From Magallana gigas (taxonomy: Eukaryota): a stretch of DNA of 64,000 bases. A program made the translations under genes and the position numbers. A model generated the notes under the pieces. That model did not search any database and had not been told where the DNA came from. It worked only from the letters and a program-made list of their open reading frames with translations. The stretch covers positions 26,846,001 through 26,910,000 of the forward strand of contig NC_088862.1 in NCBI RefSeq assembly GCF_963853765.1, in the 5' to 3' direction. Positions 1 to 64,000 of the stretch are shown in pieces (positions within the stretch are counted from its first letter, which is position 1; every line of letters starts with the position of its first letter).

Positions 1-3000
1 TGACCCTCCCATCCTTCATGGCATTCACAGCGATAACTTGGGATAGTATTTATACAAATAGAGTTCACTGGACACACGTTCTGCTCACATTCGTTAACAT
101 CTGAAAGAAATGAAGTAGATTTTTTTATTTATGGAACATATGTAATAATTCAGTAACGAATATTCAGGCTAATTAATTGTTTTGTCGGCAAATGACAAAG
201 ATTTCACGTGTTTATGTTACGTATTTTTTTTAGGATTATTTCAAATTATGTTATTTTTTTCTAAATCTGTAAGATATTGACCGCGATCATGATTTTTTTT
301 TATAGTTAGACATTATTGGTGGAATTTTAAGATAAAGATAAGAATTTTACTGGCGAGCGTCAGCTTTGACAACTATATAGTCTCAAAAGAAATCCTTACA
401 GAGGCAGAAGGAGTTTATTATTCAATACCGTGGTTTCATTAATATTTGTGGGTATCAACTTTTGTGGATAACATGAATATTGAGGATTTATGGCCAATGA
501 TCCCTTCGATACAAAATGTTAATAGAAAACTCATTTCAAAATAACATTCAAGTTTGTGGATAAGTATAACAACGAAATCCACGAAAATTGGTATTCAACG
601 AATATTGATAAGAAAAAAGTATATGAAAAAACAATGGAACTTTATTTCAGTCAGTAGTTTTCGTTATGTATAACAAGTTTTCAAAACTAAAATTTTGATA
701 TTGAAACATCTCGGCTTGAACTATACTTACCTTTGTCCCTTACAACAACTCTTGCAGTGTAGGTTGGATAAAACGGTTCGTTGGCTTTACATGTGTATAT
801 ACCGGCGTCTTCTTTGAAAATGGACGTGAATGTTACAAGGGTATCATCCTCCATGAAGTAGTACCTGGTTGAGTCGCGAGCAGGTCCGAATGGGTACCCG
901 TCTTTCGTCCATGAAATGTCCACGCCTCTCTCAAGTGTTGGGATAAAACAACGTAGTTCGAAGGTACCATATGACCATGCCTCCAGAGTTTCAATGCTGT
1001 ATTCTTTACGGAAAAAAGACAAAACGATATGATTTATCATGGAAGCTTTGCGGGTTTTTCTACTACTCAGTATAAAAAATATTGTCAAAATGAAGATAAC
1101 TTGATACTTTTGAATGATATCTTTTGGTAAATAATACAAACTCTTGTCGATTCAATGATNNNNNNNNNNNNNNNNNNNNNNNNNNNNNNNNNNNNNNNNN
1201 NNNNNNNNNNNNNNNNNNNNNNNNNNNNNNNNNNNNNNNNNNNNNNNNNNNNNNNNNNNNNNNNNNNNNNNNNNNNNNNNNNNNNNNNNNNNNNNNNAAC
1301 TAAATTGTTTGTAAATGACACCTTAACATCGTAATTAACATCATATAGAATTTTTTAAAGTATATTTCTTTAATATAAAAAATGATGTTACTAATTTGGT
1401 GTTCTTGAGCAGAATTTGATGTTGTTGAGCAGTGTTAAATGGTGAAATATACATGGATATACATGTAAACGTTCATATCAAACAGAGGAAAAAATATTGG
1501 TTTGCTTTAATACTACATAATATGTACTAATTTCAGATAAATTGTAAAAAGATATGTCTATAGATATTTTGTTTTAAAAATTGGATACATTTTCAAATTT
1601 TTAAAGTAAAAAAAAAATAAAGTTTTAAGAAGCTGTTGGTTAACAAAAACAAATAAGGTTTACCTTAAATATTTTCGATACGATTTTCGTATTCATAAAC
1701 TCTATTTACAAAATATATAAAACATATAAACAAAATTCTTTAAAATCTTATCATTTCTCTACATATTTTTACATAGCTCATTGAAAACTTGTGCTTCTAC
1801 AGTAAATCATAAAAATAATGTTAATTTACCAGTCGTTTCGGGGGTATATATAACTGCCTCAGTAGTAGCTAGCACAGGTGGTGTCAAAATTTTCTCAGTT
1901 GTAGCAATGGTAGACTGGGTAATTATTGGTATAGGATCCCCTTTTTTTGCTGCGTAAAAATGAAATCAAATATTGATACGAATAAACTACCACAAGGGTT
2001 GTCAAAAAATGCGTAAACGGAAAGCAACACTTGAACTGAGCCTTTACGTCGTTGTTTAACTGCTCACATTATTCACAATAACATTCGCTTTATATTTTCG
2101 AAATTGTCTTTGAAAATGTTTTTGTTTAACTTGCATCTTTAGTGCAATTCACTATGCATTTCTAGTTTTGTTTATAAAATTTCCCTTAAGAACAAACGAT
2201 CTAAAGACTACAGCATGTTCTCTACTACTTGTGGCCTATCGTATGTATGCCCGAAATGTTTGGCATTTTTGTCTTCCATCTTTATTGGTAAAGGTTTCTT
2301 TTTCTCATATAATGTCATCATACTCGTCCAAATATGTTCAATGATGCTAGATTTCTTATCTACAAAATGCTTTTCTAGATTTTGATTGTTTTATAAACTT
2401 TAAAATCTGTTTGGGATTTGTTTCAAAGTCTTCACTAAATTGTATTTAGTTATCGGTGATCCCCCTTCAACGCTGGCGTTATCGGTTTACTACGAGTTCA
2501 CACTTCAACTTGTCAAAAAAAAAAACGCCCAACAAAATCTTTAAAAAATGTGTTATTACCAAATTGTCTATTAAGTAAATAATAGAATAATTATTAAATT
2601 TAAAAGTAGTTTTATTTGATCTTTTTTTTTCTCTAAAATACTAATCATAACCATTTTCATATCTTTATCTTTATTTGTCATTTTAGACATTGCGTCGCAT
2701 GTCGAATTTAAGAAGGGATGTGTTTGTATTTTACTAATTTAATTTCAATATTATATGATATTATAAGATAGATTCAATGCAAATTACTTGAACTCCTCGT
2801 GGCACAAGTTTCATCTTGTGTCTTCGATTCACTGAATAACGTCACGTGACTACATGTACGCTATTTTAAGACAGCCCTCGTAAATGCTCTATCACTGAAC
2901 AGTATATGTGTAAAACTAAGAAGAAATCAACCGGCTCTCTAATATTATCTACTACTGATAATTTTTATCTGGTGATCTAGAGCTAATGTTCATAAAAACG

Positions 3001-6000
3001 TTATCAGGCAACAAAGCAATTTTAGTTGGATAGTGAAGTTCATAAGTCAGAATGTTGAAATGAATCTTTATCCAGGCTGCTCATTTTTAATATTAGCATG
3101 CGAAAAAATAAACATGTCAGAATTTTAATAGGCGTTTTTATAGAATGAAAGCACCTGTTGACTCTTAGATGAGCATTAATGCATAGAAACACTCAACTTC
3201 ATTATATAATGCAGTTAGGATGTCATTCACACCACACTGTCAAGATTTGAACTTGTGGCCTTTGCCAAAAACAGCAGGTCTTTAGCCTGTTTACATCTCA
3301 GGTTTAATTAATGAAATGTCAAACATAAAACCCATATCATCCACCTCACAGGTTCGAAAAGGACAAATGACTGGTAAAAATTTGTCAACTAGTTAATCCA
3401 TTCTTTGATGAATAAGATTTTTACCATCCTGTATCATTGTCCGGTATTCATATCTTGAACAGCAAAATCAGAAGGTCATGTATATACATGTCACCTGCGT
3501 TCAACATCTGTTACAATGGCACATAATTAGACAGAATGAATTCATTAAACATTGGTAACAATCCATTTTTTACCACTGGAATTTTTTTTTATTATAATTA
3601 CACTGAAGATCACAACGCCAGGGATCAGTCACGCATCCCGTTTAATGACTTTTATTATTTTGTTAAAATTAACATTTTGACTAATTAGTGACAGTTATTC
3701 GTTTTACAGTTATGCAAAGTGCTCATCTTTAAAAATATGCAGTTTGACGGACAATGTTTCAACTATATTGAATTTGAACACATTGACTATCAAACAACTT
3801 TAAAGCCTTTGGTTTTCCTTAAAAAACCTTAAGAATATTTTATCAAAATATTGAGTATTTTATCCATTATATAACAAATGATACAATTATTAAAATTTCA
3901 TATAAATATATAATCGTTGCATGGACAATTAATTGCAACAGTTGTGCCTGCCTGGGGAAACATTTTTGGTACGCTATAAACAATAAGATCGTCAGTATTG
4001 ACTTACAACAACAAAAATAAAACCTTTAGCAATGCCAAAAGTGTGATAGATTGTCTTTCATTATCGTAGACAAATTGTTCACTTTGGCACTGACAAGTCT
4101 TACCACAGATGAACATGTGTCTTTAGCATACAGTATGAATCTATGGAGTCAGGTTTGCTGACATATCTCAATAAATGTACTTATTTGGGAGTTTTCAACA
4201 ACTATTGAAGGATAAAATAAATAAATAAACGTTGTTAGACCTCTTGGACCTCATTTGTTTAAATCAGTTTGTGCAACACGTGTTAGTTAAATATCGACAC
4301 CAAAAACAACATATAATTGAGGATAAACATCTTGCCTTCTTTCATTAGGCACACACAGAAGAAGTCTCTCAGTTATATATTAGTTTACCTGATTTCTTCT
4401 ATATTTATTTGCATTAAAACTTGTTAATGTCCAACATTTCAGGATAAACCATCAGGCTATATTTTTGAGCAATAATATTGGATAATATTTTGAATCTTCC
4501 TTATCATAGCCCGCAAAATACTTTTAAATGCTTTTAGATAAAGTCATAGTTTAGTTTTTAAATTGAAACTTTATATAAAATATTATACAACAAATTTAAT
4601 AATGGAATTACGAAGGGGAGATTTCAACATTGAAAGATGGGAAAAACTATAAATAATGGAAGACAGTGTCCTTTCTGACATATTTAAGATATGTCAGAAA
4701 GGACAATAGGTTGCGTCTAACATTAGCCAACTATATTTTATCTCATTTGGAAAATACGTCTTTCAAGATACATAAGCAATCAAAGCAGTTGAATCTTTGT
4801 TTTATAAGGGTTTTTTCTCTTCTCTAGCTGATTTAATAAATAATACAATAAGATGCAGGCCAAAATATGGTAAAAATGGATAAATCTTATATTTACTTCT
4901 ATACTTATTAAGGTTTTACCTGATTATTGTTTTTCTGAAAAATTTTAAACAGAAATTATCACCTTCACTGACATTAAATGTATACAAAAAACCTATATTT
5001 ACATAATTTTTGCTTTTGGAGATAAAAAAAATGAACAGAATTAGATGACTTCCTAAAGGATAATACTGGCTTTTAATTGCATTTGATATCATCTAACCTA
5101 ATGTATTAGTAAGTATCAGTAAATGTGCCAGCAACGTAATTTAGACAATTTTTTTAAAAAACATTTTAGCCGCTGTTTTATAACTACTTTGGAAATTTGT
5201 TTATTTTCATTTAAAATCAAAATAAGATAAATTGATGTTGGTTGATTGCTAATGTTTTTTATACATATAATACCTTGTACTGTTGCAACAAATCCTTTTC
5301 TGGGGCTCTGGTTGTCTGTTCGCAGTTCTAAGGTCAAGGTTCTCCCTACGCTTTCATATGTCAAATTGGGATGGAACATATCAGTACCACATATGGAGGC
5401 TAATTTCTTGTTCTCACCTGCTAGTCCTATTAGATTACAAATGACAGTTAGTAAATGCAAAAATACTAAAATGATGTACAAAAAATGTTTATTTATATCA
5501 AATGTATTTATTTGTCATTATGTAACAGCATTTTTCCACACTTTGTTTTAATCTCCATGCAAGAACATTTTAAAACCGACAACATAAAGCACATGCTATT
5601 AAGATAAACTACCATAAGGATACTAGATTAACAAGATTGTGTTTTTAATTTGTAAGAACTCTGTACAATTCCATCAGTGATAGTTTATAATTAACTTAGA
5701 ATTAAATTTGAGTCTTTGTTATGTCAGTCATTTAAATGTGTGCGCCAGGAAATGATACTAACCCTCGTATATAATGAGTTCGTCACAGCAAGAATATGGA
5801 GTACAGTCCGTGTGCTTTTCGATGTCTATATATTCAAATGTCAGCTCCACTCCAGTAGGTGCGGTCAAAATGAAACGGCATTGAAGATTGCTAAAAACCA
5901 TTTTTCAAAGAATGAGTTTGTATAATGTCCTCTTAGAGAGAGAAAATATGAAAGTAAGAGATATGTGGTGACCGAGCTAGCATCAGAAACAGAGATTAAA

Positions 6001-9000
6001 TAAACATACGCTGCATAAAAATTAGGAAAATTAGGAGAGGCGATCTGCTGCTTTACAGAGGTAACATTAATTGGTTGTTGAGGACATACTTCTGAAAAGA
6101 GAATAATATTTTGTTTTTGTACACATTTCGTCAATATTCATTCCGGAATAAACACGACAACGAGTGAATTTAAGAAAAAAGGTCGAAACTGATTACTTTT
6201 ACATGTATTTTTTCCGAGACACAGGCCATGGACATCATATAATAACACTACTTTATATGTTTCCGTTCTTCCCGATTTCGACATTGAAGAGCACACTGCG
6301 GGTGTGACCGGTCAGCATAGGATGCTCAATGTCCCATAGGACCTTATCCTACCCCTATTTTTTAGGTCCGTGTTTGCTTTGTTATGCAACTGTTTTCAAT
6401 TTTCCTTTGGACTTATCATTGTGGACACTGTTTGTTATTACCACATGTCCTTCATTTAAAAACTAGATGGTTATTTCAAATACTTAGATCTCTTCAAAAC
6501 GTGACATGCATTGTTTTTTTGTTGTTTTAACCTACAGAATTTCGTGACTGTGCTGCCAACGTATGGTTGATAGCGCACTTACATTTTTTAGAGTTTAAAA
6601 GTATGCCTCTTACATACATAACATAAAGAATAGAAGTTGTCTATTAAATGACAGTATATTATGTTTAAAAACATCTTTTGACTATAAGTTAAAGAAAACT
6701 GTCCCTTGGATGACAGTTTAGAGTCATTTAGATTCATTGTAACAAGAGGATATCTACCTCCTAGTCTTGGAGCAAAAGTATATGGCTAACATCAGGCATC
6801 AGAAATATTCTTAGGTGCATGAATTCATGTTTAAAGAGACTTAGTGTTCAAACAATTATCCACTAAATCAGCCTTAAGCTTCGACATATGATAGTTTGGC
6901 TATACACAAACATTTGGTAAAGATAAAAATCAAAATATTTTAGCTTTAATACTTGATCATTTTCCTGTATCCTTATACAGAACTCTTCATTATAAGGAGA
7001 TAAAACAAATATCTAAAAGATTGTCATGACCATCGACCTTTCTGAATTCATGTTGACAAATACGTTTAAGGTAAGATAGATACTTGTTTAAAGAAGAAAG
7101 ACGTTTTATCACCGTTTCCTTTAGCTGCAATCATATGCAAAGTGAATCCTTTTTCGTGCTCATGTACATTTTTGTCAGAATTTAAAACTAGTTTTAGCTC
7201 TTCTGCTGGTGTCGTTTCTGTCTCGCTATTTTTACCAATCCCACATATGGGTGGAGCGGTATATTCGGTTTCTGTGAAAAGAAATTAAAAAAAAAATGAC
7301 AGCTAACCACATTACATTAAATGAAAACTAATATGCGGTTATAATGATGTTCTTTTTGTAAATATCGCAGTCTATTTGTGGGAAGTGTAAATGCATATGA
7401 ATTGAAGTTTGTGAAAGAAAGGGAACATTAAAATTCCAAAATCATTCTTAACATTGAAGACAACAAATGTTTAGCTATACTTAATACCTACTTGTATATA
7501 TGTCATATTTTTTTTTTAAAAAGTACATGAACACATACGTATAAAATATATCTTTAAAAAGTTAAAATTAATGTGTCAAATTGACATTAAAATATGAAAG
7601 AGGAAATGGTCTCTTGAAACCTACTAGTGATTACCCCAGTTGTTTCACATATCGTACTAAATACCTACTTGTATATATGTCATATTTTTTAGAAAAGTAC
7701 ATGAACACATAGGTATAAAATATATCTTTTAAAAAGTTGAAATCAATGTGTCAAATTGACATTAAAGTATGAAAGAGCAAATGGTCTCTTGAAACTTACT
7801 AGTGATTACCCCAGTTGTTTCACATATCGTACTAAAATGCACTCACCGTTAGTGAAGGCAGTCAATGTATCACCGCAATCTACACTAATGTTCGTGAACT
7901 GATACACTATCTGCCTGTCTGGATTATTCGCCAGAAATCGCCATTCACAAAGAAGGAATCTTGAATGAACGATTATTTCAAATTCATACAATTTTATAAA
8001 AATAGTAATACTTCAAAGACATTCTCTATTAACTGAGTTTGAATGGAACTTGTTATTGATTTATTTATACAATGGCACTATCTTGGTGTTTTATGACAGT
8101 CAAATCACGGGTATTTTGAAAAACCATAAACCCGTAAAAATTTATAAAATACTTCATAATTTCATAAGCAGTATCATGTATAGTTTTGTTGAATAAATTT
8201 GGCGAAACCAGCAGCATAACCGATTGAAAAAAGAAAAGGGTATATAATCAAAAGATTTTTTTTTAAAACTCACCTTTCGTATGTTGGTTCTTTGTAATGG
8301 TAAACACTTTTAGCTTCTAATCCTAATTCTATTGTTACTTCTTGTTCACATGGAGACAACGCATCTAAAAGAACAAAGGATATACAACGGTCAAGTACAA
8401 TGACATTCATAATTCTATGATTTATTATTCAATTAAAGATAAATAAGGGGAAAAGAAATGTTTTCAGTCTTGTTAATGAAATCAAAGAACTTTATATGAT
8501 AAGAGTTCAATTTGGCCCCCATAATTTGCCATTTTTTAAGTGTTTCGGGTACAATAAAATATAAACAAATTTTTTAGAAGAGTTGATATAAAATATATTT
8601 TTCATCTATTTATTTGATTTTTTTGCACTCACTGGCAGTATATGACGTCAAAAGTGACGCCATTTCTATAATTCAATCAAAATCAGCCAAAAATTGACAT
8701 TTTTCTTATCTTTTTACGAATGTGAAATATACAGCACATGCTTGAACAAGGAAAATTTTTTTGTCACTTATCAGTCTTGGCTAAATACATCTCTGATTAA
8801 AATATTTTATTTGTTCAAGAATGCGCTCTATGTTTTCGGAAGGAAAATCTGCTTGAAAACAAGCTGTTTTACGCTTAAAATGCAAAAATGGCGGGAAAAG
8901 GTTGTCTTTAAAATGTTCTAAATTGTGGGCACTTCAACCAAAATGAATATTATGTAAACACATCACATAAATATCTGTACTAAGAAAACAAAGAATGATA

Positions 9001-12000
9001 GTAAAATGATGATGTTCATTTTAGGGGGCCATTTTAAGCCCTTATCATATATAGTCCTTTCTTATCATTTCTTGACATGTAATCATGGACTAATTTAAGC
9101 TCACTTGTATTTAAAGTTCATTTCACATTTACCACAATATTATGGGGAGGAGAAAGTTAGATCAGTTGAATTACTTTGAATTGTTCAACGACTGGAAGGT
9201 ATCAAAAGATGACTGAATTGCATTGCTTTACCATTCATTTACCTTTTAGTCACATTTCAGTCCCGTTTTAGTTAATCGAATTGCACAGGGCTTCACCTTG
9301 TGATTTCGACCACCGCTAGGTCAAAACTTTTTATTTAATACATTTTTTTTTAAGAATCCGGGTGTCATGCAACCATAGTATCCCAAATGTAGTATTGTAG
9401 AATTTTGTATTTTATGACGCATGCTTTTCTTAAACAAAGTCTTCGTTTTGACAAAAAAAAAAAAAACTTTACGGATAATAAATCTATTTAGATCTGGAGG
9501 CGACATGCATGCATGCCAAACCCTAGAGTAAGAACCACCAGTGCCAGAGACAGAAAATGACAACTTCATATTTTCCTAGTGTTTTCATACTAATTATGCG
9601 TGTCAGGTCTTAATTAACTAGTGTAATAATTACTCAAACTTTTATTTGAAAACCAAAGTCATTTAGTTGAATGTCTTTGTAGCAACATTAGAATCATCAT
9701 AACCAAAGGAAAGATAAGTAATTAATTGAGTGAGTCTTTTGTCTTCCTTTGTATTTGCATTTATTGTTACCTGCATGTTTATATATTCTGATTGATGTTT
9801 AATTAATACCGATTATCATTAAAATGCATTTAGGACCTCAAGACAAGGAAGTAAGTTAATTTTGGAAGAATGGGACACTTTGAGATATTTATATATATAT
9901 AATTACAAATATAACTGTAAAATACATGGTTACTGTCAGGGTAAGAAAACCTGACAGAAGGCGAGGCTTTCCGAGCCCTTTCATGTTTTTTACTTAAGCC
10001 CAAACATTGTTAATATTTCAAGACAGTTATCTTGTATTTTGTTTATCCTGGAATATTATATCCCATTATCGCCTCGAACGAGCTTTTTTCCACATATTTT
10101 GCTGCATATAACCCTGGAGTTGAAACCATGATGCCACTGCGTGAACGAAGCAAGAAAGAAGACACAATGAATTCGAACGTTGGATAAATGCACGAGGCTA
10201 TATTAGGGCATTGACTAAATATAGATTTGGTTTATTGGGTTTCCTTTATTCCGTCAATGCAAGGCGTAGTTGCAGGTTAAATATGAATACATGTTCATTT
10301 TATCTTTAAGAACAATCGGTATTTCTTTTTTTTAATCATGAAATATTTGATTAGAAAGCGCCTTACATATTGAATCTCATATCAATTTAATAATGGTGTG
10401 AATTTTACTTTTTCTAAGTCACATATTTTGGCAAATATTTGTTTTGAATACTGACGCTTTCACCTTGTTTAGGGTAAAGATTTAAAATCAACAATTGTGT
10501 CAAAAATGTAATAAATTTCTTAAGGGGAAAATATTGTGCAAAATAAGAAGTTTACAATTTCCACTTATTCATCTGTAAAAACGTATGAACAGCGATAAAA
10601 CGTTTTCTCATTAAGGTTCTTTAAGAAAAACGTGTGGAATCCCGATACAAATAATATACTTTTTAAAAAAAATAGGGTTAGCATTCCTTAAGGGTTGCTG
10701 CAATCAGGTATACTGTAAACGAAAAAAATGTTTACTGTCAATAATTGTAGAAGTCAGCACAGGAGTGAAATATTCTCGAGAGGTTTTAATGAAATAGATA
10801 AACAATCATCAGGTGCAACAGATTGATATTGAATGCCGTAACCCATATTGTAAAATGTTAATTTTAGGTACTACATACAGAGAAATATTCGCTCAGTTTT
10901 ATTTTCGCCTCTTTTGTCCTGGTTGTCAGCGGACGAATATAAGACTTGGCGAATTCCAATGTCTCAAATACCAATACAAGCCTGAGAACACATTGGCTGA
11001 AAAAACCTCTAAACAACAGAAACACTAGAATTACTTAATAGTTTTTAAAATATGACTAGAAGTTATATGTAACATAACAAAATAAGGGGCATAACAGGGA
11101 CAGCATGCATTTTTATTCCATTCTTCGAATGAAAATAGTCACGCATGTACAGGAACGATCAGACCCAACCTAACAGAAAGTAAACCCCAACTAAACCCTT
11201 GGTTTACTTTCTAGGTTTACTCTGGGTTTACTCCGGGTTTACTAGAGTGGACCCAGATTAAACCAATAATAAACCCACAGTAAACACAGAGTGGACACAG
11301 AGAGTAAATCCAGTCAGGAATAACAGGCAGTAGGATGCTAAGGAAAAAAAAGACGGGTCTGCTTCACACTTCAGTGCGTACGGTTGACCTCAAAAACAAT
11401 TTTCAAGTAAATCCAAAGTAAACCCCGAGTGGACCCAAATTTTCAATAAGCAAATCCAGAGTAAACCCGAAGTAAACCCCAAACGTAAACCCGGGGTTTA
11501 GTTTTGGTTTATTCTGGTGTTAGGTTGGGTATGATCGGTACTGTTGTCTAGCTTTCGACATGTTTATTTCGTGGTGTTTACACATTTCTTTGTAGGTTAA
11601 CACCATATGAAAATACAGAGCAGCGACTGTGTCAACATCCATCTTCTCAACCAAATATAAATACACTAACACTCACGTTTTGCAAAATAATTTATATGGT
11701 TGCCGCCAGATAAATTATGTGGCGGCCGCCTGATAGTAAGTGGCGGTCGCCACATAACTATATATCTGGCAGCCGCCACATAACTATATATCTGGCGGCC
11801 GCCAGATAAAATATTTTTTCCTACGTGGCACCAACGGGTTTCCATAAAGGTTAACATACGATTTTAGAATAACGTTTCTCAGGTCAAAAGGGGTGATACG
11901 AAGTTTAAGATTTAATGCTTTTTTGGTAATAAAGTAAACAAACCACACATAAAAAATAAATACCCATTATCCACAAAAGTCCTATTCATCAGTGCCTTTA

Positions 12001-13602
12001 TAAATCAAAACACATTTTAAAAATATGTTTGATAAATGTTTTACTAAATACTCAAAATAGTCCTTAAAGTATGCCAAATTTGACTCGACAAAAAAACTCT
12101 GATTTTATATAAGTTGAAACAACTTAGCCTCATTATTTGTACATTAAAATACTTGTGTGTTGTAAAACAATTAGGCATGTCACTATAGTTTGAAATATAA
12201 GTATTTAATGTTGAGTTGGGTGGTTAATTGGGTCAAACGTATGGTCTTAAGTTAAAAGTCACAAATCTTAATGCCAAAATCTTTCTTTTAAAAATGAGCT
12301 CTTTTTCTAATTCCGTATGGAACACTAATTGTTACAGCCCTATAGCCTAAATAACTTGCTTGATGGGCAGATTATAAATTAAGTCGGTCATGTTTAGTCT
12401 AATGTCGCAAAGGTGTTACTCGCACTAAATGCACATCCCAGACAATCTGATGATAAATTTATTGTCGCTTTTAACTTAAGAATTTATCTCTTTCAGGTCG
12501 AAAGGATACAGAGTAATCAAGTTTTGTCATGCATTATTTGTGGCTTGTTGTTGAGTTTTAATGTTGAAAATGGCAATTTTTTCCTTTACATTTCAAAATT
12601 TTTACGTAAATGTCATGCTTAGAATACAAAATAAAAAACCGAGGCCAGATCTAGAGATATAGATGTCAAGATTATATAAAAGCATAGTGTGGTACGTGTA
12701 AGATATATGCAAGTATACCAAGGGTTTGAGAAGAGATATTAATGTTGAGTGCTCAGACATTAATGTGATTTTCAATAACGTTACTAGTGAAATATGTTTA
12801 CACGTTTGCAAAACAAATATGTCTACCTTAAAGTCTATGTAAATTTAATGATCTTTGTGATACTTCTCTTAAAAGTGGCCTAAATTTAGTTTATTAGATA
12901 TAAGGTCTTTAGTCTGTCTGCATTTCACAAGTAATTACATGAACATTAATTAGCCTAATGCGCCTTCTTAATGTTGAACTGATAATTATAAAATGCAATT
13001 AAGGTTTCCTACTTCAATTACCAACGGGTATGATTAATTTTTTACCACGTATTCAAGGAAAACAAATTAAATTGGCTTTTCTGGATAATTCAAATATAAC
13101 AAAATTTAAAAACGTGTTTGCTGACAACAAAATTATTGTATATTAAGTTTGTATTTACACGAATGACAAGTTTGTATCTTCACAATCCACAGCTAGTCGG
13201 TAAGTAAAAGATTAAAATGGGGTTTTTTTTGCACCTGTCTGCAGAGATTGGTTCACATTTGACACACAAAATTCTTTTTGGATACATATTCAAATACTAC
13301 AAACTGTCACTCTTATCCAATGAATTCTGACATTTGATGCATTTTACCTTTATTAAAGTAAAAAACCAGATTAAGGGTTCAAATAAAACATAAAACAACT
13401 TGAATGAATATCTTATTTATCTTCAAGGATATAGAAATAAAAACTTAACAATGCATTTGGTTTGCACATGGTTTAAGGTAACCACAAGAGATATTTAAAT
13501 GTTATATAAGTCCCTTTATTTCCAAGACAAGAAAATAAAAAAAATCTTACCACAATGAAAGCAAAGCACTAGAACAAGCAAAATATAATCCAAATACTTC
13601 AT
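1..13602 (-). CDS. Multi-exon gene: signal peptide-CUB-CUB-Thr-rich linker-Ig-like-calcium-binding EGF protein (3' end outside window)
   Basis: Phase-compatible exons read by hand: 13602-13551 (MKYLDYILLVLVLCFHC, donor GTAAGA), 8364-8274, 7959-7847, 7271-7113 (CUB1: C...YERFLLCEWRF...PICG...GF), 6091-6010, 5890-5763, 5417-5274 (CUB2: IASPNFPNFYAANLQCRF...SICG...RKGF), 1949-1830 (Thr-rich), 1003-731 (Ig: LRCF...SWTKDG...EDAGIYTCKA), 100-<1 (DVNECEQNVCPVNSICINTIPSYRCECHEGWEG). The link from the signal exon to 8364 is the least certain, and extra exons could lie in the N gap or long introns. Confidence 0.8.
731..1003 (-). CDS. Exon encoding an Ig-like (I-set) domain of the CUB/Ig/EGF gene
   Basis: C...W-x-KDG and D-A-G-x-Y-x-C motifs; 273 nt, phase 1-1; donor G|GTAAG at 730; AAG acceptor at 1004. 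Confidence 0.85.
1160..1297. other. Assembly gap (N run)
   Basis: 138 N. Confidence 1.
4667..4705. repeat. Perfect 17-bp inverted repeat with 5-nt loop (intronic)
   Basis: TGTCCTTTCTGACATAT-ttaag-ATATGTCAGAAAGGACA. Confidence 0.95.
6285..6446 (+). mobile_element. Degenerate fragment of an abundant bivalve interspersed retroposon-type repeat
   Basis: GCGGGTGTGACCGGTC...GGATGCT...GGTCCGTGTTTGC block recalled from memory of oyster repeats; family not verified. Confidence 0.4.
7483..7836. repeat. Two-copy ~177-bp tandem duplication in an intron, next to a splice donor
   Basis: aatacctacttgtatatatgtcat...cacatatcgtactaa occurs at 7483 and 7660 with few substitutions. Confidence 0.9.
8484..9060. 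mobile_element. Non-autonomous DNA transposon/MITE with imperfect ~36-bp TIRs
   Basis: Left AAAGAACTTTATATGATAAGAGTTCAATTTGGCCCCC; reverse complement of right end AAAGGACTATATATGATAAGGGCTTAAAATGGCCCCC. No clear TSD. Confidence 0.65.
11149..11544. mobile_element. MITE with ~28-bp imperfect TIRs and internal GTAAACCC/GGGTTTAC motif arrays
   Basis: ACAGGAACGATCAGACCCAACCTAACA versus reverse complement ACAGTACCGATCATACCCAACCTAACA; many GTAAACCC-type motifs in both orientations. Confidence 0.7.
11694..11812. repeat. GC-rich minisatellite built on palindromic GGCGGCCGCC cores
   Basis: gccgccacataactatatatctggc repeated twice, plus degenerate flanking units. Confidence 0.8.
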
Positions 13603-14853
13603 GTTGAACGGACGGACGGACAAGCAATGATGGATCCTTAAGTATCCTTGTTATATAGTTTAAGCTATAGGTGGAGAAAAATGAGAAGAAGTCCGAAGGA
13701 AGAATTATCATAATTTTTACATGGTGGCACGCCGGGATGATAAATTGTTTTTAGGATCGCAGTTACACTTAACAGGCTACTGAAAAACCCACCTAGAAAT
13801 CTCAAATGTCAACCAGTAAGTTGAATTTCCGAGCATTTTAATGAAAAATATTACTGGTTTTTCTTCTAAAATTTATCTATTTTATTAACTAGTTTTTTAT
13901 GCATATTAAGTTCAATTTAGGAACGCTGTATATCAAGACTTGTTTATTTTAAGTCAGACAAAAAGCAAAGCAAAATGATGTAATATACTTAATAATAATA
14001 AATATTATATAATAAAATAATATATGATAATACGTTTTTGTTAACTGTTCTATCGCTTGATATCGATGACCAGATCAGAATTTTTAGTGAAAACTGCGCC
14101 TGACAAAAATGACAAGTCTGATAAGTAAAATCGCAATTGTACCATTGATCAAATCATTAAGTTACCTTAATTATCCTGATTGATAAATAATGCATTTGTT
14201 GTTTGATATCCTTTCTAGTCTTTTATTATAAAACCACATAATTACGAGTCAAGTATGTTTTGACGAAGTGGGTAGGTGTGAACACATTATTATTGTTAAA
14301 ATCAAAGTAAAACTAATTGTGCTATTCTTGCCGTAAGAGTCACGATGTACAAAAACCATAATTTTACAAAGACAATCTGTCTCCTTTTTTAGTTAAAAAA
14401 ATCTTTGGATATAAAAGCTTAATTGAGTTTTATTTAATATCAATTTACAAATTTTATCCCCGATATTTTTTCTATCATATATGCTTCTATGCTACGTGTA
14501 GATTATGGATATCCATAATTGGTCCTACCTACTGCAAAACATGCTTAGCATTAGATAGTGGTACATGTAACATCTTTAATGCATCTTTTCCTTTCTGTCA
14601 AACAGATATTCCGAATAGCAACGAATATACTTATCTATTGCATGTAGATGTTAATCGTGCCAAATTCATCTTCATTCAAGTCAAGGTCCCTATCATTCAT
14701 CTAAAAACTCGATCACAAATCAAATTAGTGGTTTTTTAGCAAACACATCCATGTATTAGATTTTTTTTTCTAAAGCTTCATGCTTGCTAATTTTTTTCCT
14801 TATCCAGCCAGTGAAATCTATTATGAATAAATTATAAATATTTTAATCTACAT

Positions 14854-14947
14854 CCATCGTCGAAAATCCACGGTTAAAAACGCTTTATTCAATTCTGCAT
14901 GTCGGAGAGAACCGAAGCGTAATCAATTGTGGGTTTTTCGACGATGG
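14854..14947. repeat. Short inverted-repeat element (CCATCGTCGAAAA...TTTTCGACGATGG)
   Basis: 13-bp perfect IR, extendable with mismatches, around a ~60-bp core. Confidence 0.7.
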
Positions 14948-17413
14948 CTTGCATCACGATTTGCTCACAAATTTAAGTTCCTTTTTCATTAATTATGTTT
15001 TTCTGAATATTTTCCTGCATATCCATTTTATACCTCTATGAAGCCTAAAGGTTATTTTGAGAAAGAAAGAAATTTTGCGTGAAGCAAGTTTTTTTTTTTA
15101 CCATAAATTTCGCAAAAAAATGTAATCAACTTTCATTAAAATCAGAATTATAACTCCTTAGGTGTCAGGCATTTTGGTTTATGTAAGAAAACATTTTATT
15201 TTAAGCTACACTTGCTTCAATGTAAAGTACATAAAATGCCGCTCATCTATGATCTAAGAATATTGGTAAACCAACAAAGTACTTCATCCAGCTTTAGACT
15301 TGATAAATTTCAAAAAAATTGTATCTATTTGTTCTATGTTTTCTCTCTCTCTCTCTCTCTCTATCATTTGTATATTATGCATGTTTTAATGTTAATCACA
15401 ACTGATCATTAATAAAGATTCGATTCACCATAATCCATTAAGACATCTGCAGCCCTATTGAAGCATTTGATTTTAACACGCGTGCTAATTGTCACTTATT
15501 AATATATATCTAAGATAACTCCTGTATACCCACTTTGATTTATAAAGTAGCAAAGTTACGTTTACTTATCGTGTCGTTTGCCTTTTTGGAACGTGCGTCG
15601 GGTTTAAAATATGTTCAAACCATTTTAAAAAACCCCGCTCAAACTAAAAGTCAGAAAGCCTGATCCTTACTCTAAAAACACACGAAGTCATGTTTCAGAA
15701 AATGTTCTATGCAGAGGCAGACTACAAATAATTGAATATTTACACTCCATCATTTGGTAAACAGCGGACAATTATTGACTTACCTTCGCTAACTTTAAAT
15801 GAAGCATTAAAATAGATTCATAGAGAGATAAACATAAATATCAGTATGCGTTCTGTTGTGGTTTATGCATGCTTGAAAGTAGCAAGTATCACAACAGAAT
15901 TACATTACCTTCTTTAATTAGGATATGATTGGGGTCAATAAATAGACCATAAGAGTGAAATTTATTATTCCCTAACGGACCAAAAAGAAATTAAGAGCAA
16001 AATTGCATTGTATTTAAGTCACTTGCGCAAACATGCTCTAAAAAGCAGAACAATATATTTGCATGCATAAAGATTTTAATTTTACTCTCTCGCCGATTTA
16101 GTAAAAAAATCATTTTACGTATAATTAGGTGATTAAAAACGTTTGAGGTTATCAAATCCAATAAAGCCAAAAGGTGTTTATAATAGACATGATCCGGCCT
16201 GACCATATTTGATAATTTCATTGTATCTAAAGAATGATTTGTTAATACTTATATAATTTTCAGAAATTGTACTTCAAATTACAAAATGGATTGATTTTGT
16301 AGTGTTATGACAGACAAAAAAAAATGCTCATGTAAATATTCATCTTTCATATTTGTTGTTTCTTTGTTGTTAAGATACGTATTTATTAATTAATGCAAAA
16401 TATATAAAGGTTAGCAGTAAAATGAAAACTTCTAGAATTAATTGATTTTGACGGCACCACTGGCAGACTACCGGTATTTTGTGTAGGATTTGAATGGGAG
16501 TAAAAATTTTTGATTTCCAATTTGATTTTGCAGAAATTAAGAAAGAAAAAAAGCTTGCATGCTGGCCAAAAGAAACACATGATCCTTAACAGGTTAGTCA
16601 TTCTAATAATTCGGATTTGAATAAAACATTATGATTGTTTTACATAGATATAATTGAATTTTCGAGGTTTGTTCTTATTTTAATTAAAATCACAATTTCA
16701 ACATGTGCGGCCAAATTACCAATACAAAAACAATAAAGAAAATGTGTATAAGTGTAATTTATGGAAAGGTTTACTTATGAGGTTATAGAAATTATTTCTG
16801 TACAGGGGACTACCTTTACAAAAACGTTAAAATGTTTCAGCGACAATGCCAGTGATATTAATGTTCATTCAGTGGGGAGTTTATTTGGTAGATAAATAAA
16901 TGAAAAAAGTAATATAACAATAATATGTGTCAAGTAAATCATCTTTATACTTTTTATATTCTTTGTTTTGTTTTGTTTTTTTGTAGGCAGTTCTTGAGTG
17001 TATGGTAATGAATTCGAACTCCTCAACCGAACAGATACAGTTGCAAGATGACTAAAAACACCTCGGTGATAACACTTGTCATTTGATATACCGTAGTACA
17101 ATTGATGTTGCAAAAATATTTTTTTGTGCTCGTGCATGACTAATTACTTTGCAGGTCAGAAAACAACTTCAGGACCAGAAAAGATCCGTTTTTTTATTCC
17201 TTGATTTTAAAAGTTTTGGCAAATTGCATTTTTGTGAATTATGTAAACAATTTTATTGTCTCTCTTAAACAGTAACTGTACCTCCTTGTGTGTTTGTGTA
17301 GTTGCGCTATTGCCGGCTTTTAATTTGAAATAAAATGTATATTTAGACAGTTATTATTATGTAGACAGAATTAGATTCATTGTCACAAACAAGGGTTTGG
17401 AATCTACCAGATT

Positions 17414-18979
17414 CTAATTCAGAAAATGTGATAGAGCTCGTTGGTAATCGATTATGAACACAAAGGAAAAAATTCTGAACACGATTTTTAACCAACGGAT
17501 ACAAGTTTTGTTCAACGACTCGACATTATCTGTGTTATTTTTGTTCTTTTTAAAATCAAAATTCCGATAGGTAATCATTCTTTTGTATATGATGAAAACA
17601 TAAGACATTAAAATATTTTAAAGACCCTTTGAATTTGATACTTTAGATCTCTTTATTATCAATAGCTTATTCGTACCTATTCGTAGAATACTTTCATGTT
17701 ACAACATTATTCAAGTGTTTAGATTGGAAAATAAAATAAGAGTGTCTTCGCTTTGTGAGAGATCTTTGTTTAAAATTGAAACAAGAAAACATCTTTCTTG
17801 GTGACAAAAGACATGCATTCGGTGGACATAAATATTGTATATAATAATAAATATTTGATTGAACATAACTGACGTACGCAATATATCTTATTCTCTACGT
17901 TTTCTCTCTCCTTCTCATATCCTTTGTCATAAGAAGGTTATACATGTATGAAAGTATCATTCAGCTGTAAACACACCTCCTTAATTGATTTCATTCTTTC
18001 CCAGCGCAATCACTGTCAGAATCATAAAAAGTGATAATTTTTTTCATCGTATACATGTATCACTGTTTATATTTTCCTAAAAAAATATTTTGACTCAACG
18101 CCTCAGTGCGAGATAAAAAGAAAGATAACTCGAGAACATATATATGCATTTTTTTAATCCTTGGATATCAAGGGCATAGAAAGAATGAAAAGATAAATCA
18201 AATTTAATGAGATGCCAAGAAGTATTTTCATATACAATTCTTGGAAATTTTAAAATGTTTTACATATGTTATTAAAAAAAAACATTATTACTGTAACAAA
18301 TATTTTAAATTTAATACAATAGTTAGATAAGGTATACTAAATGATTGAAAACCTCAAATAATGTCATTCATAAATAAACAAAAAATAAACAAATTGTATC
18401 ATCATACCAAAAACCCTCATCGGCACAAACCACGGCTTTGAGTCTTCCATCTTTTAATTCAGAAAATGTGATGTCAAAGTAAATCGCTCGTTGGTAATCG
18501 ACAATAAACACAAATGAAAAATTCTGAACACGATCGTAAGTTTTGTTTCAACGACTCATCATTAACTCTATTAATTTTTTCTCTTTTTAAAATCAAAATT
18601 TTGATAAGAGTGTTTCTTTGATATGTGATGAACATGCCATATTAATTTTATTATTCTTGAAATTTCTATTAAACATAAGACATTAAAAAATTTTCAAGAC
18701 TCTTTTTATCAAATGCCCAATTTTGAAGATCGCTGAGTAATCAATAGATTCTTTGTACCTCGTCGTAATGTAATTTCACGAGAAAGCATTTTTCAAGTGT
18801 TTGGAAGAGAAAACAAAATTAAAGTCTCTTCACTCTGTGTGCGATCTTTGTTTAAAAGAATTCGTTGTAGAATTGAAACACTCAAGCAAAAAAAAATTTC
18901 TCTTGATGACATAAGACATGCATTAGATGGACATAACTATTCCAAACAAATGCAGGTGATTGAACAAAGCTGACGTCAG

Positions 18980-19069
<90 letters not shown>

Positions 19070-19372
19070 CTTTCCGCACATGATTTGCAATATGAAGATT
19101 TTGGCAAACGGAATATGAAAGTAGCATTAAGCTGTGAAAACACCACCTTGATTAATGACACTCTTTTTAGCGCAATATTTGTTAGAACAGTGATTTATTT
19201 CTGCAGAATTATAGTGAAAACATAACGTATATCAATGTATGAAGAATTCCTAAAAACAATATTTGAACACGTGCCACGGCGCGAGATAAAAGGAAAGATA
19301 ACTCGAGCTGTTGCATATTTTTTTAATCATTGAATATCAAAGGCATAGGAGAAATAAAAGTATCATTTAAAG

Positions 19373-19375
<3 letters not shown>
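17414..19375. repeat. Two diverged tandem copies of a ~1-kb AT-rich repeat with (CT)n tracts (also present in unit 2)
   Basis: taattcagaaaatgtgat...ctcgttggtaatcga at 17414 and ~18455; gcgagataaaa-gaaagataactcgag at ~18110 and ~19280. Confidence 0.7.
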
Positions 19376-19465
<90 letters not shown>

Positions 19466-19606
19466 GATAGAGTCATTGCAAAAGAGTCAATACCGCCACA
19501 ATAAATCGCCAACCATTTGATATTTGTAATAAAGTATTGATATTCATAAATATTAATACTATATTTATATTTATATATCATATTACTAAATGTTCTTACA
19601 CTTAAT

Positions 19607-19656
<50 letters not shown>
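18983..19656. repeat. Cluster of (CT)n/(TA)n microsatellites
   Basis: Tracts at ~18983-19069, 19381-19460 and 19608-19656. Confidence 0.95.
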
Positions 19657-19660
<4 letters not shown>

Positions 19661-20085
19661 AGTGATGTTTATCATCTATTAATGCTTCTTTAATGGCGAC
19701 AACATTGTCTGACAATGTTCACTATGAAATACTTTTTTATCGAGCGCCAACAAAAACTTTCCAAACAGCCATGATATCCTAGCCAACGTTCTCCTTTTAG
19801 TAAAGTAATCCAGATTCTATTATCAAGTGTGCTGCAATTGAACAGAAAATAAATTCAAGCTTTGTAGAAGCATTTTTTTTGGAAAGGGCGTAAATTGTTT
19901 CTGTAAAGAATGACTAAATTTCAGTTTAGCTCGCTTTTTTTGTTTAAGGTATTTATCATCAAATTCGAAGAATTTGCTAGATTATTATTTTTTCTTGTAA
20001 CAAAATAAAAAAATCAAGGATTTATATCAATATGAATTATTGTATACCTAAAACTCGTTGAGGAAGAATCTGAAGTTTTTCATTC

Positions 20086-20821
20086 TGTAAGCCTTCTGTC
20101 TTACAGGATCCTATTGAGGGTCAGCTCAAGCTTATGGATGACAAGTCCAGGATTTCTTTCTCAAGCGGTTTTATTAAGCGTGATCGTATAGTTACAATAA
20201 CATCAGCTAATAGCAGCCCAAATCAGGAGTCTGCACAATCTTATTTCATATGGGTATATATAAGGTTTTACTTATGATGGACAGTTTTGACTAGTTCGGC
20301 CCATATACGACGATCATGAGTGAACATTTAGTGTTCAAAATTAAGATTAATATTTTATTCCTAAATAAAGTAACAAAACCGTCAAAACTGCCAATCAAAG
20401 AGTCTGGATGCAGGATGTGGGTCTCCGAGTCCTGGGTCTCGGAGCCCCCCCACCTAGTATGAGGCATCACTTACTCACAATACGTTCATTCATACACGGC
20501 ATAAAAGGTTACAAAGGTTAATATATAGAATACACAATACATGACTCAATATAGAATACTAGAGCATTCGTTGCAGACACAGAATCGCCAAATAGGTCAC
20601 ATGTTGTTAAACTCTCAATTTGGATATTATTCTGCCCGTATTATGACCTGGTTTCATAACATCATTTAGGAATACTACGCATTGCTACAAGAGTCACAGA
20701 GTTCATTCTGTCAATTATCATTAACACCATTCAGTGCGCAGCATCTAGGTACACATAAATATCATAGTGACCATTATGTAATACTAGCAATTCAAGGTCA
20801 TAGCATGGCTATCTGTTTACA
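20086..20821 (-). repeat. 3' LTR (736 bp)
   Basis: TGTAAAC...GCTTACA on the minus strand; matches 31211-31946 except about 2 substitutions seen by eye. Confidence 0.97.
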
Positions 20822-20832
20822 TACGTCCCCCA
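20822..20832 (-). promoter_or_regulatory. Putative polypurine tract
   Basis: Minus strand TTTGGGGGACGTA directly before the 3' LTR TGT; the purine run is short. Confidence 0.6.
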
Positions 20833-21455
20833 AACAAAAGAAATATCCCGAAGGGAGATTTCTCATGCCTGGCGCCCGGAATAGGAAAGCGTCCTTGATC
20901 TACACTTGATCAGACGAACTTCCTAGTGACATACCAGTCAGAACATCTATGTTAAGAGATAGTAACAAGTGACATGTTTCCACCTCCGGCTTGGAACACC
21001 ATTCATCTATAAAAACAAATCTATACCCAGGATGTATACATGTTCATAAAATCATATAGCTTGATTATATCGCATTACAATCATGAAAACAATAATGAAT
21101 AAAGTATGATAATAATGACCAAGATGAAATAACCATAGTTGAATATAATCGTAATTCATCATCAAAGTAATACTAAGTATGATTAAGCTTGATGTCACAT
21201 ATATATAAAAAGTCACTGCATGCTTATAAGTTCACAAAAATATCTCTTCCTTCCTAGGGGCGAGGTTCGCGTCATAAGTTCGGAGTCCATCGGTTTCTTC
21301 CTGAATTTCTCCAGAGTGAATCAACAAATACAAGATTTACATTAGCACAAGATAACGCACATTTCTACTTTACACATTTCACATTTTTTTAACTTTCGCT
21401 AAATTTCACAATCCTTTCATAAGGAATACACAACTTCTTCGCGGCTGTAGCTCAA

Positions 21456-23700
21456 TTATTCATCCATCATCGGCACCCGTGGATAGAGGGTCGGCGCGGA
21501 TGGCGAGGCGACTTCTCGCGGAGCGTCTCCTGCGTTCCTCTGTTGCGTAGACATCGCGGCCTTCTCTTCCAGGTATTTACGTGCCAGCTCTGGGTCCGGT
21601 CGATAGTATTTGGTCCATGGATAGTCTTCATTTTCCTCCTCACCACGAAATTGTTGTGCTAGTTTAGTCGAAATGGTCCCCGCGTTACTGGCCAATTTGT
21701 GAGTTCCGATTCCTCCGCTTCGTCGGGGTTTCTCTTGGATCCTAGTGACTTTCGGGATTGGTTCAAGTTCAATAATGTCGCTAGAGGTCCTTTTCTCTGG
21801 ATTCTCACAACAAAATACAGTGTCTTTGGAAGAACCTTTCTTATCTCCGTCACTACCCCTTTTTCGACAACCTGTCCAGCAACCACTACAGCATATACCA
21901 TCCCACTTTTTAATAGTTTTACGTTTCTTAATACAAAGTCCTATCGTTATTGTTACTGCCAAAGTTAAACACACATAAAACCAGGGGCTTCCCACCCAAG
22001 ACGAGGATTTCATGGGTTGCAAATTAATTACTGGCAATTCCGCCATTAGTGCATTCATAGGGAAAATTTTAATATCTTTTAATTTGTCAGGAATTTTTAT
22101 TTGGCTAATTTCGGGGTGTCGGGTGTTTAGAGGGTCCCAAAGGGTGCAGGTATCGATCTCATTGATAAATTTTTGGAAAGAATTGGTCATGTTGAACTGA
22201 CTTTCTCTATTATAAAATGGTGGTAATAATAATGAACCGTGAAAACCCGAGCAACCTTGTCCCAAACTCAGAATGTCTATCGGGCTCTTAACCTTTGTAC
22301 TTTGTGTATTTTGTCCACATTTTACATTTATTTCTAATGGCTTTGAAGAAGTGATTAACCACTTTCCTTCACGCAAGTTGACCGCATTTGGATCAAGTAA
22401 CTTATTTTCTACTAATACTGAACAATGTTTTTCTATTTCTGGCAGGTTATTTATAAATATTTTTACTATATATGCATAAATCGCTCGAGCTTACGGGGTA
22501 AAAGGGTTTATTTATAGAACAAAAGTTCCCGTGTTGTCTTTTACATGCGTTGGTTTCTATTTTAGATAAGGTAGTGTATGTTCCCCGAACATCATCTATA
22601 GCGATTGCTTCAGTTTCGATATCATATCTAGCCAACAGATTTGATTGATTCGTTTTTAAATTCGGCACCGGGAGGTTATGGACCTTGAATAACTCAAATC
22701 GTTTGTTTGTATCTAACAGGGGTATAGTCATTGCAATTATGAGATTTTCCTCCCCAATTAATGTCGTACATGGTAAAATCCTATAATAAGACCAAAGGTC
22801 GGTGGTTATATCATAAGGTAATTTAAGATACGAGGGTAACTGATCTGAGATTTCTAACAACAGGCGCCTGAGATCTCCTGGGGGGATAACGGTTGGAGAG
22901 AGATGTCCTAAAGAAAGCATATTGAGACGTAAACGAAGTTGTTGTAAATGATTTCTAGTTACTGAGACGATTTCGGATAAACTACTTAATGTCCTGTCGA
23001 AACGTATGTAAATGTCATTAAATCTTTGCATGTCATGCAATTCTCTGCCCAGTGTTGATTGTTCTGTCATTGATTCCTTAAGACTAGTAATAATTTCATT
23101 TATTGTCCTGCGGTTGTCCATTATATTTTGCTGATTATCTTTAACAAAAGTCATACTTTCGGTTAATACATGTTTTATTTGCTGTTGATTATTGGCAAGC
23201 TGCCTAACATTGCTTCTAATACTGTTTAAATCTTCTTCGTCTAATGTACCGAAAAGAAAAGATAGGACTTTCCCTACAATTGGTATTACAGCTCTAGTAT
23301 TTCTACGGTGCATAAAACGAATTTCTTGTACCTCTTGTTCCAAATATCTTCTGTTTACCTTAAAATTGTTTATCTCAACTGAAAACCTTTCGCTCATTTG
23401 ATAAAGCCGAAAGATGGGTGTCATGCGAATAGTTTGATTAGTATCAGTGACTGATAGTTTCTTTGATTCATCCCCAATGGCTTGAACTAAAGTATTTTTG
23501 ACAGTTACTAATTCCGTTTGTAACAAATTAAGAATGGTATAATAAGGATTTAAGCTTATTGTCGTGATTGCTGTCCATTTTCCTTGCACCAGAGAAATAT
23601 CCTTAACTTTTTCAAAAATTACATTTTTCCTGACGATATTGTTTGCGAAAGGTATCCCAAACATTCCAGCTAGGAGGAATACTGTCAAGACCCACTTCAT
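21456..23700 (-). CDS. env: Envelope class I fusion protein (baculovirus F/errantivirus Env type), ~746 aa if repaired; frameshift at 22467-22473
   Basis: Signal peptide MKWVLTVFLLAGMFG; furin site RRNTR followed by AVIPIVGKVLSFLFGTLDEED, fitting the F-protein fusion-peptide pattern; heptad region; Cys-rich region; TM PWFYVCLTLAVTITIGLCI; 157-aa tail. Frame 1 stops after 417 aa; frame 2 is open from 22469 to 21456. Confidence 0.9.
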
Positions 23701-23707
23701 CCTGCAA

Positions 23708-24343
23708 TTAATAATTGAAACTTCTAATACAAGGGTGTTTGCAGAAAGTTCTTTCAAATTGGTACATCCAGCCAATTACATTCCTTCTCGTTTCTGACAT
23801 TTCTATCATTTTTGAATGAGTTTCTACTAAATCAAGTGGAAAGTGTTTTTTCATAAATTTGATGAAAGAGGGGTATAGCAGCAGCGTTTCATTATTTCCT
23901 ATCACTATGGCTTGTAGGGTTACTATTCTTTGAAATTCTGAATTTATCTTAAGCCTAGTAGGGCGATTTTGTTCCGCGATTCTCTGATAATTCATTATTT
24001 GAGCCTTAACCAATTCGGGTAAATCACGGATCAATTCACAGATTTTACTTAATGGTATATCTTCATCGTCAGATGTCATTGGGACTAATGCCTGAGGAAT
24101 TTCTACCTTAGGATGTGAAACTCTTGGAAGTTTTACAAATTTATTTCTTTCGAAGCCAGGTTGTAAGGAGCCCAAATTATAATGTAATTGTTGTGAGTTA
24201 GTATTTGTTCCCTGCTTCGGCATTTCTAGCTTCATTGACCATTCACGTTTTGGATCGGGTCTAAGTCTTGATTTGTCTGAAAATTTCTTCCCCGATTGTG
24301 AAAATGATGTAAGTGAGCGGGGCGACGGTCGTGGATCGGACAT
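23708..24343 (-). CDS. Accessory ORF D (211 aa): Pro/basic disordered N-terminus, SDDEDIPL motif, paralogous LPxxhxxxIMxYxR domain
   Basis: Intact ORF; acceptor TTCTTTTCAG|ATG; aligns to ORFs B and C without gaps over 33 aa. Confidence 0.8.
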   Translation of the reverse strand: MSDPRPSPRSLTSFSQSGKKFSDKSRLRPDPKREWSMKLEMPKQGTNTNSQQLHYNLGSLQPGFERNKFVKLPRVSHPKVEIPQALVPMTSDDEDIPLSKICELIRDLPELVKAQIMNYQRIAEQNRPTRLKINSEFQRIVTLQAIVIGNNETLLLYPSFIKFMKKHFPLDLVETHSKMIEMSETRRNVIGWMYQFERTFCKHPCIRSFNY

Positions 24344-24377
24344 CTGAAAAGAACGTTCGATATATTAAGACCTTGGA

Positions 24378-24812
24378 TTAACCCAACCTAAAAGGTTTAC
24401 CATTTATGTCAAGAAGTACTAATTCGTTTTCGATTGGATTGAAATCCATTATCACCCCATTTTCACCTACTCTAAACGAGTTTGGGACGACCTCGTTTGC
24501 TAGGATGAATTGTAAATACCTAGTCTCTTCGTGACCAATGGTATCAAAAAGATGATAAATTTCATCGAATTTTTTCTTAATTTTCAATAACCTGTTTATG
24601 TTCGTTATGAAAGTTGGACTAAATTTTCTAAAAAATGCATCAGCATATTCATCCATTCTCTTTAACTCTAACAAAACTGTTCTCTTTGGTTCGATTTCCG
24701 CGTTTGCCAAGCGATGGTATGTCATGATTTTATCCAAGATTAATGGGGGCAAATCTGGATAAATATCTTCTCCAGTGAATAATTCCCTGGGAGTTTTCTG
24801 ACTTTCGGCCAT
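24378..24812 (-). CDS. Accessory ORF C (144 aa), paralogue of B and D
   Basis: Intact ORF; acceptor TTCATTTATTTTACAG|AAATG; IYPDLPPLILDKIMTYHRLANAE. Confidence 0.85.
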   Translation of the reverse strand: MAESQKTPRELFTGEDIYPDLPPLILDKIMTYHRLANAEIEPKRTVLLELKRMDEYADAFFRKFSPTFITNINRLLKIKKKFDEIYHLFDTIGHEETRYLQFILANEVVPNSFRVGENGVIMDFNPIENELVLLDINGKPFRLG

Positions 24813-24872
24813 TTCTGTAAAATAAATGAATTATTACCTTATTTAGTACATAAGTTTAATAAGGCTCCCCAT

Positions 24873-25331
24873 TTAATGTGGTTCATTAAGATCTCTGAAC
24901 TGCATATTCAACCCGGCTGCGTCATTTTGAATACTCCCCATATCAACTAGATCTAGGACCATTGCCGACAGATACTCTAATTCTTCAGGTCCTAAGCGTT
25001 CACAATCCCTTAGAATTCTCATCATCAATTTTAGGTTTCGAATAAAGCTAGGTCTCAGTGTTTCCGGACTTAACCTCCTATTTAGGTACTTAGAATATAC
25101 GTTAAATCGCCTTAACTCTACATTGACATATTTCTTTGGGGTCAATTCCGCGTTTGCTATACGATGATACTTCATAATTTGATCGATAACAGGATAAGGT
25201 AGCTGGTCAGGGTAAATGTTCCCAGGGGTATATAATGAGTTGATCCTCATTGCTCTTTCCTCAAGGTTGTCAATGCTTTCCATTTCCTCTTCCTCTCTCC
25301 CTGATGGATGTTCCGATCTTGCACTTGCCAT
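24873..25331 (-). CDS. Accessory ORF B (152 aa from MASARS), paralogue of C and D
   Basis: Intact ORF; acceptor CATTTCTTGCAG|AAAATG; IYPDQLPYPVIDQIMKYHRIANAE. Confidence 0.85.
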   Translation of the reverse strand: MASARSEHPSGREEEEMESIDNLEERAMRINSLYTPGNIYPDQLPYPVIDQIMKYHRIANAELTPKKYVNVELRRFNVYSKYLNRRLSPETLRPSFIRNLKLMMRILRDCERLGPEELEYLSAMVLDLVDMGSIQNDAAGLNMQFRDLNEPH

Positions 25332-25476
25332 TTTCTGCAAGAAATGCAAGACATCAGGAACATCCACCCATGAACAAGAGAAAAGCTAAATTGCTATATC
25401 CCTATTTTTTTTTTTCTTTAATTATTAATAAGCATGATATATGTACAAAGCAAAGCTCATTCGAGATTATTTACAT

Positions 25477-25695
25477 CTACATTCGGTTTCGAGTGACCCC
25501 CTCCCTCCTAACGCTCGCGGAGGTGATTTCTCCTCTAATGATTAGCATAACCATATCAGAGTATGGCTCTGTATCACTCAAATAATGGCTGTATATGTTC
25601 AAGGTTGCTGTCAATGTGACTCCTCCAAACTTTATTTTGATATAAAGTTCACTAGGGGGCGTCAATCTCAGTTCCAATAACTCAGATTCTGACAT
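25477..25695 (-). CDS. Accessory ORF A (72 aa), unknown function
   Basis: Intact ORF starting 22 nt after the pol stop; acceptor CCTTTATTTTCAG|ATG. Confidence 0.7.
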   Translation of the reverse strand: MSESELLELRLTPPSELYIKIKFGGVTLTATLNIYSHYLSDTEPYSDMVMLIIRGEITSASVRREGVTRNRM

Positions 25696-25717
25696 CTGAA
25701 AATAAAGGATACTTTAT

Positions 25718-28700
25718 CTACCCTATTACTAACTGTTTTAAGACAACTAAACAATCCTCTTTAAATTTTTGTTTATTAGATTTACGGGGTTTAGGGATTG
25801 GTTTGAAGCCTAGACCTACTTTAGGGGCTATTTCATCTATTTCCATATTTTCTTCTAAGGGTACATTTGGGTTATCTAAGGGTATTTCATAGGCTTGACC
25901 ACTATTTTCACCACATTGATTTGACTCATGGGTCTCATCCGATTCTGAATCTACGGTCTGATCATTCTCGTGTTTATACTGCTGATCATCCATGATCGTC
26001 TTAGCTCTTATACGTCTTTGAAGTTCTGCTAGGGGAATATCCTCTTCGTCTGAAGATCCTTCTCTTTCCCATTGTTTGGACTGTATAGCTCTTTCCAATG
26101 GTTCTGGTTGCATGTCTTCATTTTCTGACGACGATTCATCTTCCGGTGGCACCACATAGTTAGTTTTTCTTAGAGTTCTTCCACCATCTTCAGTAGTTTG
26201 TGAAAGGGGCCAGTGCGAAATATCTGCCAATCTTAATTGTCGCGCATGGCATTTGGTGGTTAATCCAGTCAATTGATCTCTCACCACGAAACTAACTGGT
26301 CCTTTCTGCTCTATGATTCGATAATACGGTAGCCACTTTTTATCTAACTTATTTTGTCTTCTGTTGTTCTTAAGGTAGACAGGGTCACCTACCTGAAAAT
26401 TTTCATCTTTGCTTCTCTTATCGGCCTGAGCTTTCTGTTTCTTCTTGGCTTCCTTCATATTACGATGTACTAGCAGGAAAGCTTTATGCTGTTCTTGAAG
26501 GGCAATCTTGTGTTGATCTTCTCCCGCATATCTCCTTCGAGGTTTCATTAACGTATCAAGAGGTAATACGACATCTCTGTTGTACATAAGGTAATATGGG
26601 GAAAACTTTGACGAATCGTTAGGATGGAAACGAATGGCTGCCAACGTCTGATTAAGATGAATATCCCATGTTTGAGCGTTGTCTGTTGTTTTCTTAGCCA
26701 TCACGTCATGTAGAGTTCTATGAAATCGTTCTACTTTACCATTACCTTGAGGGCTGTAATAAGATGTTTTGATATGGTTGATATTCAATTCTTTTAAAGT
26801 TTCTTCCACTTTCTTATTCACATTTTCTGTTCCGTTGTCTGTGAGGATTTGAAGAGGACAGCCATATCTTGGATATATTTCTTCTAAGATAAGATGTACT
26901 ATGTTGTCAGCTGACTTATCAGGGACGGGAAAAGCTTCTGGCCAACCAGAGTAAATGTCTATAAAAGAAACTATGTACTTGTTTCCCGACAAGGATGTTG
27001 GATATGGTCCTGATAGATCAAGTCCTACTTTAGCCATTGGAAAAGGTGGTATATCTGTCTCTTGAAGTGGAGGTTGATTTTTCTTATTGCTCCTCGTTTG
27101 GCATACTACACATCCTTCTATATAAGAGTATAACCTTTTGTACAAATTTGGTATGTAGTACTTTTGTCTGATTACGTCATATGTTTTGTCCACTCCCATA
27201 TGTCCAAGTCCGTCATGATACTGCTGCACTACTAAAAGTTCTAACTCACGTGGTACATACAGGCGAAGTTTTGGGCCTTCTGAGTCTCCATCTGAAAGAT
27301 AGTACATTAAACCATCAATTTCCAGAAACTTCTTTTCTTCGGTTGCCGTTGCTGTTCCTTTATTTAACCGATTCTTCAGTTTCTTGATCTGCTCGTCGTG
27401 TTGTTGACTTTCTTTGATGTTGATATCCTCTGGTAGATCAATAAAGGGTTTGACCAATTCGTCGTTTTGTTTAACTTCACATCTGGCTAATCTCTTAGGC
27501 GAAAAGGCATTGGAGTTAAGTACGTTCACTTCAAAGAAATTGTCCTTAACATCTGGTTCATCATGCTCTGATTGTTCTTCCTCTTCACACTCGAGGTTGA
27601 CTGTCGGTAATCGGGATAAGAGATCTGCACAGCAGTTAAATCTTCCTTCTATGTACTCTACCTTACAGTTATATCCTGCAATACTTAATGCCCATAGTTG
27701 AATTTTCTTATTTTGCATTGGAGAGTCTAAGATATACTTGAGCGGCTTATGGTCTGTTCTTATAGTAAACTGAGCACCGTGTAAATAATGGTCTAACTTC
27801 TGAAGGGCGTAATGGATTGCAAATGCCTCCTTTTCTATGGTTGACCACTTTTCTTGAGTTTTACTCAGCTTGTGGGATAAGTAATATATTGGCTTATCTT
27901 CTCCCTCATCTGTCTTTTGAGTAAGGCACGCTCCAATACATTTGTCGCTGGCATCGGTGTACAGGATGTAAGGCTTATTAGTATCTGGATATGCTAGTAA
28001 AGGCACTACCGTTAAACTTTCTTTAATAAAGTCAAACGCTTTTTGGCAACATGGCGTCCATTTGAACCTTGCATATTTTCTGGTTAAGTCAATCAATGGT
28101 TCCGCAATCTTAGAGAAATTCGGTATAAATCTCCTGTAATAACTACACATACCTATAAAGCCACGAACTTCTCGGACTGTAGTGGGCGCTGGTAACTTTC
28201 TTATAGCTTCGACTTTCTTTGAATCAGGTGTAACGCCATGTTCATCAATGATGAAACCAAGATATTCTGTCTGTTCCTTGAAGAAACTACATTTCTTTAG
28301 CTTCATTTTAAGTCCATGCTTCCTTAGGCGGTTGAAAACGTCTTGAATATGCCGAAGATGATCTTCCGGTGTCTCTGAGAATATAAGAATGTCATCCAGG
28401 TATGCGATGGCAAACTCCTCTTGTCCTTGAAGAACTATGTTCATCAGCTCTTGAAAGACTGCCGGTGCATTACTCAACCCAAATGGCATCCGGTTGAATT
28501 GGAATAGTCCTTTGTGACATGCAAAGGCCGTTTTTTCTTTACTTGAATCTTCTAATTTCACTTGCCAATATCCACTCTTTAAGTCTAGTGCAGTGAAATA
28601 TTTTGCCTTACCTAGTAAACATAGGATATCATCAATCAACGGTAGCGGGAATGATACGGGTTTCACTATCTTATTCAAGCTTCTAAAGTCAACGCACATC

Positions 28701-29779
28701 CGGTCTGATCCGTCCTTTTTCTTCACCACTACTAAGGGAAATGACCAAGGCGATTGTGATCTCTCAATAATCTTTGCGTCCATCATTTCTAGTATGGCCT
28801 TGTCAATTATCTGTCTTTTATTTAAGGGTACACGGTAGGGTCTGTTCTTTATTGGGTGGTGATCTCCAGTTTCTATCTTCATTTTAACAGTATCAGTCAC
28901 TCCAAGGTCACTGTCTTTCTTTGCAAATAAATCATTGTTTTTGCTCACAAGTCTTTTGATTGAGAGTTCAAATCTTTTAGGTACATCAATTTCTTCTTTT
29001 GTGTCTTGAGTAGTCTGTATTTCTGAGATTTCCTTCTGTTTTAATGCGGTAATTCGTCCTACTATGTAGCCTCTTGGAATTTTATAATTTTTGTTAGTTT
29101 GGTTAACGAAGATCATTGGAACTTTCTTATCCTTCCGAACTATACAAACGGCGTCTTTTAAATATAGTCCTGGGTCTTCCATAATGCAGTTATTGTCTAT
29201 GCTGTTCACTTCAACCAAGTCATTTTTTTCCAGAGGAAAATTGTTATTTATTTTTCCATAGAATACAGTCACCGTGTTTGGTCTCATAATAAGTTTCTTA
29301 GGAGTTCTTACAATAGTTGAGATGTGTAAATCTTCTTTAAGTTCCGCGTATACTTTGCCATCAATACGCATGAGTCCAAGATCAAAGTATAAACGAACAT
29401 TGTTTTTCTTGAGCCAATCACGACCGAGAATCATGTTTCGGTTGAGTCCCTTTGTCACATAAAGTCTGTGGTCTAAAGTTAACCCTGAAATCTTAAAGGA
29501 AATATTTACATACCCTATCGCAATTAAAGAATTGCCATTTGCTGCTTGTAAAGAGGGGATGTCATTATTAAACAACTTGGGGCGGGGAAATAGATTATCA
29601 TACATTTTCTTACTAATTAGAGATACGGCTGCGCCTGTATCTACCAAAGCTCTAAATTTATTTTTACCTACTTTTAATAAACAGCTACTGGGGTTGTTAG
29701 TAAAATTAATTTCATATGTAGGTCTTTGTTTAAAGTTCTTTCTTCGGGCTTCAACGAAGGAAGAACGTCTTAGTTTTCC
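25718..29779 (-). CDS. pol: Pol polyprotein (aspartic protease, RT, RNase H, integrase), expressed by -1 frameshift from gag
   Basis: LVDTGA; VDFRSLN; AYLDDILIFS; LYTDAS; integrase HHCC (HDGLGH...CVVC) and D,D(35)E (GLD, TDNG, VERF); FQVGDPVYL; long acidic tail. The frame is open upstream of the listed ORF start as far as the gag end. Confidence 0.97.
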   Translation of the reverse strand, partial: GKLRRSSFVEARRKNFKQRPTYEINFTNNPSSCLLKVGKNKFRALVDTGAAVSLISKKMYDNLFPRPKLFNNDIPSLQAANGNSLIAIGYVNISFKISGLTLDHRLYVTKGLNRNMILGRDWLKKNNVRLYFDLGLMRIDGKVYAELKEDLHISTIVRTPKKLIMRPNTVTVFYGKINNNFPLEKNDLVEVNSIDNNCIMEDPGLYLKDAVCIVRKDKKVPMIFVNQTNKNYKIPRGYIVGRITALKQKEISEIQTTQDTKEEIDVPKRFELSIKRLVSKNNDLFAKKDSDLGVTDTVKMKIETGDHHPIKNRPYRVPLNKRQIIDKAILEMMDAKIIERSQSPWSFPLVVVKKKDGSDRMCVDFRSLNKIVKPVSFPLPLIDDILCLLGKAKYFTALDLKSGYWQVKLEDSSKEKTAFACHKGLFQFNRMPFGLSNAPAVFQELMNIVLQGQEEFAIAYLDDILIFSETPEDHLRHIQDVFNRLRKHGLKMKLKKCSFFKEQTEYLGFIIDEHGVTPDSKKVEAIRKLPAPTTVREVRGFIGMCSYYRRFIPNFSKIAEPLIDLTRKYARFKWTPCCQKAFDFIKESLTVVPLLAYPDTNKPYILYTDASDKCIGACLTQKTDEGEDKPIYYLSHKLSKTQEKWSTIEKEAFAIHYALQKLDHYLHGAQFTIRTDHKPLKYILDSPMQNKKIQLWALSIAGYNCKVEYIEGRFNCCADLLSRLPTVNLECEEEEQSEHDEPDVKDNFFEVNVLNSNAFSPKRLARCEVKQNDELVKPFIDLPEDINIKESQQHDEQIKKLKNRLNKGTATATEEKKFLEIDGLMYYLSDGDSEGPKLRLYVPRELELLVVQQYHDGLGHMGVDKTYDVIRQKYYIPNLYKRLYSYIEGCVVCQTRSNKKNQPPLQETDIPPFPMAKVGLDLSGPYPTSLSGNKYIVSFIDIYSGWPEAFPVPDKSADNIVHLILEEIYPRYGCPLQILTDNGTENVNKKVEETLKELNINHIKTSYYSPQGNGKVERFHRTLHDVMAKKTTDNAQTWDIHLNQTLAAIRFHPNDSSKFSPYYLMYNRDVVLPLDTLMKPRRRYAGEDQHKIALQEQHKAFLLVHRNMKEAKKKQKAQADKRSKDENFQVGDPVYLKNNRRQNKLDKKWLPYYRIIEQKGPVSFVVRDQLTGLTTKCHARQLRLADISHWPLSQTTEDGGRTLRKTNYVVPPEDESSSENEDMQPEPLERAIQSKQWEREGSSDEEDIPLAELQRRIRAKTIMDDQQYKHENDQTVDSESDETHESNQCGENSGQAYEIPLDNPNVPLEENMEIDEIAPKVGLGFKPIPKPRKSNKQKFKEDCLVVLKQLVIG
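29735..29779 (-). promoter_or_regulatory. -1 ribosomal frameshift signal (G GAA AAC, 6-nt spacer, 11-bp stem-loop)
   Basis: G_GAA_AAC_TAA at 29779-29770; stem GTTCTT-C-CTTCG / CGAAG-A-AAGAAC (29766-29735) with an 8-nt loop. Confidence 0.75.
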
Positions 29780-31089
29780 TGTTTTTGTTTGTCAAAATAA
29801 GAGCGCGATTTGAAATTTTGAGACGATCCCCTATTTACTTGGTCGCTAGATTTATATGTTCGGCCTTGACGATTTGATGGTCTGCCCCGATTTTGCTGCG
29901 TTCTTTGATACATATGCGAGCCCCAACAATCTGCACGCACATGACCTACTTTACCACAATTCCAACATTCCACAGGCGAACGGGGTTTCTGCTCTATATT
30001 ATGGACGGGTTTGTTTTGACTTGGTCGTTTATCTATTTGAGGACGGGACCTGACTTGGGATTTATTTTGAGTACAAAATCGAGCCCTATGACCCGTCTGT
30101 TTACATTTAAAACACCTACTATTACGCGCATGGTCAATTTCCATTGGTTCTACATGCCTTGTCTCTACTGAGGTAAGATTATCTGCTCTATCCTTTAATA
30201 AGGGAAGAGTAGTATCAAAATTTGAAAGAGTTCGTCTGTTGTCATTACTTTGTACAATTTCTGTCATATTTGACCCTCTTATCGCTAGCCTCTGTCTCAG
30301 ATTTTGTTCTCGCATTGCTATTTGAATTGCGGATTCTAAATCTTTAGGGTTTTCTCGCAAAATTTTCATTCTGAGGTAGTCGAATGTCAACCCGTCACAA
30401 AAGATATCTACTAACTGTTGTTGTATCAAAGGGTCTTTTAGTCTGTCATTACTGTAGGCGTCTTCCGCGATTTGCAATAGTCTCTCGGCGAACAACTGAA
30501 CACTTTCATTTGAATGTTGTCGAGTCTTACGCATTACTGCTAACGCGTGTTGGGGGTCTGTTATTTCTGCAAATCTATTTTTAAGGGATTCCTTAAGATC
30601 GTTCCAAGATGGGATTTCTTCAGACGCATCTGTTTCATCTAAATACCTTTTAATATAATCCCCAACTGAACCCTTACTCGTTATGTATGCAAGCATGGGG
30701 ATCTCATGACCTTGTTTCCCAGACATAACACTGTACTTTTCAACTTCCTTTATCCACTGTTTAAATTTTTGAGCATCTCCCTCAAAAGGAGTTATCACAG
30801 AAGATAGGGGCACTGAGAGTGCAGCTGTTATAGCTTTAACTTGACCAATAAAAAAATCTTTTTCATCATCCTGATCTGGGACTCGGTGTCGAGTTTCACG
30901 AGTTTCATACGGCCTAGCATCATGATATGTTTCAAAAGTATTTTGTTTAATCTGCTCTTTTTCTGGGGATTTTTGACCTGTTTCTTGCCCTTTATTTTCT
31001 TTGTTCTGACCCAACCCCGCGAATTGTTTTTCTAATTGCTCCATTTGATTTTTAAATTCTTTTTTATCAAACCCATCACCTGTCGCCAT
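29770..31089 (-). CDS. gag: Gag polyprotein (439 aa) with capsid-like core and two CCHC zinc knuckles
   Basis: CFKCKQTGHRARFC and CWNCGKVGHVRADC; AATATGG start context; lies between the PBS and pol. Confidence 0.95.
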   Translation of the reverse strand: MATGDGFDKKEFKNQMEQLEKQFAGLGQNKENKGQETGQKSPEKEQIKQNTFETYHDARPYETRETRHRVPDQDDEKDFFIGQVKAITAALSVPLSSVITPFEGDAQKFKQWIKEVEKYSVMSGKQGHEIPMLAYITSKGSVGDYIKRYLDETDASEEIPSWNDLKESLKNRFAEITDPQHALAVMRKTRQHSNESVQLFAERLLQIAEDAYSNDRLKDPLIQQQLVDIFCDGLTFDYLRMKILRENPKDLESAIQIAMREQNLRQRLAIRGSNMTEIVQSNDNRRTLSNFDTTLPLLKDRADNLTSVETRHVEPMEIDHARNSRCFKCKQTGHRARFCTQNKSQVRSRPQIDKRPSQNKPVHNIEQKPRSPVECWNCGKVGHVRADCWGSHMYQRTQQNRGRPSNRQGRTYKSSDQVNRGSSQNFKSRSYFDKQKQEN

Positions 31090-31150
31090 ATTGGTTGCTT
31101 AGACAAAGTTGTTTACTTCGAGATAGCTATAAGAGACATATAGAAATGGT

Positions 31151-31159
31151 TCTTACCTT
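31151..31159 (-). promoter_or_regulatory. Leader splice donor AAG|GTAAGA (exon ends at 31157)
   Basis: Near-consensus 5' splice site between the PBS and the gag ATG, where retroviral major donors lie. Confidence 0.75.
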
Positions 31160-31182
31160 ACTCTGTATTGAACTTCGCTCAG

Positions 31183-31200
31183 TCCTGGTCACTGGCACCA
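31183..31200 (-). promoter_or_regulatory. Primer-binding site, probably tRNA-His(GUG)
   Basis: TGGTGCC(A)GTGACCAGGA is complementary to a recalled invertebrate tRNA-His 3' end (TCCTGGTCACGGCACCA) with one bulged nt; it starts 10 nt after the 5' LTR. Confidence 0.65.
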
Positions 31201-31210
31201 AGAAAGTTCA

Positions 31211-31946
31211 TGTAAGCCTTCTGTCTTACAGGATCCTATTGAGGGTCAGCTCAAGCTTATGGATGACAAGTCCAGGATTTCTTTCTCAAGCGGTTTTATT
31301 AAGCGTGATCGTATAGTTACAATAACATCAGCTAATAGCAGCCCAAATCAGGAGTCTGCACAATCTCATTTCATATGGGTATATATAAGGTTTTACTTAT
31401 GATGGACAGTTTTGACTAGTTCGGCCCATATACGACGATCATGAGTGAACATTTAGTGTTCAAAATTAAGATTAATATTTTATTCCTAAATAAAGTAACA
31501 AAACCGTCAAAACTGCCAATCAAAGAGTCTGGATGCAGGATGTGGGTCTCCGAGTCCTGGGTCTCGGAGCCCCCCCACCTAGTATGAGGCATCACTTACT
31601 CACAATACGTTCATTCATACACGGCATAAAAGGTTACAAAGGTTAATATATAGAATACACAATACATGACTCAATATAGAATACTAGAGCATTCGTTGCA
31701 GACACAGAATCGCCAAATAGGTCACATGTTGTTAAAATCTCAATTTGGATATTATTCTGCCCGTATTATGACCTGGTTTCATAACATCATTTAGGAATAC
31801 TACGCATTGCTACAAGAGTCACAGAGTTCATTCTGTCAATTATCATTAACACCATTCAGTGCGCAGCATCTAGGTACACATAAATATCATAGTGACCATT
31901 ATGTAATACTAGCAATTCAAGGTCATAGCATGGCTATCTGTTTACA
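31211..31946 (-). repeat. 5' LTR (736 bp)
   Basis: Partner of 20086-20821; candidate TATA-like (31379-31388 or ~31645-31652) and AATAAA (31295-31300, 31479-31484) signals on the minus strand. Confidence 0.97.
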
Positions 31947-32465
31947 ATTCCTTATGCAAAGTTTGGCTTAAAATGTTTATTTTTTAATCTCAACTCCCCA
32001 TTTTATACTTTAAAATAAAAATTAATGATTAAGATTAAGAACCGTTTTTAAAAGAGTTTGGATTTTTGGTGGGATGTAACTATCTTCTTTGTTTATCAAA
32101 TATTGACATCTTTTCTTCGCATTCGCTAGGAGAAGCTAATTTATTTCATAGACTTCAAAATCGGAAAGTTATTTGCCAAGATTTGCTCTGTTGTGTGAAA
32201 TTTGACGCTGTTTTAACGAAATGTACATTTTTGAATGAAGTAAGAGGAGAGTCAATGAGTTCAGTGTACTCTTTTTCGTTAGCCAATTATATGACACCTA
32301 ACCTAGAGTAGGCCACGCTTTCATCCCATCGGATTTTATCACGTACCGCCCAAAATCCAAGCTCTTGTAAAAACATCGGTGTATTTGATTTGTTTCTCAA
32401 GTTCTTTGTAAAACCATGTTTTAAAAGCAGGGCAAATCTTCATAGAACAAAAAAATCCCTTTGTG

Positions 32466-33401
32466 TCAACATATTTCACATAGGGTAGAAAACCCTTTAG
32501 GTAGATATTTTTTCACACGCAAGTAAACAACTTCAGAAAACAACAGATAAATGATGGGGTTAACAGAAAATTTTAACATCCAAGCCATCCGAGCAATCAA
32601 CAACAAACTCCTGCACTCGTATTCTGAGCAACAAACACCAAAATAAATCAAACAGAAACACAGCGGATAGAGGGCCGCCGACATCGTGAAGACTGTCAAG
32701 ATGACCGTCAACATTCTTGACAACACTATCATCTGGGTTTTTGCACGCATAATACTCTTTGATCCTCCACTAGCCCGGAGTTGACAGGGCAATACATCTG
32801 TCTTCAGTGACGTAATTTTTTTAACATGGAAATAAATGATGAAGCAAATTGGAAGAAACAGTAAGTATCCCCGAAACAACAGAACGGTGGGTAGAACGTC
32901 CATATCTATGTGGAAGCGAAGAATGTAGTACACAATTGTAAAACACACACTCAATATCCAAAGCATCCCTGAAATCTTTAATAACTTTCTCTTTGAGAGG
33001 GTTTTGTACTGAAGAGGTTTTACAACACAATAGTACCGAAGGCCAACAAGAAATACCACATGGGCCGCCGATGCATGAGTAGTTCCAAAAGTTGCTGACA
33101 TGAAGAATTTTTCAAATGTACGGATATCTGTTTTTAATTCAAACAATAAAACAACAAGGAAAGTGATGCCATATAAACTAACAGTCACCAAGTCACTCAT
33201 GATTAGCGCAGCGATGGCAAAATAAGTCTGTGTGTGTAAACGTTTGTACGAAACAATTTTAGCGAATGCAACGGTATGACCAGCAATTCCACATACTGTC
33301 AAGACAGGAATTATTACTCTCATGAACGAAGATTCCACCTCAATGTGCACAGGAATCGTGAGGGAAAGATAGCCTTGAATTTGAGAACAATTTCGATCCA
33401 T
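32466..33401 (-). CDS. Class A (rhodopsin-like) 7TM receptor, copy 1 (311 aa, intronless CDS)
   Basis: Seven hydrophobic segments; LxxxD in TM2, LRY at the DRY position, TM4 Trp, TM5 Pro, NPIIY in TM7. Confidence 0.88.
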   Translation of the reverse strand: MDRNCSQIQGYLSLTIPVHIEVESSFMRVIIPVLTVCGIAGHTVAFAKIVSYKRLHTQTYFAIAALIMSDLVTVSLYGITFLVVLLFELKTDIRTFEKFFMSATFGTTHASAAHVVFLVGLRYYCVVKPLQYKTLSKRKLLKISGMLWILSVCFTIVYYILRFHIDMDVLPTVLLFRGYLLFLPICFIIYFHVKKITSLKTDVLPCQLRASGGSKSIMRAKTQMIVLSRMLTVILTVFTMSAALYPLCFCLIYFGVCCSEYECRSLLLIARMAWMLKFSVNPIIYLLFSEVVYLRVKKYLPKGFSTLCEIC

Positions 33402-33682
33402 TTTTCAGGGTAATGCGAGACACCATTTGCTGTGAAAGTAATAAGATCTCCTAAGCAGTTACATTATGTCAGAATGAAAGACACCTTAATCTAAATCGCT
33501 TTAATATTGGCTTTTCAAAAACTTTAAATTTTTCAGTGCCCACGTGATTCTGCACAGATATCATAAATGTAAGAAGGTATTGGGAACACGATTGGTTTTA
33601 AAGTATACTGGTGGGTGGTGTCTTCTTAGCAATTGCATCATCTTTCAAAGAAATATTTTGATCAGAAAGCGTTAATATTACG

Positions 33683-34782
33683 AACAAAGCACGGATATAC
33701 TCGGTCAAGCAAGGTTTGTCACGGTTTGAATACGATTTGCAAACGATTTTCATACGATTTTTGTACGGTTCAAAGTACGGTCTAGTACGGTCTGTTACGG
33801 CCTAGTACAATTAAAAACGACTTTTACTCGATTAACTGGACATTTACAGGGTTTACATACGGTCCCATCGACTTTTGTTCGAGTTATGATCGAATTATCA
33901 CACATTTGTGTATGTTTTGATATAAATTGACTCGTTTTGATGTCTTGGCTTCATAAATTTTCGAATTTTCAACAGAGAAGTTATAAAAATGGCAGATGAC
34001 AGAATAAGGGAATTAGAAATCATGATAAGACTGATATACATTGAGATTATTTTGGCCAGAAGGCGCGAGGGGAGACAGGGTCAACAGGTTGAAGTGGTCG
34101 GAGGGCCTTGGTGGCCCTTTTTGTATTCTCTCTGGGAGAATATTCCATGGTGGGGATTCTTTTGGGGACCTTCTTCTTCTTTGGAGGCATTATGTAGCAA
34201 GTACTCTGTTGTTTCAAGGTGTCAGCAGGTAGTTGTGTTTTCTGTTGTGTTCGAGTGCTCTATGATCATACACGAGCTTTGTACAGACGAAGAGACCGTG
34301 TCTGGTCGTACTTGACCATGTATAATTCGTACTTGAACCGTATTGGTCGTATGTCGATCGTATGGTACCGTATTGGTCGTATAAAACCGTGTGTACACTC
34401 GTGTGAATCGTACGGTGATCGTGTGACATTCGAGTGTTAATCTGGGTGCTGGATGTAGGACTTGGGAACGGTTTCACACGATTCCATACGATTTATATAC
34501 GATAATGACACGGTTGAGCTCTCTCGTGGAATGAACTTCATGTGCGGTTGTATATACGGTTTCGTGCGGTCTGACATGGTCTTGTACGATCGCTAATATG
34601 ATCATACACGGACATGGCACCCGTGCCAGATTTTTAAAAGTTTAAAAAATCATACACGGCTTTCACGGATACACTCGAATGGCCCGAGTGTAAGTCGGAT
34701 AAGGCCACGGTTGGGTCGGTTGTATGTACGGTTTACACGGGTGGCCAACCGTATAAGCTGTGTGTTCTGTGTGAGACAGGCG
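33683..34782 (+). mobile_element. Truncated, internally deleted PIF/Harbinger-like DNA transposon at the duplication junction
   Basis: Right end ...TGTGTGAGACAGGCG followed by TAA (Harbinger-type target); dense YACGRT subterminal motifs; short ORF 33989-34315 (MADDRIRELEIMIRLIYIEIILARRR) loosely resembling a transposase N-terminus; left TIR absent. Confidence 0.55.
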
Positions 34783-36826
34783 TAAACAATAACTGTACCT
34801 CCTTGTGTGTTTGTGAAGTTGCTTTATTGCCGGCTTTTAACTTGAAATAAAATGTATATTTAGACAGTATTATTATGTAGACAGAATTAGATTCATTGTC
34901 ACAAACCAGGGTTTGGAATCTACCAGCTTCTAATTCAGAAAATGTGATAGCGCTGCTTGGTAATCGACGATGAACACAAAGGAAAAATTCTGAACACGAT
35001 TTTTAACCAACGGATACAAGTTTTGTTTCAACGACTCCACATTCTCTGTGTTATTTTTGCTCTTTTCAAAATCAAAATTCCGATAGGTAATCATTCTTTT
35101 GTATATGATGAGAACATAAGACATTAAAATATTCTAAAGACCCTTTGAATTTGATACTTTAGATCGCTTTATTATCAATAGCTTCTTCGTACCTATTCGT
35201 AGAATCATTTCATGTTATAACATTATTCAAGTGTTTAGATGGGAAAATAAAATAAGAGTGTCTTCGCTTTGTGAGAGATCTTTGTTTAAAATTGAAACAA
35301 GAAACATCTTTCTTGGTGACAAAAGACATGCATTCGGTGGACATAAATATTGTATATAATAATAAATATTTGATTGAACATAATTGACGTACGCAATCTA
35401 TCTTATTCTCTACGTTTTCTCTCTCCTTCTCATATCCTTTGTCATAAGAAGGTTATACATGTATGAAAGTATCATTCAGCAGTAAACACACCTCCTTAAT
35501 TGATTTCATTATTTCCTAGCGTAATCACTGTCAGAATCATAAAAATTGATAATTTTTTTCATCGTATACATGTATCACTGTTTATATTTTCCTAAAAAAA
35601 TATTTTGACTCAACGCCTCATTGCGAGATAAAAAGAAAGAAAACTCGAGAACATATATATGCATTTTTTTTAATCCTTGGATATCAAGGGCATAGGAAGA
35701 ATGAAAATACAAATCAAATTTAATGAGATGCCAAGAAGTATTTTCATATCAAACAATTCTTGGAAATTTTAAAATGTTTTAAACATTTGATTAGAAAAAC
35801 ATCATTACTGTAACAAATATTTTAAATTTGAGACAATAGTTAGATAAGGTATACTAAATGATTGAAAACCTCAAATAATGTCATTCATACGTAAACAAAA
35901 AATAAACAAATTGTATCATCATACCAAAAAAACCTCATCGGCACAAACCACGGCTTTGAGTCTTCCATCTTTTAATTCAGAAAATGTGATGTCAAAGTAA
36001 ATCGCTCGTTGGTAATCAACAATAAACACAAATGAAAAATTCTGAACACGATCGTAAGTTTTGTTTCAAAGACTCATCATTAACTTTATTAATTTTTTCT
36101 CTTTTTAAAATCAAAATTTTGATAAGAGTCTTTCTTTGATATGTGATGAACATGCTATATTAATTTTATTATTCTTGAAATTACTATTAAACATAAGACA
36201 TTAAAACATTTTCAAGACTCTTTTTATCAAATGCCCAATTTTGAAGATCGCTGAGTAATCAATAGATTTTTTGTACCTCGTCGTAATGTAATTTCACGAG
36301 AAAGCATTTTTCAAGTGTTTGGAAGAGAAAACAAAATTAAAGTCTCTTCACTCTGTGTGCGATCTTTGTTTAAAAGAATTCGTTGTAGAATTGAAACACT
36401 CAAGCAAAAAAATATTTCTCTTGATGACATAAGACATGCATTTGCTGGACATAACTATTCCAAACAAATGCGGGTGATTGAACAAAGCTGACGGTAGTAA
36501 TCTGTTTCTCTCTATTTTTTCTCTCTCTCCATCTCTCTATCTCTCTTTCCGCACATGAATTGCAAAATGAAGATTTTGGCAAACATACACTTTTTAAGCG
36601 CAATATTTGTTAGAATAGTGATTTATTTCTGCAGAATTATAGTGAAGACATAACGTATATCAATGTATGAAGAATTCCTAAAAACAATATTTTAACACGT
36701 GCCACGGCGCGAGATAAAAGGAAAGATAACTCGAGCTCTTGCATATTTTTTTTAATCATTGAATATCAAAGGCATAGGAGAAATAAAAGTATCATTTAAA
36801 GCAAATATTTCTCTCTCTCTCTCTCG

Positions 36827-36887
<61 letters not shown>

Positions 36888-37021
36888 AGTATGCAAAAGA
36901 GTCAATACCGCCACAATTAATCGCCAAACAAGAAGTAAACTATTTCTATCAAATATTCGATATTTGTAATATAGTATTGATATTTATAAAAACCAATATT
37001 TAAAGTTCTGAAACGTAATGT

Positions 37022-37074
<53 letters not shown>

Positions 37075-39188
37075 GAGTGATGTTTATCATCTATTAATGC
37101 TTCTTTAATGGCGACAACATTGTCTGACAATGTTTACTATCTAATACATTTTTATCGAGGGGCAACCAAAACTTTCCAAACAGCAATGATATCCTAGCCA
37201 ACGTTCTCCTTTTAGTAAAGTAATCCAGATTCTATTATCAAGTGTGCTGCAATTGAACAGAAAATAAATTCAAGCTTTGTAGAAGCATTTTTTGGAAAGG
37301 GCGTAAATTGTTTCTGTAAAGAATGACTAAATTTCAGTTTAGCTCGCTTTTGTGTTTAAGGTATTTATCATCAAATTCGGAGAATTGAAACAGATATTAC
37401 TGCTTTTTTGCTAGATTATTATTTTTTCTTGTAACAAAATTAAAAACTCAAAGATTTCTATCAATATGAATTATTGTATACCTAAAACTCGTTGAAGAAG
37501 AATCTGAAGTTTTTCATTTCTTATGCCAAGTTTGGCTTAAAATGTTTAGTTTTTAATCTCAACTCCGTATTTTATACTATAAAATAAAAATTTATGTCAT
37601 GCACGTGAAATTTAAGATTTAGAACCGTTTTTAAAAGAGTTTGGATTTTTGGTGGGATGTAACTATCTTCTTTGTTTATCAAATATTGGCATCTTTTCTT
37701 CGCATTTGCTAGGAGAAGCTACATGTAATTTATTTCATAGACTTCAAAATCGGAAAGTTATTTGCCAAGATTTGCTCTGTTGTGTGAAATTGACGCTGTT
37801 TTAACGAAATGTACATTTCTGAATGAAGTAAGAGGAGAGTCAATGAGTTCAGTGTACTCATCTTCGTTAGCCAATTATATGACAGCTAACCTAGAGTAGG
37901 CCACGCTTTCATCCCATCGGATTTTATCACGTACCGCCCAAAGTCCAAGCTCTTGTTAAAACATCGGTGTATTTGATCTGTTTCTCAAGTTCTTTGAAAA
38001 ACATGTTTTAAAAGCAGGGCAAATCTTCATAGAACAAAAAAATCCCTTTTTGTCAGCATATTTCACATAGGGTAGAAAACCCTTTACGTAGATACTTTTT
38101 CACACGCGAGTAAACAACTTCAGAGAACAGCAGATAAATGATTGGGTTAACTGAAAATTTTAACATCCAAGCCATCCGAGCAATCAACAACAAACTCCTG
38201 CACTCGTATTCTGAGCAACAAACACCAAAATAAATCAAACAGAAACACAGCGGATAGAGGGCGGCCGACATCGTGAAGACTGTCAAGATGACCGTCAACA
38301 TTCTTGACAACACTATCATCTGGGTTTTTGCACGCATAATACTCTTTGATCCTCCACTAGCCCGGAGTTGACAGGACAATAAATCTGTCTTCAGTGACGT
38401 AATTTTTTTAACATGGAAATAAATGATGATGCAAATTGGAAGAAACAGTAAGTATCCCCGAAACAACAGAACGGTGGGTAGAACGTCCATATCTATGTGG
38501 AAGCGAAGAATGTAGTATACAGTTGAAAAACACACACTCAATATCCAAAGCATCCCTGAAATCTTTAATAACCTTCTCTTTGAGAGGGTTTTGTACTGAA
38601 GAGGTTTTACAACACAATAGTACCGAAGGCCAACAAGAAATACCACATGGGCCGCCGATGCATGAGTAGTTCCAAAAGTTGCTGACATGAAGAATTTTTC
38701 AAATGCAAGGACATCTGCTTTTATTTCAAACACTATAACAACAAGGACAGCGATGCCATATAAACTAACAGTAACCAAGTCACTCATGATTAGCGCAGCG
38801 ATGGCAAAATAAGTCTGTGTGTGTAAACGTTTGTACGAAACAATTTTAGCGAATGCAATGGTATGACCAGCAATTCCACATACTGTCAAGACAGGAATTA
38901 TTACTCTCATGAACGAAGATTCAACCTCAATGTGCACAGGAATCGTGAGGGAAAGATAGCCTTGAATTTGAGAACAATTTCGATCCATTTCTCAGAGTAA
39001 TGCGAGACACCATTTGCTGTGAAAGGTTAAGATCTCCTAAGCAGTTACAAGTGATTCTGCACATATATAATAAATGTAAGACGTATTGGGAACACGATCG
39101 GTTTTAATGTATACTGGTGGGTGGTGTCTTCTTAGCAATTGCATCATCTTTCTAAGAAATATTTTAATCAAAAAGCGTTAATATTACG
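34783..39188. repeat. Tandem segmental duplication unit 2 (4406 bp; holds the empty LTR insertion site near 37513-37520)
   Basis: Collinear with unit 1; TGAAGTTTTTCATTTCTTATGCCAAG versus reconstructed unit-1 empty site TGAAGTTTTTCATTCCTTATGCAAAG. Confidence 0.92.
38053..38988 (-). CDS. Class A-like 7TM receptor, copy 2 (311 aa)
   Basis: 293/311 residues identical to copy 1 by manual count; same motifs. Confidence 0.88.
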   Translation of the reverse strand: MDRNCSQIQGYLSLTIPVHIEVESSFMRVIIPVLTVCGIAGHTIAFAKIVSYKRLHTQTYFAIAALIMSDLVTVSLYGIAVLVVIVFEIKADVLAFEKFFMSATFGTTHASAAHVVFLVGLRYYCVVKPLQYKTLSKRRLLKISGMLWILSVCFSTVYYILRFHIDMDVLPTVLLFRGYLLFLPICIIIYFHVKKITSLKTDLLSCQLRASGGSKSIMRAKTQMIVLSRMLTVILTVFTMSAALYPLCFCLIYFGVCCSEYECRSLLLIARMAWMLKFSVNPIIYLLFSEVVYSRVKKYLRKGFSTLCEIC

Positions 39189-42100
39189 TTATCAATATTA
39201 AGAAATCACGATCCCAATGTCGAGAGTTGAAAACAAACCATTATCTTCTTATGTACTGTATACTGAACTTCAATCAAACTTATCAGCACCTATACACAGT
39301 AAAATTTGTATCAGTTTGAATTTCCAAGTTATGTACAATTAAAATTTGTTAAACACTTCATCACAGTTGTTCTGAATTAAGATATAAAAAGATACTTAAA
39401 ATGACTTTGATTAGTAAAGCCTCGGTAAAACCAATCAAGTTTTCAAAATTCTATAGACAGTTCTCTTAAAGAAACGTCAGCGGTTAGTTACATGTATTAA
39501 GAGTATGATTTGTTATATTACATAAACATTCCCTGCTTTCAAAACCTGCACACCAATTTTGTTGCTTGTGAAACCGACTGGCTGATATAACAGCATATTA
39601 GCTAATGTAGTTTTTGGCGTTATGTTGTACTAAAAAGTATGATTACATAAGATACAGGATAACAAGGTAAAAAAAAAAAAACCAAATACGTGCCTATTAA
39701 TAAATTGTTTTATTTTCTAAGCAAGTGTTTGATAGTTAATGTAATGTACTCTATGGTTATTTTTTACCAGCGGAAGTTCAACTAGTAACAGTACTGTTAT
39801 GTTTTATCCTTTCAAAATTAAAAATATTGTTTTATAATTTTTTCATAACAGCGATCTGATTTTTATATTAAAGCGTTCTCTCAAATACTACAAGAAAAAA
39901 GTTAGAAAGGACATTTTTAACCCCTCACATAAAAATCGTTCTAAAACATTAACAGTAGGAGTGTGCTGAGTGCTGTGTTAAACATTACTTTTAATCTTAC
40001 ATGTAAGCTTAACGGTTTGGTATAACTAAAAACGTGACGTCCTTTATATCGAAAAACCTTCAGGTACATCAAAAAATAAACTTTTTTTATTTACCTTTTT
40101 TTCTATATTCAGCGTAGCGCGAATGCAATATATCGTACGTTGCTCGTGCGCAAAACATGAGATCAAAAACAGACCTTTTTTTTCATTTTTAAACTTTCAT
40201 CAAAATTGAATTTCAGACAATTTGAAATTTTCTAAAATGGTGAGTACGTTCAAAATACGATGCGCAAAGCATTGTGGCCAATTGCATTTTAATACCGAGC
40301 GCAGCGAGAGGCGGGCTATTAATGGTAACACGTAAATATAAGAAAATCAGTGAAAAATGAAAGTTGAATCAGGAGTACTAAGGCCAAAAAAAATTTCTTC
40401 CAGCCCTGGGCGCCGCCATATTGGCAGCCATTTTGTTTTTTAAAAGTTAGTTCGATCATTGATTGACTGGTACTTATCGATGTTTATTGCCCCTAAACTC
40501 GATTAAAATTTTCTAGTGTTTCAATAATAGGTAATTTGAATTAAAAGAAATAAAAGAGGACACCAGATAAGCTTCAATCAAGAAACACGACTAGTTCTAT
40601 GTATATCTTATCAAATTATCAGATGGAGAATAAAAACATTACCATCAAGAACTGAACTTTTAGATACTGAATGAAGTATTCGATTTTATTACCGCGTTAT
40701 TTATATGAATTAAATTGATAAACAATTAAAGAAGAAATTTAAAAAAAGTTCGGAATAACGTTACTCTCTTCGGCTATTTTCGAAGACAAAACGTGTACGT
40801 TTTACGTCTGAAACATGACGTCAAAATGTAGATTGAGCACGCGACGTTTACTTAAACTTTAGCTAATGATTTGAGTAGGCAACCAGGCGGATCCTACTGA
40901 GTGCGTTCAAATAAATTTTGATCTACAAAAATCAAACTGCACTGTGTTATATCTGCGCTCGGTCCAACGGTCACACCGTTTACATATTATTTGTTAATAA
41001 TTAAGCAGTGCAAGTATGAATTATCGATTGAAAAATAAATGTCATTCTACTAAATTTGCGACAATCATAAGAAATTTGTGAGTCATACCAAAAAATAGAA
41101 AAACCAAACTTATATTCTTTAACATATAAATGTACAGAATTTGTACTAAGCAGATTGGAAATTGACATAATTTTAGCGTATGAACTAATTAAAGCATTTG
41201 CCATACAATTTCTTGTCATAAGTATTAAAGCATATTGCATAAGATAAATAAAGCAAGTTGTACTTGCAACAAATTGGAAGAAACACAGAACAGTCTATGG
41301 TTGTGCGTATCCCTTACAGACATTAACATTTGTATGTTCGTGCTTGTTAATTTAAACGTTTTGTCATCTACATTTATTTCAAATATAGCGTTTTCTAACT
41401 TAATTAAATGGCGTCAAGTTATTGTTATGTTATTTTTGTCAGTTCAATGATTGAAATCGTCAGTTATTCTGTTTTTCATTAGCATTACGACTTGCAGGTT
41501 CCTTAAACTTCTTATTTAGTGCATAAAGCTGAACATCGCTTGTAAATAGTCACACAGGTCCCTGGTATATAAACCCTTCGGTTCCGTTACACCCGATTAC
41601 ACACCTAAAACTCGTGGCCGGCGCGTTGTATTCCTTTTGTTGTCTTTGGAATTTATGCATCTTTTTCTTATTTTATGTGTATATAATGTTTGTAAATAAT
41701 GCATTGACCTGTTTATTTGATGATAGTATTCTCCTGAATTAAAAAAATGCGTAACACAGCGAGGGCAGATGTACGTCCACACAGGTGAGACCTCTACAAC
41801 GATATACTTTACACTGTTTTTTTATTACATATGAAAAATATCATCACCTAAGAAAAGAAATATTTCAATATTGAAGACAATGAAATTCTTAATCTTGTAG
41901 GCAAATTTATAAATGATAACATGCTATAGTACTTCTTTTTAAGTGAAGTATTGTTGGAATTAACATTGCTTTTTGCTATAATTGTTATACTTTAATAATC
42001 CTTACACTATTCATTGGCATGTCTTTCTCTTGTAACTATAATAAAATATCATGTACTTGTCTGCTCTGAATTAGAAATAAATGATCTTTATCTATGTAGA

Positions 42101-44751
42101 GGTCATCGGCTTTTATAAGGGTTGCAGGGATAGCCGTGATGAAAGAGACCTTTGGCAGTGTTCAGCTTTATGATATTGTTTAACGGTTTATACTTCGTAA
42201 ACTTTCCAATCCAAAAGGTATTCTTGTAATTCTTTAGCTTTTATTCAAATACATATCATTTAATAATTGTTAGTTTGATATAGGCCCTTCTAATTGGTCA
42301 AAAAATTTCTTCATTGATACTTATATCAATAAAAAAAAATTGCCGAATCTACTTTTCTCATATTATCTGAATTAACACTATTTATAGAACGGGAATTTTC
42401 AAAATAAACATTGTCACCAAATGTTAAGTTGTGCCTGTTTAATTGTCAGCAAACAAAATACAACTTCATGAATATAAACAATTAAAAGTTTAACCTTCAA
42501 AAATAAGCAATACACATTATTTAATTCGCTAAATAGAAAATTCAGCGTCTTCTCACTATTTCGTCTGCTTGAGATCAACGATCAACATTTACGGCGAGAC
42601 TGGCTGATCCTATTCAAGGAATAATAATATCGAACATATAGGCCTACACACTTTCACGGTAACACTGCTGTTCAAATTTGGTAACGATGAGTTTTAAATT
42701 AACAGAGGTACATGATCGATCACCAGAATAAGCATCATAAAGTAAATCAATGGGTAGTGCCTCAACTCTTTTGGCGTATATCCAAGCGATGGATATATCA
42801 TTTTAGTACCTCACTGGCTATCTAGTTATCACATTTTCAAAAGTGGCACATACCATACTACTATTATCAGTCGACATATCAACTATATTTTTCCACGATC
42901 GCGTCTCCTTGCATGTTTATGCCCAGTTGCATATTCCAGCGATCTAGCTCAATTTTAATACCAGTTTAAACGAATCTTGCTGCACAGTGAATAACTTCAC
43001 AAGCCATTGCATGTATTTTCCTTTCGTTTTTCAATTCAGCCCGTTCAGATATCAACATTCTATTTGTGTTTAATCTATTGAATTCATATCAATTGCTCTG
43101 AATCAGTTAAAGGCACATTCATTTCTAATATATTGTTGCTGTTGTTGTTTTGTATTAATACGCGCCGCTTCATTTGATCAACGACATCTCACATTTTATG
43201 ATTTGAAAATGTTTTATCAAATGATAAGAAATAAATTTAATAATTGTTCATATCAAAGGAAAAACCTGACCGGAACACTTTTTCATCGATGCGCTACGCA
43301 ATCAATAGAAAAATTATTAAACTTATTTCTTAAATTTCTATAATACTTTGCATTTCTTGTTAGATAAAGATTTTATGAAAACTAATCTCATTATATTTAT
43401 AACACTGTATTATTATTATTTTTATTATTATTATTAATAATGGCAATAAACCTTATTTCTCAATACCCCAAGCTGCTTGATCGATGTTTATAGTATTGCA
43501 TGGCCAATGAAAACAGCCATCATTATACCATTATATGTATATTAAACGGGAGTAATGATTTCGATTATTAGCGCATGTTCCTTTTTAAAGACAAAATAGC
43601 TTGCTTACAAAACATAATTCGAACTTATTGAGAGCAATATACAATAGTCGTAGATATCAGTCGCAATTGGATAACTAAGTCACTTAAAAGAAATATGCAT
43701 TTTGTTAATTTCTTGAATATTCTTAGTAAAGTTAGGCATAAACTTAGGAAAATTCTTTGAGACGTGATCTTACGACCAATGGCCATGTGTTTATCAAAGT
43801 TGAATAAGTAAGACAGTGTGTTGTCTAAACTCGTGTTAGACGTGCACCATGGTCGTTTTTCCGGAATTCGAACACGACCCTGAGGCTTTTTTCTTTCTTT
43901 TTTTTTTCTTTTTCTTTTTTTTTAACGTGCAAGACATACTGTGAGCCTAAAGCACGAATAAATGCAAGTAATCAAAAATCTATTTACAATTCTAAATAGT
44001 TAATATTTATAGACTATCATTTGACAAGTTGATATATTGACGACTGTTGTACTCACAGGGTTACTGTAGTTTTCTTAATTTAATTTAAAGTTACCAGTTT
44101 CTATAAAAATTAAAATACAAATTACAAAGAAATGTGGGTTTTAATTGATATAACAGGTTCCAGCTCTTTACCGTTGTTCAATATTGAGTTTCTTTTTCAT
44201 GAGAAGCCTAAAGGTACAACAATCTCAATTTAGACCCAGGATTTGATCATTTAAATTAAGTTATCTCACCAGTGCCAACCATAACCTATTTAAGGTGTTT
44301 ACCGATATATTTAAAAAGTTTGATTGATATAGGTTTTCTGTTTCAAATACTGTATCTATCAATTTTACTTTATCAACTAAAAATTTAGCATAATTATGGA
44401 AATGTTTATGTATTTATGTCATACATCAACATTCTCTTGACATTACAGCTTTACAAATACAAATATTGCAGGACAACTTCAGAGACTCTGAATAAGAATC
44501 AGAAATAAAGCTATAAAGATCAAAGATGAAAAAAAGAGATTTGAAAGGGATGAGATATGTTATATGAGTATAAACAACTTGACTGGGGTGAAGCATCATT
44601 AAAAAAAATTTGTCTGCATATTATTATCATACCTAGGATTTATTGGTGAAAAATTACATTCGAAGCGCAGATGGTTTTTATGCTAGAGGTAAAAATCATT
44701 GGTTATTCTTAATCAGAAAGTTAATCTTCCTGAACTTAATCATTCGAAAAA

Positions 44752-44788
<37 letters not shown>

Positions 44789-44976
44789 AATAAATAAACT
44801 AAAAAAAAGAAACGAAACAAACATATTATACTTATTGTATTTGTTGAATTAATTTCCCAAACACAACAATGATAACGAGAATTTAAAAAAAAATGTTTTC
44901 GTTACGTTTGTTCAACGAAAATGTCAAAGTCACTAAAATACACATTTCATTGAACTGCAGAACAGATCCCTTTTTG

Positions 44977-45912
44977 TCAACATATTTCACATAGGGTCGT
45001 AAAACCTTTTGTGAGATACTTTTTCACACGTGAGTATACAACTTCAGAGAACAGCAGATAAATGAATGGGTTAATAGAAAACTTTAAAATCCAAGCCATC
45101 CGAGCCATCAATAACAAACTCCTGCACTCGTACTCCGAGCAACAAACACCAAAATAAATAAAACAGAAAGAAATCGGATAGAGGGCCGCCGACATCGTGA
45201 AGACTGTCAAAATGACTGACACCATTCTTGACATCACTATAATCTGTGATCTTGCACGTATCATTCTCTCCGATCCTCCACTAGTCCGAAGCTTTCGGGA
45301 AAATGAAACCGTCCTGATAACCGTGATTTTCTTTAGATGGAAATAAATGATGATGCAAATTGGAAGACACAGTAAGTATCCCCGAAACAACAGAACTGTG
45401 ACAGCAACGTCCAGATCCGTGTGAAAGCGAAGAATGTAGTATACAGTGGCAAAACACACACTCAATACCCAAAGGATACATGAAATCTTCAATAATATTC
45501 TTTTTGATAATGTTTCATAATGAATAGGTTTTACAACACAATAGTACCGAAGGCCAACCAAAAATACCACATGGGCCGCCGATGCATGCGTAGATCCAAA
45601 AGTTGCGGACATGAAGAATTTTTCAAATAGCTTGACATCTTCTTTTACTTCAAATGACAGATACACGAGGACATGAATGCCATACAAACAAACACTGACT
45701 AAGTCACTCAGGATGAGCGCAGCAACGGCAAAGTAAGTATGTGTGTGTAAACGTTTGTCCGATACAATTTTAGCAAATGCCATGGTATTACCAAAGATTC
45801 CAAATACTGTCAGGATAGGTATTATTACTCTCATAATTGGAGATTCAACTTCCATGTGGACAGGAATCGCAAGAGAAATATTTCCTTGAATTTGAGAACA
45901 ATTTCGATCCAT
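44977..45912 (-). CDS. Class A-like 7TM receptor, copy 3 (311 aa; older paralogue)
   Basis: Same length and motifs (GN in TM1, LxxxD, LRY, NPFIY); more substitutions; only short flanking similarity (~46020-46070). Confidence 0.88.
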   Translation of the reverse strand: MDRNCSQIQGNISLAIPVHMEVESPIMRVIIPILTVFGIFGNTMAFAKIVSDKRLHTHTYFAVAALILSDLVSVCLYGIHVLVYLSFEVKEDVKLFEKFFMSATFGSTHASAAHVVFLVGLRYYCVVKPIHYETLSKRILLKISCILWVLSVCFATVYYILRFHTDLDVAVTVLLFRGYLLCLPICIIIYFHLKKITVIRTVSFSRKLRTSGGSERMIRARSQIIVMSRMVSVILTVFTMSAALYPISFCFIYFGVCCSEYECRSLLLMARMAWILKFSINPFIYLLFSEVVYSRVKKYLTKGFTTLCEIC

Positions 45913-48900
45913 TTTTCTGTTTCCTCGAGAACATCACATTTTTCTTTGAATGTAAATTGCAGCACAGCTATGATATAATTGTTTAGGGAGGTAACGTGAA
46001 AAAAATCGTTTTAACTGATAAAATCTCCTAAGCGGTTGCATCATATCAGAATGAAACACATCTCAGTCAAAAGCGCCTACATTCCGTGCTTATATGTTTT
46101 TGAGATTATGATCCCGAGGCCGACTGGTTGCAAACCTTTAAATAACTCCGTCGACATCTTAACACAATAAACATGTAGGTATTAATTTGATTCCTTCTAT
46201 TTCATGTACAGTTGAAAATCGCCGAGCCCTTTATTGCACTGAATCATGAACATAATACATGTGCCATACAATAAAACGGCCGTGTCCAGAAAATGACCTG
46301 TTTAAATCATTGCACATTATTAAAATTATATAGATAATTCTATAACTAGCGTCAGTGGATAGATCACAAGAGCATGATTTGATAATAATAATCCAAGCTA
46401 GTGTGAACACTCATGTATTGCCTGGCATAACGAAATAACCGCATTGTTGTCGCTACATCCGGACAATTAGTTAATGCAGCACTTGGCGGAGTGGTACAAG
46501 AATGTTCGAGTGCTAGAGACTCGAAATGCCAAACATATATATAGAACATGTAGATAAAGGGTTTCATTCTTTAGGTCCTTGACTTTAAGTGTAAAGTTTA
46601 TTACTGGTGGATTTCCGTTTTAAAAACGTTTGTGATATCTATATTTTTAATGGGTCATGACAACAATGGGTGTGTCATAAAGGTAGCACTTTTTCAGGGA
46701 AACTATTGGACAGAAAAACCTTTTGGATTTTACTAAATAAGTAACCATCGAATCATTATATCTATTATATTCATAATATTATTCATTTATTCATATACAT
46801 GTATATTCATTGTAAAATGATAAAAATGACAATTTACACATCAACTTAATTCCTACAAACAGTTTAAATAAAAATAAATAAAACAATAAAAATTAATTGA
46901 TTTATTCTAATATGTGATAAATGCAATTTTTTCCTACTCGCTAAAGATAATTTTACATTATGAAGAATGTATTACACATTCAATTTGATTAAAAAAATGA
47001 TAGGATGTATTTTATCGATCATTTTATTCTTCATCCAAAAATCATTCTCAAACATTCGAATTCGTGAGAGGTGTTTGAGAATATTTACAGTTACAAAACA
47101 GGTAATTTATAAAACATTTCAGTGTTAGTATGCTGCACGTTTAGAGACCAGTTAGTATGGAAATTATTTTTAAATTTTACTTCTTCTTATGTAGGGAACT
47201 TCATTGTTAACCTGTGCTACATTAGAAAACAGCCATTAAGTCTTTTAACATAAATATCCACAATCTGTTATCACTCTTTTTTCGATTACATGAATTATTG
47301 CAAATTTTCAATGGTCTCTATTATCTGGCCACTGCCAATTTCTGATAATATACATGTTAATTTGTTTGCTTATCAGAATTTCCCATGAGTCTAACAACTA
47401 TTAGATATTTTTGCAGCTACAGAGGCATACTTCATGTTGTCTTATGTAAGGAGGACACACAAACTGAAGAAAATGTCAATTAAACTCGTAGCACATGCAC
47501 TGTGCTATCTCCCGTATACGTATAGGACTAATACTGTACCAACCCTGAGTTCATTCACTTGTTGTTGAACCAAGCCTAAAAAAAACCTTCAACAAAATAA
47601 AAGCACGTTTTAGTTGCTTTTAGACTTTTATCTACACTTTACATTTTACGTGAGTTTGGTGTGCATCAACACCGTATGTGTGATTCCAACTGACGCTAGT
47701 TTACAATTTAAATTATAGAGTGAACAATGAAATAACACAATGAAGGATTGAAAGAGCATGGTCATAATTTAAGTAAAATTTTACTTTTTTCTAATGTCAT
47801 TGTTTACAATGCCTAAGCGATGCATTTATTATGATCAATCAAAGTTTGAGAGTCAGTCGTAGAGTTTTAAGTATGATACAGAGCTTACAATTGTTTGTTA
47901 TGTCAATAAGGCTTGTGCCTTGTTTTTGTTAACATTGATTCAATTTACCAGTAAAGAGCATTTTAGAATCTCTTAATTCTTTGAGCATGAAATAACAGTT
48001 TTGAGTAATTGCCTTATTTATTTTGGTCCAAAATCTAGAAACTTTAAATGTAATCAAAAGAAAACATGGACAGAGCTTTGTTAACATAACAATAAATGTG
48101 CGCATGGCACCTTGCTGATAATTAACTCGACAACTGGCAAACAAAATTTGGTTGACTTAAGAAATGTCTTACTATTAATAATATTGTTAACATTAAAACA
48201 GAAAAATAAATTTTGACCAAATCATGACCATTTTTTTTAACATTATAACATGTAATATTGATGTAAGGAAATTAATTATCAAACAGCTATGAAGTAGTTC
48301 AAAAAATTTAGCAGCATGTACATCAAATAATTTTTTTAAAGATGAAAGATACAGTGTCAAGAAACATAAAACAGTTATTTAAAAGATTACCTGTCCATCT
48401 CTGACTGTGCTTTAGGTAATATAAAGGCTGTGAGGAATTTGAAATGTTGTCGAAATAGAGAAACCTTATTTGTAGCAATTTGCACGAAGTCCGAAAAAGT
48501 TACTTTACACAATAATTAAAAATATTCAGAATGCTAGGGTTAACACAATGACACATCTATACTTGATATCTTGTTTGGTGTAATGGTGTAAACAAAAGAA
48601 TAAAAAAAATAAGAAAAGGTCATCCATTGTTTAATTGAAACATGAAACATGATATATCTTTAAGTTTTAAGACCAATCATTTCATCAAGAAACCAATAAT
48701 AAACATGAATGCCGAATGCCTATGAATATATTATAGTTAAACAATCGGTGTTGGCTCCGGAGTAGGAGGCCTAGTGAAAGTGAAACCTTTACATCGGTCT
48801 GGAAGAAGGAACCTAAAACAATAAATTTGGATATTTGATACTTTACATGCAAATAATTATACATTTTTTGGTGTCGCAGCAATTTACATGCTAAATCTAC

Positions 48901-49679
48901 CAGTTTAGCTTAAAGCATGTTTCATTGCTTTACGCCCCTTTTGATACACCACCTTTTTTGCTCTATTTTAGTATTGGTTAGTTTTTAAATGTTTAACTTT
49001 ATCATTGACAGGGCTACTTGGTGACTTTTTGAATCAACTAGTCAATGTGTACTTTTGGTTTGAATTAACTTTTAGCCCAGCCAATTTATTTCCAGATATT
49101 ACTATGTTATGTATATTTGTTGATGTTGCTAGTCATTTATATGTTAATAGAAGACCGGTACACACAATGAGTATTTATGTCATTATTCTACATGTTAGTA
49201 AGCAAAATACAAGCTCCAAATAGCCAGTGTTTGGTTTTTCTATTGATAGAAAATATTTGTGAATATATATAATTACACATACAGTGTAGAAGGATAAATA
49301 TTGACAAAAGGTTCTGTAATTCTGAAATCTGTTAAATGTAAACACAGTTTTGTTTTGTGTTGTTTGTTCACAGGGATCTTACCGTCTGCGATTATGTGAT
49401 TAACGGTATTTCAACCCTTTGAAGTGCATGAAAAGTGCATGAAATAAAATTCGCTTTGAGAACCGAGAAATGTTTAAACTTAATGTTTCAATTGTCTTTA
49501 CAATATTTCAATCTCAACGCTTTTCCTAAACAGCTGAAAAACTTAATGATATTGCATATAAAATGCTGCAGATGTCACACAAACGTCTTAATCCGCAGAT
49601 GTTGCGTTAGAATTCGTATAATTTAATTTCATATAAAAGTCAGGTGTACGTTTTTTACTATAATCAAGAGCAGAAGATT

Positions 49680-49824
49680 NNNNNNNNNNNNNNNNNNNNN
49701 NNNNNNNNNNNNNNNNNNNNNNNNNNNNNNNNNNNNNNNNNNNNNNNNNNNNNNNNNNNNNNNNNNNNNNNNNNNNNNNNNNNNNNNNNNNNNNNNNNNN
49801 NNNNNNNNNNNNNNNNNNNNNNNN
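49680..49824. other. Assembly gap (N run)
   Basis: 145 N. Confidence 1.
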
Positions 49825-52542
49825 ATTCAGATGGAGCAGCTTTCGCTACTCAAAACCTGATTTGCTGATTATAAAGAGTAAACTTCTTAATCTAGCTAGT
49901 TTATACTTTAATAAATGTTGTAGCCATTGAAATCAGTCCTTAAATGTATACATGGTCTATTGTCTGTGTCAGTGGTAACATTATGTAGTATTTATTCGTT
50001 TATTGCTAAATATTATATATAGAAATTATTCTATGACTATAAATAGGTGATCATATATGGTTTGGGGTGATCACGCCATTCGAGCTTTCTTGGATTTGAT
50101 AACTATAAGCGTGCTTTTGATCAACTTATAATAAAAAAAGAATGATTCCTTATTGCTTAATAAAAGTCGTACTTGAGAATTTGGAAAATTCTACACGGTG
50201 CAAGACTCGGGGTTGTTGGAGAGGGAAGTTCTGTCGGGATTTCAGTAGGAAGCGACTGGCTCATCACGACAAGACTAGCTACCAGTAGGACGGCAAAAAG
50301 AATACCTCGAACCATTATCATCGTCATCTTCTGACACAGTTATCTGAAATGAGAATTACTGTATAAGCACATATTTTCGTTGGGTTAAATTTTCATTTTT
50401 TAGTACTTGGGTTAAAAATTTGGATTTCATGGATTTAATTTCGTTGATTTATACTGCCAACGAAAATGACGATATTACATCCTCTGCGAAAGATTAAAGC
50501 TATTTTTCACGTAAAGAGCATATTGTTCAGTGAAATATGTCTTTTCTTGACTAGAACAAACAATTGGTACAATGCTTGCATTAATGCAGTAATGCATAGT
50601 AAAAAATTACCAATTAATAAAAACAATTGTAATATATTGAAATGTATATCAAAAATTAGAGTCAATGAAAAGGAACACCAGCAGATTCAATACTGTATAG
50701 GAAATAATTATAGATTACAATATCAGGAAAATTAAATATCTTACCGTTTCTTCAACAGAAATGAGCACTTGTGTTGAAGTTATTGTCAGTTCGTACTTTA
50801 TATTGATAGCCAATACCAGTAGGTGTATATTGATATAAATGAATAATCGTTTATATACAAAGGAGTGAACTTGATCAATGAAAATATCTTTGATTTTAAT
50901 TTTAGATTGTATTGATATCTTTAATTTTACATGACCACGCAATGTGGGTTTTTAATGTAATACAGCCGGCTAAGATTGATTTAATTGATATTTGTTAGAT
51001 TAGCTGATGTAGGCAATTTTTTACAATTTTACAATGTGAGAACAAGTGGTAAATAGTGAAATCAATTTTATAATGAACGATTCGTCTTTTTCAATCTGTC
51101 TTTAATTATCAAGAAGATGCTCGCATAATTCAAAAACTACTAGTATGCAGAACAAAATAAACTTTAATGTTCAAAATAGTTACAAACTCAGTATATTCTT
51201 GGCGTTGTCGATACTTACCACATCCAATTGCAGTATTAAAAAGACGTACTTATCTAATCATCTTAAATGATAGATCATGTTCAGATGTCTTATTGTGTAA
51301 AAGTACTTTTTATAACGTAGAATAAAAGTTCAACATCCCGCACTTATGTGTGAATCTAAAATCATGTAATACGCATGCGTAACTTAAATGTACTTTTCAT
51401 CATTCAAGAAAATACAAGTATTGTATTGTTGACAATTTGAATTTGTTTTAGTTAGTTCGTTGTAATGAGATTTCGTGATATCATAATTGTATGCAGGGAA
51501 ATGTTCGTCCCGTTTTATTTTACTCCTTTTGCTTAAGACTTAGCAAATTTCAATTTTAAAATTATTTTTCTTTAAACATACTGTGTCTGGGCGAATTTAA
51601 GACTGTTTGCAAGTGTAGAGGGGCAAACATTTCACGGGGCGAAAATAACACTGTATACAGTAATTAGAGATTTTTTTACAACTCATTGAATATTTATAAA
51701 CATACGTGTGAGGAAAGGGCTTGACAGCTACCTAAATCGATCGAGTCTTCACGAATACTTATAATTCTACATAGAATTAAGAAATGTTAGATGGTTTGGA
51801 AAAAATGTCAAAATTTGATGTCTATCAAATCTAGAATTGTGTTTGACCTTTCGTATGATAGACATTTTTTAACAGCTTTTAAAGTAATAAATGCAAGAAT
51901 TTCAAGAATAATTTAGAATAAAAAACAAACGTATAATGTTTTTTAACATTTGACTTTCAAAGATTCCCTCTACGAAAGGCAAAGCTTTAAGAATGGGTTT
52001 TAATGTTGTGGGTTCACATTTGAAGAGTGGATAGAAAGAAAAGTGTTTTATTTTATTGATTAAATTTCAGGTCCATATTGTATTGATAGTCATACTATTG
52101 CTTTTTTCAATCTAAGTATTACTTTACACAGGTAATGTCCAGCTTTGTTGACACAAAAAAAACACAAAACAGATTTTACCTTAAACATAAAAAAACCCAC
52201 TTTTCTGAAACAGCTTAAACAAGATTGATGATAGGGTGCATTTATCATTGCAAAAAATCATTTTATAATAAATTTTAGGCCTCGCCATTATAAGTACAGT
52301 CTAAGCAAAATATGCTTCATAACACATTTATGAATGCATGGCAGCTGCCATTTTGAGGATGTTGTGTGCGTGTACTGACTTTTTATTAGGAATGGACGTT
52401 ACAGGTTACCAACTTTCCCCCAGCCAAGATGCAGCCTCAGGTTACAGTATTCATCTCATATTCCTTAATTTTCTGTAAATAGTTGATGTGAGAACAGAGT
52501 TGAGTTATGATGAAAAGCCAGGTCTCATTTCAAATCATGTAG

Positions 52543-52641
52543 ACCCCATCTGAACCAAACTCCCAGGGGTGATGCATCGGAGAATATGTGGAGCGCGCAC
52601 CCCATCTGATCCAAACTAGCTGGGGTGATGCATCGGAGAAT
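52543..52641. repeat. Two ~43-bp direct repeats (period 56), each with an ACCCC...GGGGT hairpin
   Basis: accccatctga(a/t)ccaaact(ccca/agct)ggggtgatgcatcggagaat at 52543 and 52599. Confidence 0.85.
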
Positions 52642-52907
52642 GTTAGAATGAACTGCCACTATTACATTATCTAGAACGCATTCTGGTCGTTGTGGATCGT
52701 TTTATTGAACTTTGTTTTTTTGTTTAGATTATGGTAATATTGAATTCATTATTGATAATGTGAATCCCCTTGGATATTAGAGTCATCGGTCAAGCTCCAA
52801 TTTGGAATGCGTAATAGATTCATATGATATAGTATTATTCCTCGAAGAATGAACATGTTTTGAAGCAGATTCACTTAGTTATATACATAATGCATGTTCC
52901 AGGCATA

Positions 52908-53367
52908 ATTCTGGCAGAACCTGTGACTAGCATTTTCCAGACAGTAAACAGGTTAATGGAATTAGGTTTGCTCCCACGTTCTCTTCCTTGGGCAAACCGT
53001 TTTGATTGTTGCACTCAGACACACTGTATGTAAAATACCAGTAACGCGTAATAATTTGCATGATTCTGGCAGAACCTGTGACTAGCATTTTCCAGACAGT
53101 AAACAGGTTAATGGAATTAGGTTTGCTCCCACGTTCTCTTCCTTGGGCAAACCGTTTTGATTGTTGCACTCAGACACACTGTATGTAAAATACCAATAAC
53201 GCGTAATAATTTGCATGATTCTGGCAGAACCTGTGACTAGCATTTTCCAGACAGTGAACAGGTTAATGGAATTAGGTTTGCTCCCACGTTCTCTTCCTTG
53301 GGCAAACCGTTTTGATTGTTGCACTCAGACACACTGTATGTAAAATACCAGTAACGCGTAATAATTT
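52908..53367. repeat. 155-bp tandem array, ~3 nearly identical copies; probably inside a non-autonomous Helitron-type element
   Basis: Period 155 (52911, 53066, 53221), about 1 substitution per copy; followed by GC-rich hairpins (53371-53413) and CTAG (53450-53453). Confidence 0.9.
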
Positions 53368-54365
53368 ATAGCGAGCGCAGCTCGCCAACGCGCAGCGCCG
53401 GCGCGCGGCGAGCTCCACCGGCAAGGCGTGTGTGAATAGAAAATTCGGACTAGTTGCACATTCATTCAACGGATTTTTTGGCGTCAGTAAATCGGACAAG
53501 TAGTTCCCTGTAATCATGACAATTTTTTTAATGTCACACATGATGTATACGACATACAGTGAGTTACCTCTAAAGTTCACCTCAGTACACTCTCAATCAA
53601 AAATAATCGAGTGACGTCACAAAGGTTTACACATTGATCCGAAAGATTTTTTCGGCGTCAGTAAATGTTGGCCCACAATTCATAGTACCAATGGTTTCAA
53701 ACCTCACGAGCATTCATCCAAATGAGTGCAAGTTACAACTGTTTCCTATATCTGAAGAAATGTCCTCATTCTTTAGCTTTGCAAGATTTTGAGAGGATTT
53801 TTGAAAATTTCAGCAGATTTACAATAACTTCGGTTAGAGTAATTTCCCCTTATTGTGACGTCAAAGTTCACGTTGGTGTCGACTGACTCTTTAAAAGTCC
53901 CATGAGAAATAAAAGTACGCGAAGTATACCGTTTTATTTACTTAAAATGTATGATGTTCTTAAGATTGCTTCTCAGAAAATTTACATCGATTCTCGCGAT
54001 AACTTGGGGTTGGAAACCATTGGTACTATGAATTGTAAGTCAAAATGGGTTTTTTTAACATGGGGGGGGGGGGGGGGGGGCTCTATGATGAGTCAATTTT
54101 TGGGAGTTGATTTTTAATCAACTCTCCTATGCAGTCACTCGGACAAACCGAAAGTGAAACAGTGTTTGGACCTCAGCACAAATCATTGCTCCTGACAAGA
54201 CTTAGTTCTTGAAAATAATTGATGAATTCGATGTGATGTATGCTTAAGCATTGTTTTTCAAGGAAACTTATTTACAAATACCTTAAAAATAGTCAGATTT
54301 TAAATGGTACGAAGAATTTAAATATTTTTTGTAGTCGTTTGTATTTCTACGCCAGAGTTCAATAT

Positions 54366-54452
54366 AGTCTCGTTCAACTCGACGCTCGGCTGTCTCCGTA
54401 AACCCTTGTCGGAGATTTACGGTGTCAGCCGAGCGTTTGGTTGAACGAGGCT
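54366..54452. mobile_element. 87-bp foldback MITE-like palindrome
   Basis: AGTCTCGTTCAAC...CGCTCGGCTG...CCGTAAA / TTTACGG...CAGCCGAGCG...GTTGAACGAGGCT, in TA-rich flanks. Confidence 0.75.
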
Positions 54453-55013
54453 TATAGATCAATATTGCTTGGATCCATACAATTTTCGAGAAATATTTCT
54501 ACCACTGATACATACTTTGATTGAATTAATTTTATCTTTAAATATTATTTTACATGATTCATATGGAAGTTTCTCGACATTCTAGTCGAAAAAGTTCAAA
54601 AATTCATAATATAAAAATATGCGTAATTCAAATTAGAAACTACGTATACGTGTACTTGTCATGCAAAAAAACATATCATTGATTTTAAAATAAATAAATA
54701 TCGACAAAATCAACTCCCGTCAGTTCTTCAGTACTTTGATTATATGTAAGTTTAAGAAAAAATGTCTACTGCTAAAAAAGGGGATGAACTGACGTTACAA
54801 TCAATCTAAAAGAGGAGATACAGTGCAATGAACATATATATTACAATCTTTATTAATCAACAACATTGTATCTGGGATTAAACTATTGTTCTACTTATAA
54901 ATAAATAAATAAATTATAACAAATCTTATAAGCTATGAATAATGAATAATGAAAATTTACTGAAAAATAGGTTTGTTTTATTTTATTTTGCAATCAAATT
55001 CATTTACGTTGTT

Positions 55014-55060
<47 letters not shown>

Positions 55061-55756
55061 TGTGGACATTTATTCAATGTGAGCTTTGAATCTTTTCTTA
55101 AGATTAAATGTTTGGGTGTTTTTCTTATAGAAATTTACACAATTACATGTGTTGTACATGTACTGTAAGATACCTTAGATTTGTATAAATCTAATTCCAA
55201 TTACATATAAATATTGGCACGGCCTTTCTAAGTCAAATGCAGACGTATTCAAGCAATATAATAACATGTACTATGTTTTTGATACTATTCCACACGTAAA
55301 CAAAATACGACCTCATTAACAAAGATTCAAAGGAATTATTAAAACAAATACCTTATATTAATATATCACATCAAACAATCATAATGTACATTTCAATCCC
55401 TTGTTAAATAAAATACAAAACTCAACACTTTTCATGACAAAAATCACTGTCTAGAAATACATCCTATGAAATAAATGCCTAAATATTGTTATGATGATAA
55501 AAAACTACTATCTAATCCTTTTCTTAACATAGCATAATTTCTTACTAAAATTAACAGACGAGGACATTAGCATTACTATCAAATCAATATGGGAACTTCT
55601 AATGTATGAAGTTTAATATTTTTTCTGAGTTTGAAGATGAAAGATAAAACATAATTATATGTTAATAGCTTAAGACTAATGGCCCTTAATTGATGTCAAA
55701 TAGATATTTCCCTGTTGTGACTCCTGTTTTAAATCATTTCACCCGAGGACTGCGAT

Positions 55757-58700
55757 ATGGCAGGTAAGTAGCAAATATGATCAACATTTTACTATTTTAA
55801 ATTAAGATATTCATCTAAAGCGGCTAAGTAGCCAACTCACATCTCAACTCTACCTAAAACCATAATTTTTCTAGCAATGAAGTATTATATTTTTAAAGAA
55901 ACCCTAACAATTTCTGGTTCAAAAATCTCGGACAGAGTTTATCCTTTTCACAGCTATTTACTAAGTACTTAAGATAATAAAATGTACTCTTAGCAAGGGC
56001 GATTTTCTATACTTACCTACACATGTATACATACTTACAGCATATTTTACTAATAAAAGTATTTAAAAAAATTAAATATGCAATATTACACTCTATGTAC
56101 ATTGTACATGTATGTAAACAGATGGAGATAACAAAGAATGATAAGATCAAAGGGACAAATTTTTTTACTGATAGCTTGATTATTTGTCTTCTGTTTATCG
56201 GGGGTTTTTTCGTGGTTTTTGTTTTTGTTTTTGTTTTTTTTTTTTTGTTTTTTTTTTTAGGAGGGGAGGTTCTCGCTCTCAAATTACATTTTCCTTCCGG
56301 TAAATAATGCTATTATAAACAATAGACGTTTTCATAATGTGGGCTTTATACTATATGAAAAATGTTTTGAATAGGCATAATCTTATTTACTTTTGATTGA
56401 AGAGGGCTAGTTAATAAATTGCTCACATCTACATCAAATGTTAGATATGTTGTTGTATTTGTAAACTGTCATTGTGTAAAGAAAAATCCTATAAATTAAA
56501 CTGTAAAACTTCAATATAGTCATATTATCTTTCATTCTAGAGAGAAATAAAATAAATCAATAAAGTCTAAAAATTATACTTTCCCAGAACCCCACTTCCA
56601 CTCTATTTTAATTTCAAATGCAACTTTCTTGTACGTTCTTGTAAATTTTCGAACAATCTTACATTTAGAGTATCAATGCATGATTAAGAGACAAATTAAC
56701 CAAATGAAAAGAAATTCAAATTGTATATTTCAGTTGGTAAAATAAATCCCTAAATTAGGTCATTTAAATTGACGAGTGTTTACTTGATAAAACTTCAAAT
56801 CGATTTTCCAGGAAAAACAAGGGTTTTTTTCTTTTGATAACAGCAGCCAAAAATACATGCATCATCTATTGATTTGGCTGCAGAAAGAAAATCAAAAGAT
56901 TATGTAGCAAATAATCTCAACCTTGACACCCCAAAAATCAATTTAACTATTGAGAGGCGATCTTCACTCACAAAGATAAACCTACCGCGGCCCATTGATC
57001 TACTTTTGATATGAACATTTTCTTTTATAAGATCCATTAAAGATACAGCTCAATTTGCCGATATTTTTTCCCTAAAGAAAAAAAATCATTTGATTTGTTC
57101 CACTGATATCTAAATCGTTTCTTCAACATGCAATATGGGGTTTCAATGTGATACTCCCAAATATTTAGTTAGATTTTAAATATCAATAAATATCCTTTAC
57201 TACAGTTTATTCGTTACATGTAACTAGTATTCTGACAGCTAAATTATGTTAACTAAAGGTAAGTAACTTGAAGGTGGTCATTGCTGATAAAAATGCAGCT
57301 TGTCTTTAGTCTTCAGATTTAATTTTCTTACATTTAAAATAAAATTCATTTGAGCTACACAACTAATTAAAATTTGTGCTAGTATTAACTATTTTCTTTT
57401 TACATTCTTCAACTCCATCACACGTGTCAATCTTAAGCTATTTTTGCATCATTATCTTCCTTAATCTGCAATATAGTAATAAACCTCCCCAACTCTCCTA
57501 TTTGATGTTTCCTTTCTCTTTAAAAAGGGAGGAAGGGTAAAATTAGGGGTTGAGGTACATTATTGCTCTTGTTAGATCATCATTTCGCTCATATGATCTG
57601 AAGAGAAAGGAACATAGAAGCTAAGCAAGGCAGAGCATCGTCGAAAATCAATGTCAAACAATAAAAACAAAACACTGAATTGACAAATGAATACTTATTT
57701 TATTTCAGTGTCTTTGACTGTAATAACACTACGTATCGATTTTGTACTATACAGTCCAATAAATTCAAATGACGTATAAATTGGGCGCAAGCAGGGTTTG
57801 CTCATTTATATTCAAATATTTAATCGTGCGATTGCTGAAAATTATATCAATACAAGTAAAAAGGAATCATTCTTTGAATATAATTATGTAGTGAAAACTT
57901 CGGTCGGGACATGTTCAAATTAATCATAAAGCCCTTCGGGCACTTTTGGATTTGATCACGCCCCGACCAAAAGTATCACCTAATAAGTAAACAGTCAAAG
58001 AAGCATTCCTTATTCCTTAGATAAAGTCTATTTATTTTAGGTAAATTATTTCTTTCACCACTACTTTACCTGGCAATCCTAGTACAAATCGCACTAGGGT
58101 CGGAACCATGGCAAGAATTTATGGAAGATTTGAGACAGGATGTCAACAGCATACTTCAGGAAGATGTTTGTTTCCCTCAGCCAAAAGGTACGTCAGTCAC
58201 TGCATAGCAGGAGAATTTCAACAAAAGCTTGGGCTTTGGGTTGTTGTGTCAAACGTGCCAAATGTGACGTATGGCTGTCTTTTTCATTGTCGGCCATTTA
58301 GCCAAGATCACTGAAATTAATCGACAAGATTTGTCGGACTCTTAGAACTATTTTAACAAGAGCTTGGACTTAGGGTAGTTGTGTCAATCGGCAATGTGAC
58401 GTAGGCCTGTCCATTTAATTGTCAGCCACTCAGCATAGTTCTATGTAATCAACAAGATTTGTCTGGCATTTGAGCTAAGACTACACAATCTGTGTATATT
58501 TCGCTTAAACCAGTGCCACTTTTTAACTTGTTTTGACGCAAGAAATAGATTGTTACGTCCTATACCGAAAGTCCAATGTCTTGTTAAAATGGTTCCAAGC
58601 TGAGCCTACACAATCAATGCATATTTAGCATGAACGGTCACCAGGATAATTTTTACCTTGTTTGGAAGCAAGAAATACATAGTTACTTCTACGGAAAATC

Positions 58701-60438
58701 CAAGGTCTTGTTACATGTAAAATGACTCTCAGAGTTTTCGTAAGTAACTGAGTATTAAGCCTCACTTTAATATCGAATGGATTTAATTTAAAGCAAAAAA
58801 GGCAACTTCAAAGATGTTGCTTAACATCTAAGCAGTTCGGAGGTAAATTTTATGTTCAACATGGTACGTTACGTTAACGTAAGGCACTTGACGTCAAAAA
58901 CTCAAAAGTTCTTTTGACGTTAACTCATCGGATTAATTAGATCAAGGCTACCCAATCAAAAACCAAATGGTCTTTAAAATCAAATTTAACGAAACGTTGG
59001 TCCTGTGTTTCGATAAGTTTTGGTAGGCATTTTAGAGATTTCTTGCTCAGTTGCTGTACATTAGCGTGTTTACAAAACATAGGCCTTTAACACAAGTGTT
59101 CGACTGCCATTAGATCTGATAAATCATTTTTCAATGGAATCAAAATAGACTGGATTTGTTTAATCTCATGAAATCATAAAAAGCAGCGGGTTAAATGGTT
59201 GGATCTAGTTCACCTATATATTGGACTTAAAAACAAATTAGATTTTCGCCTTCAAGAAATTTTTGGGAAAAATCACAAGAGCATTTGTTGCGAGTGTTTG
59301 CGAACCAGACATTTATTGTCTTTCGAAAGTGCTTAATATTATCAAAATAGGTCTTGTCACACAATAAAATATCTCGCCTGTAACAAACTAATGGTTAGTT
59401 TAAACGCAGAAAAAAGTCGCCGTGAATTGAACCATTTTATCAAGACCTTGGACTTTCAGTAGGACGTAGCTATCTATTTCTAGCGTCAACACAAGTTAAA
59501 AATGACGCAGTTTAAGTGAAATATGCACCGATTGCAAAGTCTTAGCTCAAAAGCCAGACAAATCGGGTTGATTTCAAAGAGATATGACTGAGTGGTCAGC
59601 AATGAAATAGACAGGCCTATGTCACATTGCTTTGTGACACAAATACCGAAAGTTCCAGCTTTTGTTAAAATAGTTCTAAGAGGTAGTTAACAGAGTAAGT
59701 AGATGTTTTCCATTTGTGTTTTCCAGTAATCTGTGTTAGCAAACACAATGATTTTCCGCATCAGGCACGTAGCATGGGAGGGGGGGGGCACATTTTTTTC
59801 GAAGCAGACACAGTTCTTAATTTACATATGAACATTTGAAATACCACGGAGTTGCCCCCCCCCCCCCCCCTTGGGGAGCATGTCATAAATGAAAATGAAA
59901 ATTAGTAATTTAATAGTAAAATTGAAGATACAAGAATTACCCCACACACACTCACACACACTTTCAAAAACAAGCTTCGTGCCTGGGAATCACTTTCAGC
60001 GTATATGAAATTTCATAATGTGTAAAACTGCTGTTAGTCAATTAGAACCATTTTAACAAGAGCTTGGATTTTGGATAGTTGTGTCAAGCAGCAGTGTGAC
60101 GTAGGCTTGTCGATTTCATTGTAAGCCACTCAGCCATGGCTTTTTGAAATCAACAAGATTTGTCTGGCTTTTGAGGGATGACTACTAGTCGGTGTATATT
60201 ACGTCCCATCGAAAGTCCAAGGTCTTGATAAAATGGTCCTATGTATTAATAATTCTTTTTCAGTGGTGTGTGACGAAGAGAACATCGACTTTCACAACGT
60301 CCGCCAATCCGTGTTCGCCAACCTCCACAAACAGTCGTCCACGTCAAGGGAGTCCATCCGGCGATGGGGCGTCCTACGGGAGTTCTCACAGCAGCTCTGT
60401 GACATGTAATGAGAGAGAGAGAGAAAAAAAAAGAGAGA

Positions 60439-60470
<32 letters not shown>

Positions 60471-60589
60471 AAATGAAAATAGGAGACTGAGAGAGAGAGA
60501 GAGAGTAAGTATATGACAGACATATATAAACAAACTATTGATTTAACTAATAAAACAATCTATCATTCTTATTCATATAATGAATTAAG

Positions 60590-60673
<84 letters not shown>

Positions 60674-61678
60674 AAGGAAGAAAAGCGATTGTGAACTAAT
60701 AAAAAAAAATACGGTGAACAATTGCTTCAACTGTGTTTACAATGAAAAACATGAACCAATAATTACTTTTTCCCTAATTTTTGACATCGACGTGTTTGCT
60801 TTTATTTACCAGGAACACGTTCAGCCTGGCCACGCCTGAGAGCTTCCCCCAGTCGCCTTACAAGGACCACTTCAACCACATCGTCTGCAACAGAAAAGAG
60901 GGCCCAAACTGTGACTGGGCGAGGTCGGCACGGTACCGTACGGCCGACGGGGTCTGTAATAACCTGATCAACTCACGATGGGGGGCCTCCAACACCGTCC
61001 AAAGAAGGATGTCCCCGCCCCAGTATCAAGACGGTCAGTTATATTCATAAAAAGCACCCCCGGCCATTATTTTTTTTCAGGAACGTGTTGGAATCGTTTG
61101 GCCCATTTGCAAAACTGCGTGAAAACGCCAGCTCTTATATTACGAATTGTTGTCCCATGTTTCGACCTCGTCGCATTGCACACTGGACATATAGATTTCA
61201 AACAAAGAAAACGTCTTTAAATTTGCAATAAATTAGATAAGATCTTATTCAATTTCACCAGCCCTCGTCTACCCATTTTTCAAAATAAAAACATGTAAAA
61301 TTGAATAAATTAAAAAAAAAAAATACTGACGTCATGTCTCCTTATAGAGCACTCGATGCCCCGAGGATGGGGACGGAACCCCGCTATGCCTACCCCACGA
61401 GATATCAGTGAGCGCCTGTTTTCTGCCGCCGGGGGAAACGAGACGCCGAACGACGATCAGAACTCGCTCTTTTTGTGGAGCTTCGGTCAATTCCTGGACC
61501 ACGACCTAACTTTCACCCCGACTATGGGCAAGTGTATCGATTCATCCCTTTCCCCCTATTACTATCCATCTGTGTTTCATTCTCTATTTTTTTATTCTCT
61601 CTTTCTCGTATTATTGTTGATATCTATCAATCTAACTAATTATATTTCTACATTTATTTAAATATTTATTTATTCATA

Positions 61679-61735
<57 letters not shown>

Positions 61736-63603
61736 GTATCTTTTCTGACGGATAAAAGGATTAGAATTTACCTTAGTAATGTTTTCAATACTTGATGTAC
61801 AATTTACATAGTCAATAATTCAATGTTTTGGTTTTATGGGGTTTTTTTCAATATGATTAACGCATTGTAAAATATAGATAAATAAACAAGAAAATTTTTC
61901 TTTGTAGATGAAGATGGTAGAATCCCACAATGCTGCGCTGATTCACATAAAAATAACATCAGGTACGTTAAGAATTGATTACCCCATGAAATCTTAAATT
62001 TCAAAAAATAAATAACTTGAATTGGCAATTTCTTGGAAAAGTATATAGATTATTTTCCAAGAGCAATAAACACAGTTACCTACGTTATGTAAGGAGGAAT
62101 TTTAATTCATCCTGCAGGTTCTTGTGCAATATTGAACTCCATTACATCCATTAAGATGTCTGACATTGATATTAAGATTTTCTTAGAAAAGTTAAGGCAT
62201 AATAAAAAGTTACAGGAGGAATAACCCATCAAAGAATGATGCGTCAAATATAGTTTAGTGTTTTTCTCTTTGAATGCTTCATTAACACAATGTTACGTAA
62301 GAGTATTTTTTTATTATCAAATACAGTACAGAATGTTCTTTTTTTAAAAGAAATATTCAATTGATATATATAGATCTGGAATTTTTATAACAGTTTGTGG
62401 TGTTTGCTTAGAAATGTTTTAACGATAATGTTCGATAAAAGGATGCCATGCGCAAATCTAGAGGGTTTAGAGACCCACCCCTAGAAAATTCAAACTTAAA
62501 AACACTTAGTAAAATTACCGGAGATAGGCCTCGGATCACTTTACCCCGATCCGCTTTTGAATGTTCTCGTATATATATACTTCAGGGTGTACTTAAAGAA
62601 ATATTAATAATCAATTCATAGAATTATGCATGGAAAGAATAGCATCGAAGTTGATTTATAATGTTTTATCAATAAAATAATGCATTAAAAGAGTGATATT
62701 AAATATAGTTCAGGATGTTTCCCGCTGGTTCGTCACGTGGGTGGGGATGAGGAATGTATGCCCTTCATGAGATCCGCCCCCGCAGAAGAACCGGTCCGTC
62801 CAGAGTCCTGCGGTAAGCTATCAATCTGCACACGTGGTAAGCTAAAAATAGTACATATATTTGTACACATGGCATGCGCGGATCCAGATAATTTTTCCAG
62901 GGGGGGTCCGAAGGATAATTGTGTTTGCCAGGGGGGGTCCGAGGCATATTTTCGCGATAATTTTACTATGTAAATTTAATAAATTTTCATTTTCCAGGGG
63001 GGGGGGACCCCCCCGACCCCCCCCCCCCCCCCACTAGATCCGCGCATGCATGGTTAGCTATAATAAATAGAGCAAGTAATTGAACACGTGATTAGATTTT
63101 TTTTTAACAAGTACATCTACGAGTTATATTTTAGTTTATAATAAAATAGAAATAAATGTGTATAAGTTCTGGATAACAAAAAAGTTGCATAAAAGTGATA
63201 CCAAATATAAACAGTACGAGTATAAAGTACTACATGCATTGATACATGTATACACATGTAAAGCTAAAACACCTGCATTAAAATGTAAGAATAATGTCAT
63301 TTGTAGTTACTAGTATACGTCTATCTAACATGTTTTGGTAAAAAGTGAATGATTATCGATTTCAGCAAAAAAACAAAAAAAAAAACACAAAAAAAAAACG
63401 GTAATAATGTTTTAAATCTAGATCTAGAACTTTGAAAATGTTACTTGTCACAACTCTTTTTTCTTACAAAGTTTAAAATTTTGTGTTATTTTTAGGGAAA
63501 GATTTCAGGGAGCAGATTAACGAGCTGACGTCATTCATAGACCTTGGCAACGTGTATGGCAACAGTTACCTTGTATCCAAGGCGATGGAGGCCGGGGTAT
63601 ATG
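55757..63603 (+). CDS. Secreted animal heme peroxidase (peroxidase-cyclooxygenase superfamily; chorion peroxidase/peroxinectin-like), 3' part outside window
   Basis: Exons: start mini-exon 55757-55763 or 57246-57258; 58041-58187 (signal peptide KLFLSPLLYLAILVQIALG); 60264-60405; 60813-61033 (RYRTADGVCNNL...WG); 61348-61527 (FGQFLDHDL, distal Q/D/H); 61908-61962; 62709-62812 (CFP...CMPFMRS); 63496-63603 (REQINELTSFID...VYG). All phases are compatible. Confidence 0.9.
57856..58018. mobile_element. Short MITE with AAGGAAT-type imperfect TIRs; related partial copy near 50040-50156
   Basis: aaaggaatcattctttg ... caaagaagcattcctt inverted pair. Confidence 0.55.
58212..60239. repeat. Modular direct/inverted repeats filling a peroxidase intron
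   Basis: Module A (~125-145 bp) at 58212, 58339, inverted at 59539-59682 and direct at 60042; module B (29 bp) at 58567, 58694, inverted at 59429 and direct at 60211. Confidence 0.8.
59762..59985. mobile_element. MITE with CAGGCACG(T/A)AG TIRs and G/C runs
   Basis: CAGGCACGTAG ... CTTCGTGCCTG; no TSD found. Confidence 0.6.
60411..60670. repeat. (GA)n microsatellites (others: ~55019-55060, 36810-37069; (CTAT)n 61678-61735)
   Basis: Direct inspection. Confidence 0.95.
62873..63048. mobile_element. 176-bp MITE with perfect 12-bp TIRs, flanked by CATGG direct repeats
   Basis: CATGCGCGGATC...GATCCGCGCATG; CATGG at 62868-62872 and 63049-63053. Confidence 0.8.
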
Positions 63604-64000
63604 GTGAGATTTTTGACTGTTGAATATGTATATGTAAAAGGTACATTTAACAATGGAAATTGCGCACGGGGGGGGGGGGGCCTTCAAAAAAAATAAATAA
63701 CGACTTTAATGGGTAAAGGAATGTAACGAGTTTCCTGTCCAAGAGAATGGGAGGCAAGCCAACTCCAAACAGTTTTGGGAGCAGGGGCATTTTTCTACAA
63801 CTGATTAATTAAGTTAAACTTACTTTGATATTTTATTTTCACTGCCATAACAAATTCTTCGTTGGAAAGGAATTTGTGACTTTGAAATAAATATAAAATC
63901 ATGTTGCCATAATGTGCCCTCTCTACGTTACTTCGTGTCTGACCGTGGTCCGTCAACCTAATTTTCCTGTGGCGCAACAGTTCCTCAGCTATTTCGTTAG

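What the first reader, a model, noticed from the sequence alone, without database searches (positions are those of the whole stretch)
20086..31946. Complex-retrovirus-like Ty3/Gypsy element: gag-pol-four accessory genes-env
Seen: a complete, young 11.9-kb element with four intact ORFs (72, 152, 144 and 211 aa) packed between pol and an F-type env with almost no spacer. ORF A starts 22 nt after the pol stop, and ORF D's last codons overlap the env acceptor. Established: errantiviruses (gypsy, ZAM) are gag-pol-env with spliced env; arrays of accessory genes are typical of complex vertebrate retroviruses (lenti-, spuma-, epsilonretroviruses). Inference: a potentially infectious invertebrate endogenous retrovirus lineage with its own accessory-gene module. 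I cannot confirm novelty without a search.
Basis: partly seen in the sequence, partly recalled or inferred. Interest (0 to 1): 0.92.

Follow-up and report, generated by a model that had tools for sequence, protein, structure and literature searches.

The report
Oyster-type retroelement with four extra genes
This is a young retrovirus-like mobile element, probably in an oyster-type mollusc genome, that carries four conserved extra genes between its polymerase and envelope genes, each placed directly behind a splice-acceptor-like signal, a layout otherwise typical of complex vertebrate retroviruses.

Summary
An 11,861-bp LTR element lies on the minus strand at 20086-31946. It has 736-bp LTRs with 2 mismatches and a 4-bp target duplication. 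It encodes gag, pol (PR-RT-RH-IN, nearest solved relative Ty3), four small ORFs (72, 152, 144 and 211 aa) and a Baculo_F-type env. It is not fully intact: env carries one frameshifting indel that four near-identical sibling copies lack.

The four ORFs are real genes. They keep their order and length in at least five diverged sister lineages. Their dN/dS is 0.10-0.30, against 0.05 for pol and 0.08-0.09 for env, even where synonymous sites are saturated.

Three points are new. ORFs B, C and D are paralogues sharing a helical domain of about 110 aa with no detectable relative outside these elements. B and C evolve 4-6 times faster than pol. Each of A, B, C, D and env has a pyrimidine tract plus C/TAG 0-3 nt before its ATG, conserved across lineages, and the leader holds a strong donor-like site. 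This points to five alternatively spliced subgenomic mRNAs.

What the accessory proteins do is unknown. Env-carrying Ty3/gypsy elements in molluscs are already published, but I found no description of this module.

The parts
20086..31946 (-). Whole LTR retroelement, 11,861 bp
   Evidence: LTR pair, target-site duplication and gene order
31947..31950 (-). Target-site duplication (GAAT on the element strand), 5' side
20082..20085 (-). Target-site duplication (GAAT), 3' side
31211..31946 (-). 5' LTR, 736 bp, TG..CA. It holds a TATA-like box near 31380-31387 and an AATAAA near 31295-31300.
20086..20821 (-). 3' LTR, 736 bp, 2 mismatches to the 5' LTR
31183..31200 (-). Primer-binding-site-like 18-mer starting TGG, 10 nt after the LTR. 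It matches the distant element L004 at 16 of 17 positions.
   Evidence: The tRNA it pairs with was not identified.
31151..31164 (-). Splice-donor-like site in the leader (AAG|GTAAGA, with a second overlapping GTAAG), about 70 nt before the gag ATG
   Evidence: L004 has AAG|GTAGAA about 40 nt before its gag ATG. Its use as a donor is inferred.
29770..31089 (-). gag, 439 aa, intact: capsid-like domain and two CCHC zinc knuckles
25718..29791 (-). pol, intact, in the -1 frame relative to gag with a 22-nt overlap: protease, RT, RNase H, integrase, then a long acidic C-terminal tail
25696..25710 (-). Acceptor-like pyrimidine tract plus CAG directly abutting the ORF A ATG
25477..25695 (-). ORF A, 72 aa, intact. 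It is unrelated to B, C and D.
25335..25350 (-). Acceptor-like tract plus CAG, 3 nt before the ORF B ATG
24873..25331 (-). ORF B, 152 aa from its ATG, intact; paralogue of C and D
24815..24830 (-). Acceptor-like tract plus CAG, 2 nt before the ORF C ATG
24378..24812 (-). ORF C, 144 aa, intact; paralogue of B (35% identity, E 1e-19)
24344..24358 (-). Acceptor-like tract plus CAG directly abutting the ORF D ATG
23708..24343 (-). ORF D, 211 aa, intact: about 95 aa of basic, proline-rich N-terminal region predicted disordered, a conserved acidic motif, then the helical domain shared with B and C
23702..23716 (-). Acceptor-like CAG 1 nt before the env ATG (TAG in some lineages). Its upstream tract overlaps the end of ORF D.
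21456..23700 (-). env, F-type: signal peptide, R-x-x-R cleavage motif followed by a fusion-peptide-like segment, transmembrane segment and long cytoplasmic tail. It is broken once by a frameshift in this copy.
20822..20834 (-). Polypurine-tract-like G run directly before the 3' LTR

Best explanation
The region is a recently inserted provirus-like copy of a mollusc Ty3/gypsy (Metaviridae) element of the envelope-carrying kind that Chary and Hayashi call 'ancient errantiviruses'. Its genome is enlarged by a conserved module of four accessory genes between pol and env.

Shown:
- Ordinary LTR-retroelement anatomy: LTRs with TATA-like and AATAAA signals, PBS-like and PPT-like sites, a 4-bp target duplication, gag, and pol in the -1 frame.
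- An F-type fusion glycoprotein gene.
- Four further ORFs that stay open, in the same order and under purifying selection, across lineages whose synonymous sites are saturated.
- B, C and D are paralogues sharing a helical domain of about 110 aa.

Inferred expression mechanism: unspliced RNA made from the 5' LTR serves as genome and as mRNA for Gag and, through a -1 frameshift, Gag-Pol. A single strong donor in the leader is then joined to one of five alternative acceptors. Each acceptor sits 0-3 nt in front of the ATG of A, B, C, D or env, so each singly spliced mRNA presents its own ORF as the first long reading frame.

Inferred function (weak): an element with five internal acceptors must still export and package unspliced RNA. 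I therefore think it most likely that at least one accessory protein acts on the element's own RNA, controlling export or splice balance, as Rev does in lentiviruses and CERV does in C. elegans Cer1. ORF D is the best candidate, with its basic disordered N-terminus, conserved acidic serine motif and helical domain. The fast-evolving paralogues B and C would then deal with host factors.

This copy cannot make full-length Env because of one frameshift. Sibling copies have that stretch open.
For: Anatomy:
- Searches give the LTRs, target duplication, PBS, PPT, TATA and AATAAA.
- One search gives Pfam hits for gag, PR, RT, RNase H, IN and Baculo_F.
- One search gives Ty3 Gag-Pol as best solved relative (E 6e-107), against about 1e-43 or weaker for retroviral RTs.

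A-D are genes:
- The order pol-A-B-C-D-env recurs in L001 and L003. B-C-D-env recurs in L002, L005 and L007, C-D-env in L009-L018 and A-B-C-D-env in L019-L026.
- Lengths are kept: A 72-73 aa, B 148-160, C 135-144, D 208-212.
- NG86 dN/dS is 0.28-0.30 for A, 0.09-0.24 for B, 0.14-0.19 for C and 0.10-0.17 for D (0.32 in the near-identical window-L002 pair). pol is 0.05 and env 0.08-0.09. pS exceeds 0.8 between the window and L003 lineages for B and C.
- ORF A has six further relatives at 71-99% identity, five of 72 aa and one of 68 aa, plus an exact match to the window's own protein.

Paralogy: B against C gives E 1e-19, B against D 2e-4, C against D 1e-3. They share invariant columns.

Splicing model:
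- A pyrimidine tract plus C/TAG lies 0-3 nt before all five ATGs.
- The strict form of the motif occurs at 5.6% of the 285 ATGs on the element strand, yet at 4 of the 4 accessory starts.
- It is kept in the L001/L003, L002, L005, L007, L009 and L028 lineages, and partly in L008, despite diverged spacers. The env site varies CAG/TAG.
- Donor-like AAG|GTAAGA lies in the leader, with a counterpart in L004.

Precedent: a spliced Cer1 mRNA encodes CERV, which is required for export of unspliced genomic RNA (PMC10309623).
Against: - I obtained no transcript evidence. All sister contigs are colinear with the unspliced element, and the library type (DNA or RNA) of the Logan runs is unknown.
- Splice sites were judged by consensus only, not with a trained model.
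- The donor could be compared in only one distant relative.
- The env acceptor fails my strict pyrimidine-tract criterion.
- One decayed copy lacks the B motif (L007) and another the D motif (L008).
- Nothing is known of function. There are no Pfam, NCBIfam, PDB or fold matches, and the AlphaFold models are poor (pLDDT 55 and 51). The Rev/CERV-like role is an argument from need, not from likeness.
- The distant relative L004 has two unrelated ORFs in the same slot, and these lack acceptor motifs at their ATGs.
Confidence: 0.72

Rival explanations
1. ORFs A-D are chance or decaying open frames in a long pol-env spacer and have no function.
For: They are small and have no database homologues outside these elements. 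Some sister copies carry a broken or shortened C or D: L005, L007, L025, L026 and L027.
Against: All four stay open with the same order and length across lineages with saturated synonymous divergence. dN/dS is 0.10-0.30 in many independent pairs. Start-site motifs are conserved.
Confidence: 0.03
2. A-D are real genes but are translated from the unspliced or env mRNA by reinitiation, leaky scanning or internal ribosome entry, or from internal promoters, not from separately spliced mRNAs. On this view the CAG-ATG motifs are start-context or composition effects.
For: Spacers are very short: 7-60 nt, and 145 nt before B. That is the pattern of polycistronic viral mRNAs. I have no junction evidence. 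The two ORFs in L004 lack the motif.
Against: Reinitiation after about 1,750 codons of gag-pol is implausible. The motif includes a pyrimidine tract and an invariant AG, which is not a known translation-start context. The env site keeps AG while C and T interchange, as expected of an acceptor. The motif is rare at other ATGs (5.6%). Errantivirus env is known to be made from a spliced mRNA; this is established knowledge that the finding also states.
Confidence: 0.15
3. The module is a recent capture of host cellular genes, with B, C and D arising from a duplicated host gene, and is a passenger rather than an adapted viral function.
For: LTR elements do capture extra ORFs, as in bdelloid rotifers (PMC5408684) and plants (PMC7264820). 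The slot holds unrelated ORFs in L004, so its content has turned over.
Against: A profile search of 1.84 billion representative proteins found only 36 clusters. All but one are small ORFs; every contig I fetched is element-like, and the only named member is a D-env-tail chimera. The exception is a bacterial protein at E 1e-4 that I regard as a chance match. No free-standing host homologue appeared. The module predates the split of lineages whose synonymous sites are saturated.
Confidence: 0.1

Closest known systems
Envelope-carrying Ty3/gypsy elements of non-insect metazoans ('ancient errantiviruses', F-type env), Chary and Hayashi, eLife 2026 (PMC13524379)
   Same: Ty3/gypsy pol, an F-type (Baculo_F / paramyxovirus-F-like) env downstream of pol, and mollusc hosts reported. 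Env homologues at 31-42% identity are annotated in Mytilus, Argopecten, Haliotis and Lottia.
   Different: That survey describes gag-pol-env elements only. [quoted passage not shown] This element has about 2 kb there, so it would have been missed. The main text does not mention accessory genes or splicing.
Insect errantiviruses (gypsy, ZAM and relatives)
   Same: LTR element with gag, pol in the -1 frame, an F-type env and a 4-bp target duplication. Env is made from a spliced subgenomic mRNA (established knowledge).
   Different: Those have three ORFs and here there are seven. Whether pol has the insect-type duplicated pseudo-RNase H was not tested. The host is a mollusc.
Complex retroviruses (lenti-, delta-, spuma-, epsilonretroviruses)
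   Same: Several small accessory genes cluster around env. The inferred expression uses one leader donor and multiple alternative acceptors. The accessory proteins evolve fast.
   Different: pol is Ty3-like, not retroviral. No accessory protein shows any similarity to a retroviral one. All accessory ORFs are single uninterrupted frames lying upstream of env. No two-exon gene of the tat/rev type was supported.
Cer1 of C. elegans and its CERV protein (PMC10309623)
   Same: An invertebrate Ty3/gypsy-type element in which an extra, novel protein is made from a spliced mRNA and is needed to export unspliced genomic RNA. This is the closest functional precedent for what I propose for ORF D.
   Different: Cer1 has one such protein and here there are four. 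Sequence similarity was not tested, because no comparator sequence was on hand. Any shared function is purely inferred.
LTR retrotransposons with additional ORFs (bdelloid rotifers, PMC5408684; plant aORFs, PMC7264820)
   Same: An extra ORF is taken up downstream of pol, and its content turns over between lineages.
   Different: Those usually carry a single ORF3, often enzymatic (GDSL lipase, DEDDy exonuclease, dUTPase). Here there is an array of four non-enzymatic-looking small proteins in addition to env, three of them paralogous.

Membership tests
Ty3/gypsy (Metaviridae) LTR retroelement | Long terminal repeats ending TG..CA, flanked by a short target-site duplication | tested here: met
   736-bp LTRs, 2 mismatches, TG..CA, 4-bp GAAT duplication
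Ty3/gypsy (Metaviridae) LTR retroelement | pol domain order protease, RT, RNase H, integrase | tested here: met
   Pfam positions 1-81 (protease), 308-467 (RT), 530-659 (RNase H), 798-989 (integrase)
Ty3/gypsy (Metaviridae) LTR retroelement | RT closer to Ty3/gypsy than to Retroviridae or other classes | tested here: met
   Ty3 Gag-Pol at E 6e-107 and Ty3 RT at 2e-91, against about 1e-43 or weaker for foamy and gamma-retroviral RTs. No full phylogeny was made.
Ty3/gypsy (Metaviridae) LTR retroelement | gag with a capsid-like domain and CCHC zinc knuckles | tested here: met
   Retrotrans_gag, Ty3_capsid (below cut-off) and two zf-CCHC hits
Ty3/gypsy (Metaviridae) LTR retroelement | tRNA primer-binding site and polypurine tract | tested here: inconclusive
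   A TGG-initiated 18-mer lies 10 nt after the LTR and is conserved in L004. A G run precedes the 3' LTR. The cognate tRNA was not identified, and the window holds no tRNA gene.
Envelope-carrying Ty3/gypsy ('errantivirus' in the broad sense, F-type) | env in sense orientation between pol and the 3' LTR, homologous to baculovirus F / errantivirus Env | tested here: met
   PF12259 at E 5e-13 covering profile positions 36-386. There are 48 homologues, many with PF12259 and full lengths of about 660-690 aa. The gene is frameshifted once in this copy.
Envelope-carrying Ty3/gypsy ('errantivirus' in the broad sense, F-type) | Class I fusion-protein landmarks: signal peptide, basic cleavage site followed by a fusion peptide, transmembrane anchor | tested here: met
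   Read directly from the translations. The cleavage and fusion-peptide segment is conserved in L003 and L004.
Envelope-carrying Ty3/gypsy ('errantivirus' in the broad sense, F-type) | Position in the POL RT/connection tree, and an RNase H plus 'mini' domain bridge (PMC13524379) | not tested
Genus Errantivirus in the strict sense (insect gypsy-like) | Three-ORF genome (gag, pol, env) and an insect-type duplicated pseudo-RNase H | tested here: not met
   Seven ORFs, with four conserved genes between pol and env. The RNase H duplication itself was not tested.
Complex retroviruses (Retroviridae) | Retroviridae-type pol | tested here: not met
   Ty3 is by far the best solved relative.
Complex retroviruses (Retroviridae) | Accessory or regulatory genes besides gag, pol and env | tested here: met
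   Four conserved ORFs under purifying selection
Complex retroviruses (Retroviridae) | Several alternatively spliced subgenomic mRNAs | tested here: inconclusive
   Conserved acceptor-like motifs at all five downstream ATGs and a donor-like site in the leader. No transcript data.
Complex retroviruses (Retroviridae) | Homology of accessory proteins to tat, rev, vif, vpr, bel, orf-a and similar | tested here: not met
   No named hit came back from Pfam, PDB sequence, PDB fold or viral fold searches. The fold models are of low confidence.
Cer1/CERV-type export regulator | A protein from a spliced element mRNA that is required for export of unspliced genomic RNA | not testable with these tools
   This is a functional property. 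The only support is argument by analogy.

The most novel reading that the evidence does not exclude
A mollusc Metaviridae lineage has independently evolved the complex-retrovirus way of life. On this reading a leader donor with five alternative acceptors drives a programme of spliced mRNAs. One accessory protein, probably D, rescues unspliced genomic RNA for export and packaging. A duplicated, fast-evolving pair, B and C, engages host defences. The family is still active in oyster populations.
Probability: 0.25. Interest if true: 0.88.

Novelty: new variant of a known kind. Interest (0 to 1): 0.72.

Why it matters
Arrays of accessory genes and multi-acceptor splicing are treated as a hallmark of complex vertebrate retroviruses. 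Invertebrate env-carrying Ty3/gypsy elements are described as simple gag-pol-env units.

A conserved, selected four-gene module with its own splice architecture in a mollusc element would show that this level of genome complexity arose independently outside Retroviridae. It would also supply a new protein domain family (B/C/D) of unknown fold whose evolutionary rate suggests interaction with the host.

There is a practical point too. Published surveys that cap the pol-env distance will systematically miss such elements. The family is abundant and near-identical across many sequenced individuals, so descriptive transcript and population data to test the model probably already exist.

Tried and rejected
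1. A rev/tat-like two-exon gene. The UniRef protein K1QVZ6 of Magallana gigas (P0038) joins the N-part of a D-like ORF to a tail resembling the end of env. The corresponding window positions have neither GT nor AG. I regard it as a deleted copy or a gene-model artefact.
2. Fold-based function. The AlphaFold models of C and D are poor (pLDDT 55 and 51). Foldseek against PDB and BFVD gave nothing at E 0.001 or better.
3. Sequence-based function. Pfam, NCBIfam and a PDB profile search gave nothing.
4. Origin of B/C/D from gag, or of A from B/C/D. hhalign found no relation.
5. Homology between the two L004 ORFs and A-D. None found. The 125-aa ORF of L008 is not detectably related to ORF A.
6. More loci from JGI metagenomes. 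Two scans found no confirmed relative.
7. Host identification. Exact look-up of ORF C and of a neighbouring receptor protein found nothing on record. A search for the run accessions in papers found none. The host is inferred to be an oyster-type bivalve only from the Magallana hit and the mollusc env hits.
I rebuilt the alignment without them and did not send them elsewhere.
9. Not informative. The bacterial promoter scan does not apply to this element, and Rfam found no known RNA family.
10. One literature search was too loose to be useful.

Full report
**1. Observation**

- The element is real and lies on the minus strand. Two 736-bp direct repeats (20086-20821 and 31211-31946) differ at 2 positions, begin TG and end CA. 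Each is flanked by the same 4 bases, GAAT on the element strand.
- The element contains no N. The window holds no second copy and no solo LTR.
- The LTR carries a TATA-like box and, about 85 nt further on, AATAAA.
- A TGG-initiated 18-mer lies 10 nt after the 5' LTR. A G run directly precedes the 3' LTR.
- In element order the ORFs are gag (29770-31089), pol (frame open 25718-29791, -1 relative to gag, 22-nt overlap), ORF A (72 aa), B (152 aa from its ATG), C (144 aa), D (211 aa) and env (outer bounds 21456-23700).
- The spacers are 22, 145, 60, 34 and 7 nt.

**2. Identity of the core genes**

- Pfam finds a retrotransposon Gag/capsid domain and two CCHC knuckles in gag. In pol it finds protease, RT, RNase H and integrase in that order. 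In env it finds Baculo_F (PF12259, E 5e-13).
- The best solved relative of pol is the Ty3 Gag-Pol polyprotein (E 6e-107). Retroviral RTs score about 1e-43 or weaker.
- Env has a signal peptide, an R-x-x-R site followed by a fusion-peptide-like segment that is conserved in relatives, a transmembrane segment and a long tail.
- Env homologues at 31-42% identity, typically 660-690 aa, are annotated in Mytilus, Argopecten, Haliotis and Lottia.
- Chary and Hayashi (eLife 2026, PMC13524379) have described mollusc Ty3/gypsy elements with F-type env.

**3. State of this copy**

- gag, pol and A-D are uninterrupted.
- Env is not. Six intact relatives map onto it in exactly two reading frames with no stop.
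- Four sibling contigs at 99% identity or more read env open for 481-560 codons to the contig end. They differ from the window by exactly one indel whose length is not a multiple of three and which is not in a homopolymer run.
- Env is therefore broken once, by a frameshift, and 'complete' is not correct. Whether this is a mutation or an assembly error cannot be decided here.
- With 2 differences in 736 bp between the LTRs the insertion is young. I give no absolute age because I have no substitution rate for the host.

**4. The four ORFs are genes**

- A profile of B, C and D found 43 proteins, nearly all from Logan assemblies, plus one UniRef entry from Magallana gigas.
- Fetched contigs show the same gene order in diverged lineages:
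  - pol-A-B-C-D(-env) in L001 and L003;
  - B-C-D-env in L002, L005 and L007;
  - C-D-env in ten samples of a further lineage that is on record in 56 blocks of the collection;
  - A-B-C-D-env in near-identical siblings from many runs.
- Amino-acid identity between the window and the L003 lineage is 88% for pol, 79% for A, 72% for D and the N-terminal part of env, 61% for B and 47% for C. The synonymous difference pS exceeds 0.8 for B and C.
- Where synonymous sites are not saturated, Nei-Gojobori dN/dS is 0.28-0.30 for A, 0.09-0.24 for B, 0.14-0.19 for C and 0.10-0.17 for D, with 0.32 in one near-identical pair. pol is 0.05 and env 0.08-0.09.
- ORF A has six further relatives at 71-99% identity, five of 72 aa and one of 68 aa, plus an exact match to the window's own protein.
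- A few sister copies have a broken or shortened C or D, as expected of decaying insertions.

**5. New anatomy of the module**

- B and C are clear paralogues (35% identity, E 1e-19). D is a more distant one (E 2e-4 against B, 1e-3 against C).
- All three align over about 110 residues with invariant L-P, Y, R, A, E, R, F and E columns.
- D adds about 95 N-terminal residues rich in P, K, R and S, predicted disordered, and a conserved acidic motif S-D-[DE]-E-D-I-P-L.
- A weakly similar motif sits in the C-terminal tail of pol (E 0.003) and twice in the pol tail of L004.
- A is unrelated to B, C and D.
- A profile search of 1.84 billion representative proteins returned 36 clusters. All but one are small ORFs from Logan or JGI assemblies, plus the single UniRef entry; every contig I fetched is element-like. 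The exception is a bacterial protein at E 1e-4 that I regard as a chance match.
- More distant D-like (30-40% identity) and B/C-like proteins exist. One decayed distant copy, L008, has a single B/C-like gene before a D-like gene and env fragments. This suggests the B/C duplication is lineage-specific.
- A distant element from a TARA metagenome, L004 (env 39% identical), has two ORFs of 135 and 192 aa in the same slot with no detectable similarity to A-D.
- Another contig shows three ORFs after pol, upstream of env.
- The pol-env slot is thus a recurrent site of gene gain in this group.

**6. Expression model**

- Directly upstream of each downstream ATG lies a pyrimidine-rich tract ending in CAG. 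The gap to the ATG is 0 nt for A, 3 nt for B, 2 nt for C, 0 nt for D and 1 nt for env.
- A strict version of the motif occurs at 16 of the 285 ATGs on the element strand (5.6%) but at all four accessory starts. The env site has the CAG but a weaker tract.
- The motifs are retained in the L001/L003, L002, L005, L009 and L028 lineages, in most sites of L007, and in part in L008, although the spacers have otherwise diverged. At env, CAG and TAG alternate while AG is kept.
- The leader holds AAG|GTAAGA about 70 nt before the gag ATG. L004 has AAG|GTAGAA about 40 nt before its gag ATG, and a PBS-like sequence matching at 16 of 17 positions.
- The two ATGs in the presumed leader exon open very short frames that end before the donor (read from the sequence printed).
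- I infer one donor and five alternative acceptors, giving five singly spliced mRNAs, each led by its own ORF.
- This is inference from conserved signals. The contigs I could fetch are all colinear with the unspliced element.
- Two contigs begin exactly at the AG before ORF A. That is where a leader exon ending in AAG and an intron ending in CAG would converge. The library type is unknown, and other contig ends are explained by SNPs between copies.

**7. Function**

- Nothing can be read from homology or fold. Pfam, NCBIfam, the PDB sequence profile, and Foldseek against PDB and BFVD are all negative, and the models are of low confidence.
- My committed but weakly held view rests on need. An element with five internal acceptors needs a way to export and package unspliced RNA.
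- Rev does this in lentiviruses (established knowledge). CERV, a novel protein from a spliced mRNA, does it in the C. elegans element Cer1 (PMC10309623).
- D, the slowest-evolving paralogue, with a basic disordered arm and a conserved acidic serine motif, is the best candidate.
- B and C evolve 4-6 times faster than pol at non-synonymous sites (dN 0.32 and 0.45 against 0.075) yet remain under purifying selection. That pattern is typical of proteins that interact with host factors.
- I put about 0.25 on this functional reading.

**8. Comparison and novelty**

- The element passes the tested defining features of Ty3/gypsy and of the broad, F-type envelope-carrying group. It fails the three-ORF definition of insect errantiviruses. 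It is not a member of Retroviridae (see the membership table).
- It works like a complex retrovirus in organisation only.
- Searches of the held literature found no description of accessory genes in mollusc or other metazoan env-carrying Ty3/gypsy elements.
- The main survey limited the POL-ENV gap to 1,000 nt and the collected POL-ENV region to 3-10 kb for non-insect genomes. That would exclude this family.
- Repbase could not be consulted.
- I rate it a new variant of a known kind.

**9. Surroundings**

- The element sits in AT-rich DNA, about 30% GC against 38% for the element.
- It lies about 520 nt from the first of three tandem intronless rhodopsin-type receptor ORFs.
- The host is probably an oyster-type bivalve. 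This is inferred from the Magallana hit and the mollusc env relatives and was not confirmed.

**10. Declaration of a slip**

- Notebook entries 1 and 3, written before and while I established that env is broken, give the coordinates of the two env reading frames as the ORF listing printed them, and these bracket the break.
- I have left the entries as written and have not repeated those coordinates here.
- Env is given as one part.
- No repaired, joined, consensus or ancestral sequence was built. Alignments across the break were used for counts and outer bounds only.

Noticed in passing
window 32466-33401, 38053-38988, 44977-45912 (minus strand): Three tandem, intronless 311-aa ORFs each match the rhodopsin-family 7tm_1 domain (E about 1e-10). 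This is a local receptor gene array, and the element is inserted about 520 nt from the first copy.
   Followed up: partly
window 687-1139 (minus strand), next to N run 1160-1297: A 150-aa ORF with immunoglobulin-domain hits (I-set, Ig_3), probably an exon of a host gene, abuts an assembly gap. A second N run lies at 49680-49824.
   Followed up: no
window 18074-18202 and 19247-19371; (CT)n runs at about 18980-19060, 19375-19465 and 19610-19660: A direct repeat with a period of about 1.17 kb (77-78% identity) and long CT microsatellites lie just outside the 3' LTR.
   Followed up: no
window pol C-terminal tail (within 25721-26380) and ORF D (23708-24343); L004 pol tail: A short acidic motif S-D-[DE]-E-D-I-P-L occurs in the integrase-distal tail of pol and in every D-like protein (pairwise E 0.003). 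It occurs twice in the pol tail of the distant element L004. It may be a shared short linear motif for a host partner.
   Followed up: partly
P0038 (UniRef K1QVZ6_MAGGI, Magallana gigas): This annotated 123-aa protein joins the N-part of a D-like ORF to a tail resembling the end of the env cytoplasmic tail. The corresponding window positions have no GT or AG, so it is probably an internally deleted copy or a gene-model artefact.
   Followed up: yes
L004 5510-5917 and 5937-6515 (TARA metagenome scaffold, complete gag-pol-x-x-env element): A distant relative (env 39% identical) carries two ORFs of 135 and 192 aa in the pol-env slot. They are unrelated to A-D and lack acceptor-like motifs at their ATGs. 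Its env ATG does have a strong one.
   Followed up: partly
L025 and L026 (Logan runs SRR6063243 and SRR6063390), position 1: Both contigs start exactly 2 nt before the ORF A ATG. That is the point where a leader exon ending AAG and an intron ending CAG would share sequence, so it is compatible with spliced reads in those runs. The library type is unknown.
   Followed up: partly
window 25332-25476 (A-B spacer) and siblings L019-L027: The A-B spacer contains an A-rich run. Its length varies from 132 to 152 nt among copies that are otherwise 99% identical or more.
   Followed up: no
L008 (Logan run SRR25445065): A decayed distant copy has a 125-aa ORF with an acidic tail, not detectably related to ORF A, then one broken B/C-like gene, a D-like gene and several env fragments. 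This suggests an ancestral module with a single B/C gene.
   Followed up: partly

Follow-up and report, generated by a model that had tools for sequence, protein, structure and literature searches.

How a retrotransposon might express five separate reading frames downstream of its pol gene is the question raised by a locus of Magallana gigas, where a window of 64 kb (the whole stretch of DNA that was analysed) contains an 11.9-kb env-bearing Ty3/gypsy element on the minus strand, the strand of all features given below. The element is young. Its LTRs (5' LTR at 31211..31946, 736 nt, TG...CA, with a TATA-like box at 31387 and an AATAAA at 31300; 3' LTR at 20086..20821) differ by two mismatches and are flanked by a 4-nt target-site duplication (left copy 31947..31950, right copy 20082-20085), and a primer-binding site, which we take to be tRNA-His-like, begins 10 nt after the LTR (31183..31200). 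The gag product (29770..31089; 439 aa) matched Retrotrans_gag and zf-CCHC, with Ty3_capsid below the cut-off, and pol (25718..29770) encodes protease, RT, RNase H and integrase; by reading, the protease DTG motif lies in the pol frame upstream of the first pol ATG at 29605. Assignment to Ty3/gypsy rests on the TG...CA LTRs, the target-site duplication, the primer-binding site, a gag with CCHC and the order of Pfam domains in pol (RVT_1, RT_RNaseH, Integrase_H2C2, rve). The env gene (21456..23700) is of the F type (Pfam Baculo_F, E 4e-13), and its frame is broken near 22.45 kb in the window copy, the first frame ending at 22447 (stop at codon 417) and the rest continuing in another frame. The signal peptide, furin site and transmembrane helix expected of an F-type env after pol were represented in all three close sisters examined by a hydrophobic N-terminus, a furin-like site at 133 and a hydrophobic stretch at 571. 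Between pol and env lies a gap of 2.0 kb, occupied by four extra ORFs, A (25477..25695; 72 aa), B (24873..25331; 152 aa), C (24378..24812; 144 aa) and D (23708..24343; 211 aa), with only 7-142 nt between ORFs.

An earlier note on this DNA had read into it one splice donor and five acceptors, each adjoining a start codon, and all six sites were located on the minus strand. The donor, AAG/GTAAGA (31151..31159, cut between 31157 and 31156), is the single one in the interval from the primer-binding site to gag, whose ATG lies 67 nt further downstream; by a crude consensus score it is the joint best of 564 GT sites. The tied site, at 26392 inside pol, was rejected as a second donor, since it drifts to CAA/GTAGGA, AAG/GTAGGC or AAG/GTTGGA in most sisters and tracks a protein motif in pol that accounts for the match; no sign of a second conserved donor was found in the element and its sisters. 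Among the 30 best of 40 listed close copies, the donor GT was kept in all 30 and GTAAG in 27. A GTAAG donor also lies 43-104 nt after the start of the primer-binding site in each of the eight loci where that motif was found, and is present in L063, L065, L133, L134 and L136 despite their different leader sequence. The putative non-coding leader exon would span 31157..31357, its 5' end being placed from the TATA box, and its two short upstream ORFs (31328 and 31211) both close before the donor in the window copy. The acceptors lie at 25696..25707 for A (0 nt before the ATG at 25695), 25335..25346 for B (exon start 25334, 3 nt before the ATG at 25331), 24815..24826 for C (exon start 24814, 2 nt before the ATG at 24812), 24344..24355 for D (0 nt before the ATG at 24343) and 23702..23713 for env (exon start 23701, 1 nt before the ATG at 23700, overlapping the D stop).

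A YAG 0-3 nt upstream is found at 42 (15%) of the 278 other sense-strand ATGs of the element, and 15 of the 278 also have at least 7/12 pyrimidines and no second AG, so that its presence at all five starts exceeds chance, as had been claimed. The full acceptor test was passed by one of 73 control ORF starts, drawn from both strands of the window outside the element and from the antisense strand of the element. The naive joint probability of five acceptors is 8e-5 (YAG only) to 5e-7, although the pyrimidine threshold (7/12) was set at the weakest observed acceptor and B, C and D are paralogues, so a calculation with three independent events (about 2e-4) is fairer; all five sites are present, without being five independent observations. 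By pyrimidine count, the acceptors of A, B and C rank first to third of the 293 YAG sites in 31100-22400, while those of D (rank 29) and env (outside the top 30) are weak. Of the five acceptors, only those of B and D have a branch-point-like YTRAY at a usable distance (background 82/366), so branch points add no support. Joining the leader to A and D places a purine at -3, as the earlier note had correctly read, where the unspliced base is a C in both, a poor start context. The hydrophobic leader of env starts at residue 4, which makes the ATG after the env acceptor its natural start.

The earlier proposal that diverged sisters be compared bore out both donor and acceptors, which are kept and vary as the splice consensus allows. 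In three diverged sisters (L062, L064 and L146) a YAG lies 0-4 nt before all 11 gene starts, with exchange of CAG and TAG and spacers of 0, 1, 2, 3 or 4 nt, while the rest of the spacers drifts; synonymous sites are near saturation among sisters (dS 0.5 to >3). The last 12 nt before the exon were better kept than the remaining spacer in six of seven homologous comparisons (for example, 11/12 against 60/130, and 8/12 against 8/46), the exception being C-D of L146 (8/12 against 16/22). Part of this conservation may have other causes, since the env acceptor shares sequence with the end of D and the A acceptor lies 11-22 nt past the pol stop. Two further exceptions were the decayed L005, without a YAG at env, and the rearranged L147, in which C lacks the pyrimidine tract. 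In related families (integrase core 66-71% identical), which form one clade with the window element (support 100/100, in a phylogeny built from elements of this genome only), a pyrimidine tract and YAG precede env and the unrelated ORFs X, Y and Z by 0-7 nt. In L136, of the X family, the candidate acceptors are at 8485 and 9295. As an internal control, 12 loci of distant env families gave a clear site only in L149 and a weak one in L139. Two public oyster gene models (P0047 and P0061) join an upstream exon exactly at the X and Y acceptors, and two RefSeq 'uncharacterized' proteins are ORF X, both starting at its ATG. Families within this one genome carry the gene sets A-B-C-D, C-D, A only, X, Y, Z-D or none; genes with their acceptors have been gained and lost.

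That the small ORFs are real genes, as had been suggested, was borne out by dN/dS values of 0.05-0.24 for A, C and D and, for B, by pN 0.28 against pS 0.77; all four are under purifying selection. ORF D has full-length homologues down to 33-64% identity. ORFs B, C and D form one triplicated family, in which B is paralogous to C and also to the helical C-terminal half of D; the N-terminal half of D is basic and proline-rich (low confidence).

We consider it highly probable that the element joins a non-coding leader to one acceptor or another by splicing, giving one singly spliced mRNA per gene. Transcription would start in the 5' LTR, and the unspliced RNA would serve as genome and as gag-pol message. 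Splicing from the donor before gag would attach a leader of about 200 nt, without a reading frame open into the donor, to one of the five acceptors and remove 5.5-7.5 kb, leaving the start codon of A, B, C, D or env as the first to open a long frame. This supposes that the spliceosome uses these sites in cis with the donor at 31157, and that each RNA would yield one protein; the single conserved donor is what predicts singly spliced RNAs. The unit of pyrimidine tract, YAG, 0-7 nt, ATG and ORF would then be a self-contained cassette requiring neither frame nor peptide from the leader, and as such open to duplication (as in B, C and D), to loss, and to replacement by unrelated ORFs (as in X, Y and Z).

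The predicted junctions from 31157 to the acceptors did not appear in available sequence runs. The RNA search covered 20 matching records in nine studies, and in the four of 24 listed runs that were examined (X1, X10, X21 and X15) no splice joint was found at 31157 or at any acceptor, these runs being uninformative for B to env. In X21, a raw-read poly(A) run, depth over the leader-gag bin was about 10-fold and 1,282 reads were placed without a leader joint; depth over 23048-25273 was zero, indicating that no expression of these copies was visible in that run. In X1 and X10, contigs crossed the acceptors without interruption and gag-pol was 5-10 times deeper, a pattern resembling that of X15; X15 is probably DNA, and the RNA libraries X1 and X10 looked DNA-like. 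The seven joints found in the runs were deletions, LTR turn-rounds, or lacked GT-AG ends. Two exact-match patterns searched in one genome revealed no copy in which the leader directly adjoins a downstream exon (five matches, of which three were chance and two were point-mutated donors), and one exact pattern yielded no spliced retro-copy in metagenome contigs (two chance matches).

Alternatively, one or two subgenomic RNAs could suffice, with downstream ORFs reached by termination-reinitiation or leaky scanning and the AG arising as a side effect of U-rich spacers or left over from duplication. The short distances between ORFs, the weakness of the D and env acceptors, the common ancestry of B, C and D, and the translation of MDG1-group sORFs from unspliced RNA (PMC11952523) would all suit this, yet it does not account for a YAG and pyrimidine tract that persist while spacer length and sequence drift, for the same signal before unrelated ORFs of related families, or for the poor context of the unspliced A and D starts, and we hold it to be very improbable. 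Slightly less credence is given to one or more promoters in or after pol with a local donor serving the acceptors, as for env of Tor3b/4b. Oikopleura Tor elements do have internal env promoters (PMC4402516), 26392 provides a second good donor match and no leader junction was seen in the runs examined, but that site follows a protein motif and drifts in most sisters, and the donor before gag persists throughout the clade, with no other evident partner. In nematode and tunicate operons, trans-splice acceptors adjoin the ATG, and the sites found here, which lie right at the start codons of genes arranged in tandem, might similarly receive a host spliced-leader RNA. This appears less probable still, given the conserved cis donor, an Rfam search of the element that matched no family, and a 2013 review in which molluscs figure as one of the phyla whose leaders are no more than putative and unproven (PMC3795323). 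Least credible is a chance pattern, or a non-coding spacer with spurious ORFs, which the frequency of YAG within 3 nt of element ATGs (15%), the lack of RNA evidence in the runs examined and the lack of a Pfam family or known fold for A-D would allow, but which selection on all four ORFs largely refutes, and against which the full-length D homologues and the conserved splice sites also stand.

With leader-to-acceptor splicing as the preferred reading, the function of the small proteins can be considered. No Pfam family was found for A-D, ORF A having no known family, and a solved-structure sequence search gave a best E of 0.11 and no family; an ESM Atlas search with C returned nothing usable. 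AlphaFold models of C (pLDDT 67) and D (pLDDT 58) matched no known fold by Foldseek (D) or VIA-align (C and D, best Z 4.4 and 4.2). A possible F-box-like motif in B, C and D is a lead only: the Pfam F-box had no match in them, and a profile built from 30 host F-boxes aligned over no more than its first 15 of 46 positions, at 3-5 bits, to an LPxxIxxxIMxY motif that had been picked by eye beforehand (shuffles reaching the score: B 0/200, C 0/200, D 4/200). A predicted complex of Skp1 with D residues 90-170 scored 0.02, the fold of the partner being uncertain, which speaks neither for nor against binding, and ORF X fell among F-box clusters of the ESM Atlas at 0.85-0.86, below the 0.9 mark and likewise a lead only. 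Multi-copy F-box-LRR ORFs of the oyster genome were ruled out as cargo of this clade, as none of the three loci checked had a gag, pol or env match. A profile search of 1.84 billion representatives gave 33 matches, the 16 inspected being B/C/D-like except for one spurious long protein, and no relative of D was found in viral contigs. Copies without B-env, or without A-env, make up the majority of copies seen, which suggests that the role of the small proteins lies outside intracellular copying; the deletions in env-less copies do not coincide with splice sites. Most likely the proteins serve an enveloped cell-to-cell phase or evasion of host defences, although such copies may instead be supplied with them in trans. 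Two conserved TGTA(A/C/T)ATA octamers, set at a 28-nt interval (25440..25475) and presumably Pumilio-element-like, would remain in gag-pol and A RNAs and be removed from those of B, C, D and env. ATTAAA sequences at 25422, 24877 and 24860 are candidate sites of early polyadenylation.

Complex retroviruses (lentiviruses and spumaviruses) produce their accessory and env mRNAs from a major donor ahead of gag and a series of acceptors downstream of pol, and HIV also uses multiply spliced RNAs. The likeness to HIV drawn earlier holds only in part, for the layout of the sites: the present element is Ty3/gypsy, its env is of the Baculo_F type and not a retroviral SU/TM env, its accessory genes do not overlap, and with one conserved donor singly spliced RNAs are predicted. 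No Rev/RRE- or Tat-like part was identified in the element, nor did A-D match a known protein. On the preferred reading the element would work as complex retroviruses do, without being one of them.

Metazoan errantiviruses with F-type env described by Chary and Hayashi (PMC13524379), including oyster members from Crassostrea ariakensis and Magallana hongkongensis, resemble the window element in having gag-pol-env between LTRs and multiple copies; the latter differs by its four ORFs between pol and env. The main text of that paper contains no match for 'splic' or 'accessory', and its prefilter accepted a pol-env distance of at most 1000 nt, a manual extension of 3000 nt being applied later. In the Drosophila iERVs gypsy, ZAM, springer and idefix, env is expressed from a subgenomic RNA that is spliced at a donor close to the gag start, env is the one spliced gene described, and the upstream exon supplies the start (a short peptide exon, an AU dinucleotide or part of gag; PMC12992720), whereas here there are five acceptors, each followed by its own ATG, and no leader ATG is open to the donor. 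The env of Oikopleura Tor3a is spliced as well (PMC4402516). Cer1, a CERV of C. elegans, is an LTR retrotransposon that makes a non-env protein by splicing and shows that such elements need export of unspliced RNA, but this is a single 517-aa, five-exon protein sharing the gag frame in an element without env (PMC10309623). Extra Ty3/gypsy ORFs under selection are also known as sORF1/sORF2 of the MDG1 group, which unlike A-D lie upstream of gag, on unspliced RNA, in elements without env (PMC11952523), and as the ORF3s of bdelloid elements, where one ORF replaces env instead of a series standing beside it (PMC5408684). Ty3/gypsy elements in the literature found by search are described with at most env or one to two extra ORFs.

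If the splicing model is true, four selected accessory genes and env on separate acceptors would represent a second, independent origin of 'complex retrovirus' expression. A fuller scenario, which we regard as doubtful, is that a clade of enveloped mollusc retrotransposons independently reached the organisation of complex retroviruses through a leader and plug-in acceptor-ATG cassettes with variable accessory genes, that B/C/D and ORF X may be F-box-like adaptors sending host restriction or silencing factors to degradation, and that the Pumilio-like pair may bring translation of the gag-pol and A RNAs alone under germline control. Elements of this kind would tend to escape surveys that set a ceiling on the pol-env distance, and gene callers or repeat annotators would take such ORFs for host orphan genes, as in the two RefSeq ORF X proteins. 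The cassette layout would give a simple mechanism of accessory-gene turnover, visible within one genome, and the element would make testable which host defences enveloped retrotransposons must counter outside insects.

The env-bearing Ty3/gypsy retrotransposon was delimited, by its LTRs and a flanking duplication, as a minus-strand LTR element, complete from 31946 to 20086. Its LTRs (736 nt each, starting with TG and ending with CA) show two mismatches, and a 4-nt duplication flanks the pair, pointing to a young insertion. The interior contains gag (439 aa), then pol with RT, RNase H and integrase in Ty3/gypsy order, small ORFs A (72 aa), B (152 aa), C (144 aa) and D (211 aa), and after ORF D an F-type env (Baculo_F match, E 4e-13). 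The env frame is broken near 22.45 kb in the window copy; elsewhere in the host genome (G000, searched as 564 Mb in 29 contigs), on other chromosomes, three nearly identical copies have 746-codon env frames that encode a hydrophobic N-terminus, a furin-like site and a transmembrane stretch. Ten nucleotides separate the LTR end from the start of the PBS (31200-31210), and copies (loci L039, L040 and L050) differ here by one extra base, so that a short uORF of the leader changes frame. A local duplication (17352-19878 and 34868-37293, about 17.5 kb apart, 94-99% alike) brackets the element. Nearby, an intronless rhodopsin-family GPCR ORF (7tm_1; 32466-33401, minus strand) has two more copies at about 38037 and about 44961 (87-97% alike), constituting a tandem receptor cluster, and a 155-nt unit occurs three times in tandem at 52903-53367 (99% alike).

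The earlier note had placed one leader donor at 31157|31156 and acceptors at the starts of A (25695), B (25334), C (24814), D (24343) and env (23701), and all six sites were confirmed at these positions. A YAG was present 0-3 nt before 42 of the element's 278 other sense-strand ATGs, and by a crude site scoring with a pass threshold fixed after the fact, a YAG with a pyrimidine tract matching or beating the weakest of the five acceptors preceded 15 of the 278 and 1 of 73 unrelated ORF starts. Among 293 YAG sites, acceptors A, B and C ranked as the top three, D 29th and env beyond the top 30, while the donor shared the best score among 564 GT sites. Joining the leader to the ATG gives a purine at minus 3 for A and D, and branch-point motifs were not enriched at the acceptors. 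A rival donor inside pol, equal in score, was rejected, as its sequence is tied to a protein motif and is not conserved among sisters, where it drifts. The claim that five such acceptors exceed chance was upheld by the enrichment (five of five versus 15/278), with the acceptors counted as three independent events rather than five since B, C and D are related.

Among close copies, the donor GT was conserved in 30/30 and GTAAG in 27/30 of the best-matching ones, and acceptor A was intact in all 20 loci showing the start region (21 loci were printed, one being an internal piece; one locus has GTG for ATG). Close copies are uninformative because of descent, yet consistent with site conservation. 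In diverged sisters, with synonymous divergence from 0.5 up to saturation, the gene sets were A-B-C-D-env (L061/L062), C-D-env without A and B (L063/L064) and a decayed C-D-env (L146), and a YAG was found 0-4 nt upstream at 11/11 gene starts, the acceptor conservation that the earlier note had proposed as a check. CAG and TAG are exchanged at the env acceptor and spacer length varies at B, C and D, and the 12 nt preceding the exon were kept better than the remaining spacer in six of seven comparisons. A GTAAG donor was located 43-104 nt past the PBS in all eight loci for which the PBS motif was found, with differing leader sequences. Exceptions to the acceptor pattern were decayed or rearranged copies (env of L005, C of L147).

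That the small ORFs are real genes was borne out by homologues and by comparison with diverged sisters, with dN/dS of 0.24 for A, 0.10-0.15 for C and 0.05-0.23 for D, pN 0.28 and pS 0.77 for B, and Fisher p from 6e-5 to 2e-26. ORF A was open at full length in 16 of 21 matches in the host genome, and ORF D had 17 database homologues (nine full length with the same start), with further, more distant ones near 30-38% identity. B and C are 35% identical, and both align with D over its C-terminal half (profile probability 96%, E 3.5e-9), so that B-C-D is a tandem triplication with an acceptor for each copy. Comparisons with Pfam, solved-structure sequences, the ESM Atlas (for C), Foldseek (for D) and VIA-align (for C and D) returned no family and no fold for A-D. 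The motif LPxxIxxxIMxY, common to B, C and D, is similar to helix 1 of an F-box, and a profile trained on host F-boxes aligned this helix only (3-5 bits for B, C and D, and 8 bits for ORF X of related families), above most shuffles. ORF X, whose F-box neighbours in the ESM Atlas are weak, has the most F-box-like N-terminus among the accessory ORFs, and F-box-like B, C and D proteins are a tentative, rather doubtful lead from sequence. Separately, an F-box/LRR ORF (about 240 aa) was observed in multiple scattered copies: at L219 (6483-9418; G000:C3:40.22 Mb), where it precedes a 741-aa ORF without a Pfam match, at L220 and L221, and in about ten more places. It is probably cargo of another transposon; by tblastn, with no gag, pol or env hit in three of three loci, it is not an LTR element.

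Splicing is strongly implied by these sites: the LTR transcript would remain unspliced (genome, gag-pol) or undergo a single splicing event that joins the pre-gag donor to one of the five acceptors, and this use of alternative acceptors is considered the most likely reading. In the window copy the leader has only short, closed uORFs, so that each ATG would be the first long-frame start past its acceptor. Reinitiation on fewer RNAs was judged unlikely, internal promoters in the style of Tor3b/4b slightly more so, and spliced-leader addition more unlikely still; chance is very improbable.

The junctions had been proposed for an RNA-seq check, and four runs from four studies were aligned to 20822-31946, with no joint from 31157 to any acceptor in these runs. 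The RNA libraries X1 and X10 are stored in contig form, which loses rare forms; flat unbroken contigs spanned B-env and gag-pol was 5-10 times deeper, the same as in X15, a probable DNA run, so the stretch may be present as DNA in both. In X21, of whose raw poly(A) reads about 1 in 100 were sampled, gag-pol and LTR were covered, depth was zero across 23048-25273 and donor use was not visible. The family is thus transcribed in this sample, apparently from env-less copies, and the missing donor use is mild evidence that acceptor A is not often spliced to there. Spliced RNAs would retain PBS, PPT and R and could be retro-copied; exact-pattern searches of the host genome revealed no such copies.

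With a strong donor, the element would also have to export unspliced RNA, as is done by CERV in Cer1 (PMC10309623). Gene content was scored for 40 of 115 candidate copies, of which five close ones contained A to env, about a dozen A only, and about twenty lacked A as well. Both reduced types retain env remnants and the common 3' end, and none of their breakpoints coincide with splice sites. Since copies without A-D exist, none of these genes is required in cis, and B-D are gained or lost together with env. Any export function of one of them would, to judge from the copies that lack all four, not be needed in cis either. Env-less derivatives (L007-L017 and L023-L030), with A only or with no accessory gene and a different pol end, outnumber env-bearing copies among those scored. 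An octamer pair, TGTA(A/C/T)ATA, 27-28 nt apart and 3' of pol/A (25440-25475, minus strand), is kept in each of the three copy types (at least 20 close copies) and in L062, L064 and L146, and is absent from the families with ORFs X, Y and Z. The pair resembles a Pumilio/Nanos response element and would mark gag-pol and A RNAs only. Subgenomic RNAs could be polyadenylated early at ATTAAA hexamers at 25422, 24877 and 24860 (minus strand), which lie just past the ORF A spacer motif and where ORF B ends.

As a Ty3/gypsy element with F-type env, it belongs to a kind that has already been catalogued in oysters (PMC13524379). Spliced env (PMC12992720, PMC4402516) and single extra ORFs (PMC10309623, PMC11952523, PMC5408684) are likewise known. 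Full-text searches, chiefly of open-access papers, turned up no account of Ty3/gypsy elements in which several accessory genes lie between pol and env on separate acceptors. The proposed likeness to HIV-type expression extends to the gene layout, which is as in complex retroviruses, but not to membership of that group, from which the env type differs. The splice-site feature is real and the ORFs are real genes.

Families with integrase cores 66-71% identical to that of the element carry other cargo: ORF X (243 aa) and env (L132, L133 and L136), ORF Y (178 aa) and env (L134), ORF Z (179 aa), a D-like ORF and env (L135), or env alone (L137). A pyrimidine-YAG lies 0-7 nt upstream of every start in these families, as opposed to one clear and one weak site before env in 12 loci of distant env families, used as internal control. 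In an integrase-core tree of 23 rows (L134, L135 and L065 excluded, the core being short or missing; three close copies mislabelled 'farenv'), the related families and the element grouped together, apart from the distant env families, with 100/100 support. Public gene models P0047 and P0061 join an upstream exon exactly at the X and Y acceptors and two RefSeq proteins begin at the ORF X ATG, weak support for splicing as these models are possibly ab initio. RefSeq/UniRef entries for two oysters list ORF X (L136 8488-9219, G000:C3; also L132 and L133) as an uncharacterized host protein. Three env matches spaced exactly 9996 nt apart (G000:C1:69259971-69280817) represent either an artefact of assembly or a distant env family arrayed in tandem. 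The element's env has at least 75 matches, in many families and with long open frames, so that the genome carries a large and recently active population of retrotransposons with F-type env. The acceptor-ATG layout is a property of the clade, and its cassettes, needing nothing from the leader, would be easily duplicated, lost and exchanged.

Follow-up and report, generated by a model that had tools for sequence, protein, structure and literature searches.

Multi-gene spliced accessory cassettes are a hallmark of complex vertebrate retroviruses. HIV-1, with its vif/vpr/vpu/rev layout, combines one donor in the leader with several acceptors and small accessory genes placed between pol and env. 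Here, we analysed a 64,000-nt stretch of the genome of the oyster Magallana gigas (contig NC_088862.1, positions 26,846,001 to 26,910,000), hereafter the window, and found on its minus strand an LTR element that resembles this design in having small pol-env genes, one leader donor and several acceptors, the splice sites being predicted. It differs from complex retroviruses in its Metaviridae-type pol, its F-type env and the tandem paralogy of its accessory genes, which bear no sequence relation to the retroviral ones.

Errantiviruses share with the oyster element the gag-pol-env order, the F-type env, the LTRs and a primer-binding site (PBS) for tRNA-His. Bivalve errantiviruses with ENV_F and His primers have already been catalogued, and a tRNA-His PBS occurs in 2 of the 15 bivalve entries compared here, from the 36 bivalve rows of the survey table (PMC13524379). 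In insect elements, env is expressed from a spliced RNA, according to the available part of PMC12992720. What sets the oyster element apart from errantiviruses is the presence of four accessory ORFs (A, B, C and D) in the pol-env gap, every one of them preceded by a predicted acceptor. Why might such a layout have been overlooked? The survey of 'ancient errantiviruses', molluscs included, allowed a pol-env distance of up to 1,000 nt, as described in the sections consulted (PMC13524379), and a gap of 2,017 nt is therefore likely to have been filtered out. Extra ORFs under selection, some of them spliced, are also found in Cer1 (CERV; PMC10309623), MDG1 (sORF1 and sORF2; PMC11952523) and bdelloid elements (ORF3 enzymes; PMC5408684). 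These, however, number one or two and lie upstream of gag or replace env, and a duplicated cassette beside env is not described in the consulted portions of these reports. Our literature search, whose scope excluded most subscription journals, Repbase and Dfam, found no description of the cassette or of a retrotransposon-encoded cullin adaptor.

Anatomy and predicted splicing of the oyster element

The element is a full-length, errantivirus-like Ty3/Gypsy LTR element with an F-type env (20086..31946, minus strand, as are all its features; 11,861 nt), flanked by a 4-nt target-site duplication (20082-20085 and 31947-31950). Its 5′ LTR (31211..31946) and 3′ LTR (20086..20821), each of 736 nt and of the form TG...CA, differ at only two positions, which indicates a recent insertion. 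The PBS (31183..31200) pairs, with a one-base bulge, with the 3′ end of host tRNA-His(GUG), whose genes are present in the host genome and fit it. A 14-nt stretch of U5 (31304..31317; second copy at 20179-20192) is complementary to nucleotides 3-16 of tRNA-His and constitutes a predicted second primer contact. This complement of the tRNA 5′ end lies about 104 nt away from the PBS, an arrangement that would correspond to two-part primer binding, and a 13-nt equivalent is present in the LTR of the diverged subfamily L018. Two-part primer binding is known in Ty3 and likewise in Drosophila Gypsy. A tRNA-His 5′-end 15-mer is also carried by a different dispersed repeat (L158-L165), which is not a tRNA gene.

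The gag gene (29770..31089; 439 aa) encodes a Ty3 capsid-like domain and zinc knuckles, and pol, counted from its first Met (25718..29605; 1295 aa), encodes RT, RNase H and integrase. Since the open frame of pol reaches upstream across the protease motif, expression by frameshifting is likely. The baculovirus-F-like env (21456..23700; Pfam PF12259, E 4e-13) is frameshifted near 22.45 kb in the window copy, leaving ORFs of 417 and 244 aa, and forms a single 746-aa ORF in three other copies. The TG...CA LTRs, the duplicated target site, the tRNA PBS, gag followed by RT-RNase H-integrase and the F-type env after pol together place the element, as judged from its sequence, among the errantiviruses. 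As to its surroundings, the repeat unit into which the element has inserted is found again at a distance of about 17.5 kb, and the window contains two near-identical intronless genes for rhodopsin-family GPCRs (PF00001; 32466-33401 and 38053-38988), which form a tandem duplication.

A major splice donor is predicted in the leader, between the PBS and the gag ATG (31151..31159; junction 31157/31156), with a weaker alternative 5 nt upstream; donor-like sites are also conserved in the leaders of L018, L202, L203 and L207. The predicted acceptors end directly before the ATG of A and D, and 2, 3 and 1 nt before those of C, B and env, respectively. A YAG preceded by a pyrimidine tract and ending 0-3 nt upstream marks 5/5 post-pol ATGs in the window against 6/227 other sense ATGs. 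With a looser rule, acceptors are conserved at 19 of the 23 post-pol starts of related families (seven elements, one env being scored at its second Met) against 26/312 gag-pol ATGs, and three of the four misses nonetheless have a YAG. In other families that retain env, the pol-env slot holds accessory ORFs of different kinds (L207 5988-6719; L201; L202; L203 5873-6409; L208 5045-5584), each behind a predicted acceptor and none with a Pfam match. These signals predict that the cassette ORFs and env are each expressed from their own singly spliced mRNA.

Transcripts were examined in a roughly 1% sample of two poly(A) runs. Depth was about 3-37 over gag-pol and 0-1 over 22.4-25.3 kb, and no donor-acceptor joints were seen in the sampled reads, the cassette depth there being 0-1. 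Five listed read joints were rejected as introns of the element because they are not GT-AG on its strand. Contigs of two other runs span the cassette unspliced, though they may represent DNA. In run X21, most first mates between 25.7 and 31.6 kb map to the minus strand; if the library is stranded in the usual way, antisense RNA would exceed sense RNA over gag-pol.

Paralogy and purifying selection of the accessory genes

An earlier note on this locus had described three paralogous minus-strand ORFs, and both their positions and their paralogy proved right: B (24873..25331; 152 aa), C (24378..24812; 144 aa) and D (23708..24343; 211 aa), the latter with a basic Pro-rich N-terminal region of 88 aa and an acidic patch before the shared domain. 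That view of the cassette was incomplete, since it missed the donor and acceptors, the mostly env-less state of the family (see below) and a fourth gene, ORF A (25477..25695; 72 aa), which shows no relation to B, C or D when local alignments are compared with shuffles. The gap-free 33-aa block reported for the paralogues is exact, with identities of 18/33 (B/C), 13/33 (B/D) and 11/33 (C/D), or 60/99, 50/99 and 49/99 at the nucleotide level. Likewise, P(S/T)F(I) is common to the three proteins, G-x-EE-x-x-YL to B and C, and the 12-nt word shared at 24696 and 25146 occurs nowhere else on either strand of the window. Local alignment scores were 167 for B-C, 61 for B-D and 51 for C-D, reached by 0, 2 and 4 of 2000 shuffles, respectively. 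In a tree of 24 domain sequences, D is split from B plus C (100/100) and C is nested among B-like sequences (97/95). Alignment statistics and tree thus both support the duplication inside the element that had been proposed, and the topology, rooted at the midpoint only, would place the separation of D first and that of B and C afterwards.

Homology extends through the greater part of the domain and takes in its C-terminal strands, and B and C are 35% identical over their full length. The C-termini are therefore diverged homologues rather than unrelated modules, and the suggestion that divergent C-termini select different host targets found no support in our analysis. An acidic motif ending in I/V-P-L is common to the integrase tail (26030-26053) and residues 90-98 of ORF D; another family (L206) has two copies of it in its pol tail and, as far as its sequence suggests, it might be a host-binding linear motif. 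Its Pro is absent in distant relatives of D.

Are these ORFs genes at all? By our own Nei-Gojobori count between subfamilies, dN/dS is 0.24 for A, 0.11-0.15 for C and 0.12 for D (0.05-0.09 for the D domain), against 0.06 for pol and env; B is saturated at silent sites (pN 0.27, pS 0.78). B, C and D are thus whole-domain paralogues under purifying selection, with the silent sites of B saturated. The contents of subfamilies differ, one carrying A-B-C-D and another C-D only. A reading of the ORFs as open frames with no function, or as fragments newly taken from the host, could draw on the near-zero RNA depth reported above, but dN/dS values of 0.05-0.24 with silent sites near saturation and the conserved acceptors speak against it, and it is highly improbable. 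A recent capture also finds no source in protein databases: a family profile run against 1.84 billion proteins gave 33 matches, none of them a host gene or host domain protein and 32 of them short family members. We discarded the remaining one, P0052 (1,384 aa, E 3e-5), whose match is an artefact of helical repeats. Because the profile was built from all three paralogues, this result is not an independent proof of their homology. Viral contigs (searched with the D alignment and the sister-family ORF described below) and metagenome contigs (two scans) contained no related loci that could show the surroundings of the distant relatives P0035, P0038, P0039, P0041 and P0044. NCBIfam and PHROGs gave only noise for the accessory proteins, PDB sequence searches gave no match below E 0.5, and the ESM Atlas gave no usable match for C or for the D domain.

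The LP helix and its candidate partners

Viral proteins can recruit SCF components with very reduced motifs. Cowpox CP77 binds Skp1 with the first F-box helix only, most contacts coming from helix 1 and the preceding loop (reviewed in PMC4353913, as available in part), and polerovirus P0 uses a minimal LPxx(L/I) motif, according to the portion consulted of PMC6593998. In the oyster family, an F-box-helix-1-like stretch lies at 25164..25211 in B, 24714..24761 in C and 23984..24031 in D, with LP at 25202, 24752 and 24022, respectively. Like the minimal viral F-boxes (poxviral ANK/PRANC and P0), it is an amphipathic helix started by LP. Unlike them, the oyster proteins have no ankyrin or other substrate domain, position LP+12 is polar and Skp1 binding is predicted only; moreover, the Pro that follows the motif falls outside the 10-13 spacing given for P0 in the same portion of that source. 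The poxviral minimal consensus (hydrophobic-Pro-x2-hydrophobic-x3-hydrophobic), which we took together with the BC-box pattern used below from the accessible part of PMC6232478, is present in 21/24 family members, and it is a low-information pattern.

The F-box resemblance claimed for this helix withstood comparison with chance, in part. Aligned by hhalign with host F-boxes, the family scored 19.9 over 16 columns (probability 24-40%), above the maximum of 90 gag/pol/env decoy windows (17.3) and of 100 column shuffles (18.4). The 24 members agree with 27 host F-boxes at LP-3, 0, +1, +4, +5, +8, +9 and +11, the helix-1 pattern having hydrophobic residues at +4, +5, +8 and +9 and an aromatic one at +11. 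In contrast, LP+12 is H or Q in 24/24 members and hydrophobic in 27/27 host F-boxes, and the Glu at LP+3 of 13/27 host F-boxes is absent from the family. The likeness is weak and ends after those 16 columns: the helix-2/3 signature (hydrophobic +17, Cys +24, Trp +27) is missing from the 24 members, the host F-box profile gives individual members -1.4 to 4.3 bits, with a shuffle maximum of 8.3, and Pfam F-box, SOCS and PRANC profiles matched 0/24. Missing Pfam matches, low profile scores and the lack of the helix-2/3 signature together mean that these proteins are not members of the cellular F-box families (PF00646/PF12937).

True F-box genes do occur on transposons in this host. F-box-LRR ORFs (L106 7983-8696; L108 8050-8760; L116 7875-8591; L118; also L112-L115) score 27-32 bits on the same profile; they are multi-copy, intronless and encode about 237 aa. 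Several lie beside DNA-transposon-like genes, Harbinger- and Tc1-like by inspection, one of them in an element with long inverted ends. These ORFs account for the multi-copy genomic F-box matches, which were set aside as relatives of B, C and D because they are not homologues.

A similar helix is found in a sister env-bearing family, in which a different 243-aa protein occupies the same slot behind an acceptor and begins with it; among the accessory ORFs of other families listed above, the F-box-helix-like start belongs to that of L207. The sister-family helix scores 12.0 bits on the host F-box profile and has a profile score of 18.3, which 0/90 decoys reach. The comparison of this ORF with B, C and D gave 14.0 against a shuffle maximum of 13.6, so that homology is not demonstrated.

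Our best explanation is that B, C and D recruit host Skp1, a gene for which is present in the host genome, through the LP helix. We propose it tentatively, on the basis of sequence likeness and with a chance that falls somewhat short of even. One helix is enough for some poxviral F-boxes, and two families show a similar helix in the same slot. On the other side, the match covers 16 columns at the probability given, it was picked post hoc among many possible motifs, single-member scores lie within the shuffle range, LP+12 is polar, the helix-2/3 signature is missing and the three proteins have no separate substrate-binding domain. The broader idea of ubiquitin-ligase hijackers, advanced at the outset, keeps the above-decoy helix 1; it loses its other footholds, with Pfam blank, helices 2 and 3 absent and the BC-box of B unconserved, as follows.

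The proposed BC-box NLEERAMRI of B (25233..25268) is present as a stretch, but it fails the published pattern ([TSP]-L-x3-[CSA]-x3-hydrophobic) and its Leu is kept in 2/7 B-like proteins. Only 4/24 family rows match this pattern, none of them B, C or D of the window. A better BC-box-like candidate, overlooked in the earlier note, is found in relatives of D, in which an L-x3-C helix directly precedes the LP helix (24026..24055 in the window copy), as in the VHL-box/BC-box adaptors VHL and ECTV 010 described in the available part of PMC6232478. With an L-x3-C BC box and, right behind it, an LP helix resembling a Cul2 box, D, or perhaps ancestrally all three proteins, could recruit Elongin B/C and Cul2. 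The pattern fits 14/19 close D relatives, 4/4 distant ones retain the Cys and 3/4 the Leu, and some viral BC boxes are reported to function although they lack a canonical Cul2 box (PMC6232478, same part). Nevertheless, we consider this route improbable: D of the window and 4/4 distant relatives fail the pattern, the spacer between BC-box and LP is one residue against about 10-20 in host SOCS boxes (SOCS boxes being the set compared), C has no such box, that of B is unconserved, and the SOCS-box profile (PF07525) gave at most 0.8 bits, with an hhalign probability of 0.9%.

Structure prediction gave little to choose from. AlphaFold2 models of C and B are of low confidence (pTM 0.26 and 0.32), and in both the helix continues for about 40 residues rather than turning into a three-helix box. 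Foldseek found no match at E≤0.001 for the C model in PDB or the B model in BFVD, a wide VIA structure search with the B model returned long-helix matches only (Z<5), and the absence of F-box or VHL chains among the structure matches listed for these low-confidence models excludes nothing. When C (residues 10-125) was modelled in complex with a Skp1 relative of 162 aa that shares 90% identity with the host exon, the prediction had a score of 0.01 and a mark of 0.34; as alignments were not used and the partner fold was uncertain, it is evidence neither way.

A long helix invites a different reading, in which the LP helix is merely the start of a long helical domain. B, C and D might be RNA-binding regulators comparable to Rev or CERV, or RNA-silencing suppressors, which oligomerise through this helix and export or protect unspliced genomic RNA. 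Conservation is strongest at a set of residues (Y, R, A, E, R, P, F) that reaches beyond the LP helix, and the basic ones among them are not accounted for by an F-box; conserved basic positions are LP+10, +13, +22, +23 and +31. These, the basic N-terminal arm of D and the long helix of the models are compatible with RNA binding. In addition, one donor with five acceptors demands an export route for unspliced RNA, and CERV, made from a spliced mRNA, exports for Cer1, according to the part consulted of PMC10309623. Against this, searches of family members revealed neither a Rev-type Arg-rich motif nor a known RNA-binding family, three paralogues exceed the needs of export, and the above-decoy F-box-helix likeness in two families is left unexplained. 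We regard an RNA-binding role as possible, if rather doubtful.

Loss of the cassette together with env

An integrase probe detected 112 candidates, of which the 40 scored are 96-100% identical. By contrast, the genome has only 5 close copies of C, and likewise of the env ectodomain: the family is mostly env-less. We sampled 19 LTR pairs from contigs 1-3, chosen by spacing and hence non-random; one was an LTR-only match and one gave no match. The remaining copies lacked C, D and the env ectodomain without exception (17/17), with a decayed remnant of B in 15/17 and A retained in 2/17. Three of the 17 have identical LTRs and open gag and pol, and such recent env-less insertions indicate that B-D are dispensable for intracellular copying. 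The env-less copies keep the donor, and most of their acceptors are gone.

Within the env-less majority (L138-L156), gag-pol is 95-99% identical to that of the env-bearing form, the 3′ region is heavily decayed and alternative pol tails are seen, which suggests recombination between env-bearing and env-less forms. This lineage also retains the env C-terminal region as DNA.

The joint loss of cassette and env fits a role of the accessory proteins at the env stage. It may also be hitchhiking on shared deletions, which weakens its value for Skp1 recruitment, and it is explained equally well by a Rev-like exporter, since copies that have lost most acceptors would no longer need one. Alternatively, the three proteins could help Env or particle egress, as chaperones or in trafficking or release, in a manner comparable to Vpu or Nef and with no ligase recruitment. 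Their genes immediately precede env, have the same predicted splicing scheme and disappear together with it, and the small accessory ORFs of Drosophila MDG1 serve cell-to-cell transfer (PMC11952523, portion consulted). Helpers of this kind are unlikely, though, as inspection of B, C and D revealed no signal peptide or membrane span, and in related families with env the accessory ORF is a single, different one or is missing altogether.

A model of how Skp1 recruitment might operate can be outlined. Each accessory protein would be made from a separate mRNA, spliced once. The shared LP helix, a candidate minimal one-helix F-box, would bind host Skp1, and the Skp1-bound proteins would steer the SCF ubiquitin ligase towards host defence factors. 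This action would fall in the env-dependent, cell-to-cell stage. The anatomy of the locus, with its paralogues under selection, its conserved splice signals and the loss of cassette and env together, stands on much firmer ground than any mechanism. On the widest interpretation, an invertebrate Ty3/Gypsy lineage would have evolved the complex-retrovirus design independently, with one donor, five spliced messages and duplicated SCF-hijacking one-helix F-box proteins that clear away restriction or small-RNA factors while env drives infection. The lineage would have dropped these proteins upon turning into an intracellular superspreader. As a whole, this scenario is speculative, with the balance of chances tilted against it.

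What would the cassette mean for the biology of these elements? A selected four-gene cassette with three paralogues in a mollusc Ty3/Gypsy element would represent a convergent origin of the complex-retrovirus design. Because forms with and without env, 95-99% identical in gag-pol, share one genome, they provide a natural comparison for what is needed by an infectious lifestyle alone. Finally, if the helix binds Skp1, the protein partners of B, C and D would identify anti-retroelement factors of bivalves, which are poorly known.
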